Positions 1-64,000 of a stretch of 64,000 nt of DNA are shown here, one piece after another. This DNA is from Macrostomum lignano (taxonomy: Eukaryota): contig NIVC01001753.1 in the NCBI GenBank assembly GCA_002269645.1, positions 177,808-241,807 on the forward strand, in the 5' to 3' direction. The stretch's first letter is position 1; every line of letters begins with the position of its first letter. The notes under the pieces are model-generated. The model ran no database searches. It was not told where the DNA came from and worked only from the letters and a program-made list of their open reading frames with translations. Made by a program: the position numbers and the translations under genes.

Positions 1-41
1 CTCATACAAGCCTCATACATACTTTAATTGAAAAAATATAG

Positions 42-637
42 GTAGACCTCGATGCCTCATTCGGCAGTGGCGACGTCGGCAGTGGCAGTGGCAACGACGA
101 AGGCCCTGCCGACGTCACTATCCGCGGCCCTACGCGGGGAGCTAGCTTAAAGGGTGCCCGAAAGGCAGCAGGACAAGCAGAAGTCCTCCGGCGGCTCCTT
201 AACAACGATGACTCAGCAGTAACTGTTAGTGCTACCCGGAGCAAAGGCCGCGGAGCTTTTGCTGCGTGTGCCCTCGCCAGAGGAGCATACGTATGCGAGT
301 ATGCAGGTAAGCTTCTTAGCAAGACGGAATCCGACACTCGCTACGTCGAGCTCGCCGAGGCCGACAAAGACACGTTTTTTTTATTTAACTTTGATTTCAA
401 TGGCCGGGAATATGCTATCGACGCCACGGACACCGATCGCGTCGGTTCTTAAATCATTCTCGGACAAAAAAAAACTGCCGAGTAGTCACCACCGGTGTCC
501 AATGTCCGGGAGGCGTGATTCGACCGGCCCTATATTTCCAGACTACAAAATATGTTCCGAAGGGACGTGAACTTTTATTCGACTACGGCCCTAGGGACGC
601 GGAAACTCTGGAGAGTTGTAAGTGGCTGAACGATTAA
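42..637 (+). pseudogene. KMT5A/SETD8 (PR-Set7)-like SET-domain terminal exon with one frameshift at ~443-446; missed by the ORF track
   Basis: Frame starting at 42 (after a TAG acceptor at 39-41) reads ...SKGRGAFAACALARGAYVCEYAGKLLSKTESDTRY...YAIDATDTDRVG then stops at 450. The shifted frame from 443 reads RFLNHSRTKKNCRV...KGRELLFDYGPRDAETLESCKWLND* (stop 635-637). This follows SETD8 motifs GKGRG, VEYxG, DAT, RLINHS and ELLYDYGDR...PWL in order. Confidence 0.85.
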
Positions 638-1084
638 AATAAAACTCGTTCTAAAAATATTCCCGTCAGAAATCAATACAAGATAAAGCTTAAACATACT
701 TAAAAAATCGATTTAGATCACTTACAATTCTTTACTTAATAGCTTAATTGCTTAGTTGCTTAATACTTAATTACTTCATGGCTGATTTATTGCTCATAAT
801 TTTTTTCATTGACCTCCTTATATTTTCTTTTTTAATTTTTGGTTTGCTTAGTACTTCGTATTTTACTTTGCTTACAATTTTGTGTTGCTTTGCTTATCAT
901 TTTGCTTATTGGCTTGCTTTCCGCATTATTTTGCTTATTATTTTGCTTTTTGGTTTGATAATTGAAGATTTTCTTTCCCTAGTGTGCCATGCTTCGAAAA
1001 AAATAACATGGTCAATAATGAGATAAGAATGTCGCAGCATTTCCAAGAAATAAATTCGATTACTTAATTCGAAACTAATTAATG

Positions 1085-3600
1085 TAAAGTTCCCGGTCTT
1101 TTTATATTATTTCTAGAACCTGAAGGGAGAATAATGCTCCAGACATATACTCTAGAAAATCAGTACACTTTCTAAGAAGGTCGGTATACTGATATGAAGT
1201 TTCTTCACTTTAGCTTCTGGCCATCCTAGGTTTTGGTAGTCGGACTTTCAGTTGTGTAAACATTCTGAAATCGTGTATAGACCTCCTAAAGCGAAAAATA
1301 TCTTAAGTAGTTGTCAAACATTTTTCTATGCGGCCAAGTGAATCTCGACTTGGCTGTTGTGCGCTCTATTATGCTTGCCCATACAGTTAAGTAGTAAGTT
1401 TTTCAGCTCAAAGGTTAGGTACTATTGGGGCATTCAACTGCATGCTCTTGTTCTTAACCATACAAGTCCATATTATACACTTTATTATGAGTAGCGCAAT
1501 GAACGTTTGAGAGTCCTGAAGGTAACTCTCACCCTCGTCAGGAGAACCGACGTATGCCTATGTCAGAGTAGTAAGTTTTTCAGGGGACATGCAATATCTG
1601 TCGTGTCTTGACCATACTGTCTTTAATGCCTCGTATAAGAATGTTTAAAGTCAATTGTTACTCTGAGAATATATCAAGGAACTTATAAAAGTATTTTAGT
1701 AGAAATATGAGGGGCTATTCGCCCCTTACGAGGGGCATTTCGCCCCTCATAATTATAAGCCCATCTTGACTACTAAATATCGTCGCTCAGTAGAGTGATA
1801 AGCGTATCAAAATGACTGAGCGGACTCGGTCATACTGATATGACGTTACTTCACTTTAGCTTCTGGCCATCCTAGGTTTTGGTAGTCGGACTTTCAGTTG
1901 TGTAAAAATTCTGAAATCGTGTATAGACCTCCTAAAGCGAAAAAATATCCTAAGTAGTTGTCAAACATTTTTCTATGCGGCCAAGTGAATCTCGACTTGG
2001 CTTTTATTTGCTCTTTGATGTTTGCCAATATAGTGAGGAGTAAGATTTTCAACTCAGAGGTTAGGTACTATTGGGGCATTCAACTGCATGCTCTTGTTCT
2101 TAACCATACAAGTCCATGTTATACACTTTATTATGAGTAGCGCAATGAACGTTTGAGAGTCCTGAAGGTAACTCTCACCCTCGTCAGGAGAACCGACGTA
2201 TGCCTATGTCAGAGTAGTAAGTTTTTCAGGGGACATGCAATATCTGCCGTGTCTTGACCATACTGTCTTTAATGCCTCGTATAAGAATGTTTAAAGTCAA
2301 TTGTTACTCTGAGAATATATCAAGGAACTTATAAAAGTATTTTAGTAGAAATATGAGGGGCTATTCGCCCCTTACGAGGGGCATTTCGCCCCTCATAATT
2401 ATAAGCCTATCTTGACTACTTAATATCGTCGCTCAGTAGAGTGATAAGCGTAATAAAATGACTGAGCGCACTCTTGCGATAAAGCAAAGATATGATATAA
2501 ATTTCCCTGTCTTTTTATATTATTTCTGGAATCTGAAGAGAGAATAATGCTCCAGACCTATACTCTAGAAAATCAGTACACTTTCTAAGAAGGTCGATAT
2601 ACTGATATGAAGTTTCTTCACTTTAGCTTCTGGCCATCCTAGGTTTGTGTATTCGGACTTTCAGTTGTGTAAACATTCTGAAATCGTGTATAGACCTCCT
2701 AAAGCGAAAAATATCCTAAGTAGTTGTCAAACATTTTTCTATGCGGCCAAGTGAATCTCGACTTGGCTGTTGTGCGCTCTATTATGCTTGCCCATACAGT
2801 TAAGTAGTAAGTTTTTCAGCTCAAAGGTTAGGTACTATTGTGGCATTCAACTGCATGCTCTTGTTCTTAACCATACAAGTCCATGTTATACACTTTATTA
2901 TGAGTAGCGCAATGAACGTTTGAGAGTCCTGAAGGTAACTCTCACCCTCGTCAGGAGAACCGACGTATGCCTATGTCAGAGTAGTAAGTTTTTCAGGGGA
3001 CATGCAATATCTGGCATGTCATGACTATACTGTCTTTATTGCCTCTTATAAGAAGGTTTAAAGTCAATTGTTACTCTGAGAATATATCAAGGAACTTATA
3101 AAAGTATTTTAGTAGAAATATGAGGGGCTATTCGCCCCTTACGAGGGGCATTTCGCCCCTCATAATTATAAGCCCATCTTGACTACTAAATATCGTCGCT
3201 CAGTAGAGTGATAAGCGTAATAAAAGGACTGAGCGCACTCTTGCGATAAAGCAAAGATATGATATAAATTTCCCTGTCTTTTTATATTATTTCTGGAGTC
3301 TGAAGAGAGAATAATGCTCCAGACATCTACTCTAGAAAATCAGTACACTTTCTAAGAAGGTCGATATACTGATATGACGTTACTTCACTTTAGCTTCTGG
3401 CCATCCTAGGTTTTGGTAGTCGGACTTTCAGTTATGTAAATGTGTTCAAAGTCAATTGTTACTCAGAGAATATAGGAAAGGAACTTATAAAAGTGTTTTA
3501 GTAGAGATAGGAGGGGCTATTTGCCCCTCAAGAGGGGCATTTCGCCCCTCATAATTTTAAGCCCATCTTGACTACTAAATATCGTCGCTCAGTAGAGTGA
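1085..3600. repeat. Complex tandem array, ~650-770 bp unit, about 3.3 copies
   Basis: CTTCACTTTAGCTTCTGGCCATCC recurs at 1203, 1849, 2616 and 3383. Each unit has a double GAGGGGC..GCCCCT hairpin (~1709, 2354, 3123, 3511). Confidence 0.9.
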
Positions 3601-4585
3601 TAAGCGGATAATTCAGATCTAAATCTGAATCTCACCCTATTGGAAAAGAGGCACCCTGAGATCTCACTGTAGGATTGTAAGATTAGATAGTCCGTATAAT
3701 ATATGTTAGATGTGACCCCTATCTCATACCCGAAAAACGTATCTAAAGGTAAATCTCACCTAATCGGAAAAGTCTCACCCTGAGATCTCGGATTAGGATG
3801 GTATAGAAAATCCTAATGACAAGGTGACCTCTATCTCATACCTTGGAAAAGCGTCGAAAGTAAATGTCACTCTATTAAGCTTTTTGGGTTAATTCCCCTC
3901 CTGACCGCCTACGGAGGTCAATGGACCTCAAATAGTGGCTTAGGTTGATAGAGAAACGAAAGGATTTATAGATTGTATTGCGGAAAAAAAAGAAAAAAAT
4001 ACATGTATTCTTATGGTGAGGGGCTTCTCGCACATGGCGAGGGGCTTCTCGCGCCCCCTGGAGGGTTTAATAATTTTAAGCCCATCTTGACTACTAAATA
4101 TCGTCGCTCAGTAGAGTGATAAGCGGATAATTCAGATCTAAATCTGAATCTCACCCTATTGGAAAAGAGGCACCCTGAGATCTCACTGTAGGATTGTAAG
4201 ATTAGATAGTCCGTATAATATATGTTAGATGTGACCCCTATCTCATACCCGAAAAACGTATCTAAAGGTAAATCTCACCTAATCGGAAAAGTCTCACCCT
4301 GAGATCTCGGATTAGGATGGTATAGAAAATCCTAATGACAAGGTGACCTCTATCTCATACCTTGGAAAAGCGTCAAAAGTAAATGTCACTCTATTAAGCT
4401 TTTTTGGGTTAATTCCCCCCCTGACCGCCTACGGAGGTCAAGGGACCTCAAATAGTGGCTTAGGTTGATAGAGAAACGAAAGGATTTATAGATTGTATTG
4501 CGGAAAAAAAAAGAAAAAAATACATGTATTCTTATGGTGAGGGGCTTCTCGCACATGGCGAGGGGCTTCTCGCGCCCCCTGGAGG
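3552..4585. repeat. Tandem duplication with a 519-bp period
   Basis: TAATTTTAAGCCCATCTTGACTAC... starts at 3552 and 4071, and the following ~500 bp are near-identical. Confidence 0.9.
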
Positions 4586-4772
4586 GGCGTTTCGCAAGGT
4601 AAGGGGCGAAGAGCCCCTCGCCGCGAGAACCCCCTCGTGAGGGGGTTAGTCCGCCAGGAGCCCCTCGGATGCAGATTAGGGTTTTGGTTAGGGTTAGAAT
4701 TTTGACAGGAGATTTTTTAAGATTTCAAGGCTACATGTAGCTTATTAAAAATACGTGTATTGCATTTCTTTG

Positions 4773-4801
4773 GCTCCCCAACGGGGGGCGTAGATTGCTA
4801 G
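4773..4801 (+). mobile_element. Canonical Helitron 3' terminus; the element extends leftwards, probably beyond the window start
   Basis: GC-rich hairpin GCTCCCC-AAC-GGGGGGC (4773-4789), an 8-nt spacer, CTAG (4798-4801), then T, as expected for insertion at an AT dinucleotide. Confidence 0.7.
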
Positions 4802-4915
4802 TAAATGCTAAAGCTGAAAAGCAGTTATACAGCCCTATTTTTCTGAATTTAGAGTTTGCGAATGCTTAGGATGAAAAGCATAGTTTAACACGCAGAGACT
4901 TGCAACAAGACTCAC

Positions 4916-5151
4916 CTAGCTGTCGTCCCCTCTTTGCGGCCGGAGGCTGAGACTGCTGCTGCTGCTGCTGTGAGGGGCCTGCTCGCCCCCACAAAGCTGA
5001 AATAGCGGCTTCAGCGGCTGGGCGTTTTGATGCCATTCTTTGCTTCTGCTTCTTCTTCTGCGGCTGCTGCTGCTGCGATTGCGGCTGATGCTGCTGTGAT
5101 TGCGGCTGTGACTGCTGATGCCGATACTCCTGCAATCTCCTTTATGTACCC
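4916..5151 (-). other. Possible Gln-rich orphan exon
   Basis: Minus-strand CCCTTCCTACAG acceptor and CTAG|GTGAGT donor flank an open Q-rich frame (MASKRPAAEAAISALWGRAGPSQQQ...). No partner exon or homology was recognised. Confidence 0.3.
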
Positions 5152-5228
5152 CTGTAGGAAGGGATGCCGCAAACAGAATGCGCGCGGTGTGCATTATTTC
5201 TCTTTCCCCTGTACTGCATTTGCAAATT

Positions 5229-5425
5229 AGTGTACAATTGTACACTCAGACCCCAACTTGGTATAGAAAAGTTGGGGTCTGAAAATACCCCATCATTTTC
5301 GTTCTCGCACAGATTGTAATTGGATCTTAGTGTATCTAGCCAACCGGTAGTGCTGTAGGAACGAAAAATGCAGACTGCAGTCTCACCTCCTCAGAGTACA
5401 GTCGCTTTCGCAGGTATATAAAGGA
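5229..5425 (+). promoter_or_regulatory. Palindrome/hairpin cluster followed by a TATA box
   Basis: Perfect 18-bp palindrome AGTGTACAATTGTACACT (5229-5246). A 14-bp-stem hairpin TCAGACCCCAACTT/AAGTTGGGGTCTGA (5246-5282). Palindrome AGACTGCAGTCT (~5372-5383). GTATATAAAGG at ~5415. Confidence 0.55.
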
Positions 5426-6167
5426 CGACGCTGGAGTTGAAATTTTTCAGAATTCTCGCTCTGACACTCTCAGCATCAGCAGCAGCATCAGTCGCTCTCT
5501 TTCTCCGTGAAACTCTGTTAAAATGTCTATTCCACTTGTTGATGAAATATTTTAAAATTGTTCTTCTTCTGGTCTCTCACTTCTATGGCTCTGTCTATTT
5601 CAAATATCAATGTGAGAGCCAAATAACTGAGGCGGCGGATTCAACTGACTTTTCCTGATGATGCAAAACACTTGATAGTAACTTACAGACCGTTGTATTT
5701 GATGGTCACAATCTCGAGATGTTATCTTACAAAATATGATGTCTAAGATGGAATTCCAAATAAGAAGCTCGTTTTGTTCGAGTTCCAAGGGGTTTCCAAG
5801 TTTTCGGGTGAACCGAAGGTTCAGTCTATTGTGGAACGTGGGTTGGTTGTTGTTTTGGTTTTAGTGAGTCAATTTATCAGTTTTAGTATTTGGGTTGAGA
5901 CCCTAACTGTGTCAATCAAAAGTAGTCAGAGTAGGTATGTTAGAATAGCGAGAAGAGAGAAGAGAGGCGAAAGAGAGGCGAGGCAAGGCGAGCTCCTTGC
6001 TTGGTTAAAATGGGCTTTTATAGTACTTTTCAGTCTTGATCGCATTGGATAGTACATAGCTGCTTTTCATTGGTTGAGGTTGGGGTCGTGTCCCCAGCTT
6101 TTGCTAGTTGGAGCGCATTCATTGGTTAAAATACATTCAATCTGGATGGGAACTTTCTAGAGCCAAA

Positions 6168-6878
6168 ATGTGTCACTTCATTGAAAATTACGTGGTGCGC
6201 AAGCCCACATTCGATACTGATCGAGAACTGATTAAGATTCGGCGTTTCTACACCGACAAGAAAGGCAACTACAAGCACGGTTTCCAAGGCGTGTTTCTGA
6301 CTCGCATCGAGTGGCAGCATCTTAAGCGGGCGCGCTGGATTATTGAGTCTCTGCGGATCCGTGACTACTCTCGTCATGAAAGGTTTCAGCTGGGCGAGAG
6401 CGGTCGCAAGATTCTGGAAGTGAAAAACAACCAGATTTGGCTGCATCGCAACAACCCGGCCGACTCCGACAACGGATGCTGCGATGAGGGCGAGCGCTGG
6501 AAATACTCAATCAAGTTGAGCATTAAATTGTGGACTGCTCTAATGGATGCTGACGTTGATTCGCTGTTTGTCTCGCAGTCGCCGCCACCGCTGCCAAGAC
6601 GACGGCTTCAGAGCCAGCATCGTGGTTCAACGGCAGCAGCAGCAACAGCAATGATGATAGACGGTAAGGGTAGCCGCTGCCGCCGCAGTGCTGACACCCC
6701 GCCGCCGATTGAACTGCAGCCGCCGCCGGTGAAGAAGCTTCCCACTACGGCTACGGCTGGCAGCGAAGGCGACGGCAGCAGCGGCAACGGCAGCTACAAG
6801 TGGTGGTACTCGTTTCCTCCGGACTCGACTGAGGAATTCCAAGCTATGCCTGGGAGGCGGGGCGCATATATTGGTTAA
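6168..6878 (+). CDS. Tandem PC4/SUB1-like (putative ssDNA-binding) domain protein, solo copy, 236 aa from the first ATG
   Basis: LIKIRRFYTDKKGNYKHGFQGVFLTRIEWQHLK resembles the PC4 core (IDIREYW...KPGRKGISLNPEQWSQLK). A second, weaker repeat reads FQLGESGRK...SIKLSIKLWTAL. The tail is low-complexity. Confidence 0.6.
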   Translation: MCHFIENYVVRKPTFDTDRELIKIRRFYTDKKGNYKHGFQGVFLTRIEWQHLKRARWIIESLRIRDYSRHERFQLGESGRKILEVKNNQIWLHRNNPADSDNGCCDEGERWKYSIKLSIKLWTALMDADVDSLFVSQSPPPLPRRRLQSQHRGSTAAAATAMMIDGKGSRCRRSADTPPPIELQPPPVKKLPTTATAGSEGDGSSGNGSYKWWYSFPPDSTEEFQAMPGRRGAYIG

Positions 6879-7667
6879 ACTAAAGGGGAACGGATAAGGC
6901 TTGCTACTCCTACGCGACTCTGTCAATTCAACCATTCCCGAACCGCGACTGCTCGACAACCCATTATGGCTATGCAAGCCCAACTCGAAAGGACGAGGAA
7001 GACGGCGGATCAATGGTGGTGGCTCTGTCGGCGGTTGTGGGAACTCGAGTTGCTGCTGGAGGACGGCTGGCCCCGTGACACGAAGCGGGGTGCTCGGCGG
7101 GGTTCACGGCTCCTGTCAGCGTTCAGACGGCTAATCACACCCGTCCGCAAGTGACCTCAGTGCCAAATCAAGGAATCAGTGATCCAAGTCACTGAGCCGG
7201 TCTCTGAGCTCGGTTTCAATGATAACCTTAGAGAACAACTCACAGAAGCAGTGACAATTTAGGTCATTCATTCAAACTACTGGGCTAAAAAACTCGGCTA
7301 TATTTTGCAGTCATCTGGAATATTGCATTCGATCTGAAAATTTTAAACTGAGTTTGAATACTCGTAAATAAAGCATTTACAGAAATGCAATTAGCTTGTA
7401 TTTAGTTTTTTTAAAACAAAGAAGCAAACAGATTGTTCGGGTTCTTCTCGATAGCCACAGTCACGTGCATTCTCATCGAGCCTTGGTGAAGTAGCACCTC
7501 AGCAGCCTCTCTATGATCTCGACAGCCGAGTTGTACAAGTCCATGTCGAAGCTGGAGCTCTGCGAGTCGGAGAACACCGTGGCCGACTCTGTGACTCGGA
7601 TCTGCGGACTGTGGGGCAGAGGCGGCAGGGGCTGATGAACTGGCTAAGCTGGGATAGATGGGCTTAT

Positions 7668-7960
7668 GGGATCTGGGAGGCTGGCCCAGCAACTGAGCAT
7701 CTGGGAGGCTGGCCCAGCAACTGAGGATCTGGGAGGCTGGCCCAGCAACTGAGGATCTATGAGGCTGGCCCAGCAACTGAGGATCTGGGAGGCTGGCCCA
7801 GCAACTGAGGATCTGGGAGGCTGGCCTAGTAACTGAGGATCTAGGAGGCTGGCCCAGCAACTGAGGATCTGGGAGGCTGGCCTAGCAACTGAGGATCTGA
7901 GAGGCTGGCCCAGCAACTGAGGATCTGCGAAGCTGGCCCAGCAACTGAGGATCTGGGAGA
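7668..7960. repeat. 28-bp minisatellite (CTGGGAGGCTGGCCCAGCAACTGAGGAT)n
   Basis: About 10 copies with period 28 (7673, 7701, ...). Confidence 0.95.
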
Positions 7961-8060
7961 CTGTAAGTGTAAAACAAACATGTTTTATTAATAAAGAAAC
8001 TTTATAAGGGTTCACAGGAACAAGAGCTTTATGAGCTACTCAATTTATGATAATTGAGTA

Positions 8061-8575
8061 AATTGTAAGTTTTTCTGCAATATAATTGTAAGAATGCCAA
8101 GTACAAAAATGTCCTATCACTCTACTGACACAAGTAGCATTTGAAGCTTTTATATCTTGCTTATATATCTAGCTTATAATCCTAGACAAGCCTAGAATTA
8201 CATGCATGGGAACTATATATGTTATATATACAGCAAGTCATAATTCATACAATAAGTCATAAGCCAAGTCATTTTAAGCCTCAGTTTTTGTGCCAAATTG
8301 AACTTTGTAGGGCTTAGATTCCGCATTGCCGCGAGGTTCAAACATTATTTGGCAGCTAGGGGGGTGGGGTATCCCAATATAGCAAATTGAAATTGTCATG
8401 CAAAATTAGATTGTAAGAATTGTCACTCCATAAATGTATACTACCCTACTTATACAAGTAGCACTAGAGCGCATCATAATTGAATAAATTGTAAGTTTTT
8501 CTGCAATATAGTTGTAAGAATGTCAAGTACAAAAATGTCCTATCATTCTACTGACAGAATTAGCATTTGAAGCTT
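8061..8575. repeat. Dispersed ~90-bp direct duplication
   Basis: AATTGTAAGTTTTTCTGCAATATA...AGCATTTGAAGCTT occurs at ~8061-8150 and ~8487-8575. Confidence 0.8.
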
Positions 8576-10845
8576 ATAAAAATTAAACAAATTGTAATTT
8601 TCCACCAAATAAAATTGCAATTTGAGTCAATTGCCTCAAGAAAATTGCAAGGTTTAAAATTTTTGCACAATTTGGGGGGTCATGTGAACAATGCACACCT
8701 GCCTGCCTGACCTGTCGGTGTCGGCAATAGCAAATTTGCCAGCAACGTCATTGACTTGTATTGACTTGGCGTGAAGGAATCCACAAGTTCCATCAGAGTC
8801 TCCCCAGTGTTCCGTGTGCCAGAATGATATATGTTTGGTAGCTATGATAGCTATGCCATGATAAATTGGTATGGCTATATTTAGTACATTACTAAAACTT
8901 TTAGAGCTACAATTTAGCTGATATTTGGTCTTCTCTTTGCTTTAGCTTTATTTAAAATTTTAGCTTTCCCTTACTAATATAGTGTAGTTTTCAGAAAATT
9001 CTAGATTTTTTAAAACAAAAAGCTGCGCAAGTTTGCAAGCATAGGGCCTATGAATATTTTATTATTTTATACACAAAATGCTTTTTATACAAAAAATTGT
9101 CTTTGAGTATTATAACCTAATATTAGCTCAATTTTTATACCAAAGAGCTTGCTTGCACAATAGCCATGCACATATACCTATTATTGAATTGCATGCATGG
9201 CACAGCAGCTAGCAATTGATTTAATCAATTTTAATCAATTGAGAATTGGGGTCCTTGAATCAATGCATTGGCATTGGCAAACCTAATTAAAAATTATTGT
9301 TATTAGATTGTTTTATAATGTTATATCGCACATAAAGAATAAAACTAAAATTATAACTATTATTATAAATATAAACCTACAATAGGTGTAATCTGTGCTA
9401 ATTCCATCAATGGGACATTGGCCTAGAATAACTAGTAGAAAGAAGTAGAAAGATAGGCATAGATAAGCATAATAGGCTTACTTAAAAGTCAAAGCCCTTA
9501 GCTAAAAGTTAGTCATAAAGCCTAAGTTGTAAGACCCACCAGGTCCAGGCCTAATATTGGAGATAGACTAGAGATTAGAGCCAATGAATAAAGAATTAAA
9601 GCATTAACAAAAATGCAATAGTTAAGTTTCAAAACAGAAGTAAATGAGTTCTTGTATATATTGTATAGATTCAAATCTCATTTAATCTTGATGTATTAAC
9701 ACTTTAACACTTTCAACAATTATTAAGGAGTATGCCGCCGAAACGACCTGGAAGGAAGCCTAAACGCGCTACCTACGGGCGTCCATTCGAGTCTAAAACG
9801 AAGCCGCCAGCCGTCGCTATTGATTGCAAGACAGGCGAACCTGCTGCTGCTGCTGCTGCTGCTGCTACTGCTCTTGAGCCTGAATCAAGCACACCTGCTG
9901 TCGCTACTGTTGTATCGGAAGTTACGAATTTCGCAGTTGCTGCTGCTGCTTCTGGTGGTTCTGACAATGTTGTTGCTGCTGAAGATGCGACTGTAGACTA
10001 TGAATTGCGCAATGCTGCTGCTGCTTTGAAGGAGAGTGGATTGTGTGACGAAACTCGTGGTAAGCTTGTGTTACTCCTTGCCATTGCCAACTTTCACATA
10101 CGAATAGATTGTAACGGAACTGGAATAGTTGGATTCAGATGTCATGAAAGTTGGATGATAAAGTTTAGAATGCTGTTTTATGTATATGCTTGAATTATAA
10201 GCCTATAACTTAGTATTATACTCACCCTAATGTGCTTCAGACTGCCCAATTGCTGTTGTCGTGTCTACTACTGATGAATTAGCAGGACAACAAGCTGAAT
10301 TGGACGAAGCTGCTGCTGCACTCAGAGAAGCAGGTTTTGGCCACACTGACGGTAAGCCCTGCCTTAGTTTAGTGTCTATTTTGGGTGGCATAGTTTTTTA
10401 AATCAAGATTTTGAAATTTAATATAATAAATGCTAATATAGAATCTACAAGTATTAAGATTGGAATGTTTGGCCATATCTCAGATTTCTCAATGCAGACA
10501 TTCCACAACTGTTAATTTGTATTTCGTCAATGTAGCATTTTAGAGAAAAGCGATTTTGAAAAGTCATGGTTCGAACAAGGAATATTCTTTCATCAATATT
10601 TAAAGCGCCATTATCGAACCAGTCTCGTTAGTATTTTTGCTGGTTGGGTGGGTTTTAATGGAAAATTAAGATTAATAGTTTCAGTTTTGGAAGTGGGGTT
10701 TTCGGTAGTCACTTAAGTCACTGCAGCTATAAGTTGTTTGAGGGTTGTAAAGCACTAGCACTATAGTTCTGTAAAAGCAGACAGACCAAGTGGTAAGCTG
10801 ATCCAATTTTTTGTTACAAAAAGTACATGTCTTTTAACTTCAAAG

Positions 10846-11345
10846 GTGTCGCGACTCTGGAAGACGACACAGAGGACCGAGTGAGTCTGGCGAGGCTACA
10901 AGTTGGCCGTGCCCCACAATGGGTGCCCTTGTCTGCCTGCTGGTTGAAGCGCATCGCAGGTGATGGAAACTGGTTCTTTTCGGCTCTGTCGGATCAATTG
11001 CAAGGCACAGCTTTGGAAATGAACGCAGATAATCTTCGACAAGCGCTGGCAATTCAGCTAGAGAATTGGATCGACAGTGCGGAGAACGACACTGGCATTT
11101 CCGAAGCAGAGTGGCGCGATTTGTTGGTAAAGACCAAACGGAAAGGCGAATATGTTTCTGACCACGTGGCTTCAGCAGCAGCTAGACTGCTTGGCATTGA
11201 GATCTAGCTCGTATGTGTACCAGAACATGGACGCTGGTTCTAATCTCGACGGCATTTATCTAGGCCCAGTCGGTGTGGAACCGCGAGCGACAGTTTGATT
11301 GCATTTTAATCGGCAAGCTGAGCATTACCAGTCGGTACATGTGCG
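10846..11345 (+). pseudogene. OTU-like cysteine protease domain, disrupted
   Basis: RIAGDGNWFFSALS (OTU GDGNC motif with C>W), ...GEYVSDHVASAAARLL, and a shifted frame giving HFNRQAEHYQSV (His motif). Stops at ~11205 and ~11296. Confidence 0.75.
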
Positions 11346-12206
11346 CCAATCGTCTCGTCTAGCCGCTGAGGATGATGGTGCAGCCAAGATGATGCCGCCG
11401 CCGCCGCCGCCGCCGCCTCCTGCGATTCCGATGCAGAGTGATGCGCAGAAAGTGCAAGAATGAAAAGAAGTGAAATGTAACCGACGAGCATGCAGGAGGG
11501 TTTTAGGTGCGGCTGCGACTGATGTGGACAACAAGTTTAGCATTAGAGTCGACGAGAATCGGTTCAATTTACTATGGAATGTCGACCTAGATGCGGACGA
11601 GGAGGAGCCAACTCTTTCTGTGTGTAGCGGCAATGATTCAACCAGCAAGGTTTCGTCGAGTGTTTCGCGGCGGAGTCGTCGAAATCGAAGTGTTCCCAGT
11701 TGTCCTACGCGACGTAGCAGTCGTTTAAGCGCGAAAGCGTGCAACAGCAGCAATGCGTCTGTATTGTCGTCAGCAGAAGCATCTGACAGTTGCGCTTCAA
11801 GTGTCGTTCGACGCCGAAAGCGAATTGTCAAGCCTGGCAGTCCAACGCGTCGAAGCGAGCGATTACTAGCCAAGAAAAGGCGCATAGAAGAAGGTGACGC
11901 TTCTTCAGTTGGTAAATCGAATTTAAGCAGCATTGGAGCGGCTGCAGAGTCTGACAAAATGAGCTGCATTGCACGGGAGGAAGAAGTCGAGTTGGCAAGT
12001 GTAGTTTCAGAAGAGAGCAATAATAATCAGCGACCGACAAAGACCAAGACTAGACAAAGACAAGGACAAAATGTTCAATTTGAGAGTCGAAGTTCACCAA
12101 GAAAGATGGCCAGTAACCTACAGATACTGTTTCAGAAGCATCGCCGACAAAGTGCAGGCGTAAACCGGACAGCCTTGAAGAGGGTCGTTCTTCGCCTAGG
12201 AAAAAG

Positions 12207-15169
12207 GTGCACATTGAGCAGCAGCAGCAGCAGCAGCAGCAACGAGTTGAAATTGGGGCTGAAGTGCCGGAAATCGAGCAAGTTAACCCTGAAGAAAATA
12301 ATCCTGATGCTGAACAGCAAGATGCTGGTGATATCAGTTTGCCGCATTGTCTTCGCAATCCATTTACTAAGCAGTACAAAAAGATGCGAGTTGACTTTTT
12401 TCAAGAATGCATTTCGAAGCTGTGTAATTTGAAGCGATGCTTGGTGTGTAAAGAAAAATTTCCCGGCGTTTTCATTAAGCACAATAGTGACGTAGCTTGC
12501 CATCGATGTGTTAGAGATTCTGGAAAGCCAAAACTATTTAGTGACGAAAATAATGCCAATCCAATGTGTGAGCAGCCGGAAGAACTACGCGATTTGTCAG
12601 TGGCAGAGCAAATGCTGATTTCTCCGGTACTGTCTGTTATTGTAGTCTGTCGATTGTTTCGCAAGGCCAGCACGCTTTGAGAGGGCATGGAATCATGTTT
12701 CCGCAGGATCAGACAAGCGTTGTGAGAGAATTGCCGAGACGAACTCTACCTGTGGTGCTGATGTATGACAAAAAGATGCAAAACAATCCTGGCAGTACAG
12801 TTACGGGAGCGATGAACAATCTGCGAGTAAGACGCGACAAGGTGTTGAATGCAATCAGGTATCTGATTAATAATAATCAATATTTTCAACGATTTTCTGT
12901 CGGTATTGATCGCGAAGCGTTGAATTCGTTGCCAGAGAATGGATATGCGCAGCAAATCAAAGAAATGGTTAATGAAATGGACGCTCAAGAAGTCATCAAT
13001 GTTGATCTTGATGCGGCAGAAGAGGAAGCCAGGCAGCGTGATGAAGATGAGCAAAGGCAACAAATGGAAGAAGTTCAGTTGGAAGAGACGACAAGCGCTT
13101 TGTTGAATACGCCATTGCGTCGTTTGGAAGTAAAGATTCGCGATCGTTTGCTAGAAGAGAAATTGCAATGGCCAAGATCGAGCCGAGTACCGGTGAATGA
13201 ATTCGAACAAGAAGGCTTGTTTAGTCTGGCCTATCCTCACCTATTTCCTGACGGCAAAGGCGACTACAAGACTCCGCGAGTGCGTTCGATAGGCCTGGGC
13301 GACTATGCGAAGCACCTGATGCAGTTTCACTGCTCGAGATTTCGTTGCGATCCTCGCTTTCGCTTTTTCATTGAGAACATGGTGATGCGATGGAGAGCAT
13401 TAGAAGTTGGACGAGTATTTGTGCACGACAAGAATTTGGCTGGCTTAAGTGCGCCAGAGATGCTGGAGAAGCTGAAAGATCCAGCAGTGATGTCCAGCGT
13501 GTCAGCCAGAGCGTCAGAGTTGCGTGGAACAGCCAGCTATTGGCAAAGCAAGCGTAGACAGTTGGAAGCAATGATTAAAACAATTGGTTTGCCGCACTAT
13601 TTTGTGACCTTATCCGCGGCGGATATTCAGTGGCCAGAGTTGTTGCAAGTTTGGCAAATCGAAGAAGACGTCGACAATGATAATTGGCAAGAAATCCGAG
13701 ACGAGTTGCTTTCTAGACTGCAAAAGGATCCTGGCATGGCGGATACTGTGTTTTGGATTCGTTTTGAATTGTTTTTGCAAAATTTTTTTGTTGAACACTG
13801 GAAAGTAAAGGACTTTTGGCTTCGTATCGAGTATCAGAGTCGAGGAAGCCCGCATGTTCATGGCTGCGTTTGGATGCCGGACGGAGTGGATGTGACTTCG
13901 GAATCCTTGCAAGCAGAAGATTTGGTTGCCTTTGTGGACAAGTACATTTGCAGTTGGAACACGTGCATGGACGAATCAGATAGCGGTCGCGAAATTTCGT
14001 CCGGCGGAGTAGGAGCGCAGCCGGCTCGATTGAAGCCGTCCGAAATTAAGGACGATAAAGCCGATTTGCAAGCACTTCTTCACAACAACATGAGGCACTT
14101 AAGGTGCAGTAATCGGTGCCTACGAAAGGAAAAGAACGGCTCTATGAAGTGTCGATACAAATATCCGCGAGATTTGCAGACAAAGACTGTCGCCAAAAAG
14201 CTGTCGAGTTTAAACTGGAAGGTTGAGACGCAGCGCAACGACCAATATATTGGCATGTACAATCCTCAAGTACTGTGCATGTGGAGAGCTAACGTAGACA
14301 TTCAGATGATTTCTTCGGCCAAAGATTTGATTCGCTATTTGATCAAGTATGCAAGCAAAGGAGAGAAGGAATCGGAGCAGTTGCAAGAGTTGAATCGTCG
14401 CTAACTTTCGATGGAACAGCAGCAGCAGCAGCAACAGCAGCCGGAGTCAGTGGACATTGATAATGCAGCAGAAAATGATAATAATCAGCAGCAACAGCAG
14501 CATGACGAGTATAGCCGAACAAATACTGCACGTCGCATTGTTCAGCAGCACTTGATGCAAGTTGGAGCGCACGACTATTCAGCACAAGAGGCTATGCATC
14601 TGGTATTACAGACACCGATGTACAAGGCGTCGCGAGAGTTTGTCTACGTTCAAACTGGCGAGACTAGAGCGATTGAGAGTCGAGGCGTTTGCAAGAATAG
14701 TATTGAAAAGTACGCAAATCGGCCGGCACAATTGGAGAATGAGACAGTGTATCGATTCTTTTCGGACTATATTCCCCCGATGCGTCAACAAAGACACGGT
14801 GGTAAACAAGTTGCCGTCTACAAGAAGCGACTAGCGGGCAAGGAAGCAGTTTTGATTATGAGTCCGTTTTTGCGCTCAACAGAAAGCGACGATAAACGGC
14901 GCGAACAATACTATCGGCAGCAGGTACTACTGTGGAGCTGTTGGCGAACCGAAGAGCAAGCAAAGGGATCGCATGCAAGCTGGCGCGAGGCCTACGAGGC
15001 GATGATGCAAACGGAAGCGTGTCAGCTGGTTGTGCGCGATTTGGACGACCTGCGCAACGATGAAGCCGACGAGGAACGCGAAGCAGTCGCCGATTTGCCA
15101 GACATGACTGCCGCGAATGCCGAATCAGTTGCAGGTCCAGCTTATCCGGAGCGTCAGCAAGAGGATTGA
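12207..15169 (+). pseudogene. Helitron Rep (HUH endonuclease) region with N-terminal Cys cluster
   Basis: CLVC...CHRC...LFSDENN...EQMLIS, then a frameshift at ~12660 into RGHGIMFPQD. Further motifs: AYPHLFPDG, FVTLSAADIQWPEL, IEYQSRGSPHVHG, RYLIKYASKGE. In-frame TAA at 14402-14404, then YSAQEA. Confidence 0.92.
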
Positions 15170-17003
15170 TTGGATGGCAGCACTGGGTGCAAAGCATGCG
15201 GACATTCAGCTGAATGTCAACAAGAATCCGGAAGATACTCTGCCAGTTGCGTCAGAAGGTTTCGATTGGAGTGCTGCTTCAGATTGGCAATTTCCGAGTC
15301 TGGCAGAGGCGAAGCAGTTTTTAATGACCGAATTGACTAAGCCTGTTAGACGTGTAGCTGGAATTACCACCGAAGATGGTGCAGGCGCTAATCGTCAAAC
15401 GATTGACGTTTCACTGCTGAATGAGAGACAGCGGAAGCTCTACGACATGATTGACATGATTGACATGATTGACAATCAATTGAAGCTTGAACGGCTGGCC
15501 GAAAGTGACACTACTAACAATACTACTGAGTCGGGAAAGATGCCTCCACCACTGCGAGTAATTTTGTATGGCAGCGCTGGAACAGGCAAGAGTTTTCTGA
15601 TTGCTGCACTACGAAAATTGATTGGTGAGGACAAGTGCAAAGTAATGGCACCGACTGGTGTGGCTGCGTTCAACATTGCTGGCGAGACACTGCATTCAGC
15701 TTTGAAGTTAAACGTAAAGTTTTCGACTACGGCGTGTACTACTAATGCTGACGGTTCAACGACTTCGGGCAGCAGCAAGGCATTGTCAGACATGCAATCG
15801 GTATGGTCAAATGTGCGCTACATAATCATTGACGAGTTTAGCATGGTTGGCCAAAGGACACTGGCAAAGGTGCACAACCGGCTGTGCGAACTGTTTCCTG
15901 AGGAGAAGCGAGACACGCTTGAAGAAGGATATTTCGGCGGACGGTCAATTATTTTGATGGGCGATGTGTTTCAGCTGCCTCCCGTGCAAGACAAACAGCT
16001 GTATGTGTTTAACAAGAATGCTAAAGATAATTTGACACCGATTGGCTATCAAGTGTGCCAGAGTTTCAAAACGGTTGTTTATCTAAACAAGCAGGTGCGT
16101 CAAGCAAATGACACAGAGTTTGCCAGCATTCTAGAGTCTCTTCGCGAAGGCAAAGTAACCGAAGCCATTTGGAAGACTGTAATGGACAAGTGTCAAGTAG
16201 CAGCTGCAGACATGCTACCGCTAGATGTTGATGGCAAATGCACGCTATTGTACCACACAAATGAAGATGTGTCTAATGCAAACTGTGAGGAGCTGCGAAA
16301 AATTGTCGATGATAACAATCCGGTGCGGATAATCAATGCAACTTGTACTGGAAGGCAACCGCTGACTGGCAGCAATGCTGATAATAGCAAGCAGAAATCG
16401 GAGACAGGCCTGGCCAGGCGACTATTTCTGGCGATTGGAGCACGCGTGATGTTGACTCGGAATCTATCCGTGCAAAATGGCCTGGTGAATGGCTCGGTTG
16501 GAACGGTTCGTGGCATCTGCTATGCGAATGGAAAGAAGCCGCCAAACGATTTGCCTGACTGCATTTGGGTTGAATTCGAGCGCTACAATGGCCCGGCAAT
16601 GCAAGCCATGCGGCTGACCAGAGGAGATGGTAGTAGCAGCAGCAGCAGCAGCAGCGAGTGTGCGTCATCAGTTTCTGTTGTGCCAATTCTGCCAGTGTCG
16701 AGCCAGTGGCTTCAGCGAGGCGCCAGCTTGTCGAGACAGCAGTTTCCGCTGAGGCTAGCCTGGGCAATCACTATTCACAAGTCGCAAGGCCTAACGATTG
16801 ACAAGGCGTTTGTACAGCTGGGTAAGGGCCGCAAGTCGCCGCCAGCAGGTCTGTACTACACTGCCGTGAGTAGAGTTCGTGCCTTGTCTGATCTGTTTGT
16901 TACCTGTTGCGATTTCGTTAGATTTCAGCGCCTATTTTCTACAGGTGGTATTCTGGCACAGGTAAATGAGCAAAAGCGTTTATTAGCTTTGTGCGAGAAA
17001 TGA
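15165..17003 (+). CDS. Pif1-family (SF1B) helicase of the Helitron, joined to Rep across a frameshift at ~15165
   Basis: GSAGTGKS (Walker A), APTGVAAFNIAGETLHS, IIIDEFSMVG, MGDVFQLPPV, QFPLRLAWAITIHKSQGLT, YTAVSRV. No C-terminal AP-endonuclease follows. Confidence 0.95.
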   Translation: MDWMAALGAKHADIQLNVNKNPEDTLPVASEGFDWSAASDWQFPSLAEAKQFLMTELTKPVRRVAGITTEDGAGANRQTIDVSLLNERQRKLYDMIDMIDMIDNQLKLERLAESDTTNNTTESGKMPPPLRVILYGSAGTGKSFLIAALRKLIGEDKCKVMAPTGVAAFNIAGETLHSALKLNVKFSTTACTTNADGSTTSGSSKALSDMQSVWSNVRYIIIDEFSMVGQRTLAKVHNRLCELFPEEKRDTLEEGYFGGRSIILMGDVFQLPPVQDKQLYVFNKNAKDNLTPIGYQVCQSFKTVVYLNKQVRQANDTEFASILESLREGKVTEAIWKTVMDKCQVAAADMLPLDVDGKCTLLYHTNEDVSNANCEELRKIVDDNNPVRIINATCTGRQPLTGSNADNSKQKSETGLARRLFLAIGARVMLTRNLSVQNGLVNGSVGTVRGICYANGKKPPNDLPDCIWVEFERYNGPAMQAMRLTRGDGSSSSSSSSECASSVSVVPILPVSSQWLQRGASLSRQQFPLRLAWAITIHKSQGLTIDKAFVQLGKGRKSPPAGLYYTAVSRVRALSDLFVTCCDFVRFQRLFSTGGILAQVNEQKRLLALCEK

Positions 17004-17279
17004 GCCAGCAGCAATTGGCGTTGTTGATATTATAGTAATGTAGTTATTAGTCACTCGGTATTGAGTGGGTGTTACGCGCAGCGAAAATCTAGCGTTGACG
17101 TTCTACACAGCAGACATGGCAATATTGCGTTTATTTAAATCACTGCTAGAAAGTAGTCGCCTACCATGCAAGGTTAGATTTTTCTGCGCATAATCTTATG
17201 CCTATTGTCAACGCTAGTGCATGGTGGGCCAGGATTTTAGAAATTTATATAAGTCGTTGATAATGGAATTCCATTCCAT

Positions 17280-18160
17280 TGCCTAGCCTCATTAATTATG
17301 AGTGTCAAGGCGGTCTACTGTGCATGTGGTTGCTCTTGTTTAGCACAAATTCTCTTGCATTCTGCAGGCTGTGATAATTTCAGCATTATTCAGCAGACAG
17401 AATAGTTTGTTAAGCATTCGCGCCTTAGAAGGTGGGCAATCGTGAGGTGAAAAGCTTTCCTAGCTGTGATATAGTATACTGTTCGGATGGATAGGTTTAT
17501 GCACAGTAGGCAATGCAGTACTGCGGTATATAGCTTAGGAAAGTTGAAATGTGTGCCAAATGATTAAATAATTGCCTCTGCTCATTAAGTATGGGCAGTA
17601 TGGCGGTCTACTGTGCACTTTGTTCGCCCTTGTGTGACACACCACTATTGCGTTTTGCCTACTGATAATGTGACACTATTCAAACGTTATCCAGTTGCAA
17701 GATGCGTGTCACTCATGCGCCTTAGAAGGTGGGCGTTCGAATTTCATAAAATTGCCGACGATAGTGCACAGTAGACAATGCAGTACTGCGGAGATACGAC
17801 TCTCGATTATTTGCCTAGACTCATTAGGTATGAGTACTATGGCGGCTTGCTATGCACGTGGTTGCATTCGGGTAGCACCTTATTGCGTGCTACTCGTTCG
17901 CCTTAGAAGGTGGGCAATCGATTTATGGTTTAAATACCAGAACTTTAATGTCGGCATTAGTTTGTGCATAGCAGGCACTGCAATATTGCGATGGCCTATG
18001 GCCTAGGTAGGAAACAAATTGCCGTGGCTCATTAGAATGAGTTCATTGGCGGTCTGCTGTGTAGGTGGTTGCACTTGGGCAGCAGCACTGTATACTGTTG
18101 TATTCAGCATGCAGAAAAGTGTGCTGCCCATTCGCCTTAAGCGTGCAATCGTTATTAATC
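17280..18160. repeat. Degenerate tandem repeat (~240-300 bp period) 3' of the helicase
   Basis: CGCCTTAGAAGGTGGGC recurs at ~17420, 17717 and 17840. CATTA....ATG.....GGCGGTCT.CTGTG recurs at ~17290, 17584, 17823 and 18030. Confidence 0.7.
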
Positions 18161-19305
18161 TATTGGTGAATTGGCTGCGCGTAACATCGCCCGCAAAATG
18201 TGCAGTAAAGGTCCGTCAAAGTGTGAGCGGCATCGTTTGGCATTGCTTTGATATTGCTTTGATATCAACATTGCTGCTCTGTAAGAAATAATAGTTTGCC
18301 TTTCAAAAAAGAAAGCTATTTTACTTATGAATTATTTAAGATGGATAAAACATCCTCTTCTACCGACTAGCTATTCGATGCACGACGCTTTGAGTTTTAG
18401 ACACAGTTTTTATTTAAAAAATATTTTAAATAGCTGCTTTATGAACCAATCTTTGATTTATGATTACAACTGTGTCTAATTAAGGACTTATCACGCAAAG
18501 TTGCCGCCCTGCCTTATCCAGGCATGCAACGTGATCATCTGTTTACTGCAAAGTCGTATCCAATGGCTTCACGAGCCTGCGGGTGTTACGCCGTTCTTTA
18601 GAAGTGAAGAGTCTATAATAATTCTTATGTTCTGCGGAACATGTTAAAACTCTTGTCTCTAAGTTTTGGCAACAGAATTGGAACGACGCAAGTGTAATTA
18701 ATGACTTTTGATTGAATTTTATTACCACTATTCGACTATTCCACTTTGACAATTTAGGTATTGTAAACTACAAGCAACTTAAATAATTTTTCGATTCACT
18801 AATTTAATTAACTAAGTAGACCACATAAACGAATAAAACTTATAATATATTATTCCTTGAAAATTTGTTATGCTAGATTATACTAAGACATAGTTTTACT
18901 AGGCCTCGGTCTTTTGAGATTTTTGTGTGTGAAATGTTTTTTTATACTTTTTTATACGCTTAATATGATGCCAATGTTTGTCAGAATCAGAATTCAGTGA
19001 GTCAGTTCTTCTCCATAATTGTTACAATGCATTTCTTGTGGAAAGGGCTACTTGACCTTTGCAGAAAAGTAGTTTTTATTTTTAGCTTTCATCTTTTTAG
19101 CATTGACCAATCTCCTAGCCACGATAAAATTATCCTCACGAAAAGATTTCTGATCTAATAGTGCAAGTTTGAAGACAATTGGTTCACACATTGTCAAATT
19201 GAGCCAAAATTCGTATAGATAGATACATAGATTGGTAGACAGTTTTATTTTTAGTATAACTGAATGATGATGACTAGTCATTTGGTTTGTATTTTCTGCT
19301 TTCAG

Positions 19306-20392
19306 ATGTCGCAATTTTATTTTTATATTGGTGGTGTCGGCCATGATGACGGTCGCGTCGGTGGCGGCCATGGCGACGGTGGCGGCGGCGGTGGCCCTGG
19401 CGGCGGTGGCGGCGGCGGTGGCCCCGGTGGCGGCGGTGGCCCCCGCGGCGGTGGCTCTGGCGGCGGTGGCCCCGCGGCGGTGGCTCTGGCGGCGGTGGCC
19501 CCCGGGGCGGTGGCGGCGGTGGCCCCGCGGCGGTGGCGGCGGTGGCTCCCGCAGCGGTGACCCCCGCAACGGTGGCCCTGGCGGCGGTGGCCCTGGCGGC
19601 GGTGGCCCTGGCGGCGGTGGCCCTGGCGGCGGTGGCGCCCGGGGCGGTGGCGGCCGTGGCGGCTTTGGCGGCGGTGGCGGTGACAGGAGGCGAAGTTATC
19701 GTGAGTAAAGCTTACACTAAATTTTCAATTTTAGCAGTCTAAAAACAAAAAATTGTTAAAATTATTGCATTTTTACATCATCTTAGTTAACGTAAGCAAC
19801 CTTTTTCCAATTTTAAATTTGTAGGATGTTATCGATGTAAAGTTCTCGGGCACCTTGCCCGAGAATGTAGAGTAATACGACGCAAGGTAAGTTCATGTGC
19901 AAATGTATTTGTTTACTCTCATCACAATATACTAAATCTCTAAGATCTGTCTTTCTGTCTGTCTTTAATGTCTAAATCCTTTAAAGACGTTATAGCTGCA
20001 AAAGCTTGTGTTTGAATTTTAAGCACACAAAATTTGTGACTAACTGAAACTGAGAATAAAAATTGATATTTAATTTAATTTAGGCCCTTGCTACAGCTGC
20101 TCCTGCTGCAGCTGCTACTGCTGCAGCAAATAGTGCGCCGACTGCTCGTGCGGCAGCTACTCCAGCTGCGACTGCTGCCGTCCCGACTCCTGCCGTCCCG
20201 ACTACTGCCGTCCCGACTCCTGCCGTCCCGACTACTGCCGTCCCGACTGCTCCTGCCGTCCCGACTGCTGCTGCTGCTGCTGCTTCTAATGTGACTGGGA
20301 CTGGGGCTGGGGCTGGGGCTGGGGCTGGGGCTGGGGCTGGGGCAGGGGCTGGGGTTGGGGTTGGGGCTGGGGGTAGGTGCGTTGTACAATAG
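19306..20392 (+). CDS. Three-exon Gly-rich / CCHC zinc-knuckle / Ala-Pro-Thr-rich protein (exons 19306-19699, 19825-19886, 20084-20392)
   Basis: GT-AG junctions are phase-compatible and give GGPGGG..RGGFGGGGGDRRRSYR-CYRCKVLGHLAREC-RVIRRK-ALATAAPAAA..AVPT..GAGAG*. Exon 1 needs two single-C insertions in C runs (~19471, ~19523). Confidence 0.7.
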
Positions 20393-20690
20393 GAAGTGTT
20401 GGGCACTATATTGAAAATATTGAATTCCGTTATGACGCCAAAAGTATTAACGCAAATTAGTTAATTCTTTATAAACACTTAAAACGGCAAGTCGGTAGTG
20501 TTAATGAAAAGTCTTTGCCCTTATTAAGGCGTATCAACGGATTACTGCCTATTATAAGACTACAGTGCGCAACACTGCCTATATGCACGGGACAATAGGG
20601 TAGGGAACCTTTATTGATCAAATTAGTTTTTTTGTTATCGCTGTCAGGCCTTTGTGTTTTACACTTTCCTAACTATATTAAATAGTGCTT

Positions 20691-21023
20691 ATGCATTTCC
20701 TGGTCACCTTTTTCTGTGGCGGGTCGGTCTGGCCAGCATGGCTGTCCCGCCTTATCCTCCTCGTCGGCGACGTCGAGTGCAACCCAGGCCCGCAGACTTG
20801 GCTTTCTTCTGTGTGCGGGATGGTCATCGCTAAAAATTGCAGCTCCGTCCAGTGCACCGTCTGCAACGGCTGGTTGCACTGTTGTGTCAGAGGCGCAGAA
20901 ACATCGATCTCAAACTGGAATGCCAACTTTATGGGCGCGTGCTGCGGGAGTGGTAACAGCACGGCCAAGTCTCTAGAGCCTCAATCACGGAAACGCCGGC
21001 TCAACCAGCTGTCGCTCCAATGA
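20691..21023 (+). CDS. Short ORF with a 2A-like ribosome-skip motif followed by a PHD-like Cys/His cluster; probable non-LTR retrotransposon 5' remnant
   Basis: LILLVGDVECNPGP (GDVECNPGP at 20766-20792), followed by SVCGM...VQCTVCNGWLHCC. No APE or RT lies downstream. Confidence 0.65.
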   Translation: MHFLVTFFCGGSVWPAWLSRLILLVGDVECNPGPQTWLSSVCGMVIAKNCSSVQCTVCNGWLHCCVRGAETSISNWNANFMGACCGSGNSTAKSLEPQSRKRRLNQLSLQ

Positions 21024-22354
21024 CAAATCCGAGGACACCACCGTTTTGGGTAGCTCCCACAGCCAAATTCGCTCAAAGCCGAGTTGAGAGATGGGAGATG
21101 ATTGATAAGAAAGTGCAACGCCATGGCAACCAAACACTGGGAGTATTTAAATAATGAATACTATAACTGCAAGAAAAAGCTATATAATAAGCCCTAAGCT
21201 AAGCAATTTTATAGTAAAAATGTGGGGTACAATAGGCAAAAGTTAATAAAGATTTAGACTATATCAGTAGCAATAAAATTACTCAAATATGATAAATAGG
21301 CAGTAGCTACAGACTACCAATAAAATAGGCAGTACTTAAGAAATGACACTAACTATTTATTAAATTAAAAGCCTGCGTTTACTACAACTACGTCTACAAC
21401 TACAAATAGAACTGCAAGTAGCAGACAACTAAATTCTAAAAGTAAGTAATATATGCAGAGGGAACGAAGCAGATATCAATAATACAAACAATACAATGAA
21501 AATGTTGATTTTGCAATGCAAATGCGAAATGTATTAGCAAATTATAGATATTTTGGGTATTTCAATGCTTGAAGAAGAAAGGTTAGTTCCTTTTCATTCA
21601 GTCGTTTAATTCGGGATTGCGTCGTGCTTAACTCTTGAATTTGGCAGCCATTTTTCTATCAGTTAAACAAAGTCTACACATAAACTGTTAGAAAATTTTT
21701 ATTTTCTAACATAAAATTTAGGTTCGTATTTGATGTTGAAATATTTATATATATCTATGTTATTGATTTTTACATATTAAATACGTTCCGCAAAATTTCC
21801 TATTTATAAAATGATTAACATTCCTGGGCAATTGTATCTACCCCTCCAAGTTAACTACTGTACAGTATAGTATTATCAGAACGTAAACTAAAACATGGTG
21901 TAAAGTTATCGAGGGTCAATTAGCCAATTGTTGAAAAGTGTCCACTTTGTTGGGTAGTAGGGGTTGTCAAAGGGGTGCTAATTTCCACATGTATACTCAA
22001 TACCATTTCATCAAATCAAAATTCCAAATTAAAGACTCGGCGCCCCCACACCCCCGCTTCTCTCACCCCACCCATCTGAAACACTTCCCAACCCCTAAGC
22101 CCATCTTTGTAGCATGCCAACATTGCTTGCAAGCCTTCTGCAAACATACTGTCCGATATGTATCGTAATATATTTTCTGCACTAACAAATCATCTATGCG
22201 GCCTATGCCGCACTTTCAGCTTTACTCTTATTCTATAGTAAGTTATAAAAGAAAAAGAAGATAAAAGAAATAATATTAAATTCTATTATAACGTAAATGA
22301 TAATTAAAAATATTAAAAATCCGTTGCCGCTAAAAAAATTGAATTAAAAAACTT

Positions 22355-22426
22355 GGCTCTCTTGGGATTCGAACCCGGGTTCATGCCATTACGAAGCAAC
22401 TGACTTTGCCACCGCGCCAGCTCTCG
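22355..22426 (-). ncRNA. Pseudo-tRNA / Pol III A+B box motif
   Basis: Minus strand reads TGGCGCGGTGG (A box)...GGGTTCGAATCCC (B box). Acceptor and anticodon stems pair poorly. Confidence 0.5.
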
Positions 22427-23950
22427 CTTAATCCGATAGTCGACAGGGCACACGTTTTATATCGATTATTCCCTATACTAGCCACTTATACGATTTTTGC
22501 TGCTTTTTCATACATTTCTGCTCACTGCATCGCAACGCTTCTACCTAAAAATGCGAGTCGCATGTCGTTACAGAGACAACATCAAGGCGCATTCATCTAA
22601 TGCATTTTCAAATTATGTCAACAAATTTTACGGCTCCTAGGCGCCAAATTATGCATTTTCACCTGTTCCGACAGGTATTTAAACAGGTATTGAGACCTGT
22701 TAACTTAAGAATCAGTCTTCAAAACTAATTTAGTTGCATAGTACATCCGTAGTGCTGTTTTTAGACACCAAACTTGAGTCTCTAGGCCTTGCCAATGCAG
22801 ATTTATTAGCAAAAGAATGCTCAAAATTTGCCCAAAAATAGCCTACTCAAAATTCGGAGCCAATTTTCTCAAAAAATACGAATTTTCCAGCTATATTGGC
22901 GTATAACCGGTGTAACTTCAGCTATTCGACTAAACAATATTGAAAATGCAGAAAAATCGGTGCGCAAAAATTCTTATTTTTTGACTTCAAAGTTTGTACC
23001 CCCAAATGGGCCGTTTTTCAATTAACAGGTAAAAAGTACATGTTAACAGGGGTTTTTTCAGGAGTGTCTTATGTCATTCAAAAGGGCATCCGATGGGCTA
23101 CAAGTTGACACTACACTCGAAAAAATTCGCCCCATTTTAAAAAAATTTCCTTAACAACGTCTGATTTTCTGCAGAGCCCCCGGCCTCTTTTTTCCCTGGT
23201 TTCCGGGTCACTGCTCAGTACAGGTAGGTCCAATTGCTTAGAAAATTCAGGAAAACAAATTTCCATATGTTTGACACATTTTGTTAAAGTCTCAACACCG
23301 TAGCATAAAACACTTTTTCAAGTTTAAGGACTACTTTTTTAAAACGTGACCCAATTTTTCGAAAACATTTTTAGGCACTTTTCGGCACCTGGGCAAGTTA
23401 TTAATGGCCTAATCGGCCAGATCTCAATGTTTCCAAATAGAGGACAACCAGTTGAGTGATTTGGTGTAGAAAAAATAAAAAATAAACTTTTCCATCTCGA
23501 CGAGATAGGCCACTCAAAAGTGCACAAAAAATTTGTACTTTTAAAGTGCAGATAGACAGCCATGTGAAAAGTACATTTTAGCCCTAAAAAATTTTGCGCA
23601 TTAAACAGCTTCAAGTGTTTTTAAGGCTAGGACGACGCTCAAAGGCCGCGCTATCGCGCGTCCTTTTCGCTGCGGTTAGGCAAAGTTGAAAAAAATGCCA
23701 AATTTTCGACCTCAAAAAACACGTTTTTTGTACTTTTAGCCTAGACGTGAAAGTGCAATCAAAAAATCCATTTCGGATCATTGTAGCGTTCGAATGCCCG
23801 CGTCTGCTGAGCCCGCTCGCTAAGCGCTGCCATATTCTCAATCCCTATTTTTTGAGATCAAAGTTTTTGACAAAGTCGTCGCGTCGCCATGGCAACCAAA
23901 CACTGCGGGTACTTAAATTTCTACGCGTGTACTGTAGGCCTAAATAGTAA

Positions 23951-24022
23951 GCAACTGGTGGCTCAGTGGCAAAGTTAGCTGCCGTATAATTGTGTGCTGT
24001 TGGGTTCGATTCCCAAGTTGTC
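23951..24022 (+). ncRNA. Pseudo-tRNA / Pol III A+B box motif
   Basis: TGGCTCAGTGG (A box)...TTGGGTTCGATTCCCAA (T arm / B box). It is the inverted counterpart of 22355-22426. Confidence 0.5.
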
Positions 24023-27000
24023 CGATTTGTTTTTATTTTAAAATTTTTAAGGGCAAAAGATTTTTAGTTTCTTTTCTCTTTCAAACTCTTATTTTTTGTA
24101 TACCATTAAATTTAATTAACTTGAATTTATTATTCTTTTTATACGTATTTAAAGAGTAACAGTAAATGTTTTAGTGCGGCACGTATGACTGTTAGTGCAA
24201 AAAGTACATTACGATACATGTCGGCAAGCAAGTATTTGGTGTCGGGTCGTCTGAAGGCTGGAATGTAGTTGTAACATATTAAAGAGACGTGGGAAAAGTT
24301 GTCGAGTGTTGGGGAGCGGTGGGGATAGGGGAGCGGGGGTGGGGCGGCCAGCCCCCCACTATTGACTCTGTCAATTCAACCATTCCCGAACCGCGACTGC
24401 TCGACAACCCATTATGGCTATGCAAGCCCAACTCGAAAGGACGAGGAAGACGGCGGATTAATGGTGGTGGCTCTGTCGGCGGTTGTGGGAACTCGAGTTG
24501 CTGCTGGAGGACGGCTGGCCCCGTGACACGAAGCGGGGTGCTCGGCGGGGTTCACGGCTCCTGTCAGCGTTCAGACGGCTAATCACACCCGTCCGCAAGT
24601 GGTGTGAGCGCCGCCTCTAATGGCGGCAGGAACTCCGGCAAGTCGAGGAGGAAATTGTAGCGGGACGTCGCTGGGGCAATTTTATTCTAGTTTACTGTAA
24701 TTGAAGGGGCAACTGACTAAAGGTAGGGCTGACTTGAGTTTAATTTTCCTTTTTTGTAATTTTCTGTATAATTCTTTTTGTAAATATGCTAGCTTTGGCT
24801 GAATGATTTATTAGTGTATATATTATTGTTGAAAAAACCCTTTTTGTGTGTGAATGTTTATAAAATACATAACTTAAACTAACCCGTTCAACTTTTTAAA
24901 TCAACGCAGGCTGCTTTAAGAAAAGGGGGAAATATGGGCAGAGTTCTTTTTTAATCAGGTAGGTGATAGATAGCGTTAATGTAGTTTTTATTAAGAAGAA
25001 AGCAGAATAACTAGCAAAATAACTAGAATACAAGCTCTGTGAGGTACCAAACGGCTTTTGCCACTGGCAATAGGGAGATGGAAGAAAAGTTGAGGTTATT
25101 TTGGTCTTAATCCATCATGCGAAACGGGAGGGGGCTAGGAACAGATCCCAGGGTCAGAGATGTCAGAGATTGCGGAAAAAAACATCGCTGGGCAGGTGAT
25201 AAAGTGGCAGGATAAGGCTGGCCTGGACAGTTTGATTACGGAAAGGATTTTCTCGGTGGAGATAAAGTTGAGTGATGGTTTTAACCAAAAAGGGGGGTTT
25301 CTCGGGGGAAGATTGAGGGAGCACGCGAAGTCTGGCTTACGCAGTTTGCTTAAGATAAGAATGTTTATCAGGGAGCTGAGTAAACAGACAAGAAAATCCG
25401 CAGCATTATGAATGATTTACAGGAAGCTGCCAATAGGATCAGCAATCCGGAAAAAGCTTTGGTCGATAAGAATTTGATGGATGGAGCAGGTAGGCCTTGG
25501 AAACAGTAAATCTTGGGCTTAATCAAGAAAAAATGATGGATGAAGCACGCAGGCTCGGCAAACAGCGAATCTTGGGCTTTAATCAAGGAAGATAATGAAT
25601 GGTCAGGCAAGCAGCCTGTCTGAAAAAAAGCGAAAAAGTTCTTTCTGACAGCAAAAATTGATGGAGCAGGGTTTTCCAGTCAATGTTTGCTCTAGCGATT
25701 TTGTTTGAAGAGTTCGTCAATTTGTGTTTTGCGTTTTCTTTCTTTCTTTCGGGCGTTTAGCGGCGCAGAGGATTTGAGATAAGCCAGTTTTCTGGATGTG
25801 GCCACACTGGGAAAAACCGAGGAGGAAAAACGAATGGCGCAGTCGCTTTGGAGAGTCTCATACTTGTATGGGGAAGTCCAGAACAAACGTTGCTATTCTG
25901 TGGAAAAGTAGTGAAGAAAGAGGCGTCTAACATTGAATAAACTTGAACAATTGATGATGCCGTGGTCTTTGAAAAATCGAAGCTTTGAAGCCTGAACAAT
26001 TGAGGATCCGAATAACTGAATTGAATTTCTGCATTGAAGCTCTGAGGCTTGAGAATAAGAACTCGATATCATACGTTCGACGACGTTTCTTGAATTGAAT
26101 TGAAATTGTAATTGTTCCGGAACGATAATATATAGATTTTTTTTCATGGATCCTTTGAATTTGAAATGACTTGAATCAGGTCTCAGTGCACTGAAAAAAA
26201 CTTAGAACCGATTTGAATTCTGAATTTGAACTTAAGAGCTCGTAATTTACGATTCATTCTTCGAATATGTATTACTGACAGTCTCGAATGTTCAAAGGGG
26301 GAGGGGAGGGGCAGTCCAACCGTTCGCACCCATCAGCCATGCCTATAGCTGTCTACCCCATGCAGGGCATGGCGGCTATTGTGGTGAAAAGCATCGGAGG
26401 AAAAGTACGGTCAGGGAACCAGTGAAATATTTTAAAATATGTTATTGTTCTTCTTCTGGTCTCTCACTTCTATGGCTCTATGTCTATTTCAAATATCAAT
26501 GTGAGAGCCAAATAACTGAGGCGGCGGATTCAACTGACTTTTCCTGATGACGCAAAACACTTGATGGTAACTTACAGACCGTTGTATTTGATGGTCACAA
26601 TTTCGAGATGTTATCTTACAAAATATAATGTCTAAGATGGAATTCCAAATAAGAAGCTCGTTTTGTTCGAGTTCCAAGGGGTTTCCAAGTTTTCGGGTGA
26701 ACCGAAGGTTCAGTCTATTGTGGAACGTGGGTTGGTTGTTGTTTTGGTTTTAGTGAGTCAATTTATCAGTTTTAGTATTTGGGTTGAGACCCTAACTGTG
26801 TCAATCAAAAGTAGTCAGAGTAGGTATGTTAGAATAGCGAGAAGAGAGAAGAGAGGCGAAAGAGAGGCGAGGCAAGGCGAGCTCCTTGCTTGGTTAAAAT
26901 GGGCTTTTATAGTACTTTTCAGTCTTGATCGCATTGGATAGTACATAGCTGCTTTTCATTGGTTGAGGTTGGGGTCGTGTCCCCAGCTTTTGCTAGTTGG

Positions 27001-27056
27001 AGCGCATTCATTGGTTAAAATACATTCAATCTGGATGGGAACTTTCTAGAGCCAAA

Positions 27057-27767
27057 ATGTGTCACTTCATTGAAAATTACGTGGTGCGCAAGCCCACATT
27101 CGATACTGATCGAGAACTGATTAAGATTCGGCGTTTCTACACCGACAAGAAAGGCAACTACAAGCACGGTTTCCAAGGCGTGTTTCTGACTCGCATCGAG
27201 TGGCAGCATCTTAAGCGGGCGCGCTGGATTATTGAGTCTCTGCGGATCCGTGACTACTCTCGTCATGAACGGTTTCAGCTGGGCGAGAGCGGTCGCAAGA
27301 TTCTGGAAGTGAAAAACAACCAGATTTGGCTGCATCGCAACAACCCGGCCGACTCCGACAACGGATGCTGCGATGAGGGCGAGCGCTGGAAATACTCAAT
27401 CAAGTTGAGCATTAAATTGTGGACTGCTCTAATGGATGCTGACGTTGATTCGCTGTTTGTCTCGCAGTCGCCGCCACCGCTGCCAAGACGACGGCTTCAG
27501 AGCCAGCATCGTGGTTCAACGGCAGCAGCAGCAGCAGCAATGATGATAGACGGTAAGGGTAGCCGCTGCCGCCGCAGTGCTGACACCCCGCCGCCGATTG
27601 AACTGCAGCCGCCGCCGGTGAAGAAGCTTCCCACTACGGCTACGGCTGGCAGCGAAGGCGACGGCAGCAGCGGCAACGGCAGCTACAAGTGGTGGTACTC
27701 GTTTCCTCCGGACTCGACTGAGGAATTCCAAGCTATGCCTGGGAGGCGGGGCGCATATATTGGTTAA
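27057..27767 (+). CDS. Tandem PC4-like domain protein, array copy 1
   Basis: Translation matches 6168-6878 except for one T>A change in the Ala run. Confidence 0.6.
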   Translation: MCHFIENYVVRKPTFDTDRELIKIRRFYTDKKGNYKHGFQGVFLTRIEWQHLKRARWIIESLRIRDYSRHERFQLGESGRKILEVKNNQIWLHRNNPADSDNGCCDEGERWKYSIKLSIKLWTALMDADVDSLFVSQSPPPLPRRRLQSQHRGSTAAAAAAMMIDGKGSRCRRSADTPPPIELQPPPVKKLPTTATAGSEGDGSSGNGSYKWWYSFPPDSTEEFQAMPGRRGAYIG

Positions 27768-30496
27768 ACTAAAGGGGAACGGATAAGGCTTGCTACTCCT
27801 ACGCGACTCTGTCAATTCAACCATTCCCGAACCGCGACTGCTCGACAACCCATTATGGCTATGCAAGCCCAACTCGAAAGGACGAGGAAGACGGCGGATT
27901 AATGGTGGTGGCTCTGTCGGCGGTTGTGGGAACTCGAGTTGCTGCTGGAGGACGGCTGGCCCCGTGACACGAAGCGGGGTGCTCGGCGGGGTTCACGGCT
28001 CCTGTCAGCGTTCAGACGGCTAATCACACCCGTCCGCAAGTGGTGTGAGCGCCGCCTCTAATGGTGGCAGGAACTCCGGCAAGTCGAGGAGGAAATTGTA
28101 GCGGGACGTCGCTGGGGCAATTTTATTCTAGTTTACTGTAATTGAAGGGGGCAACTGACTAAAGGTAGGGCTGACTTGAGTTTAATTTTCCTTTTTTGTA
28201 ATTTTCTGTATAATTCTTTTTGTAAATATGCTAGCTTTGGCTGAATGATTTATTAGTGTATATATTATTGTTGAAAAAACCCTTTTTGTGTGTGAATGTT
28301 TATAAAATACATAACTTAAACTAACCCGTTCAACTTTTTAAATCAACGCAGGCTGCTTTAAGAAAAGGGGGAAATATGGGCAGAGTTCTTTTTTAATCAG
28401 GTAGGTGATAGATAGCGTTAATGTAGTTTTTATTAAGAAGAAAGCAGAATAACTAGCAAAATAACTAGAATACAAGCTCTGTGAGGTACCAAACGGCTTT
28501 TGCCACTGGCAATAGGGAGATGGAAGAAAAGTTGAGGTTATTTTGGTCTTAATCCATCATGCGAAACGGGAGGGGGCTAGGAACAGATCCCAGGGTCAGA
28601 GATGTCAGAGATTGCGGAAAAAAACATCGCTGGGCAGGTGATAAAGTGGCAGGATAAGGCTGGCCTGGACAGTTTGATTACGGAAAGGATTTTCTCGGTG
28701 GAGATAAAGTTGAGTGATGGTTTTAACCAAAAAGGGGGTTTCTCGGGGAAGATTGAGGGAGCACGCGAAGTCTGGCTTACGCAGTTTGCTTAAGATAAGA
28801 ATGTTTATCAGGGAGCTGAGTAAACAGACAAGAAAATCCGCAGCATTATGAATGATTTACAGGAAGCTGCCAATAGGATCAGCAATCCGGAAAAAGCTTT
28901 GGTCGATAAGAATTTGATGGATGGAGCAGGTAGGCCTTGGAAACAGTAAATCTTGGGCTTAATCAAGAAAAAATGATGGATGAAGCACGCAGGCTCGGCA
29001 AACAGCGAATCTTGGGCTTTAATCAAGGAAGATAATGAATGGTCAGGCAAGCAGCCTGTCTGAAAAAAAGCGAAAAAGTTCTTTCTGACAGCAAAAATTG
29101 ATGGAGCAGGGTTTTCCAGTCAATGTTTGCTCTAGCGATTTTGTTTGAAGAGTTCGTCAATTTGTGTTTTGCGTTTTCTTTCTTTCTTTCGGGCGTTTAG
29201 CGGCGCAGAGGATTTGAGATAAGCCAGTTTTCTGGATGTGGCCACACTGGGAAAAACCGAGGAGGAAAAACGAATGGCGCAGTCGCTTTGGAGAGTCTCA
29301 TACTTGTATGGGGAAGTCCAGAACAAACGTTGCTATTCTGTGGAAAAGTAGTGAAGAAAGAGGCGTCTAACATTGAATAAACTTGAACAATTGATGATGC
29401 CGCGGTCTTTGAAAAATCGAAGCTTGGAAGCTTGAACAATTGAGGATCCGAATAACTGAATTGAATTTCTGCATTGAAGCTCTGAGGCTTGAGAATAAGA
29501 ACTCGATATCATACGTTCGACGACGTTTCTTGAATTGAATTGAAATTGTAATTGTTCCGGAACGATAATATATAGATTTTTTTTCATGGATCCTTTGAAT
29601 TTGAAATGACTTGAATCAGGTCTCAGTGCACTGAAAAAAACTTAGAACCGATTTGAATTCTGAATTTGAACTTAAGAGCTCGTAATTTACGATTCATTCT
29701 TCGAATATGTATTACTGACAGTCTCGAATGTTCAAAGGGGGAGGGGAGGGGCAGTCCAACCGTTCGCACCCATCAGCCATGCCTATAGCTGTCTACCCCA
29801 TGCAGGGCATGGCGGCTATTGTGGTGAAAAGCATCGGAGGAAAAGTACGGTCAGGGAACCAGTGAAATATTTTAAAATATGTTATTGTTCTTCTTCTGGT
29901 CTCTCACTTCTATGGCTCTATGTCTATTTCAAATATCAATGTGAGAGCCAAATAACTGAGGCGGCGGATTCAACTGACTTTTCCTGATGACGCAAAACAC
30001 TTGATGGTAACTTACAGACCGTTGTATTTGATGGTCACAATTTCGAGATGTTATCTTACAAAATATAATGTCTAAGATGGAATTCCAAATAAGAAGCTCG
30101 TTTTGTTCGAGTTCCAAGGGGTTTCCAAGTTTTCGGGTGAACCGAAGGTTCAGTCTATTGTGGAACGTGGGTTGGTTGTTGTTTTGGTTTTAGTGAGTCA
30201 ATTTATCAGTTTTAGTATTTGGGTTGAGACCCTAACTGTGTCAATCAAAAGTAGTCAGAGTAGGTATGTTAGAATAGCGAGAAGAGAGAAGAGAGGCGAA
30301 AGAGAGGCGAGGCAAGGCGAGCTCCTTGCTTGGTTAAAATGGGCTTTTATAGTACTTTTCAGTCTTGATCGCATTGGATAGTACATAGCTGCTTTTCATT
30401 GGTTGAGGTTGGGGTCGTGTCCCCAGCTTTTGCTAGTTGGAGCGCATTCATTGGTTAAAATACATTCAATCTGGATGGGAACTTTCTAGAGCCAAA

Positions 30497-31207
30497 ATGT
30501 GTCACTTCATTGAAAATTACGTGGTGCGCAAGCCCACATTCGATACTGATCGAGAACTGATTAAGATTCGGCGTTTCTACACCGACAAGAAAGGCAACTA
30601 CAAGCACGGTTTCCAAGGCGTGTTTCTGACTCGCATCGAGTGGCAGCATCTTAAGCGGGCGCGCTGGATTATTGAGTCTCTGCGGATCCGTGACTACTCT
30701 CGTCATGAACGGTTTCAGCTGGGCGAGAGCGGTCGCAAGATTCTGGAAGTGAAAAACAACCAGATTTGGCTGCATCGCAACAACCCGGCCGACTCCGACA
30801 ACGGATGCTGCGATGAGGGCGAGCGCTGGAAATACTCAATCAAGTTGAGCATTAAATTGTGGACTGCTCTAATGGATGCTGACGTTGATTCGCTGTTTGT
30901 CTCGCAGTCGCCGCCACCGCTGCCAAGACGACGGCTTCAGAGCCAGCATCGTGGTTCAACGGCAGCAGCAGCAGCAGCAATGATGATAGACGGTAAGGGT
31001 AGCCGCTGCCGCCGCAGTGCTGACACCCCGCCGCCGATTGAACTGCAGCCGCCGCCGGTGAAGAAGCTTCCCACTACGGCTACGGCTGGCAGCGAAGGCG
31101 ACGGCAGCAGCGGCAACGGCAGCTACAAGTGGTGGTACTCGTTTCCTCCGGACTCGACTGAGGAATTCCAAGCTATGCCTGGGAGGCGGGGCGCATATAT
31201 TGGTTAA
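30497..31207 (+). CDS. Tandem PC4-like domain protein, array copy 2
   Basis: Translation is identical to copy 1. Confidence 0.6.
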   Translation: MCHFIENYVVRKPTFDTDRELIKIRRFYTDKKGNYKHGFQGVFLTRIEWQHLKRARWIIESLRIRDYSRHERFQLGESGRKILEVKNNQIWLHRNNPADSDNGCCDEGERWKYSIKLSIKLWTALMDADVDSLFVSQSPPPLPRRRLQSQHRGSTAAAAAAMMIDGKGSRCRRSADTPPPIELQPPPVKKLPTTATAGSEGDGSSGNGSYKWWYSFPPDSTEEFQAMPGRRGAYIG

Positions 31208-33939
31208 ACTAAAGGGGAACGGATAAGGCTTGCTACTCCTACGCGACTCTGTCAATTCAACCATTCCCGAACCGCGACTGCTCGACAACCCATTATGGCT
31301 ATGCAAGCCCAACTCGAAAGGACGAGGAAGACGGCGGATCAATGGTGGTGGCTCTGTCGGCGGTTGTGGGAACTCGAGTTGCTGCTGGAGGACGGCTGGC
31401 CCCGTGACACGAAGCGGGGTGCTCGGCGGGGTTCACGGCTCCTGTCAGCGTTCAGACGGCTAATCACACCCGTCCGCAAGTGGTGTGAGCGCCGCCTCTA
31501 ATGGTGGCAGGAACTCCGGCAAGTCGAGGAGGAAATTGTAGCGGGACGTCGCTGGGGCAATTTTATTCTAGTTTACTGTAATTGAAGGGGGCAACTGACT
31601 AAAGGTAGGGCTGACTTGAGTTTAATTTTCCTTTTTTGTAATTTTCTGTATAATTCTTTTTGTAAATATGCTAGCTTTGGCTGAATGATTTATTAGTGTA
31701 TATATTATTGTTGAAAAAACCCTTTTTGTGTGTGAATGTTTATAAAATACATAACTTAAACTAACCCGTTCAACTTTTTAAATCAACGCAGGCTGCTTTA
31801 AGAAAAGGGGGAAATATGGGCAGAGTTCTTTTTTAATAAGGTAGGTGATAGATAGCGTTAATGTAGTTTTTATTAAGAAGAAAGCAGAATAACTAGCAAA
31901 ATAACTAGAATACAAGCTCTGTGAGGTACCAAACGGCTTTTGCCACTGGCAATAGGGAGATGGAAGAAAAGTTGAGGTTATTTTGGTCTTAATCCATCAT
32001 GCGAAACGGGAGGGGGCTAGGAACAGATCCCAGGGTCAGAGATGTCAGAGATTGCGGAAAAAAACATCGCTGGGCAGGTGATAAAGTGGCAGGATAAGGC
32101 TGGCCTGGACAGTTTGATTACGGAAAGGATTTTCTCGGTGGAGATAAAGTTGAGTGATGGTTTTAACCAAAAAGGGGGGTTTCTCGGGGGAAGATTGAGG
32201 GAGCACGCGAAGTCTGGCTTACGCAGTTTGCTTAAGATAAGAATGTTTATCAGGGAGCTGAGTAAACAGACAAGAAAATCCGCAGCATTATGAATGATTT
32301 ACAGGAAGCTGCCAATAGGATCAGCAATCCGGAAAAAGCTTTGGTCGATAAGAATTTGATGGATGGAGCAGGTAGGCCTTGGAAACAGTAAATCTTGGGC
32401 TTAATCAAGAAAAAATGATGAATGAAGCACGCAGGCTCGGCAAACAGCGAATCTTGGGCTTTAATCAAGGAAGATAATGAATGGTCAGGCAAGCAGCCTG
32501 TCTGAAAAAAAGCGAAAAAGTTCTTTCTGACAGCAAAAATTGATGGAGCAGGGTTTTCCAGTCAATGTTTGCTCTAGCGATTTTGTTTGAAGAGTTCGTC
32601 AATTTGTGTTTTGCGTTTTCTTTCTTTCTTTCTTTCGGGCGTTTAGCGGCGCAGAGGATTTGAGATAAGCCAGTTTTCTGGATGTGGCCACACTGGGAAA
32701 AACCGAGGAGGAAAAACGAATGGCGCAGTCGCTTTGGAGAGTCTCATACTTGTATGGGGAAGTCCAGAACAAACGTTGCTATTCTGTGGAAAAGTAGTGA
32801 AGAAAGAGGCGTCTAACATTGAATAAACTTGAACAATTGATGATGCCGCGGTCTTTGAAAAATCGAAGCTTTGAAGCCTGAACAATTGAGGATCCGAATA
32901 ACTGAATTGAATTTCTGCATTGAAGCTCTGAGGCTTGAGAATAAGAACTCGATATCATACGTTCGACGACGTTTCTTGAATTGAATTGAAATTGTAATTG
33001 TTCCGGAACGATAATATATAGATTTTTTTTCATGGATCCTTTGAATTTGAAATGACTTGAATCAGGTCTCAGTGCACTGAAAAAAACTTAGAACCGATTT
33101 GAATTCTGAATTTGAACTTAAGAGCTCGTAATTTACGATTCATTCTTCGAATATGTATTACTGACAGTCTCGAATGTTCAAAGGGGGAGGGGAGGGGCAG
33201 TCCAACCGTTCGCACCCATCAGCCATGCCTATAGCTGTCTACCCCATGCAGGGCATGGCGGCTATTGTGGTGAAAAGCATCGGAGGAAAAGTACGGTCAG
33301 GGAACCAGTGAAATATTTTAAAATATGTTATTGTTCTTCTGGTCTCTCACTTCTATGGCTCTATGTCTATTTCAAATATCAATGTGAGAGCCAAATAACT
33401 GAGGCGGCGGATTCAACTGACTTTTCCTGATGACGCAAAACACTTGATGGTAACTTACAGACCGTTGTATTTGATGGTCACAATTTCGAGATGTTATCTT
33501 ACAAAATATAATGTCTAAGATGGAATTCCAAATAAGAAGCTCGTTTTGTTCGAGTTCCAAGGGGTTTCCAAGTTTTCGGGTGAACCGAAGGTTCAGTCTA
33601 TTGTGGAACGTGGGTTGGTTGTTGTTTTGGTTTTAGTGAGTCAATTTATCAGTTTTAGTATTTGGGTTGAGACCCTAACTGTGTCAATCAAAAGTAGTCA
33701 GAGTAGGTATGTTAGAATAGCGAGAAGAGAGAAGAGAGGCGAAAGAGAGGCGAGGCAAGGCGAGCTCCTTGCTTGGTTAAAATGGGCTTTTATAGTACTT
33801 TTCAGTCTTGATCGCATTGGATAGTACATAGCTGCTTTTCATTGGTTGAGGTTGGGGTCGTGTCCCCAGCTTTTGCTAGTTGGAGCGCATTCATTGGTTA
33901 AAATACATTCAATCTGGATGGGAACTTTCTAGAGCCAAA

Positions 33940-34230
33940 ATGTGTCACTTCATTGAAAATTACGTGGTGCGCAAGCCCACATTCGATACTGATCGAGAAC
34001 TGATTAAGATTCGGCGTTTCTACACCGACAAGAAAGGCAACTACAAGCACGGTTTCCAAGGCGTGTTTCTGACTCGCATCGAGTGGCAGCATCTTAAGCG
34101 GGCGCGCTGGATTATTGAGTCTCTGCGGATCCGTGACTACTCTCGTCATGAACGGTTTCAGCTGGGCGAGAGCGGTCGCAAGATTCTGGAAGTGAAAAAC
34201 AACCAGATTTGGCTGCATCGCAACAACCCG

Positions 34231-34266
<36 letters not shown>

Positions 34267-34311
34267 CAAGACGGCTTCGGAGCCAGCATCGTGGTTCAAC
34301 GGCAGCAATGA
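33940..34311 (+). pseudogene. Truncated PC4-like ORF, array copy 3
   Basis: Identical up to HRNNPA, then a (GCC)n run and an early stop. Confidence 0.6.
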
Positions 34312-34419
34312 TGCTGACAGCGAGGGAAGCCGACGCCGCAGTGCCGGCACCAGTGCCGGCACCAGCACCGGCACAGTGCCGCACTGCCAACAGCTGGACC
34401 GATTGGCCGCCGCCATCGC

Positions 34420-34831
34420 ACAGAAGCGTCCGAACCATGGCCCGGTATGATTCCTCCATGATAACGCTCGTCTACACACTGCTAGGGTGACTTGCCAAAA
34501 GCTACTGGACCTTGGCTGGGAATTGGTGCCCCATCCACCATATTCACCAGACTTGGCACCAAGCGACTATCACCTGTTTTTGTCTCTGGCCAACGCCTTG
34601 AACAACAAAACCTTCGCTGATGATGAAGAGCTCGATAACTGGCTGAACAACTTTTTCACTTCAAAGCCAGAGAAATTTTACAGTGACGGTATTATGAGTC
34701 TGCCCGAAAAATGGCAGAAGGTGATCGATTGTGATGGTGATTATTTTATTTCTTAATTGGCTTTTTGTTTAAAAAAACTCAGTTTGACAGAAAGTTCTAG
34801 AAACCGCGGGAACTTTCTCCCCAACCGAATA
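34420..34831 (+). mobile_element. Mariner transposase 3' fragment with right TIR
   Basis: V*FLHDNARLHTA...WELVPHPPYSPDLAPSDYHLF...GIMSLPEKWQKVIDCDGDYF*. TIR AAACCGCGGGAACTTTCTCCCCAACCGAA followed by TA (34801-34831). Confidence 0.92.
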
Positions 34832-34883
34832 TTGTCACCAAAAAGGCTGTCAGAAAAATGTTTTGTCTCCAAAATGTCCAGGG

Positions 34884-36383
34884 CAGTGTTGCCACTACAA
34901 CAACCAAAAAATATTGCAGGATAAGAAAAAAATTGCAGGAACAAATTTTTTGTCATAGAAAAAAAGGCGCCAGTATGCGAAAACAATTTTCTTTTTTAGC
35001 TTTCCATTTCTAATTCCATCTTCTATTTGACCAAAAAGAACTACTACAATTTGCAATAACTGCATGCAACTCTCATTTACACAGAATCACTGAAGTAGTC
35101 ATACAACACAAGCATTTTCTTAAGGGAAGACAGGCATACATACACTCAGCAACAATAGAAACCGCCACCCTACCAAGAGGCGACTTCTCTCTCACCTCAA
35201 TTGCAAATAACATAACTTACGCCACGGCGTGGCTAAAGCTGGATGAGAGTGAATTCCAGTGTAAGAGTACAAAAGGGACAGGTTGGGGTCGGGGGTGCAA
35301 TAGTACATGTGACAATGGTCAGGCATATGACAGACGCTGAACGATAATGCACTGTTGGCATGCTAGATGCTGGTGCATCCATCAGCGCAGTTGCTCACCG
35401 ATTTGGCTGATCACATTCAACAATTCAAGCGCTGTTAATGAAGTCCCAAAATACTGTTTGTGTTCAGCATGTAGCCATAGGTAGCCAGCGCCATGATCTC
35501 CGCGGCTCAATAGCCAGGGCAAATCGACGTCTGTTGTGGATTGTCAGGCAAACTCCAACCACCAGCCATCCTGCTCCGTCTAATTTGGGCTTGGGGTAAA
35601 AGAAGCAGATAGGGCATCCCCTGATTTCCCTCTTCTGCATTCACTCTCACCCAGCTTTAGCCACGCGTGGCATAAGTTATGTCACTTGCAGTTGAAGTGA
35701 GAGAGAAGTCGCCTCTCTTGGTAGGGTGGCAGTTTTGACTATTGCAGAGTGTATAATATAGATTACTAATGTTCATTATGGAACCAACCCAAGTAACCAA
35801 CTAAAACACAAGACGCTACCTATAACCACTGATGAGTAATAACAATTTTACAACTAAATTTCATGCTATATTCCAGTTGTCTGAATCTGTTCTCAATTCT
35901 ATATAGTTGAAATGAATTCTTTTAGTATTTTAATTGTTGATCATATCAGTAATTATAGGGGAAGAAATACTTTTATGTGAATCTTTGTTTGGCTAGTCAA
36001 ACATTAGTTAGGCAAAACTGCAGGCTCTTTAGTGGATATTCATTTTTTCTTTAGAACCTATGGCAGGACAGATCGAGTGCCAAACTCTGCCTGTCTCTTT
36101 CGCCGAGCCATTTTGTCAACAGCTTTCTTCAGTGCTTGCTTGACCGCAGCATGCTTAATCTCCTTTTGCCAAGCTTCAAAACTACAGGCTTGCACAGCCT
36201 CACACTATATTGATGACATTCATGACACTTAAATTGAGCAAAAAAATGAAACACAGTACTCGATAAAAAGCTGAAAGGACTGGTGTCCATAAAAAATTGC
36301 AGGAAACTAGCAAAATGGACAAAATTATCGCTGAGCAATTAAAAATCGCTGAGCAATAAAAAATTGCAGTGGTGACAACACTA
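34884..36383. mobile_element. Non-autonomous hAT element (1500 bp)
   Basis: Ends CAGTGTTGCCAC / GTGACAACACTA. Exact 8-bp TSD GTCCAGGG at 34876-34883 and 36384-36391. Confidence 0.85.
35143..35751 (+). mobile_element. Internally deleted Tc1-like element nested in the hAT
   Basis: ~115-bp TIRs flanked by TA (TA|CACTCAGC...GCAGAGTG|TA). Remnant HTH from 35315 reads MVRHMTDAER*CTVGMLDAGASISAVAHRFG*SHSTI. Confidence 0.85.
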
Positions 36384-38221
36384 GTCCAGGGACTGTGCGA
36401 ATGTATAGTTAGAATTTTTATGACATATCAAATCTGCTAAAAAAGATGCAATAATGCAATATGTGAACTATATCTCACGAAGAGATATGGGCTATGGCTT
36501 TGTATAAAACTGTGTACAAGTTCTAAAATTAACATTTTTCTATACTAAATCTTCCTTGTAAGAATATTCAAACAGTAGTATTGCAGAAATAGTTACGAAT
36601 ACATAAATAAAACAATACGAGAACAATCCAAATATATTAAATCTCTAATCCAAATATACTAAATCTCTAAGGTTTGTATGTCATAACGCTCTAGTTAATT
36701 ATTCTGACTATATAAATATAATATAGCTAACTACGGGTCTGCGTTGCACTGTAGCTTATATTTAACATAGTATATCAGAATAAAAAACATTGTAACTTAC
36801 ATGCTAGGAGTTTGCGCGGTTTTAATAAAAGTTAACGTAGAGCCCAGACCAGACTCACTGACCAAAACTATGGGCGCTCCAAAATACAACTGAAACGAAA
36901 AGCCTGATGCTGAGTGAGGCCCATCCAAGTCTGGGTTGGCTCTGTCCGTCTGACTGAATGACTGAATCAGCGGAATTTATAATGTTCAACCCCCCCACCC
37001 CACCCCTTCGTGCAGGCCGCGAGGGGTAAAGGAGAGAAAGGGAGGCAGGCAGCCAATGTACGGGCCAGCCATTCGACAAGAGGTAGAAAATCGAGGGAGT
37101 TGACAAACCCAGTTTTGGGGTGAGTGAGGAGAGAAGGCTAGCTGCGTGCACGGTCATACGAGAGACGAGAGAGAGATATCGATCGGTTCTGTTTTGTGGG
37201 TTCCCTAAATTCTGGGCAAGGGCCAGACCAGACAATTCATGACTCATGGCTAGGAGGAGGCAAGGGAGGAGAAAGAGAAGAGAAAGAAAAAAGAGGAGAG
37301 GAAGAAAGGAGAAATGAAGCTGAGAAGAGACAAGCCTTGAGCGGGCCGGATTGCTGTTGGGAAGATTTAAAGGAGCCGAAGCGAAGGTCCTGAGGGCCAG
37401 ATAGGGAGGAGAGGCTTCACGGAGCGCATCCGCATGTAGAGTTTGCCGATGCCGAGCCGGCCATAGTCTAGTCAGTTTGGCTATACAGTATACACCGCCA
37501 CACCGCCTCTACAGTCCTACACTATAGAGAAATGGAAGCGACACTTATTAAAAATGAGGAGGGAGGCGGACCAACATAGTCAAGACATAAGGACGGGGAA
37601 ACGGAGAACGAATTCCTTATTTATGCGGCGGCAGGAAAGTTCAAAGAAATGATATTTAGCATAATATAACTCCAGTCTCCAACCTGGAAAAGTTGTGATG
37701 TAGAAATTTGAAAACTTTTTTGTTACTACTTAATTTTTTGAAGTTGGCTTTTTAATGACACCAATCAGTTTTCAGATTTGCTGGAAAATAAAGTTTTTTG
37801 CATCAAAACTAACAAATTTGTAAGATCGATTGAAAAGACACAACAGTTGCTAGCGCCCCAGTGATCTAGCTCCACATTCGCTTTAGAAGTTAGAACCCGT
37901 TGAGCTGGCACTCCTTGATCTAGCGCCACAATTGTCCCTGGAGCCGTTGATATAGCTCCACAGCTGCTACAGCGCTTCTTAATCTTGGCCAAGTTCCTAG
38001 CGTCCAATCAAATAAGTTTTCTCTGATTGAATGATGCCCCAATGAAAGTAAAACTCAGCAAAGTTGAAAAGTCGCCACTCCATGCGCCACTGAGCAATTT
38101 CTCTTGGACTATTCTGAAATAAAAGATACGATAAAACTGATTGGGGTAGCTTTAACCCGTCCAACCCTCGCACACCGCTCCACCCCCCCCCCCACTTCAT
38201 TCCTCAACTCAAGTCTGCCGC

Positions 38222-38896
38222 TTGGGGTGTCTCAAAAGTTCCCGGAAGTTTTGCTCTAGCTCCTCACTACCTTGACCTTGACATTGACTTTTCCCCCTGT
38301 GTGGGCGGCGAGTGTGGCTGCTGGTCATTCAAAGTGGACTGGCCATCCTTGAACCGTTGGATTTATCTGTAAATAGCTGTTTTCTTAATGCTGTTCACAC
38401 CATGGGTTGAGAAAAAATGATTTGCAGTTTTAGCTCCTGCACTCCATCCTGCAGACCACAGGGCGAAAACTTGACTCCGCTTACTCCCAAGGCTATGGAG
38501 AGAACTCGTCTTTAAATCTTTAGCCAAAAGCAACAATTTAGAATGGAATAAGCAAGCGCTGGCACCACTAGATCTGATCAGCAATTTTACCAGTTTTATC
38601 CTTATCCGTTTCCACATCTTTCTGACGAATTCAAAGTAAACTTTTGCAACAAAAATTGATTATTGGAAAAGGACACCACAGACATTCGAGGTTGTGTAAC
38701 ACTAGTACTGACCTTCCTTCACATTTCCTGCAACTCTGTGTAACTCTTAACGGAAACCAGATAAAAAGAAAATTCAAACTTGATGTTTTTCGCTGCAAAA
38801 TTATCTTAAATTTGACACGTAAAACATAAATTTGGTCCATGGTACTGAGGAGCTAGCTATAAAGCAAAAGTTCCAGGAACTTTTCGGACACCCCTC
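38222..38896 (-). mobile_element. Deleted mariner-type element inserted in the left arm of the long-TIR element
   Basis: TIRs GGGGTGTCTCAAAAGTTCC / GGAACTTTTCGGACACCCC. Minus-strand remnant AIYR*IQRFKDGQSTLND resembles the mariner N-terminal HTH. Confidence 0.75.
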
Positions 38897-39496
38897 TTAA
38901 GTTGCGTCACTCGCAAAGATTGAGAGACTTTTCCTGTCGCCGTCACAAAAAGCTGGGGCGACCACAGACGAAATCTTCTGTCATGGCGACTTTTCGATGT
39001 TGCTGAGTGTACATGCACTCATGGCTACGCCCCCGCCCCAGAAAAAGAACTGACGTACTAACTAATATTTGACTACGCCAAATAGACAAAACTCATATTT
39101 ATAAGTTTCATAAGTTTGAAAATTGATCAGTGCAAAATTGGTACGTACGTAGCGTGAAGTAGCCTTTTTGATACAGCCGTTTATAAAAGTAAACCGCTGC
39201 AGATTGTAGGCCCATTTACATGCATGGAGCATGTTGTGTGGCTGCTCACTGCTTTCAACACGCTGTAGCACTGCGAACTGCGATATATTCAACAACTGAA
39301 TTTCAGATGTAGCTGATCACATGACTACCGTTAGTAGAGATGTTAGAGTTCATTATATTTTTATGAAAAAATACGCCATTTCAATTCAGAGTTTATTTTC
39401 TGCATGGAAAAGACAAATCAACAATTCTGTTCATCATAAAAGCTGTTATAATGCATTGTACTGAATTTAATTATTACAACAGTTGGGACAGGTTAA

Positions 39497-39815
39497 TTAA
39501 TCAACGCCTGTACTACCAAACCGCCAAGCGTGTCTTTCGCGAAAGTAGTTGTTGCTCGGTCTCGACCTCTTCCTCCACAATCGCTCTATATAGAGATCCC
39601 TTACAACTACAGGAGCAATCATTACACGCTTAAAAACTAATTGGGCAATACGGTGGCTCCGAGAAATGAACCAGTCCGAATTGTCATGATTAAATATCAC
39701 CACAGTTAATTCCCCAGTATAGTCAGGGTCGATCACGCCAGCGCCCACTTGTATAGACTTGCGCAACACCAGGCCCGACCTGCTGGCAATCCGAGCGTAG
39801 TTCCCATTCCCAGTC
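39497..39815 (-). pseudogene. 5'-truncated trimeric dUTPase (motifs 2-5)
   Basis: YARIASRSGL (motif 2), GAGVIDPDYTGE (motif 3), RIAQLV (motif 4), RHAWRFGSTG (degenerate motif 5). Motif 1 is absent. Confidence 0.88.
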
Positions 39816-39819
39816 GAAC

Positions 39820-40510
39820 AGGTCACACAGGCCGTCCGCCGTCACCCCAGCAGCTCGAGTGTCGCAATACAGCGCCATGACAGCGTCGAATAGCTGCTGG
39901 GGTACCCGGTAGGCTCGAAGGACAAAGAGAAGCGCGGCTCTCAACACCGAGTCAAACGCCTTTCGAAAGTCAACGAAGACAATGATCAGCGTAGACTGGC
40001 GGATGCGCGCCTACTCGATGACACGGCGGAGTGCAAGGATCTGTGTCACTGTGCCGCTTTGCGGCCGGAATCCGTTCTGCTCGTAGCGCAGGTACGGGTC
40101 CAGCACCGACTGCAGACGATCGAGCAGCAGCCGGTTGACGAGCTTCGCGGTGCAGGACATCAGCGAGATCCCGCGGTGGTCTTCTTTCCGCGTTGTCCCT
40201 GCCTTCTTCGGGATCGGCATAATGTGCACGACGGTCCACTCGGTGGGCGCGGGGGCGCCGGCGAGCACGCGGTTCATGACGCCTGTGACCTGGGAGGCCA
40301 CACAGCGGAGCCGCAGTGCTTCGTCCGAACTTCGTCGGGGCCGAGCGCCTTGGTGCTTTTTCGAGCGAACAGCACAACACCCTCCGTGGTGACTGGGCTG
40401 GTGCAGAAGCCTCCTCAGTTGGGAGCGGCGTGTCCAGAGGGAGCGCAAAATTGGCAGGCAGCGGCGACGCGGGCGCGTTCACGATGCCGGCGAAGAAGTC
40501 GCGCAATTCA
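39820..40510 (-). pseudogene. Non-LTR retrotransposon RT fragment (RTE-like), frameshifted and 3'-truncated
   Basis: IMPIPKK...DHRGISLMSCTAKLVNRLLLDRL...EQNGFRP...QILALRRVIE, then IVFVDFRKAFDSV and ALYCDT across frameshifts. It stops before YADD. Confidence 0.88.
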
Positions 40511-40994
40511 TTCCTGCGTTCTCCGGGGTGTCGCCGGCCAATTCAGCGCCACGCGCTTTTTGCGCCCCATCAGGGACCCAAAAGTATACTAAGCAAAATA
40601 GAAAAGTCGCCATCCAAGGACCATCCTTGTCGCCATCACAGAAGATTCCATCTGTGGTCTTCACTTTTGAAGAGTGCAGGTAAAGTCTCTCAATCTTTGC
40701 GAGTGACGCAACTTAACTACGCCGCGGCAGACTTGAGTTGAGGAATGAAGTGGAGGGAGCAGTGTGCGCGGGTTGGACGGATTAAAGCTACCCGATCAGT
40801 TTTCTCGTATCTCTTATTTCAGGACCCTCTATAGATTTTTTAGTTTTTTACCATAATATTAAACCAGTCTACTTTATCTCATGTCTTGATACCTGTAAGA
40901 TTAATATAACTGAATATATATTTCTTCCTAGGGATTGACTATCATATCCATTTGTCAGTAGCTGGGCATGAAATTTCCATAGATGCTCCATAGT

Positions 40995-41398
40995 AGGATT
41001 TGGGTAGGGTTGTGTAGGATTGAAGTAGAGTTGGGTTAGGTATGGTGTAGGATTAAGATAGGGTTGGTGTAGGATTGGGGTAGGGTTGGTGTAGGATTGG
41101 GGTAGGGTTGGTGTAGGATTAAGATAGGGTTGGTGTAGGATTGGGGTAGGGTTGGTGTAGGATTGGGGTAGGGTTGAGGTAGGATTGGGGTAGGGTTGGT
41201 GTAGGATTGGGGTAGGGTTGAGGTAGGATTGGGGTAGGGGGTGTAAGGATTGGGGTAGGATTGGGGTAGGATTGGGGTAGGTTGGTGTAGGATTGGGGTA
41301 GGGGGTGTAGGATTGGGGTAGGATTGGTGTGGGATTGGGGTAGGGTTGGGGTAGGTTGGGGTAGGTTGGGGTAGGGTTGGAATTGGATTGGGGTAGAC
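40995..41398. repeat. G-rich degenerate repeat (GGATTGGGGTAGGGTTGGTGTA)n, G-quadruplex-prone
   Basis: Many GGG/GGGG runs separated by short spacers. Confidence 0.9.
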
Positions 41399-41844
41399 TT
41401 GACGATTTGTTTTGTCGCTTGCGCCCAAGTGCATGCTTGTCTAGTAAGACCTTATTTAGCAGCTTTGGCTGGAGCTCCGTTGATGAATAATTTTTTTAAT
41501 TTGCAAACCGTTCCCCATCGCAGTAGCACTGCGCCAGAATCCTACTGAGCAAATACTGGCCTTATTGGCATTTTGCTCAGTAGATTTATTCTCCCACTCT
41601 CCCGTCTGGAAGCTGGGTCAATTAAAGCTTTGGGCCTGTGCATTTATCCCCCGACTACTCATTTTTCTTGAGCAAAACTGTAAAGTGCAAGGTTTGAAAA
41701 TAGGAGCAGGGCTTGCATATTATTAAGCACTGGATCAGCCTGCGGCATCTGCTATTTATCTGGCTTTCGCTGCTCCGCAAGTCGCAATGCTGTACGTTCA
41801 ACTTCGACTGAAGATTTCACAGAATGGACTGGATGCAGCTTCAT

Positions 41845-42805
41845 CGGGGAATCTGACTGACTATTCTGAAGATTCAGCAGGGAATTTCCTGAAGATTCAG
41901 CAGGGAATTCTGAAGATTCAGCAGGGAATTTCCTGAAGATTCAGCGGGAATCCAACTGAAGACTCAGCGGGTAATCCAACTGAAGATTCAGTGGGGAATC
42001 CAACTGAAGATTCAGTGGGGAATCCAACTGAAGATTCAGTGGGGAATCCAACTGAAGATTCAGCAGAGAATCCAATTGAAAATTCAGCAGGGAATCCAAT
42101 TGAAGATTCAGCAGGGAATCCAATTGAAGATTCAGAAGGGAATCCAATTGAAGATTCAGCAGGGAATCCAATTGAAGATTCAGCAGGGAATCCAATTGAA
42201 GATTCAGCAGAGAATCCAATTGAATATTCAGCAGGGAATCCAATTGAAGATTCAGCAGGGAATCCAACTGAAGATTCAGCAGAGAATCCAACTGAAGATT
42301 CAGCAGGGAATCCAATTGAAGATTCAGCAGGGAATCCAATTGAATATTCAGCAGGGAATCCAATTGAAGATTCAGCAGAGAATCCAACTGAAGATTCAGC
42401 AGGGAATCCAATTGAAGATTCAGCAGGGAATCCAATTGAAGATTCAGCAGAGAATCCAACTGAAGATTCAGCAGGGAATCCAATTGAAGATTCAGCAGGG
42501 AATCCAATTGAAGATTCAGCAGAGAATCCAACTGAAGATTCAGCAGGGAATCCAATTGAAGATTCAGCAGGGAATCCAATTGAAGATTCAGCAGAGAATC
42601 CAACTGAAGATTCAGCAGAGAATCCAACTGAAGATTCAGCAGGGAATCCAATTGAAGATTCAGCAGGGAATCCAATTGAAGATTCAGCAGGGAATCCAAT
42701 TGAAGATTCAGCAGGGAATCCAACTGAAGATTCAACGGGAATCCAACTGAAGATTCAGCGGGAATCCAACTGAAGATTCAGCGGGAATCCAACTGAAGAT
42801 TCAAC
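41845..42805. repeat. 24-bp minisatellite (GAAGATTCAGCAGGGAATCCAATT)n
   Basis: More than 30 copies; explains the repetitive ORFs 41941-42773. Confidence 0.97.
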
Positions 42806-43659
42806 CAGAGAAATGAACTGGAAAGCGCAGGAAGACAAACAGTTTTAAAGGGAGCTCTAAAAGCAGAAATGAGAGACGGGATAGAATTGAATATACACTG
42901 TAGCTAGAGGAGCAACCTGTACTCAAATACAAAATCCCCAATTCCCAACTTAAAATTCTCCAATCCCATTCAGTCCAGCCTCCGTGCCGCATCAATGTGC
43001 AAGGTCTGTGCAAAATTAACTGCATGCCCTCTCTGTCGTGCTTACAGAAACAAAATCGATCCCATCTCACAGCTCCGTGGCTGCCCACTCCCTGGCGTCG
43101 TGTGTCTTTTCGCCCTACCCCATTCTCTCGCCCTCGTTTGAATAATTTATATTTCACATCCAAAGCCCCGTCTATCCCAGAATCATCCTGAGCATACTGC
43201 CAAGCCTTTTCTCCAATCACCTTCGCCTTCTACTTGCGTTCTCTTCTCTCTCTCTCATTTCTCATTTCTTCTCCCCTGCGTAGCTGTCCGCAGTTGCCAC
43301 CGTGGCGCAGCCGGACTTGAGAGCAATTAATTCTTTAGCTCAACTCGTTTAGCACTGAGCCGTGTTGGCGCATGCGGAGAGACCCATCGATTAGGTGTAC
43401 CTTCCCTCCCCCTGCTTCCCAGTGTTGCTATATCTATTTATATTCTTGCACCTTTGCGTCGGGTGCCGGTTTTCTAATGAGAAGTTCTCCGTTTCTATAG
43501 TTAGTAACTGTGCTGTTTTTAATTCGAGTCATTAACTGGTATGAGACACGTGTATGTGTTATAAATTGCGCTTATATTTATCCAATAAAATGTACCAGTA
43601 TATTTGACCAATGAAAACTGGAAGAATCTGATTAAATGACTAAGAATAATCGAGGTAGA

Positions 43660-43667
43660 GAGAGACC

Positions 43668-43739
<72 letters not shown>

Positions 43740-43761
43740 GGAGAGAGAGAGGGGAGGGAGG

Positions 43762-43845
<84 letters not shown>

Positions 43846-43858
43846 GGGAGGGAGGGAG

Positions 43859-43892
<34 letters not shown>

Positions 43893-43917
43893 AATAGAGA
43901 GAGAGAGAGGGGGGAGG

Positions 43918-44005
<88 letters not shown>

Positions 44006-44081
44006 AGGGAGGGAGAGAGAGAGAGAGAGAGAAATAGAGAGAGAGAGAGAGAAATAGAGAGAGAGAGGGGGGGGAGGGAGG

Positions 44082-44120
<39 letters not shown>

Positions 44121-44126
44121 GGGGGG

Positions 44127-44164
<38 letters not shown>

Positions 44165-44169
44165 GGGGG

Positions 44170-44265
<96 letters not shown>

Positions 44266-44293
44266 TAGAGAGAGAGAGAGAGAGAGAGGGAGG

Positions 44294-44356
<63 letters not shown>

Positions 44357-44385
44357 GGAGGGAGGGAGGGAGGGAGGGAGGGGGT
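43660..44385. repeat. (GA)n-rich microsatellite
   Basis: About 720 bp made almost only of G and A. Confidence 0.98.
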
Positions 44386-44464
44386 TAAGGGGAGACAAAG
44401 AATTGAGAGGGGAGTGGTAGAGAAGGAAAAAGAGAGGAGGGAGATAGAAAGAGAGGGTCAGATG

Positions 44465-44900
44465 ATGGGAAGAAAGAGACGGAGATGGAAATGAAGAGAC
44501 GGAGATGGAAATGAAGAGACGGAGATGGAAAGGAGGAGACGGAGATGGAAAGGAGGAGGAGACGGAGATGGAAATGAAGAGACGGAGATGGAAATGAAGA
44601 GACGGAGATGGAAATGAAGAGACGGAGATGGAAAGGAGGAGACGGAGATGGAAAGGAGGAGGAGACGGAGATGGAAATGAAGAGACGGAGATGGAAATGA
44701 AGAGACGGAGATGGAAAGGAAGAGACGGAGATGGAAAGGAGGAGACGGAGATGGAAAGGAAGAGACGGAGATGGAAAGGAGGAGGAGACGGAGAGGGAAA
44801 AAAAGAGACGGAGATGGAAATGAAGAGACGGAGATGGAAATGAAAAGACGGAGATGGAATGGAAGAGACGGAGAGGGAAGGGGAGAGACGGAGATGCAAA
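44465..44900. repeat. 20/23-bp purine minisatellite (GAGACGGAGATGGAAATGAA)n
   Basis: Period 20 with GAG-expanded variants. Confidence 0.93.
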
Positions 44901-46599
44901 AGAAGAGGGAGATAGAAGAGAAAGATGAGAGGTTATTGGAGAGATTGAGTTCAGATTAGACAAGCTCTACTGAAAAGGTGACGGTAAGGAAGAGAGATGG
45001 CTGGATACAGAAAAAAAGCAAAACGCGATGTATTAAACGGATAAAAAATATCCGAATCAGTTGGAAATTTGAGAGCATGATGAAAGCAGGCAGCAGATGC
45101 TGCTGCAGGCAGGTGCTCAGTGGAACAGACGTGCGGGGGCACAGCTAGCAGGCTACATGAAAAGACACTGTCTGAACTAATGCTGCTTGCTGACAGGCAA
45201 GCTTCATCAATACGGAATTCGACTCAGGAATTGTTGAGGCCGAAAATTACAGCATTGAGCATAATTATAAGTGTGCTTGCATTAGGCTACTCAAATCTGA
45301 GCGAGAAAAAGATGCAAGCAAAGTGTACCAAAAAAGAATTAGCTTTCAAGAAGCCAAAATGCTAACAACGACTGAAGCTTTGAGAAGACTTTTGCACGGC
45401 GGTTGCTGGGGGGGGGGTGGCTCAACCTGTAGCATGAGGAGCCGTTTGGAAGCCATGTCCCTCTCTCCAACCATTGGTCCCATGCAGGGTCTCCCCAGCG
45501 AGATGGGACAGGAAAATGAGGATGGGAAAAAGCAGTCAATCGTTTCACCGCCCCAGTTTACGGCCGTGGAGAGCTAGACCTAAAAAGAGTCTGGATGAAG
45601 GAGGCTGACTTTGTGACAGAGCTTCTTATAGTCATATCTGAAACCAGTAGCTGGTATTGACAGTCGGGTTGAAACTCTGCCAAAGTAAGGGGAAACGAGC
45701 TTGCCAAATTTCTTCTTGTGTTTGCATAATTAACTCAACTCATTCATCCCAACAGCATGGAAACTGCCAGCTCACTTCCAGACGCTATATCATTTGAGCA
45801 CTCCGTGAGCTCCGTGGCCCTCTCCATATTTGAGGAGGCTGGGCCCCATCTGTCCCCCCTCCCGCCCACATTCTCTCCCATTTTTGGCAGCTTACCTTAA
45901 AACTATCCTATCTTAAGAGTTCTGCAGCTCCCCTCCCGCTGTCTCCGAGAAAGTCACCCCAAGACTTTTCTCCAGGACTTGTTGCCGGGCGAGGTCGGTC
46001 CCAGCCTCTCGCTCTTCTTCATCGCGCTGGTAAGGTAATTCGATTTCGTCTGCCACCCCATGGCAAAGTGCTCCGGCTTATATGGAATTGAAGGCCTCAC
46101 GTTAGCGCTGGGGCTCCATGATTGGAAAGTTTTCTGCACTAGTTGCCAAGTGCCTCTCTTCCCCACTCCCAGCTCTAAGTCAGCAGCCCATTTCTTCTCG
46201 CCCCATCTGAGAACAGTGAGCAAGGCCACCCGGCAGGCCGACTCTCCGCCTGAGACTTCGGCTGGAAAAGCAGCGACTTCGGGAGTGGGCGGGCTTGGAG
46301 GTGGGGGCAGGGGCTGAGGGTGGGGGGCTCGGACGGGGGATTTAATCAGAAGCTTCGGCAAACCACTAACTTCCCTCCCTCCCTCCCTCCCTTGTCGCTC
46401 TTCGCTTGGTTCCGTTCCTCATACAGATTGGCGACCCATCGCAATATTTCCCCACCGTCGCCAAACCCAGCGACTAATTTTCCATTTCGTATTCATTGGA
46501 GGTGAGGTATTTGCATTTTTAATAAGCGATTCAAGTTTTTTGTGGCGGCTTCTTTCTTACATTTGGATTTGTTTGCGGCCTCTCACAACGGTTCAGATT

Positions 46600-47150
46600 C
46601 GTCTATGGCCTGTGACACAGGCTCATGCTGGTCTGTTTGGCATCGTGTGTAGTTTATGGCATCTCAAATAGACTCAGATTAGTCTATGGCATCTCAAATA
46701 GACTCAGATTAGTCTATGGCATCTCAAATAGACTCAGATTAGTCTATGGCATCTCAAATAGACTCAGATTAGTCTATGGCATCTCAAATAGACTCAGATT
46801 AGTCTATGGCATCTCAAACAGATTCAGATTAGTCTATGGCATCTCAAACAGACTCAGATTAGTCTGTGGCATCTCAAACAAGCTCATAGTAGTCTATGGC
46901 ATCTCACACAAACTCAGATTAGTCAATGGCATCTCAGGCAGACTCAGATTAGTCTATGGCATCTCACACAAACTCACAGTAGTTTATGGCATTTCACACA
47001 AACTCACAGTAGTCTATGGCATCTCACACAGACTGAGATTAGTCTTTGGCCTCACAATATGGTAGATTTAGATTCGCCTATGTTTTCTTGCCCTCACAAA
47101 GACAAATTAGTCAGTGGCTTGTCACACAAAGACTACTATCTAAATCGTAC
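46600..47150. repeat. 30-bp minisatellite (GACTCAGATTAGTCTATGGCATCTCAAATA)n directly upstream of the transporter ATG
   Basis: Period 30, degenerating towards 47150. Confidence 0.93.
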
Positions 47151-47193
47151 TGTGAAAAATCTCTTCAATCCAGGCACAGCCTACACTACCGTC

Positions 47194-50100
47194 ATGGACT
47201 TCTCAAACATCAACGTCCCCGGCCTAATCTCGGTCATCATATTCTATCTGCTAATCCTGGTCGTTGGCATCTGGGCCGGCCGGAAGTCCAAGGGCCGCGG
47301 CGACAGCGAGGATGTGATGGTGGCTGGCAGGAACATCGGCCTGGTGGTCGGCATATTCACCATGACTGGTAAGACGCTGGGCTCGAAGACTGACGCTGTC
47401 ACAGAGGTACCGTCTATGGTCCAAACTCTGGTCGTTGGCATCTATAGGCCTTCTCCCGTCTCTCCCTTCTTCCATTATTCCCTCTCTCCCTTCTTCCATT
47501 CTCCCCTCTCTCCCTTCTTCCATTCTCCCCTCTCTCCCTTCTTCCATTCTCCCGTCTCTCCCTTCTTCCCTTCTCCCGTCTCTCCCTTCTTCCATTATTC
47601 CCTCTCTCCCTTCTTCCATTCTCCCCTCTCTGCCTTCTTCCATTATCCCGTCTCTGCCTTCTTCCATTATCCCGTCTCTGCCTTCTTCCATTATCCCGTC
47701 TCTGCCTTCTTCCATTATCCCGTCTCTGCCTTCTTCCATTATCCCGTCTCTGCCTTCTTCCATTATCCTGTCTCTGCCTTCTTCCATTATCCTGTCTCTG
47801 CCTTCTTCCATTATCCTGTCTCTGCCTTCTTCCCTTATCCCGTCTCTCCCTTCTTCCCTTCTCCCCTCTCTCCCTTCTTCCATTCTCCCCTCTCTCCCTT
47901 CTTCCATTCTCCCGTCTCTCCCTTCTTCCATTCTCCCGTCTCTGCCTTCTTCCATTCTCCCGTCTCTGCCTTCACCCCCTGCTTCCTGCAGTGAAATTTG
48001 CAAGATATAGAAGATTCTAGCGTCTTCTAAACGTGCTCGCGTAGTCCACTCCGCAGACGTGCTCAGAATAAAACTTTCTTTTTTACCCGCCATTTGCTTA
48101 TTTTTCTATGCCTCGCTAACGAGCAGGCAGTCAGGCAGTCAGCAGCTGGCTCGGCGGGTCAAGTCTCCTGCGAATTTTTATCTAGCCAAACAAAATCAAT
48201 CCCCGAGCATGAGGCAGAGAGATAATCCCAGCTCCTGGGGCTGCACGCTCCGCTGGGTCCCTAGCTACGGTCAGCTCGCTAATTGGGGGGGGGGGCGATA
48301 GTATTATTGCTAAGCTATGAATTTGTGACAGTTTTACAATTTATAAGACCGCTTTGAGCCACCCTAATTGCAACTGTTACCCTCCTGTATGCTAATGCAT
48401 TCGAGCTGATTCTCTCAAGCTATTCTCCTTTTTATTACCTACCGCCTTCTTGCTTTTGATTTGCCTCTTTTACTTTCTTCTAATCCCACTCGTCTTCATT
48501 AGATAATTTTCTATTCAAACTGCCTCTCCCGCCTCCTCTCTCGCGTCTCCACCTCTCCCGTCTCTCCCTCTCCCTGTCCCGCCCCCTCTCCCGTCTCCCC
48601 CTTTTCCGTCTCTCCCCTCTCCCGTCTCTCCCTCTCCCTGTCCCGCCCCCTCTCCCGTCTCCCCCTTTTCCGTCTCTCCCCTCTCCCGTCTCTCCCTCTC
48701 CCTGTCCCGCCTCCTCTCCTGTCTCCCCCTCTCCCGTCTCTCCCCTCTCCCGTCTCTCCCTTTCCCTGCCTCCTCTCCCGTCTCCCCTCTCCCATCTCTC
48801 CCTCTCCCTTCTACTTCTCCCTTCCTTCCCTCTCTCCCTTCCCTCCCTCCTCCCTTCTCCTCTCCTCTCATTCTTTCTTTACTCTCCAACGAAGTGTACA
48901 CTGTGCAGTAGACTGTTTCACGAGTAAATTTGTTCATTTGCTGTGACATTGTCATACGATAATATCGCTATAGAAACTGTCGATGCACTCAGACGCCCGG
49001 CAGTAGTTAACAGCACACCGAGGTGAAATTCGAGAGATAGAGAGCAAATACACAATCTAACTACTGATGGTCGATCAAATGCACTGATGAAGAGAGACAG
49101 CTTCCACCATAGCGAGCTGCCTGCATCGCTTCAATCTCAAACCAGTTCTCACATTTCGGCCTGTCAGTCAGAGCTCCCCCCCTACCCCAACCACAACTGG
49201 CCGACACGCGAGCAGAGAGGCTCTGTAAGATTTCTCAGATCGAGTAAGGGTGGGAAAAAGCAGAAGAAAAATGCATAAGAGGGTTCGGATTCGCAGGTAT
49301 CGAACACTAAGCCTAATACCTGCCGACTCTGTAATCATCAAAGGGCCGCTCGCCCCGCCCAGACCAGGGATCTGAAGAGCGAGAGAACATGGAGAGGAGA
49401 GAGTTTGTTACATTCACCAGGAAAGAGGGAGACAAGAAGGCACGCAGACCTCGGGAAGTTTCTCCCCCCCCCCGAGAGTCTTGGGTCGGATGGGCACAAG
49501 CGGAACACGGGCAATTTGCATTGGGGGGGGGGGCTCCGAGAGCATTGATTAAGCGATTCTCCCTCCTCCAGTCTCTCCTCAGCTTCTAGGCGGACCGCAT
49601 CAATCACCCTGGGGGGGGGGGGGGTTGCAGCCAGCCGCTTGTGTGTGTATTCGGGGCAAAGTTGATCAAGAGATAGGAAGAGAGTGGGGGATTTCTCCAG
49701 ATGAAGCGTGTAGCTAGGGGAAAAAGCGAGTCCTGCTCAGGTTGAGTAGGCACTCACTTCCATGGGAACATCACATCGAAGGAATTGGTAGATGCTGGGG
49801 GTGCACTTCTCGCACTTCATCGAGATTAATGGAATGCTGCATAAGGTGGAGGGTATTGGTCCTTGGATCTGGCGGCTCGAGAAGTTCAGTGGGATCATTA
49901 TTTCTGTCCAGGTGTTTGCTGGAGCTGTCGACATCCCGTGTAATTATCGGAATTTTTATTTGATGCGCAAGTTTTGTTTTAAACTCACGAAATCCCCCCG
50001 TAACCTCCTGTTAAACTCAATGAAGTTTCGCGACTGTCAAAACATTTTGGCTCCTATTGATGCTAATAAAGCAAGTCTTTCGGATGGGAATTTAACAGAC

Positions 50101-53100
50101 TTAAATTCTGCTTTTAGTGTAAAAAATCAAAGGTAAGCATGTACAATAATAAATCGACCCTGGTTGGGGTTTTTAGTACGAAAATTGGCGAAGATTGGGA
50201 AGATGTCACCGAAGGCGTTGCGTTAGGGAGCCCACAAGCCCTACTGGAAATATTTGTTTTAATATTTTATCCTTTCAGTTATTGTAAATTAAATTTACCA
50301 ATCAAGTTTACACTCGTTATGTACATCAACTGTAAAATGACTGTATATAAGAGTTTCACATTCAATTGTCAGATTTCATGAATTTATGGTATTCGAAGCC
50401 CAGCTATCAAGTGAAGAGAAATTCGATGCCAAGACAGCTGGTTTTTATTCCTGTGCCGGAGTGGGCAGCCAAGGGCAGGCCAGCAGGGACCAAATAAACG
50501 GGCAGGGTCGTAAAGCACCGGTCAAGGTCAGCACAGGCGCATCAAATCCCAGTTGGGCCTGCTTTCGGTTTCTGAACAAGAACTCTCGCTCTGTTTCTGC
50601 TGGCTTCTCCAAAGCTGCCGCCTCCGCTGCTGCGGTGTCGAGAACCTCAATAATAATAAAAAACTTGCAGCATCCCAAAATGGGAAGCGCGTGGGCGGAA
50701 GTCCCAGGCTCAGCCCATCCCTCTTTCCCTGCCCAAGGTCCCGGAGTTGGCCGTGTCGGATTTCCCGCTCTGCTCAGCTCTCTTCTCAGCCATCTTCTTT
50801 TTTGTACAGCCGTTTCGGCTAGTTGCAACACACCGCATAGCACGGAGTGGGCCTAACGGTAGAAATTTAACAAATTAATAGAGTTGTCTGTACCTCTCGC
50901 TAGAGGCCCGAGGAAGGTTCCAGAGTTTTTTAGCCCAAAATTCACACGATCTCAACATTTTAACGTCCGGATGGCAAATCAAGAGAGTGGGAAGAGTGAG
51001 AATCTTATCGAGCTATTTTTTTTCATGGAAGGCTACCGGAGACCGGCAAACGAGCCAAGTTGCTATCTACTTTTACTGTCTATGGGCCGAAACCCAATTG
51101 ACGTTACAAAACCTTAGCAAATTTATTACATTATTTATAGAATAAAAACTGTGATTCGTGTATTTATTTAGCTCAAGAAACTTGTGAATCAACCTAAGAA
51201 AAAGGCACACACATTTAATTTGTAGTTTGGAAGTCCAGAAGGCCCTACGAATTGTCAACTTGCAAGCTTAAATATTACAGTGGCAATCACAGAAACTAGG
51301 AACAACTAGATGGGCCACTCAGCACATTTTCGTGCAAGCTACTATTCACTTCAGTAGAGTGTTTTACACAAGCATTTTAATGTATTTTTAAAGACAAGGT
51401 AATTTATTGACTCTTTACCCACCCCCCACTAGCTTAAAGCCATCCAAACCGCCTTTCCACACAAATCTCTACCCCACCCCACCGCAAATTTATTGCCTTT
51501 TTCCCGCGTTCCAGCCAATTAAAGCTGGCATGAACATTTCAGTGGACTAGCTAATGTACATTATGGCTGAACCAATTAGCAAGTTGTTTATGTCTGCAAG
51601 CTTTGGCTGCAAAATCTACAAAGTTATCAAAGGTTTCTTTAAATAATAGCTTATGCATTCTTCCTTACTACTGAAATAAAAGTAGAAAACTGTTTACTAA
51701 ACATTTGTATACCTAGGTGGCCATCTATTTGTTCTAGTATCTGTGGTGGCAATATAGAACTCCCAGCCTAACATTTACAACCCTGTAAAACACTTTCAAG
51801 TACACACTTTTGTTGAACGAACAAATTGAACTGATAAAACGGGTCTTTATATAATTATATTATACTGAATGTACATTGAGTGTAAGCTTTTTCAACCTGC
51901 ACCTCTGCGCAACCCCCCCCCCCCCCAACTTTTACAGCGACATGGGTTGGCGGCGGCTACATCAATGGCACGGCTGAGATTGTGTTCAATCCGGCTTACG
52001 GATTGGTGTGGGCGTTGGCTCCGTTCGGCTATGCGCTCAGTCTGGTGCTTGGTGAGTGCCCAGTTTGTTGTGTTGATTGCTAGACGCTAGAAAAACTGTC
52101 AGACCACAACAAACCAGTGACAGACCCAAGTAAGCGCCACTGTCAGACCTCAGTAAGCGCCACTGTCAGACCTCAGTAAGCGCCACTGTCAGTTCTCAGT
52201 AAGCGCCACTGTCAGACCCCAGTAAGCGCCACTGTCAGACCCCAGTAAGCGCCACTGTCAGTTCTCAGTAAGCGCCAATGTCAGACCCCAGTAAGCGCTA
52301 CTGTCAGACCCAAGTAAGCGCCACTGTCAGACCTCAGTAAGCGCACCAGCCGACCTTCAACGCAATTCCAGGCGGCATATTCTTCGCGGCCAAGATGCGC
52401 ACCCAGGGCTACGTGACCATGCTGGACCCGTTCCAGTACAAGTACGGCGAGAGAATGTGCGGCCTGCTGTTCGTCCCCGCACTTCTTGGCGAGGTCTTCT
52501 GGTCCGCCGCCATTCTGTCCGCCCTGGGTGAGCCTAGAGTGAATTCTTTTATTATGGTGGAACGTAACGTGTTCGAGACATTACTCACTTCACGGCCATT
52601 CACGGCCATTCACTTCCGGTTCAATGGTCAAAATCCTATTTGCTTCCAGTTCCAACAATCGAAATCACATTCACTTCCGGCTCCTGTGTTCAAGATCTTA
52701 TTCACTTCCGGTTCCTATGTTCAAGATCTTATTCACTTCCGGTTCCTATATTTAAGATCTTATTCACTTCCGGTTCCTATGTTCAAGATCTTATTCACTT
52801 CCGGTTCCATGTTCAAGATCTTATTCACTTCCGGTTCCTATGTTCAAGATCTTATTCACTTCCGGTTCCTATATTTAAGATCTTATTCACTTCCGGTTCC
52901 ATGTTCAAAATCCAATTCACATCCGGTTGGAATTCCACTCTCTTGCATCAAAGTGTCGGTCACTTCCTTCCGGTCATTCATAATCCTAAAGCTGTCCTTA
53001 AGCCCTTAACTTGAATTGCAACAAAGCGTAATACTTAATTACTAAAAAAATCGAACTCAGGAGCCACACTAGAGGTGATCCTCAGCATGGGCAGCACCGA

Positions 53101-56100
53101 GTCAGTGATTGTGTCAGCCTGCATCGCCCTGGGCTACACTCTGTTCGGCGGACTCTACTCAGTGGCCTACACAGACGTTGTGCAGCTGTTCTGCATCTTC
53201 TTTGGACTGGTGAGGCCAGTGGAAGTTTCAATGTCACCATTCGAATACTGACAGATCCCCATTCGGATACTGACAGATCCCCATTCGAATACTGACAGAT
53301 CCCCATTCGGATACTGACAGATCCCCATTCGGATACTGACAGATCCCCATTCGGATACTGACAGATCCCCATTCGAATACTAACTGATTCAAATTCGAAT
53401 ACTGACAGATCCCCATTCGAATACTGACAGATCCCCATTCGAATACTGACAGATCCCCATTCGAATACTGACAGACTTCCCTTTCCGAATCGATGCAGAG
53501 TTTATTGCAAGCGTGATTGATTCGTCTTCTCTCCCTCATCCCAGCTCAACTGCCGACTCAGCAAATTTCTTTCCCAGATCTAGAAGCGTCGTGCTGTTTC
53601 GAGAAAACCTCTCCCGAATCGGAGAGTGAAAATCTTGAAAATCGATGCTTTTTGCTTTGATAGTCCTGTCCTGTCCCTTACCTTCAAGGAGAATTGGAGA
53701 GAGGGAAGCATTTGGGAAATTTTTCCCCTAGCTTACCGATCATTCTTGACTTCGCGTGCGATTCGAGCAGCAAATTGGATGGGAATAAAAAAATTCGATT
53801 CCCGCGAGCGTGCGCACGAATCTCGTCATCAAAGTGCCGTGTTCTCCTCCTGCTCGCCGCTCGTCTCTCCCGCCCTATGCCCCCTTGAGTTCTCCGCACG
53901 AACCAGCTAGAAAAAAGCAGCGCCTTTTAAAGGGAAAATGGAGAAAGAGAGTAAAGAAAAAATTGCGACATCTCTGCTTCCGCCTGGACGCTAGCGTTCT
54001 CGGCCATTGGGGACTGAGTAGGGGATAAATGCAATTAACGGCGTTCTGTCTCCCAGAGGATAACTGCCAAGCGATTCGCGCAGTCTGCTTTTCCAGCAGT
54101 CATTTCTCAGCCTCGATGAGTGTATTTACCCGAACAACACTACTTGCTACTAATGAGTAGCAGGGGACGCAAATTGTTTCACTTAATTGCATGCTATTTT
54201 TTAGTTTAAATCTTTCAAGGTCTCATTGCACCTCTACAAGTATGCAGTCCTCAGATCCTTCAGTTCCTTCTATCCAGTCCTCAGATCCTTCAGTTCCTTC
54301 TATCCAGTCCTCAGATCCTTCAGTTTCTTCTATTCAGTCCTCAGATCCTTCAGTTTCTTCTATTCAGTCCTCAGATCCTTCAGTTTCTTCTATTCAGTCC
54401 TCAGATCCTTCAGTTTCTTCTATCCAGTCCTCAGATCCTTCAGTTTCTTCTATTCAGTCCTCAGATCATTCAGTTTCTTCTATCCAGTCCTCAGATCCTC
54501 CAGTTCCTTCTATCCAGTCCTCAGATCCTCCAGTTCCTTCTATTCAGTCGTCAGATCCTCCAGTTTCTTCTATCCAGTCCTCAGATCATTCAGTTTCTTC
54601 TATCCAGTCCTCAGATCCTCCAGTTCCTTCTATCCAGTCCTCAGATCCTTCAGTTCCTTCTATCCAGTCCTCAGATCATTCAGTTTCTTCTATCCAGTCC
54701 TCAGATCCTCCAGTTCCTTCTATCCAGTCCTCAGATCCTCCAGTTCCTTCTATCCAGTCCTCAGATCATTCAGTTTCTTCTATCCAGTCCTCAGATCCTC
54801 CAGTTCCTTCTATCCAGTCCTCAGATCCTCCAGTTCCTTCTATCCAGTCCTCAGATCCTTCAGTTTCTTCTATTCAGTCCTCAGATCCTTCAGTTTCTTC
54901 TATTCAGTCCTCAGATCCTTCAGTTTCTTCTATTCAGTCCTCAGATCCTTCAGTTTCTTCTATCCAGTCCTCAGATCCTTCAGTTTCTTCTATTCAGTCC
55001 TCAGATCATTCAGTTTCTTCTATCCAGTCCTCAGATCCTCCAGTTCCTTCTATCCAGTCCTCAGATCCTCCAGTTCCTTCTATTCAGTCGTCAGATCCTC
55101 CAGTTTCTTCTATCCAGTCCTCAGATCATTCAGTTTCTTCTATCCAGTCCTCAGATCCTCCAGTTCCTTCTATCCAGTCCTCAGATCCTTCAGTTCCTTC
55201 TATCCAGTCCTCAGATCATTCAGTTTCTTCTATCCAGTCCTCAGATCCTCCAGTTCCTTCTATCCAGTCCTCAGATCCTCCAGTTCCTTCTATCCAGTCC
55301 TCAGATCATTCAGTTTCTTCTATCCAGTCCTCAGATCCTCCAGTTCCTTCTATCCAGTCCTCAGATCCTCCAGTTCCTTCTATCCAGTCCTCAGATCCTT
55401 CAGTTTCTTCTATCCAGTCCTCAGATACTTCAGTTTCTTCCATTCAGTCGTCAGATCCTTCAGTTTCTTCTATTCAGTCCTCAGGTCCTTCAACCCTTCT
55501 CTCTTCAACCCAAATCACGTGACAAATAACTGGCCGCTCTCGTCCACCCACCCAGTGGCTCTCGGTGCCGTTCGCCATGACCAGCAGCTACACCCAGCCA
55601 ATCCTGAGCACGGCGGTCCAGCGGGTGTGGAACGGCACTGAGCAGTTCGGCTGGCTCGGCAAGCTGGACCCCCTGGACGGAGCCAATTACGCAGACAACC
55701 TGCTCATGCTCACCTTCGGTGGCATTCCCTGGCAGGTGTACTTTCAACGGGTGCTGTCGGCTAAGTCGGCCAAGAAGGCCCAGGTTCTGTCCTATGTGGC
55801 CGCCTTTGGCTGCCTGCTGATGGCCGTGCCGTCTGTTCTGATTGGCGCGGTGGCCGCTTCTGCTGGTGAGAGCTGTTATGAATGCTGTTATGAATGCTGT
55901 TATGAATGCTGTTATGAATGCTGTTATGAATGCTGTTATGAATGCTGTTGTGAATGCTGTTATGAATGGTGTGGCTGTTATGAATGGTGTGGCTGTTATG
56001 AATGGTGTGGCTGTTATGAATGGTGTGGCTGTTATGAATGGTGTGGCTGTTATGAACGGTGTGGCTGTTATGAATGGTGTTATGAATGGTGTGGCTGTTA

Positions 56101-57279
56101 TGAACGGTGTGGCTGTTATGAATGGTGTTATGAATGGTGTGGCTGTTATGAATAATGTGGCTGTTATGAATGCTGTTATGAATGGTGTGGCTGTTATGAA
56201 TGCTGTTATGAATGGTGTGGCTGTTATGAATGCTGTTATGAATGCTGTGGCTGTTATGAATGCTGTTATGAATGGTGTGGCTGTTATGAATGCTGTTATG
56301 AATGGTGTGGCTGTGAGTGCATTAGTGTCAAGCTGAAGAACGCCATAAACTTAGCGCATTTACCTGATTCAAGTCTCCAAACTATGCCGCAGACTGGGAG
56401 GCGACTGGCTTTCTCAACAAAACCGAAGGCCAGTTCGCGGAAAAAGAGATGAAGCTGATCCTGCCGCTGGTGCTCCAGTACCTCTGCCCGCCAGTCGTGT
56501 CATTCCTTGGCCTCGGGGTAGTCTCCGCCGCCGTCATGTCCTCCGCTGACAGCTCGATCCTGTCCGCAGCCTCGATGTTTGCTCGAAACGTCATGAAGCC
56601 GATCTTCTGGCAGCAGGCCACGGACCGGCAGATCATCTGGTCGATGCGAGTCGCCATAGCCGTCATCGGCGCCATCGCCTGCGTGCTGGCAATCAAGATC
56701 ACCACCATCTACGGCCTGTGGTTCCTCTGCTCCGATCTGGTCTTTGTCATCCTGTTCCCGCAGCTGCTCAACGTCATCTATATTAAGAAGTCGAACACAT
56801 ACGGCTCCCTGGCTGGCTACCTGGTCGGCCTGTTCTGCCGCCTCACCGCCGGCGAGACGCTGCTGTTCCTGCCGCCGCTGTTCCGCTATCCGGGATTCGT
56901 CGACGGGGAAGGCTTCTACCAGCGGTTCCCGGTGAAGACGCTCAGCATGCTGCTGTCTCTGGCAGCTTGCGTGGGCGTCAGCTACTTCACCGACTGGCTG
57001 TTCCACACCGGCCGCCTGCAGAAGCATCACGACGTGTTTCGCTGCGTGGTTAACGTGGCCCCAGCAGAAGTGGAAGAGTCTCAGGGCGAGATGCTGTCAA
57101 TCAGCAAGCTGAACCTCAGCCCGAACTCGCGCACCGGCAAGACCTTCGAATTGGACGTTCCGCAGTCGTCTGGCCGGGCTGCCGCTGCCGCCGCCGCCGC
57201 CGACTCTGAAGGTGCCGACGCGAAGCCGATAGCTGAGGCCGAAGCAGAGGAGAAGGCGCCCCTGTCCAATCATAATTGA
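47194..57279 (+). CDS. SLC5A7: High-affinity choline transporter (SSS family): join(47194-47368, 51938-52051, 52372-52527, 53061-53209, 55556-55865, 56393-57279), 596 aa
   Basis: All five introns are GT-AG and phase-compatible (1791 nt in total). Motifs: [123 protein letters not shown]. Confidence 0.95.
47440..47975. repeat. 24-bp pyrimidine minisatellite, intron 1
   Basis: (CTCCCTTCTTCCATTCTCCCCT/GT..)n, translating as SPFFHSPL repeats. Confidence 0.93.
48515..48875. repeat. C/T-rich low-complexity repeat, intron 1
   Basis: Repeats of CCCTCTCCCGTCTC variants. Confidence 0.85.
51288..51746. mobile_element. Possible small non-autonomous element (MITE/HINE-like), intron 1
   Basis: Imperfect ~30-bp inverted repeat CACAGAAACTAGGAACAACTAGATGGGCCAC versus GTGGCCATCTATTTGTTCTAGTATCTGTG. 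No TSD found. Confidence 0.35.
52120..52345. repeat. 23-bp minisatellite, intron 2
   Basis: CAGTAAGCGCCACTGTCAGACCT at 52151, 52174, 52197 and onward. Confidence 0.93.
52590..52965. repeat. ~31-bp minisatellite, intron 3
   Basis: (TTCAAGATCTTATTCACTTCCGGTTCCTATG)n. Confidence 0.9.
53235..53478. repeat. 23-bp minisatellite, intron 4
   Basis: (CATTCGGATACTGACAGATCCCC)n. Confidence 0.93.
54243..55490. repeat. 30-bp minisatellite, intron 4 (~41 copies)
   Basis: (TCAGATCCTTCAGTTTCTTCTATCCAGTCC)n; explains ORFs 54191-55522 and 54226-55641. Confidence 0.97.
55871..56312. repeat. 12/18-bp minisatellite, intron 5
   Basis: (TGCTGTTATGAA)n and (TGGTGTGGCTGTTATGAA)n. Confidence 0.95.
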
Positions 57280-57708
57280 CTCGGACAGTCATAAATCAAA
57301 TAGTTTATGGTCTCGACTGTTGTCATTCTATATTATTAACTAAATAGTACCTGTTGTACTTTTTTGAGCAGATTTTGTGCTTTAGGGTGAATCTGATCAT
57401 ATAGTGAATCTGATCATATACTGAATCTGATCATGTGATAACTTTGTTAAGCGAGGCAGAAGTGTGGAATTGCAGGAGTGAGTAAAAGGTGCTCGCTTGA
57501 GAGCTAGGCTGCTAACATTTATTATTTAGCACTGAGGTGGTGGGTGCAGACAGATTCAAACGCGCGCATGGGGTGGGGTGGAATAAAATACAATCTCTAA
57601 GCCGATCAATAACAACTCCACTGCTAGCGAGTCAACACTACAGTGCATGCAACCTATAGCAAAGTTCATCGTGTCACTATGTCACATCTCCCCCCTAAGT
57701 TAACGCCC

Positions 57709-58352
57709 TCACTGCAGCATCAATCTGTTAGGTGGTGCTCGAACTCGAGTCGGGTAGCGCCGGGGTGCCTCGTTAGCAGAGTCAGCCGTGTCTGCCTGCG
57801 GCGAGGCTGGCGTGCCGCCAGCGTCAGGTGCCGCGCAGTCCTCGGCCGGGGTTGTGCTGCTATTCGACTCGGCCAACCCAGCGGGAGCCGCCAGCAGCTG
57901 GTCAGCGTGTCGCGCTTGTACGCCGCGCCCAGAATCGACTGTGCAGTTGCGAGTGCCGGCATTGACAATGACACCTTCGGCCCAGCGGCTGCTTTCTCCT
58001 GCACGAGCAGCAGTGCTGAAATCGCGGTAGAGCACACGATCTCCAGGCTGGAACTGGCGCGCTGGCCGCTGCTGCTGAAGCTGATGCTGCTGTCGCTGTT
58101 GCATGGCCGAAGTCAACGATGGTGTCAGGAGGTCCAGCCGGCTGCGCAGCCGGCGGCCAATGAGCAGCTGACTCGGCGCGGTGCCACTGACGCTGTGCGG
58201 AGTGTTGCGATAGGCCATCAGCAGTCGTTGAAGTTGCGCGTCTGAGTGACCGCACTTACTCAGATGCCGCTTCAGTACCTGGACGAAGCGCTCGGCCTGG
58301 CCGTTGGTCACCGAGTGGAATGGCGCCGAGAAGATGTGCCGGATGCCGTTGG
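57709..58352 (-). pseudogene. Integrase C-terminal remnant
   Basis: NGIRHIFSAPFHSVTNGQAERFVQVLK...AYRNTPHSVSGTAPSQLLIGR. The HHCC domain and first two catalytic Asp residues are absent. Confidence 0.88.
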
Positions 58353-60930
58353 AACTGACTCGAGCGCATAGTCATAGCTCGCCAGCCGGATCGCCCACCG
58401 CTGCATGCGGGCTGCAGCGTGTGCCGGGATGCCTTTCCGCTCGCCCAGTAGCCCGAGTAGCGGCAGGTGATCAGTGACTATCGTGAATCTCCGGCCGTAG
58501 AGGAATTGATGGAAGCGGTGCAGCCCGAACATTATGGCCAGCGCCTCCTTGTCGAGCTGCGAGTAGCCCCGCTGAGCTGCGTTCAGGGTGCGGCTAGCGA
58601 ATGCCACTGCGCAGTCTTTGTTGTCGATGCGATGGGACAACACCACACCCACTCCGTATGGTGAAGCGTCACACTCGAGCCGCAGCGGCAGATCCGGATT
58701 GTAATGCACCAGCACAGGTGAATGGAGCAGCAGACGCTTAGCTTCGCTGAAGGCGGTTTGCTGCGGCTTGTCCCACGTCCAACGAACGTCCTTGGCCAGC
58801 AGCTGATTGAGCGGCGCCACAACGGTGGACAGGTTAGGCAGGAACCGGCCGTACTGAGTCAGCATGCCGAGGAACGAGCGCAGCTGGCTGATATCCTTCG
58901 GCGCTGGGGCGTCTTGAATTGCGGCCACCCTGTCCGTCAGCGGGCTGAGTCCACATGCGTCAATGCGATAACCCAGATACTCGACTGAGTCCATGAAGAA
59001 CTGGCTCTTTTGCTTGTTCAGCCTGAGTCCCGAATCAAGAAGGCGCTGCAGAACTTCTTCCAGGTTTTTCTTATATTGGTGCATCGTCTTGCCGGTGACC
59101 AGGATGTCATCGACAAACACCTGGACAGAGTCGAGATCTCCTAGCAGAGTGTCCAGCGTCCGTTGGAAGATCGCAGTGGCGCACTTGATCCCAAAAGGCA
59201 TGCGATTGAGCTGGTAGAGTCCCTTCGGCGTGTTGATCGTGACGAAGGCTTTGCTGTCTTCGGCGAGCGGAAGCTGCAGGAAGGCATTGGACAGATCGAG
59301 TTTTGTCCACTTGCAGCCGCCTCCCAGCTTGGCAAACAGGTCCTCGATCTTAGGCAGAGGGTATTGCTCGGTCAGGCACGCCGGGTTGAAAGTTTGCGTA
59401 TAATCACCGCAAATCCTGACGCCGCCATCCTTCTTGACCACCGGAACGATCGGAGAGGCCCAATCGCTGTGCTTAACCGCCGAAATGATGCCGTTGGCCT
59501 CCAGTCTCTGCAGCTCCTCGTCCACGCGCTCTCGTAGTGCATACGGAACCGGGCGGGCTTTAAAGAACCGAGGTTGGGCACCGTCGACGACGTTGAGCCG
59601 CACTTTACCGTGTCGATATTCGCCAAGTCGGTCCTCGAACACCGCAGCAAATCTCTCATGCAGGTCGCTGATGTCGCTATCGGTCGACACGGCGTGCACC
59701 TGGGCCATAATTGTCGGCCAGTCCAGCCGAAGGTGAGCCAGCCAGTCTCGTCCCAGCAGTGCCGTGTCTCCTTTGTCGACTACAAGCAGCGGTAGCTGTA
59801 GCTGCTGGGTGTTGTGCTGGACGCAGACTGTGGCTTGGCCTCGCGGATGAAAGCGTTCATTGGTGAAGGTTCGCAGCACTGCAGCCGATGGAGCCAGTTG
59901 TAGCTGAGGGAGTAACTTTTGCTGCAGCTGCTGCGGCATCAGCGTGACTGCAGAGCCGGTGTCGATGACAAACTGGCATTCCTGGCCGTTGACGAGCAGC
60001 ATGACTGTCGGTCCAGCGTTTCTGCCTGTTGGTCGGACTGCGAAGATGGGCACCTGGGTGTCACACGCGCCTTCGACAGTAGGTGCCATCCGCTCCTCTT
60101 GTAGCATGTGTAGCTTGGCCTGCTTGGTGAACTGGCAGACCTTGCGGATATGGCCGACCTTGCCGCATGCATGGCACTTGGCGTCCCTGAACTTGCATGA
60201 ATGACGCTCGTGGGAACCGCCACAGCTTTTGCATGAGCTGCCACCGCCACCGTTGCCGCTGCCGTTGCCGCTGCCGTTGCCGCTGCCGCCGTTGCCGCTG
60301 CCGCCGTTGTCGCTGCCGCTGACCCGATGCCCTCTGTGGTGCGCTGAGGGTGTCACCTGCTTGCGGCTACCTCTCTTGCTGACAAATTGCAGATTGGCAA
60401 CAGACTCCGATGCCCTTTGTGACATCTCCAGGGACGAACGCTCTGCAGACTCCAGCGACATAGCCTTTGTTTGCAGGGATTCGAAAGTCGGCTCAACGAC
60501 TTCCAGCAGCTTGGCTCGATAGGCGTTGCTTCGAAGGCCGAACACGAGTTGGTCTCGGAGCCGCTCATTTAGCGACTCACCGAAGTTGCAGTCATCTGAC
60601 AGAGCCTGGAGCCCCGCGATGAATGCCGTGAAGCTCTCGCCTGCTTGCTGAGTTCGTTGTTGGAAACGGAACCTCGCAGCTAGCTCCGAAGGCTTGGGTG
60701 CGAAGTGCGTTGTCAGCAGCTTCTTCAGGTCAGCGTAAGACTTCTGCGCCACTTGGACCGGCTGGCACAGACTCCGCAGTGTGATGTAAGCCTCCTCTCC
60801 GATCGACGTGATCAGAGTTGCCACTTTTGCTTCATCCTTCACCTCCTTGCAGATGAAGTACTGCTCGAGACGCTCTAGGAAGATCTCGATGTTTGTAATG
60901 GTAGCAGTTGGCCCAGCGTGGGCAGACTCG
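58308..60930 (-). CDS. Gag-protease-RT-RNase H polyprotein (single frame, no ATG seen at the 5' end)
   Basis: ERLEQYF...ELAARFRFQQR (Gag), CKSCGGSH and CHACGKVGHIRKVC knuckles, IDTGSA (protease), WASPIVPV...RICGDY, FVDDILV (RT), CDASPYGVG...YSQLDKEALAI (RNase H). Confidence 0.93.
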
Positions 60931-61190
60931 TCGCCATTGTGATAACTTTGTTAAGCGAGGCAGAAGTGTGGAATTGCAGGAGTGAGTAAAAGGTGCTCGC
61001 TTGAGAGCTAGGCTGCTAACATTTATTATTTAGCACTGAGGTGGTGGGTTCAGACAGATTCAAACGCGCGCATGGGGTGGGGTGGAATAAAATACAATCT
61101 CTAAGCCGATCAATAACAACTCCACTGCTAGCGAGTCAACACTACAGTGCATACAACCTATAGCAAAGTTTATCGTGTCACTATGTCACA

Positions 61191-61735
61191 GATCATATAC
61201 TGAATCTGATCATATAGTGAATCTGATCCTATTGTGAATCTGATCCTATAGTGAATCTGATCATATAGTGAATCTGATCATATACTGAATCTGATCATAT
61301 AGTGAATCTGATCCTATAGTGAATCTGATCCTATTGTGAATCTGATCCTATGTGAATCTGATCATATTGTGAATCTGATCCTATTGTGAATCTGATCCTA
61401 TGTGAATCTGATCCTATTGTGAATCTGATCATATTGTGAATCTGATCCTATAGTGAATCTGATCATATATTGAATCTGATCATATAGTGAATCTGATCAT
61501 ATAGTGAATCTGATCCTTGTGAATCTGATCCTATTGTGAATCTGATCCTATTGTGAATCTGATCCTATTGTGAATCTGATCCTATTGTGAATCTGATCAT
61601 ATAGTGGATCTGATCCTATTGTAAATCTCTGATCATACAGTGAATCTGATCCTATTGTGAATCTGAACATATTGTGAATCTGATCATATAGTGAATCTGA
61701 TAATATCGTGAATCTGATCATATAGTGAATCTGAT
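61191..61735. repeat. 17-bp satellite (TGAATCTGATCATATAG)n, split by the Gypsy insertion (left part 57387-57433)
   Basis: The same unit occurs on both sides of the element, and the TSD GATCA is part of the unit. Confidence 0.95.
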
Positions 61736-62272
61736 GGAGTGTATGTATTAATTTTAGAGATTTTTGTTGTACAACAATATATTATCGCTATTGTTTTAGA
61801 ATAATGAATATTTTATTAGTTTAGTCTCAAATGCATGACAATTAATAATCTGCTTGCCGAACATTCTGCTTAAAAACTCATCTAAATTTACTAAAATGCA
61901 ATGATATCGGAAAACAACAGAAATTCGTGTTTGATAGCATTTTGTTCTGCATTATGCACCCTTATTTTTAGTTAAGATTATTTAATTACCTGTGTGGCAT
62001 AATAGCTGATATATCTATAAATTTATTTATGTCATGATGACACCACCTCTACTGCAGTTACAAACCATTGGCATAATCAAATTTCATTCCGCAGACTTAA
62101 ACAACAGTTCATAATTTTGTTGTTCTTTGGTCTGAGTTTTGCAGGCATAATAACTATATATATTATTTATTTATTAATTAATTAGTTATTTAGTGAACTA
62201 TTGTCTGTACTTTGCCGTTAACTTGCTTGTGCTGTTGTGCTGCTTTGTAGTGATAATTGGCACCGCCCGTAA

Positions 62273-62452
62273 CAGGGACTACCTCAAACACCGGGACGGG
62301 AGACTAAAGTTTTTTACGAGGCTGGCTGGCAATTATTTGCATTAGAGAGATGCTGTGTTGCTTTGTTGTCTATGGTTATTTTCTACTGCTGATAAAAGAC
62401 CAGCCTCGTAAAAAATTCCTGGTTTCCCGTCCCGGTGTTTGAGTAGTCCCTG
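62273..62452. mobile_element. hAT-type MITE (180 bp)
   Basis: ~55-bp TIRs CAGGGACTACCTCAAACACCGGGACGGG / CCCGTCCCGGTGTTTGAGTAGTCCCTG. Exact 8-bp TSD GCCCGTAA. Confidence 0.9.
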
Positions 62453-62643
62453 GCCCGTAATTTATTCTGCGGCACAGAACCCATCTGGCTACTAATAGTA
62501 GGCCGGATCGTTTTCATTAATGATTAAAAATTGTTTTAATTGTTTGATGCAGAATCATTCCCGGAACCGGAACCTTTTTCTATTAGACTTATGGGGGAAC
62601 CTTTGTCCCCCCAATAATAAGTCTAATAATAGACTTAGAGTCT

Positions 62644-62960
62644 AATAATAATAATAGTAGATTAATAATATTTGATTACACCTGCCCTAATGGCCAGATG
62701 TGCAACCGACAGCTCAGTTGCAGCTATTGCGCAGCGCATCTGAAGGCTGCGTACGGCTGTTCAGTCCAAGGACTGGGTGGTCGCCACACACACCCTCAGT
62801 TACCCCAGCTAATGCTGGCACCCATTTTACAGCTGGGTGAGCTGAAGCAATGCATGGTTGAGTGTCTTGTTCAAGGACCCAAATTGTTCGAGTGGGATCG
62901 GGAATCGAACCCCCGACCTTCAAGTCGCGAGTCCGACGCTCTAACCACTAGGCTACAACC
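62644..62960 (-). mobile_element. tRNA-derived SINE
   Basis: Head TAGCCTAGTGG (A box)...GGTTCGATTCC (B box). Body CCTTGAACAAGACACTCAACC...CACCCAGCTGTAAAATGGGT resembles conserved SINE central domains. (ATT)n tail. Confidence 0.8.
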
Positions 62961-64000
62961 TCTTATACTATTGACTAAGAGTTTATTTAATAAGGGATCA
63001 TTTCCGGTTCCGGACTCCAATTGAAGCCCCAAAACCTCCATTTTTATGCAAAATTTAATGACGCGAGTCCAATCAAGCAGGCAAAACCATTTTACCATGG
63101 CTATTTCGCCTCCTCACTTCTTCGACGAGTGCATGTACTTTTTAAAAAGGTCAATTAATATATCCATACCTTTTCAGGGGCTGTAAACAATCATTTTGGC
63201 CCCTCCAGTCTCGCAGCTCATTTTCAATTATTTATTAGCTGATTAGTAAGCTCTTTTGCTCAACTCGAACTGAGAGACGGCAAACGGACGAACTAATGTC
63301 AGTGCAAAGTTCGAATGGCCGCGCAACTGCTGTGCCGTGCAGTTCTGCAAATGCAAATCAGCAGCCCTTGGACAGGCAGGTATTCGGCATAACAGCAACT
63401 TGCGTTAAAAAAGGGACGCTTAAAAAGCAGAAGACGGCCTATGCAATTTCTGCAGCAGCTTTAGAATGGCTTCTAGCGGCCAGCCGCAGCCGCTGCCGGG
63501 GTGCGCCGGACTCGTTCCGACGCTCGGCGACATCGACAACCTGTGGGAGCGACAATGTCAACATTGAGAAGACCCCTCCGACTGCCGAAGTCGCCTCTCC
63601 ATCGTCGGCGGGCGAGCACTTCGACGGAGCTGCTCAACCCTGATGCCGCAGCAGCAGCCGCCGCAGTCCTGCGCCTGGTACGAGGAGCTCCTTCGACGTC
63701 GCCGACAGAGGCAGAAGTCGGCCGGCGGGACAGGCGACGCCGGTGCAGCTGTTGAAGAAGCGCAACAGCGAGCCGCCGCTCTCCTCGGTGGCTGCCAGGT
63801 CTTCGTCGTGAAGCACCGCCGTTGGAGCGGCGGGAGGATCAGGACTCGACGGTCTCTGCCGCTGCTGCTGCTGCGGCTCGAGCTTCGAGGAAAAAGTCGG
63901 AACCGCCTGGACAGAGCAGCAGAGAGTCGAAGCCGGCCTACTGGCGGCAGGGGGCGCAGTGCGGGGCAGAAAAGCCTGAGAGATTCAGCTTAAACTTGTC

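Follow-up and report, generated by a model that had tools for sequence, protein, structure and literature searches.

A Frameshifted KMT5A/SETD8-like SET Exon Next to Satellite Arrays in Macrostomum lignano, and Its Doubtful Link to a Helitron

The SET Exon and Its Surroundings

The stretch of Macrostomum lignano DNA analysed here (64,000 nucleotides, hereafter the window) begins 41 nt before an exon that encodes a SET domain; the remainder of the gene, and any left boundary of an element that might contain it, fall outside the window. The domain is written on the forward strand in two reading frames, as the preliminary description of this DNA had proposed. Its N-terminal part (positions 42-446, frame 3), delineated by translation, tblastn and Pfam, comprises the N-flank helix, the GRG motif and the Tyr of EYAG, while its C-terminal part (443-637, frame 2) comprises RFLNHS, ELLFDYG and a C-flank ending in ...CKWLND, followed by the stop codon TAA at 635-637. 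Frame 3 is open over 42-449 and runs into a TAA at 450-452; homology resumes in frame 2 at the CGG of 443-445, which places the frameshift at 443-446. When the two frames are joined, the resulting peptide of 199 aa matches the Pfam SET profile over its whole length (1-105 of 105, E=2.5e-15), and tblastn assigns its residues 22-135 to positions 105-446 and its residues 133-199 to positions 434-634, that is, to both frames. All the catalytic and AdoMet-binding motifs (GRG, EY, NHS and ELxFDY) are kept in the joined peptide, where they align to those of SETD8 and are invariant across two alignments of relatives.

The frameshift is present in the sequence as given, and it is the single lesion in 596 nt, the frames being open on either side; the CpG observed/expected ratio of the exon is 1.2 and no further decay is seen. 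Since the reading frame is broken at 443-446, no active enzyme is possible from the exon as sequenced. The preliminary description had attributed the lesion to the loss of 4 bp from a GTCG-GTCG duplet. In support of this, the Arg at the frameshift is invariant in all aligned relatives and is regained only by supplying 4 nt (gtc gg[t cgg] ttc); the loss itself, by slippage within GTCG/GTCG, is a model that we infer from the sequence. A tiny intron at 443-446 was rejected, as homology is continuous across the site (…DRVG-RFLNHS…).

An in-frame TAG at 39-41 precedes the 42-446 segment, and its AG could serve as the splice acceptor of the exon, for which the window contains no in-frame start codon. 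The sequence on the 5' side is non-homologous, and a captured, 5'-truncated fragment would look alike. At the other end, an AATAAA hexamer (638-643, forward strand) directly follows the stop codon and is a possible poly(A) signal, judging by its letters. A processed pseudogene was considered and set aside, the AATAAA having no poly(A) tract after it. The GC content at third codon positions (GC3) is 0.52-0.56 in the SET exon, 0.50 in Helitron open reading frames and 0.82 in one clear host exon; the value of the SET exon would fit a transposon-borne or a decaying gene, by a yardstick that is thin in consisting of one host exon.

Elsewhere in the window, a resident Helitron occupies ~9.7-18.2 kb, with Rep/Hel sequence at 11470-17003 (open reading frames at 12677-17003); no hairpin+CTRR end of the kind described below for 4772-4801 was found downstream of it. 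What we take to be an OTU-like motif lies near 10.9-11.2 kb, for which Pfam gave no confirmation. At 56449-57279 lies a choline-transporter exon, for which identity to a schistosome protein reaches 67%; this by itself would point to a bilaterian invertebrate, possibly a flatworm, as the host. Neither the Rfam scan nor the tRNA scan yielded anything in the window.

Relationship to KMT5A/SETD8

The best 14 matches of the peptide in a search of PDB sequences are all SETD8/KMT5A (1e-17 to 8e-15), the next being SETD2 (2.6e-11). An AlphaFold model of the joined peptide reaches a pLDDT of 77.7 overall and exceeds 78 across residues 41-190; compared with the PDB by Foldseek, this model has human SET8 as each of its best 25 matches (E ~2e-10, TM ~0.7). 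The peptide ends in ...ESCKWLND-stop, 15 residues past DYG, and the same end is found in SETD8 and in 29 relatives among the matches listed; the best 150 library matches are mostly proteins of 150-450 aa that terminate with the SET domain. At the level of sequence and predicted fold, the exon is confirmed to lie nearer to KMT5A than to other SET subfamilies. The likeness to KMT5A/SETD8 asserted in the preliminary description is thus upheld by sequence, fold and C-terminal architecture (W-L-x-x-stop), and the comparison with SET families that it had suggested, carried out as Pfam and PDB searches, put KMT5A/SETD8 first.

The peptide shares 31% identity with human KMT5A, against 50-60% for canonical orthologues. 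Its closest relative, P0005, is 46% identical to it over 152 aa, in an alignment that reaches back to about residue 31, and only 34% identical to the human protein. Of the representatives retrieved, 59 reach 50% identity or more with the human protein; since neither the peptide (31%) nor P0005 itself (34%) comes near that level, the exon would represent a divergent paralogue, and not an orthologue, of canonical KMT5A. Three weak matches were all that a word-indexed protein search returned for the peptide, an exact look-up of ten open reading frames of the window in the protein collection matched none, and a pattern scan of metagenome contigs, built on the alignment of the window peptide with P0005, retrieved only three relatives, 32% identical and located on short contigs.

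The Product-Specificity Switch

The preliminary description had reported the motif ELLFDYG with Phe in the position of human Y334, and both are confirmed, the motif at 569-589 and the Phe codon, TTC, at 578-580. In the structural record, PDB entries 3F9W/X/Y are indeed complexes of SET8-Y334F, with a dimethyl-lysine product among them. The altered product specificity that the preliminary description had drawn from this Phe is an overstatement. Phe stands at the switch in 30 of the 142 motif instances found in the best 150 family representatives, so its presence here is not unusual; it also occurs in P0005 and in five of the 59 representatives with 50% or more identity to the human protein. The switch Phe appears as a frequent natural variant of KMT5A-like proteins, carried by roughly a fifth of the closest representatives of the family.

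Satellite Arrays and the Putative Helitron 3' End

The satellites said to follow the SET domain resolve into two tandem arrays. The first (1082-3610) consists of ~3.4 copies of a 646-767 bp unit, 95-97% identical, each unit containing GC-rich palindromes of the form GAGGGGC(N5)GCCCCTC; the second (3551-4586) consists of two copies of a 519-521 bp unit, 99% identical, and contains a ~60-bp module that is also present in the tail of array 1 units. An exact search of metagenome contigs with the satellite hairpin module gave 0 matches. The arrays are enclosed by a perfect 11-bp inverted repeat, with a left arm at 699-709 (CTTAAAAAATC, forward strand) that is a candidate 5' subterminal inverted repeat (subTIR) of a HINE-like element and a right arm at 4711-4721 (GATTTTTTAAG, forward strand) that is its candidate 3' counterpart and precedes a palindrome by 51 nt. 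An irregular simple repeat of TTGCTTA type (~740-960) follows the left arm. An inverted-repeat match of at least 11 bp arose in 30 of 2000 mononucleotide shuffles (p ~0.015, uncorrected for the choice of test, for a repeat that is AT-rich). The locus at 42-4801 yielded no long terminal inverted repeats.

The palindrome forms part of the feature that had been taken for a canonical Helitron 3' end (4772-4801, forward strand), in which an imperfect 7-bp palindrome (4773-4789) is separated by 8 nt from CTAG (4798-4801), itself followed by T. The letters, GCTCCCC-AAC-GGGGGGC, 8 nt, CTAG and T, are indeed present, and they are unique in the window. It is the canonical character of this end that is in doubt; one pair of the stem is a T:G mismatch, and the fold energy does not stand out (z=-0.97). 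If a perfect 6-bp stem is required, the site is missed, and shuffled sequences yield 1.4 such sites per window; if one mismatch is allowed, the window contains nine sites (six distinct sequences) and the shuffles 2.9 on average (range 0-7). A hairpin+CTRR motif alone is no evidence for a Helitron end.

Searches within the window for further traces of a mobile element gave the same picture. Self-BLAST found no further copies of 1-5400, the terminal 30-mer has no second match with three mismatches allowed, and a short-word BLAST of the last 100 nt against the window returned nothing. No open reading frame longer than 113 aa and no Rep/Hel sequence is present in 1-5500, no Helitron 5' end belonging to 42-4801 was recognised, and 1-5400 bears no similarity to the rest of the window, the resident Helitron included. 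No Helitron hallmark joins the SET exon to the arrays.

Origin of the Exon and Alternative Explanations

Taken together, these observations are best explained, with a probability of about 0.6, if 42-637 stems from a lineage-specific, highly divergent KMT5A/SETD8 paralogue, either as its final coding exon or as a copy truncated at the 5' end, and if the satellites are a separate neighbour. The exon encodes the entire catalytic module, made up of the N-flank helix, the SET domain and a short C-flank, and would close with an ordinary gene end in which AATAAA comes directly after the stop codon; the arrays at 1082-4586 lie downstream. With its reading frame broken by one frameshift, this copy is most likely a young pseudogene. 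An intact counterpart, like P0005, would be predicted from its motifs to act as an AdoMet-dependent lysine methyltransferase, in which the switch Phe would be expected to allow more than monomethylation.

This raises the question as to whether the gene is broken at all. The 4-nt loss at 443-446 could be an error of assembly or consensus; the exon would then belong to an expressed host paralogue with predicted higher methylation states. The otherwise open frames, the retention of all catalytic motifs, the CpG ratio of 1.2 and the lack of other decay speak for it, as does the intact open reading frame of P0005 with the same Phe. However, a 4-nt deletion outside a homopolymer is atypical of sequencing error, and the window contains no in-frame start codon; an intact gene is unlikely, though it is the least unlikely of the alternatives. 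The preliminary description had gone in another direction and proposed that the SET exon, together with the satellites, was carried or captured by a Helitron that has its 3' terminus at 4801 and whose 5' end would now have to lie left of the window; the enzyme could, on this view, modulate the chromatin of the element itself. A hairpin+CTAG+T does exist at 4772-4801, the Rep/Hel open reading frames at 12677-17003 indicate that the Helitron superfamily is active in this genome, members of this superfamily with tandem repeats are known (PMC7492417), a SET gene has been described in Phytophthora proto-Helentrons (PMC4067079), and the exon itself lacks a start codon and has a transposon-like GC3. 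Against this, the 3' pattern occurs at chance level (about three per 64 kb) with an imperfect stem, there is no second copy, 5' end or Rep/Hel for the proposed element in the window, and the resident Helitron has no sequence similarity to it. The only inverted-repeat hint, at 699-709, would start any mobile element past the SET stop codon; weak as this evidence is, it fits the observation that the preliminary description had named as contrary to its own proposal, namely a 5' end between 637 and 4773. The stop codon with its AATAAA resembles an ordinary gene end, and the published SET cargo is Clr4/SUV39-like and from oomycetes, not KMT5A-like and from animals (PMC4067079). Carriage by a Helitron was thus not borne out and is improbable.

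Equally improbable is a mobile element of another kind, for instance a DNA transposon of the KDZ/Zisupton or Crypton-like type, the remaining genes of which would be located left of the window. Such an element is brought to mind by the Macrostomum lignano relative P0033 (zf-C2H2 + SET), located downstream of a KDZ transposase gene at a distance of 2 kb, by P0004, a recombinase-like model of 4152 aa in which transposon-like sequence alternates with five KMT5A-like SET domains, and by the additional domains that many members of the Hydractinia and sea urchin expansions of KMT5A-like genes possess (PMC10368294). However, adjacency in one genome is no proof, terminal inverted repeats were sought around the KDZ and SET genes of the Macrostomum locus and none were found, and there is no transposase near the exon in the window.

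The divergent paralogue beside separate satellites remains the preferred reading, and what it adds is one more divergent, probably dead copy of a SET family known to expand in several animal lineages. The exon, which lies beside satellite DNA in a very repeat-rich region, matters little as it stands. The useful results are the negative ones, namely that the switch Phe is common and that a lone hairpin+CTRR motif does not constitute evidence of a Helitron.

Comparison with Known Systems

Human KMT5A (SETD8/PR-Set7; PDB 1ZKK, 2BQZ), the H4K20 monomethylase, is the best match of the window peptide in both sequence and fold. The two have in common a SET domain at the extreme C-terminus, devoid of Cys-rich pre- or post-SET regions, and the succession of an N-flank helix, GRG, EY, NHS, ELxxDYG and a W-L-x-x-stop C-flank. 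They differ in the insert between NHS and ELxFDYG, which is longer in the window peptide, and in the residue found two positions before the C-flank Trp, which is His in the human protein (A-H-P-W), Cys in the window (S-C-K-W) and Phe in P0005; in addition, the frame of the window copy is broken and its N-terminal regulatory half would lie outside the window. P0005, from the Logan assembly of run SRR19430222, is an intact protein of 349 aa that shares RPALYF, ELLFDYG, GAFA, NHSRT and the same C-terminal end with the window peptide. Its N-terminal region harbors two C2H2-like motifs, the counterpart of which, if any, would fall left of the window. The contig of P0005 also contains a SINE-like repeat that is 73% identical to positions 62693-62956 of the window.

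Lineage-specific expansions of KMT5A-like genes have been described, with 65 genes in Hydractinia, 24 in Hydra and 61 in sea urchin (PMC10368294). Like the window gene, their members are divergent and display clear homology only to the SET domain of KMT5A. The expansions comprise tens of copies beside one canonical gene. Unlike the window gene, they mostly have the SET domain in an N-terminal position, in combination with other domains.

The satellite block invites comparison with HINEs, DINE-1 and Cg_HINE, which are non-autonomous Helentrons that have tandem repeats at their centre (PMC4067079, PMC7492417). HINEs possess subTIRs of 11-15 bp, with a short palindrome after the 3' copy and close to the end, insert into a T-rich target and often contain a microsatellite in addition to the central tandem repeats (PMC4067079, PMC7492417). 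The order of parts over ~695-4801 is the same, running from inverted repeat to simple repeat, arrays, matching inverted repeat and palindrome, and the palindrome is separated by ~12 nt from the putative end, which is flanked by T, as in HINEs. We infer by analogy that the arrays are HINE-like, and the block at ~695-4801 may be the core of a non-autonomous element of Helitron/Helentron type, with the SET exon outside it. In contrast to HINEs, the block occurs as one copy in the window, so that its boundaries are putative; its 11-bp, AT-rich subTIR is positioned 80 nt from the end (38-60 nt in HINEs), its repeat units are much longer than is usual for HINEs, and the window shows no gene for a Helentron endonuclease.

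The proto-Helentrons of Phytophthora, which carry a SET open reading frame (Thomas et al. 2014, PMC4067079), set a precedent for a rolling-circle transposon equipped with a histone-methyltransferase-like SET gene. Their oomycete SET domain is Clr4/SUV39-like and recurs across species, and its coding sequence directly precedes Rep/Hel within an element that is well delimited. For the SET exon of the window none of these traits is evident, be it the defined element, the adjoining Rep/Hel or the cross-species recurrence. Genome-wide copies in which the SET exon and the satellites had moved together would make this a second, independent rolling-circle transposon with a chromatin-modifying enzyme. 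That a rolling-circle element of a flatworm-like animal should carry a KMT5A-like SET gene with a Phe-type active site is very improbable; if it were true, it would be the animal counterpart, drawn from another SET subfamily, of the Clr4-like SET of the Phytophthora proto-Helentrons, and would imply the repeated recruitment of histone methyltransferases by rolling-circle transposons.

KMT5A-like SET exon at the left edge of the window

At the left edge of the window, adjoining satellite DNA, lies a genuine but frameshifted exon of what is probably a divergent paralogue of KMT5A (also called SETD8 or SET8, a human H4K20 methyltransferase). Its first open stretch, in frame 3, starts at base 42, immediately after an in-frame TAG (39-41), and is closed by a TAA at 450-452; a second, in frame 2, extends from about 443 to the TAA at 635-637. 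Joining both frames at 443-446 yields a 199-residue peptide that covers the whole Pfam SET profile (E=2.5e-15). Among all PDB sequences, its 14 top matches are human SETD8/KMT5A (1e-17 to 8e-15), the next family being SETD2 (2.6e-11). The AlphaFold model of the peptide is confident across the domain (mean pLDDT 77.7), with disorder only in residues 1-35, and the top 25 PDB structures returned for it by Foldseek are all SET8. The peptide ends in ...CKWLND-stop, 15 residues past DYG, as KMT5A does, and its ELLFDYG motif (569-589) aligns the Phe codon at 578-580 with human Y334, the Phe/Tyr switch residue. Profile, PDB sequence matches, fold, C-terminal end and motif alignment thus bear out both the SET domain and the KMT5A/SETD8 likeness proposed in the preliminary description.

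The break between the two frames is a frameshift rather than an intron, since homology is continuous across the site: SETD8 and all other relatives align through it without interruption (...DATDTDRVG/RFLNHS..., the slash marking the shift), and an intron at 443-446 was rejected for this reason. The Arg that precedes F-L-N-H-S is invariant in the alignments of relatives and would be recovered only if four nucleotides were missing from the sequence as given, a loss that the suggested slippage at a GTCG-GTCG duplet would fit. The frameshift is the sole lesion across 596 nt. There is no in-frame start codon within the window, so that the exon is either spliced to sequence left of base 1 (through the AG at 40-41) or part of a 5'-truncated copy.

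Place in the KMT5A-like family

Among 1.84 billion cluster representatives searched exhaustively with HMMER, 2218 relatives reach E <= 1e-3, and the best 150 of these are mostly short proteins with a C-terminal SET domain. Whereas 59 retrieved representatives share at least 50% identity with the catalytic domain of human KMT5A, the window peptide shares just 31% with the human protein, and its nearest relative by far, the intact 349-aa protein P0005 from a Logan assembly (46% identity, E=3e-33), is itself only 34% identical to the human enzyme. Judged by these identities, the SET exon appears to belong to a divergent side branch and not to be a conserved KMT5A orthologue. P0005 resembles the window peptide in having both RPALYF and ELLFDYG, and its N-terminal region carries two C2H2-like motifs. 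Lineage-specific expansions of KMT5A-like genes are documented, with 65 genes in Hydractinia, 24 in Hydra and 61 in sea urchin (PMC10368294).

The statement that the Phe/Tyr switch governs product specificity agrees with PDB entries 3F9W/X/Y, which are SET8-Y334F complexes, one of them holding a dimethyl-lysine product. The special significance attached to Phe in this copy does not survive comparison with the family: among the best 150 representatives, 104 motif instances have Tyr as the switch residue and 30 have Phe, Phe occurs in 5 of the 59 closest to human KMT5A, and the ELLFDYG seen in P0005 also recurs in two weak matches, P0002 and P0003. Phe occurs naturally and commonly in the KMT5A-like family and is no mark of a transposon-specific change.

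Surrounding sequence

The animal DNA of the window is rich in repeats. Only one clearly conserved host gene was found in it, represented by an exon of 276 aa (56449-57279, +) that codes for part of the high-affinity choline transporter SLC5A7/CHT1, with best identities of 66-67% to a schistosome protein and a Logan protein; on this exon rests the assignment of the source to a bilaterian, possibly a flatworm. A short LTR retrotransposon (57434-61190, -) is inserted right after this exon; its 253-bp LTRs (57434-57686 and 60938-61190) are 98.8% identical, and its 844-aa ORF contains aspartyl protease, reverse transcriptase and RNase H, with no integrase seen in the element. The repeat at 62693-62956, SINE-like and tRNA-like at one end, draws no call from ARAGORN or Rfam; it shares 73% identity with positions 55-315 of the Logan contig encoding P0005, which suggests that the source organisms of the two sequences are related. 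Long minisatellite arrays (41866-42820, 43652-44931, 46566-48887, 54241-55492 and 61181-61735) display strong strand skew in composition, GC skew reaching +0.46 at one extreme and -0.30 at the other, and in some of them both strands contain long open frames, none of which has a Pfam match.

A 3.44-kb tandem unit occupies 24364-34240 (about 2.9 copies, 99.5% identity), and a partial 1.6-kb copy lies at 5543-7153 (99%). Each copy holds a 256-aa ORF (e.g. 6108-6878) with a marginal PC4 single-stranded-DNA-binding match (E=9e-6), preceded just upstream by a hairpin+TTGCTAG+T motif that ends in the same 8 nt as are found at 4794-4801; as the partial copy spans this motif, the match is probably a coincidence.

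A Helitron-superfamily element resides at 9732-18200 (+), with a Helitron_like_N Rep (12677-14404, +, E=9e-31), DUF6570 and a PIF1 helicase (15117-17003, +, E=9e-22). Its coding parts lie in several frames and include an in-frame stop (14402-14404); it is thus degenerate or intron-containing. No endonuclease domain follows its helicase; its 3' region (17260-18160) contains about four copies of a ~250-300 bp repeat, and no hairpin+CTRR end in the style of 4772-4801 was found behind the element. A motif at ~10.9-11.2 kb (GDGNWFFSALSDQL), which we take to be OTU-like, is not confirmed by Pfam.

Is the SET exon Helitron cargo?

The preliminary description read 42-4801 as a Helitron arm that had captured or carried the SET exon. 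The satellites it placed downstream of the exon are present as two tandem arrays, at 1082-3610 (unit 646-767 bp, ~3.4 copies) and 3551-4586 (unit 519-521 bp, 2 copies), which have in common a short module with GAGGGGC-N5-GCCCCTC palindromes; telomere-type TTAGGG motifs (gattagggttttggttagggttagaa) stand at 4675-4700, in the flank to the right of the arrays. The letters of the proposed 3' end (4772-4801) are likewise as described, but do not in themselves establish a canonical end: the stem has a T:G mismatch, the fold of the hairpin is unremarkable (z=-0.97) and the pattern occurs at chance-like rates. A GC-rich hairpin standing 4-15 nt upstream of CTRR+T was sought in the window and in shuffled windows. 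Requiring a flawless stem of 6 bp or more left 4772-4801 undetected, shuffled windows averaging 1.4 matches; a 7-bp stem with one mismatch allowed gave 9 matches in the window, representing 6 distinct sequences, and a mean of 2.9 (range 0-7) in the shuffles. The hairpin+CTRR pattern alone is no evidence for a Helitron end.

Carriage of the exon by a Helitron is unsupported and mildly contradicted. The SET locus offers no positive evidence for a Helitron: 42-4801 contains no Rep/Hel and no ORF longer than 113 aa, no part of it has a second copy within the window, its satellite hairpin module has no exact match in metagenome contigs, and the resident Rep/PIF1 element has no sequence in common with 1-5400. 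The AATAAA at 638-643, directly 3' of the stop codon, resembles an ordinary gene end. On the other side, the GC3 of the exon (0.52-0.56) is nearer to that of the Helitron ORFs (0.50) than to that of the one unambiguous host exon (0.82); P0033, a relative from Macrostomum lignano (zf-C2H2 + SET), adjoins a KDZ transposase gene, although no inverted repeats enclose the pair; the fish-like model P0004 has five KMT5A-like SET domains interleaved with transposon-like sequence; and Phytophthora proto-Helentrons carry a Clr4-like SET ORF (PMC4067079). These cases indicate that KMT5A-like SET domains can be transposon-associated. In Macrostomum lignano NIVC01000910.1 (5145-12004 and 15681-21400), the zf-C2H2+SET gene lies 2 kb downstream of the KDZ transposase gene and is flanked downstream by an array of ~600-bp units (at least 10 copies) and upstream by 20/159-bp repeats.

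Comparison of the satellite block with HINEs

HINEs, DINE-1 and Cg_HINE are non-autonomous Helentrons; they consist, in order, of a short 5' subterminal inverted repeat, in many cases a microsatellite, tandem repeats in the middle, the partner of the inverted repeat and a short palindrome close to the 3' end, and insert at T-rich sites (PMC4067079, PMC7492417). The two satellite arrays lie between the arms of a perfect 11-bp inverted repeat (699-709, CTTAAAAAATC; complement at 4711-4721), of a kind that arose in 30 of 2000 shuffles of both flanks, in a test chosen post hoc. If this repeat is meaningful, the left end of the element lies ~60 nt past the SET stop and the exon falls outside it, a weak hint against the exon being cargo. 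With one copy and AT-rich arms, the block is a weak candidate for a HINE; as in HINEs, a simple repeat, here of TTGCTTA type, follows the left arm and a palindrome (4773-4789) follows the right arm.
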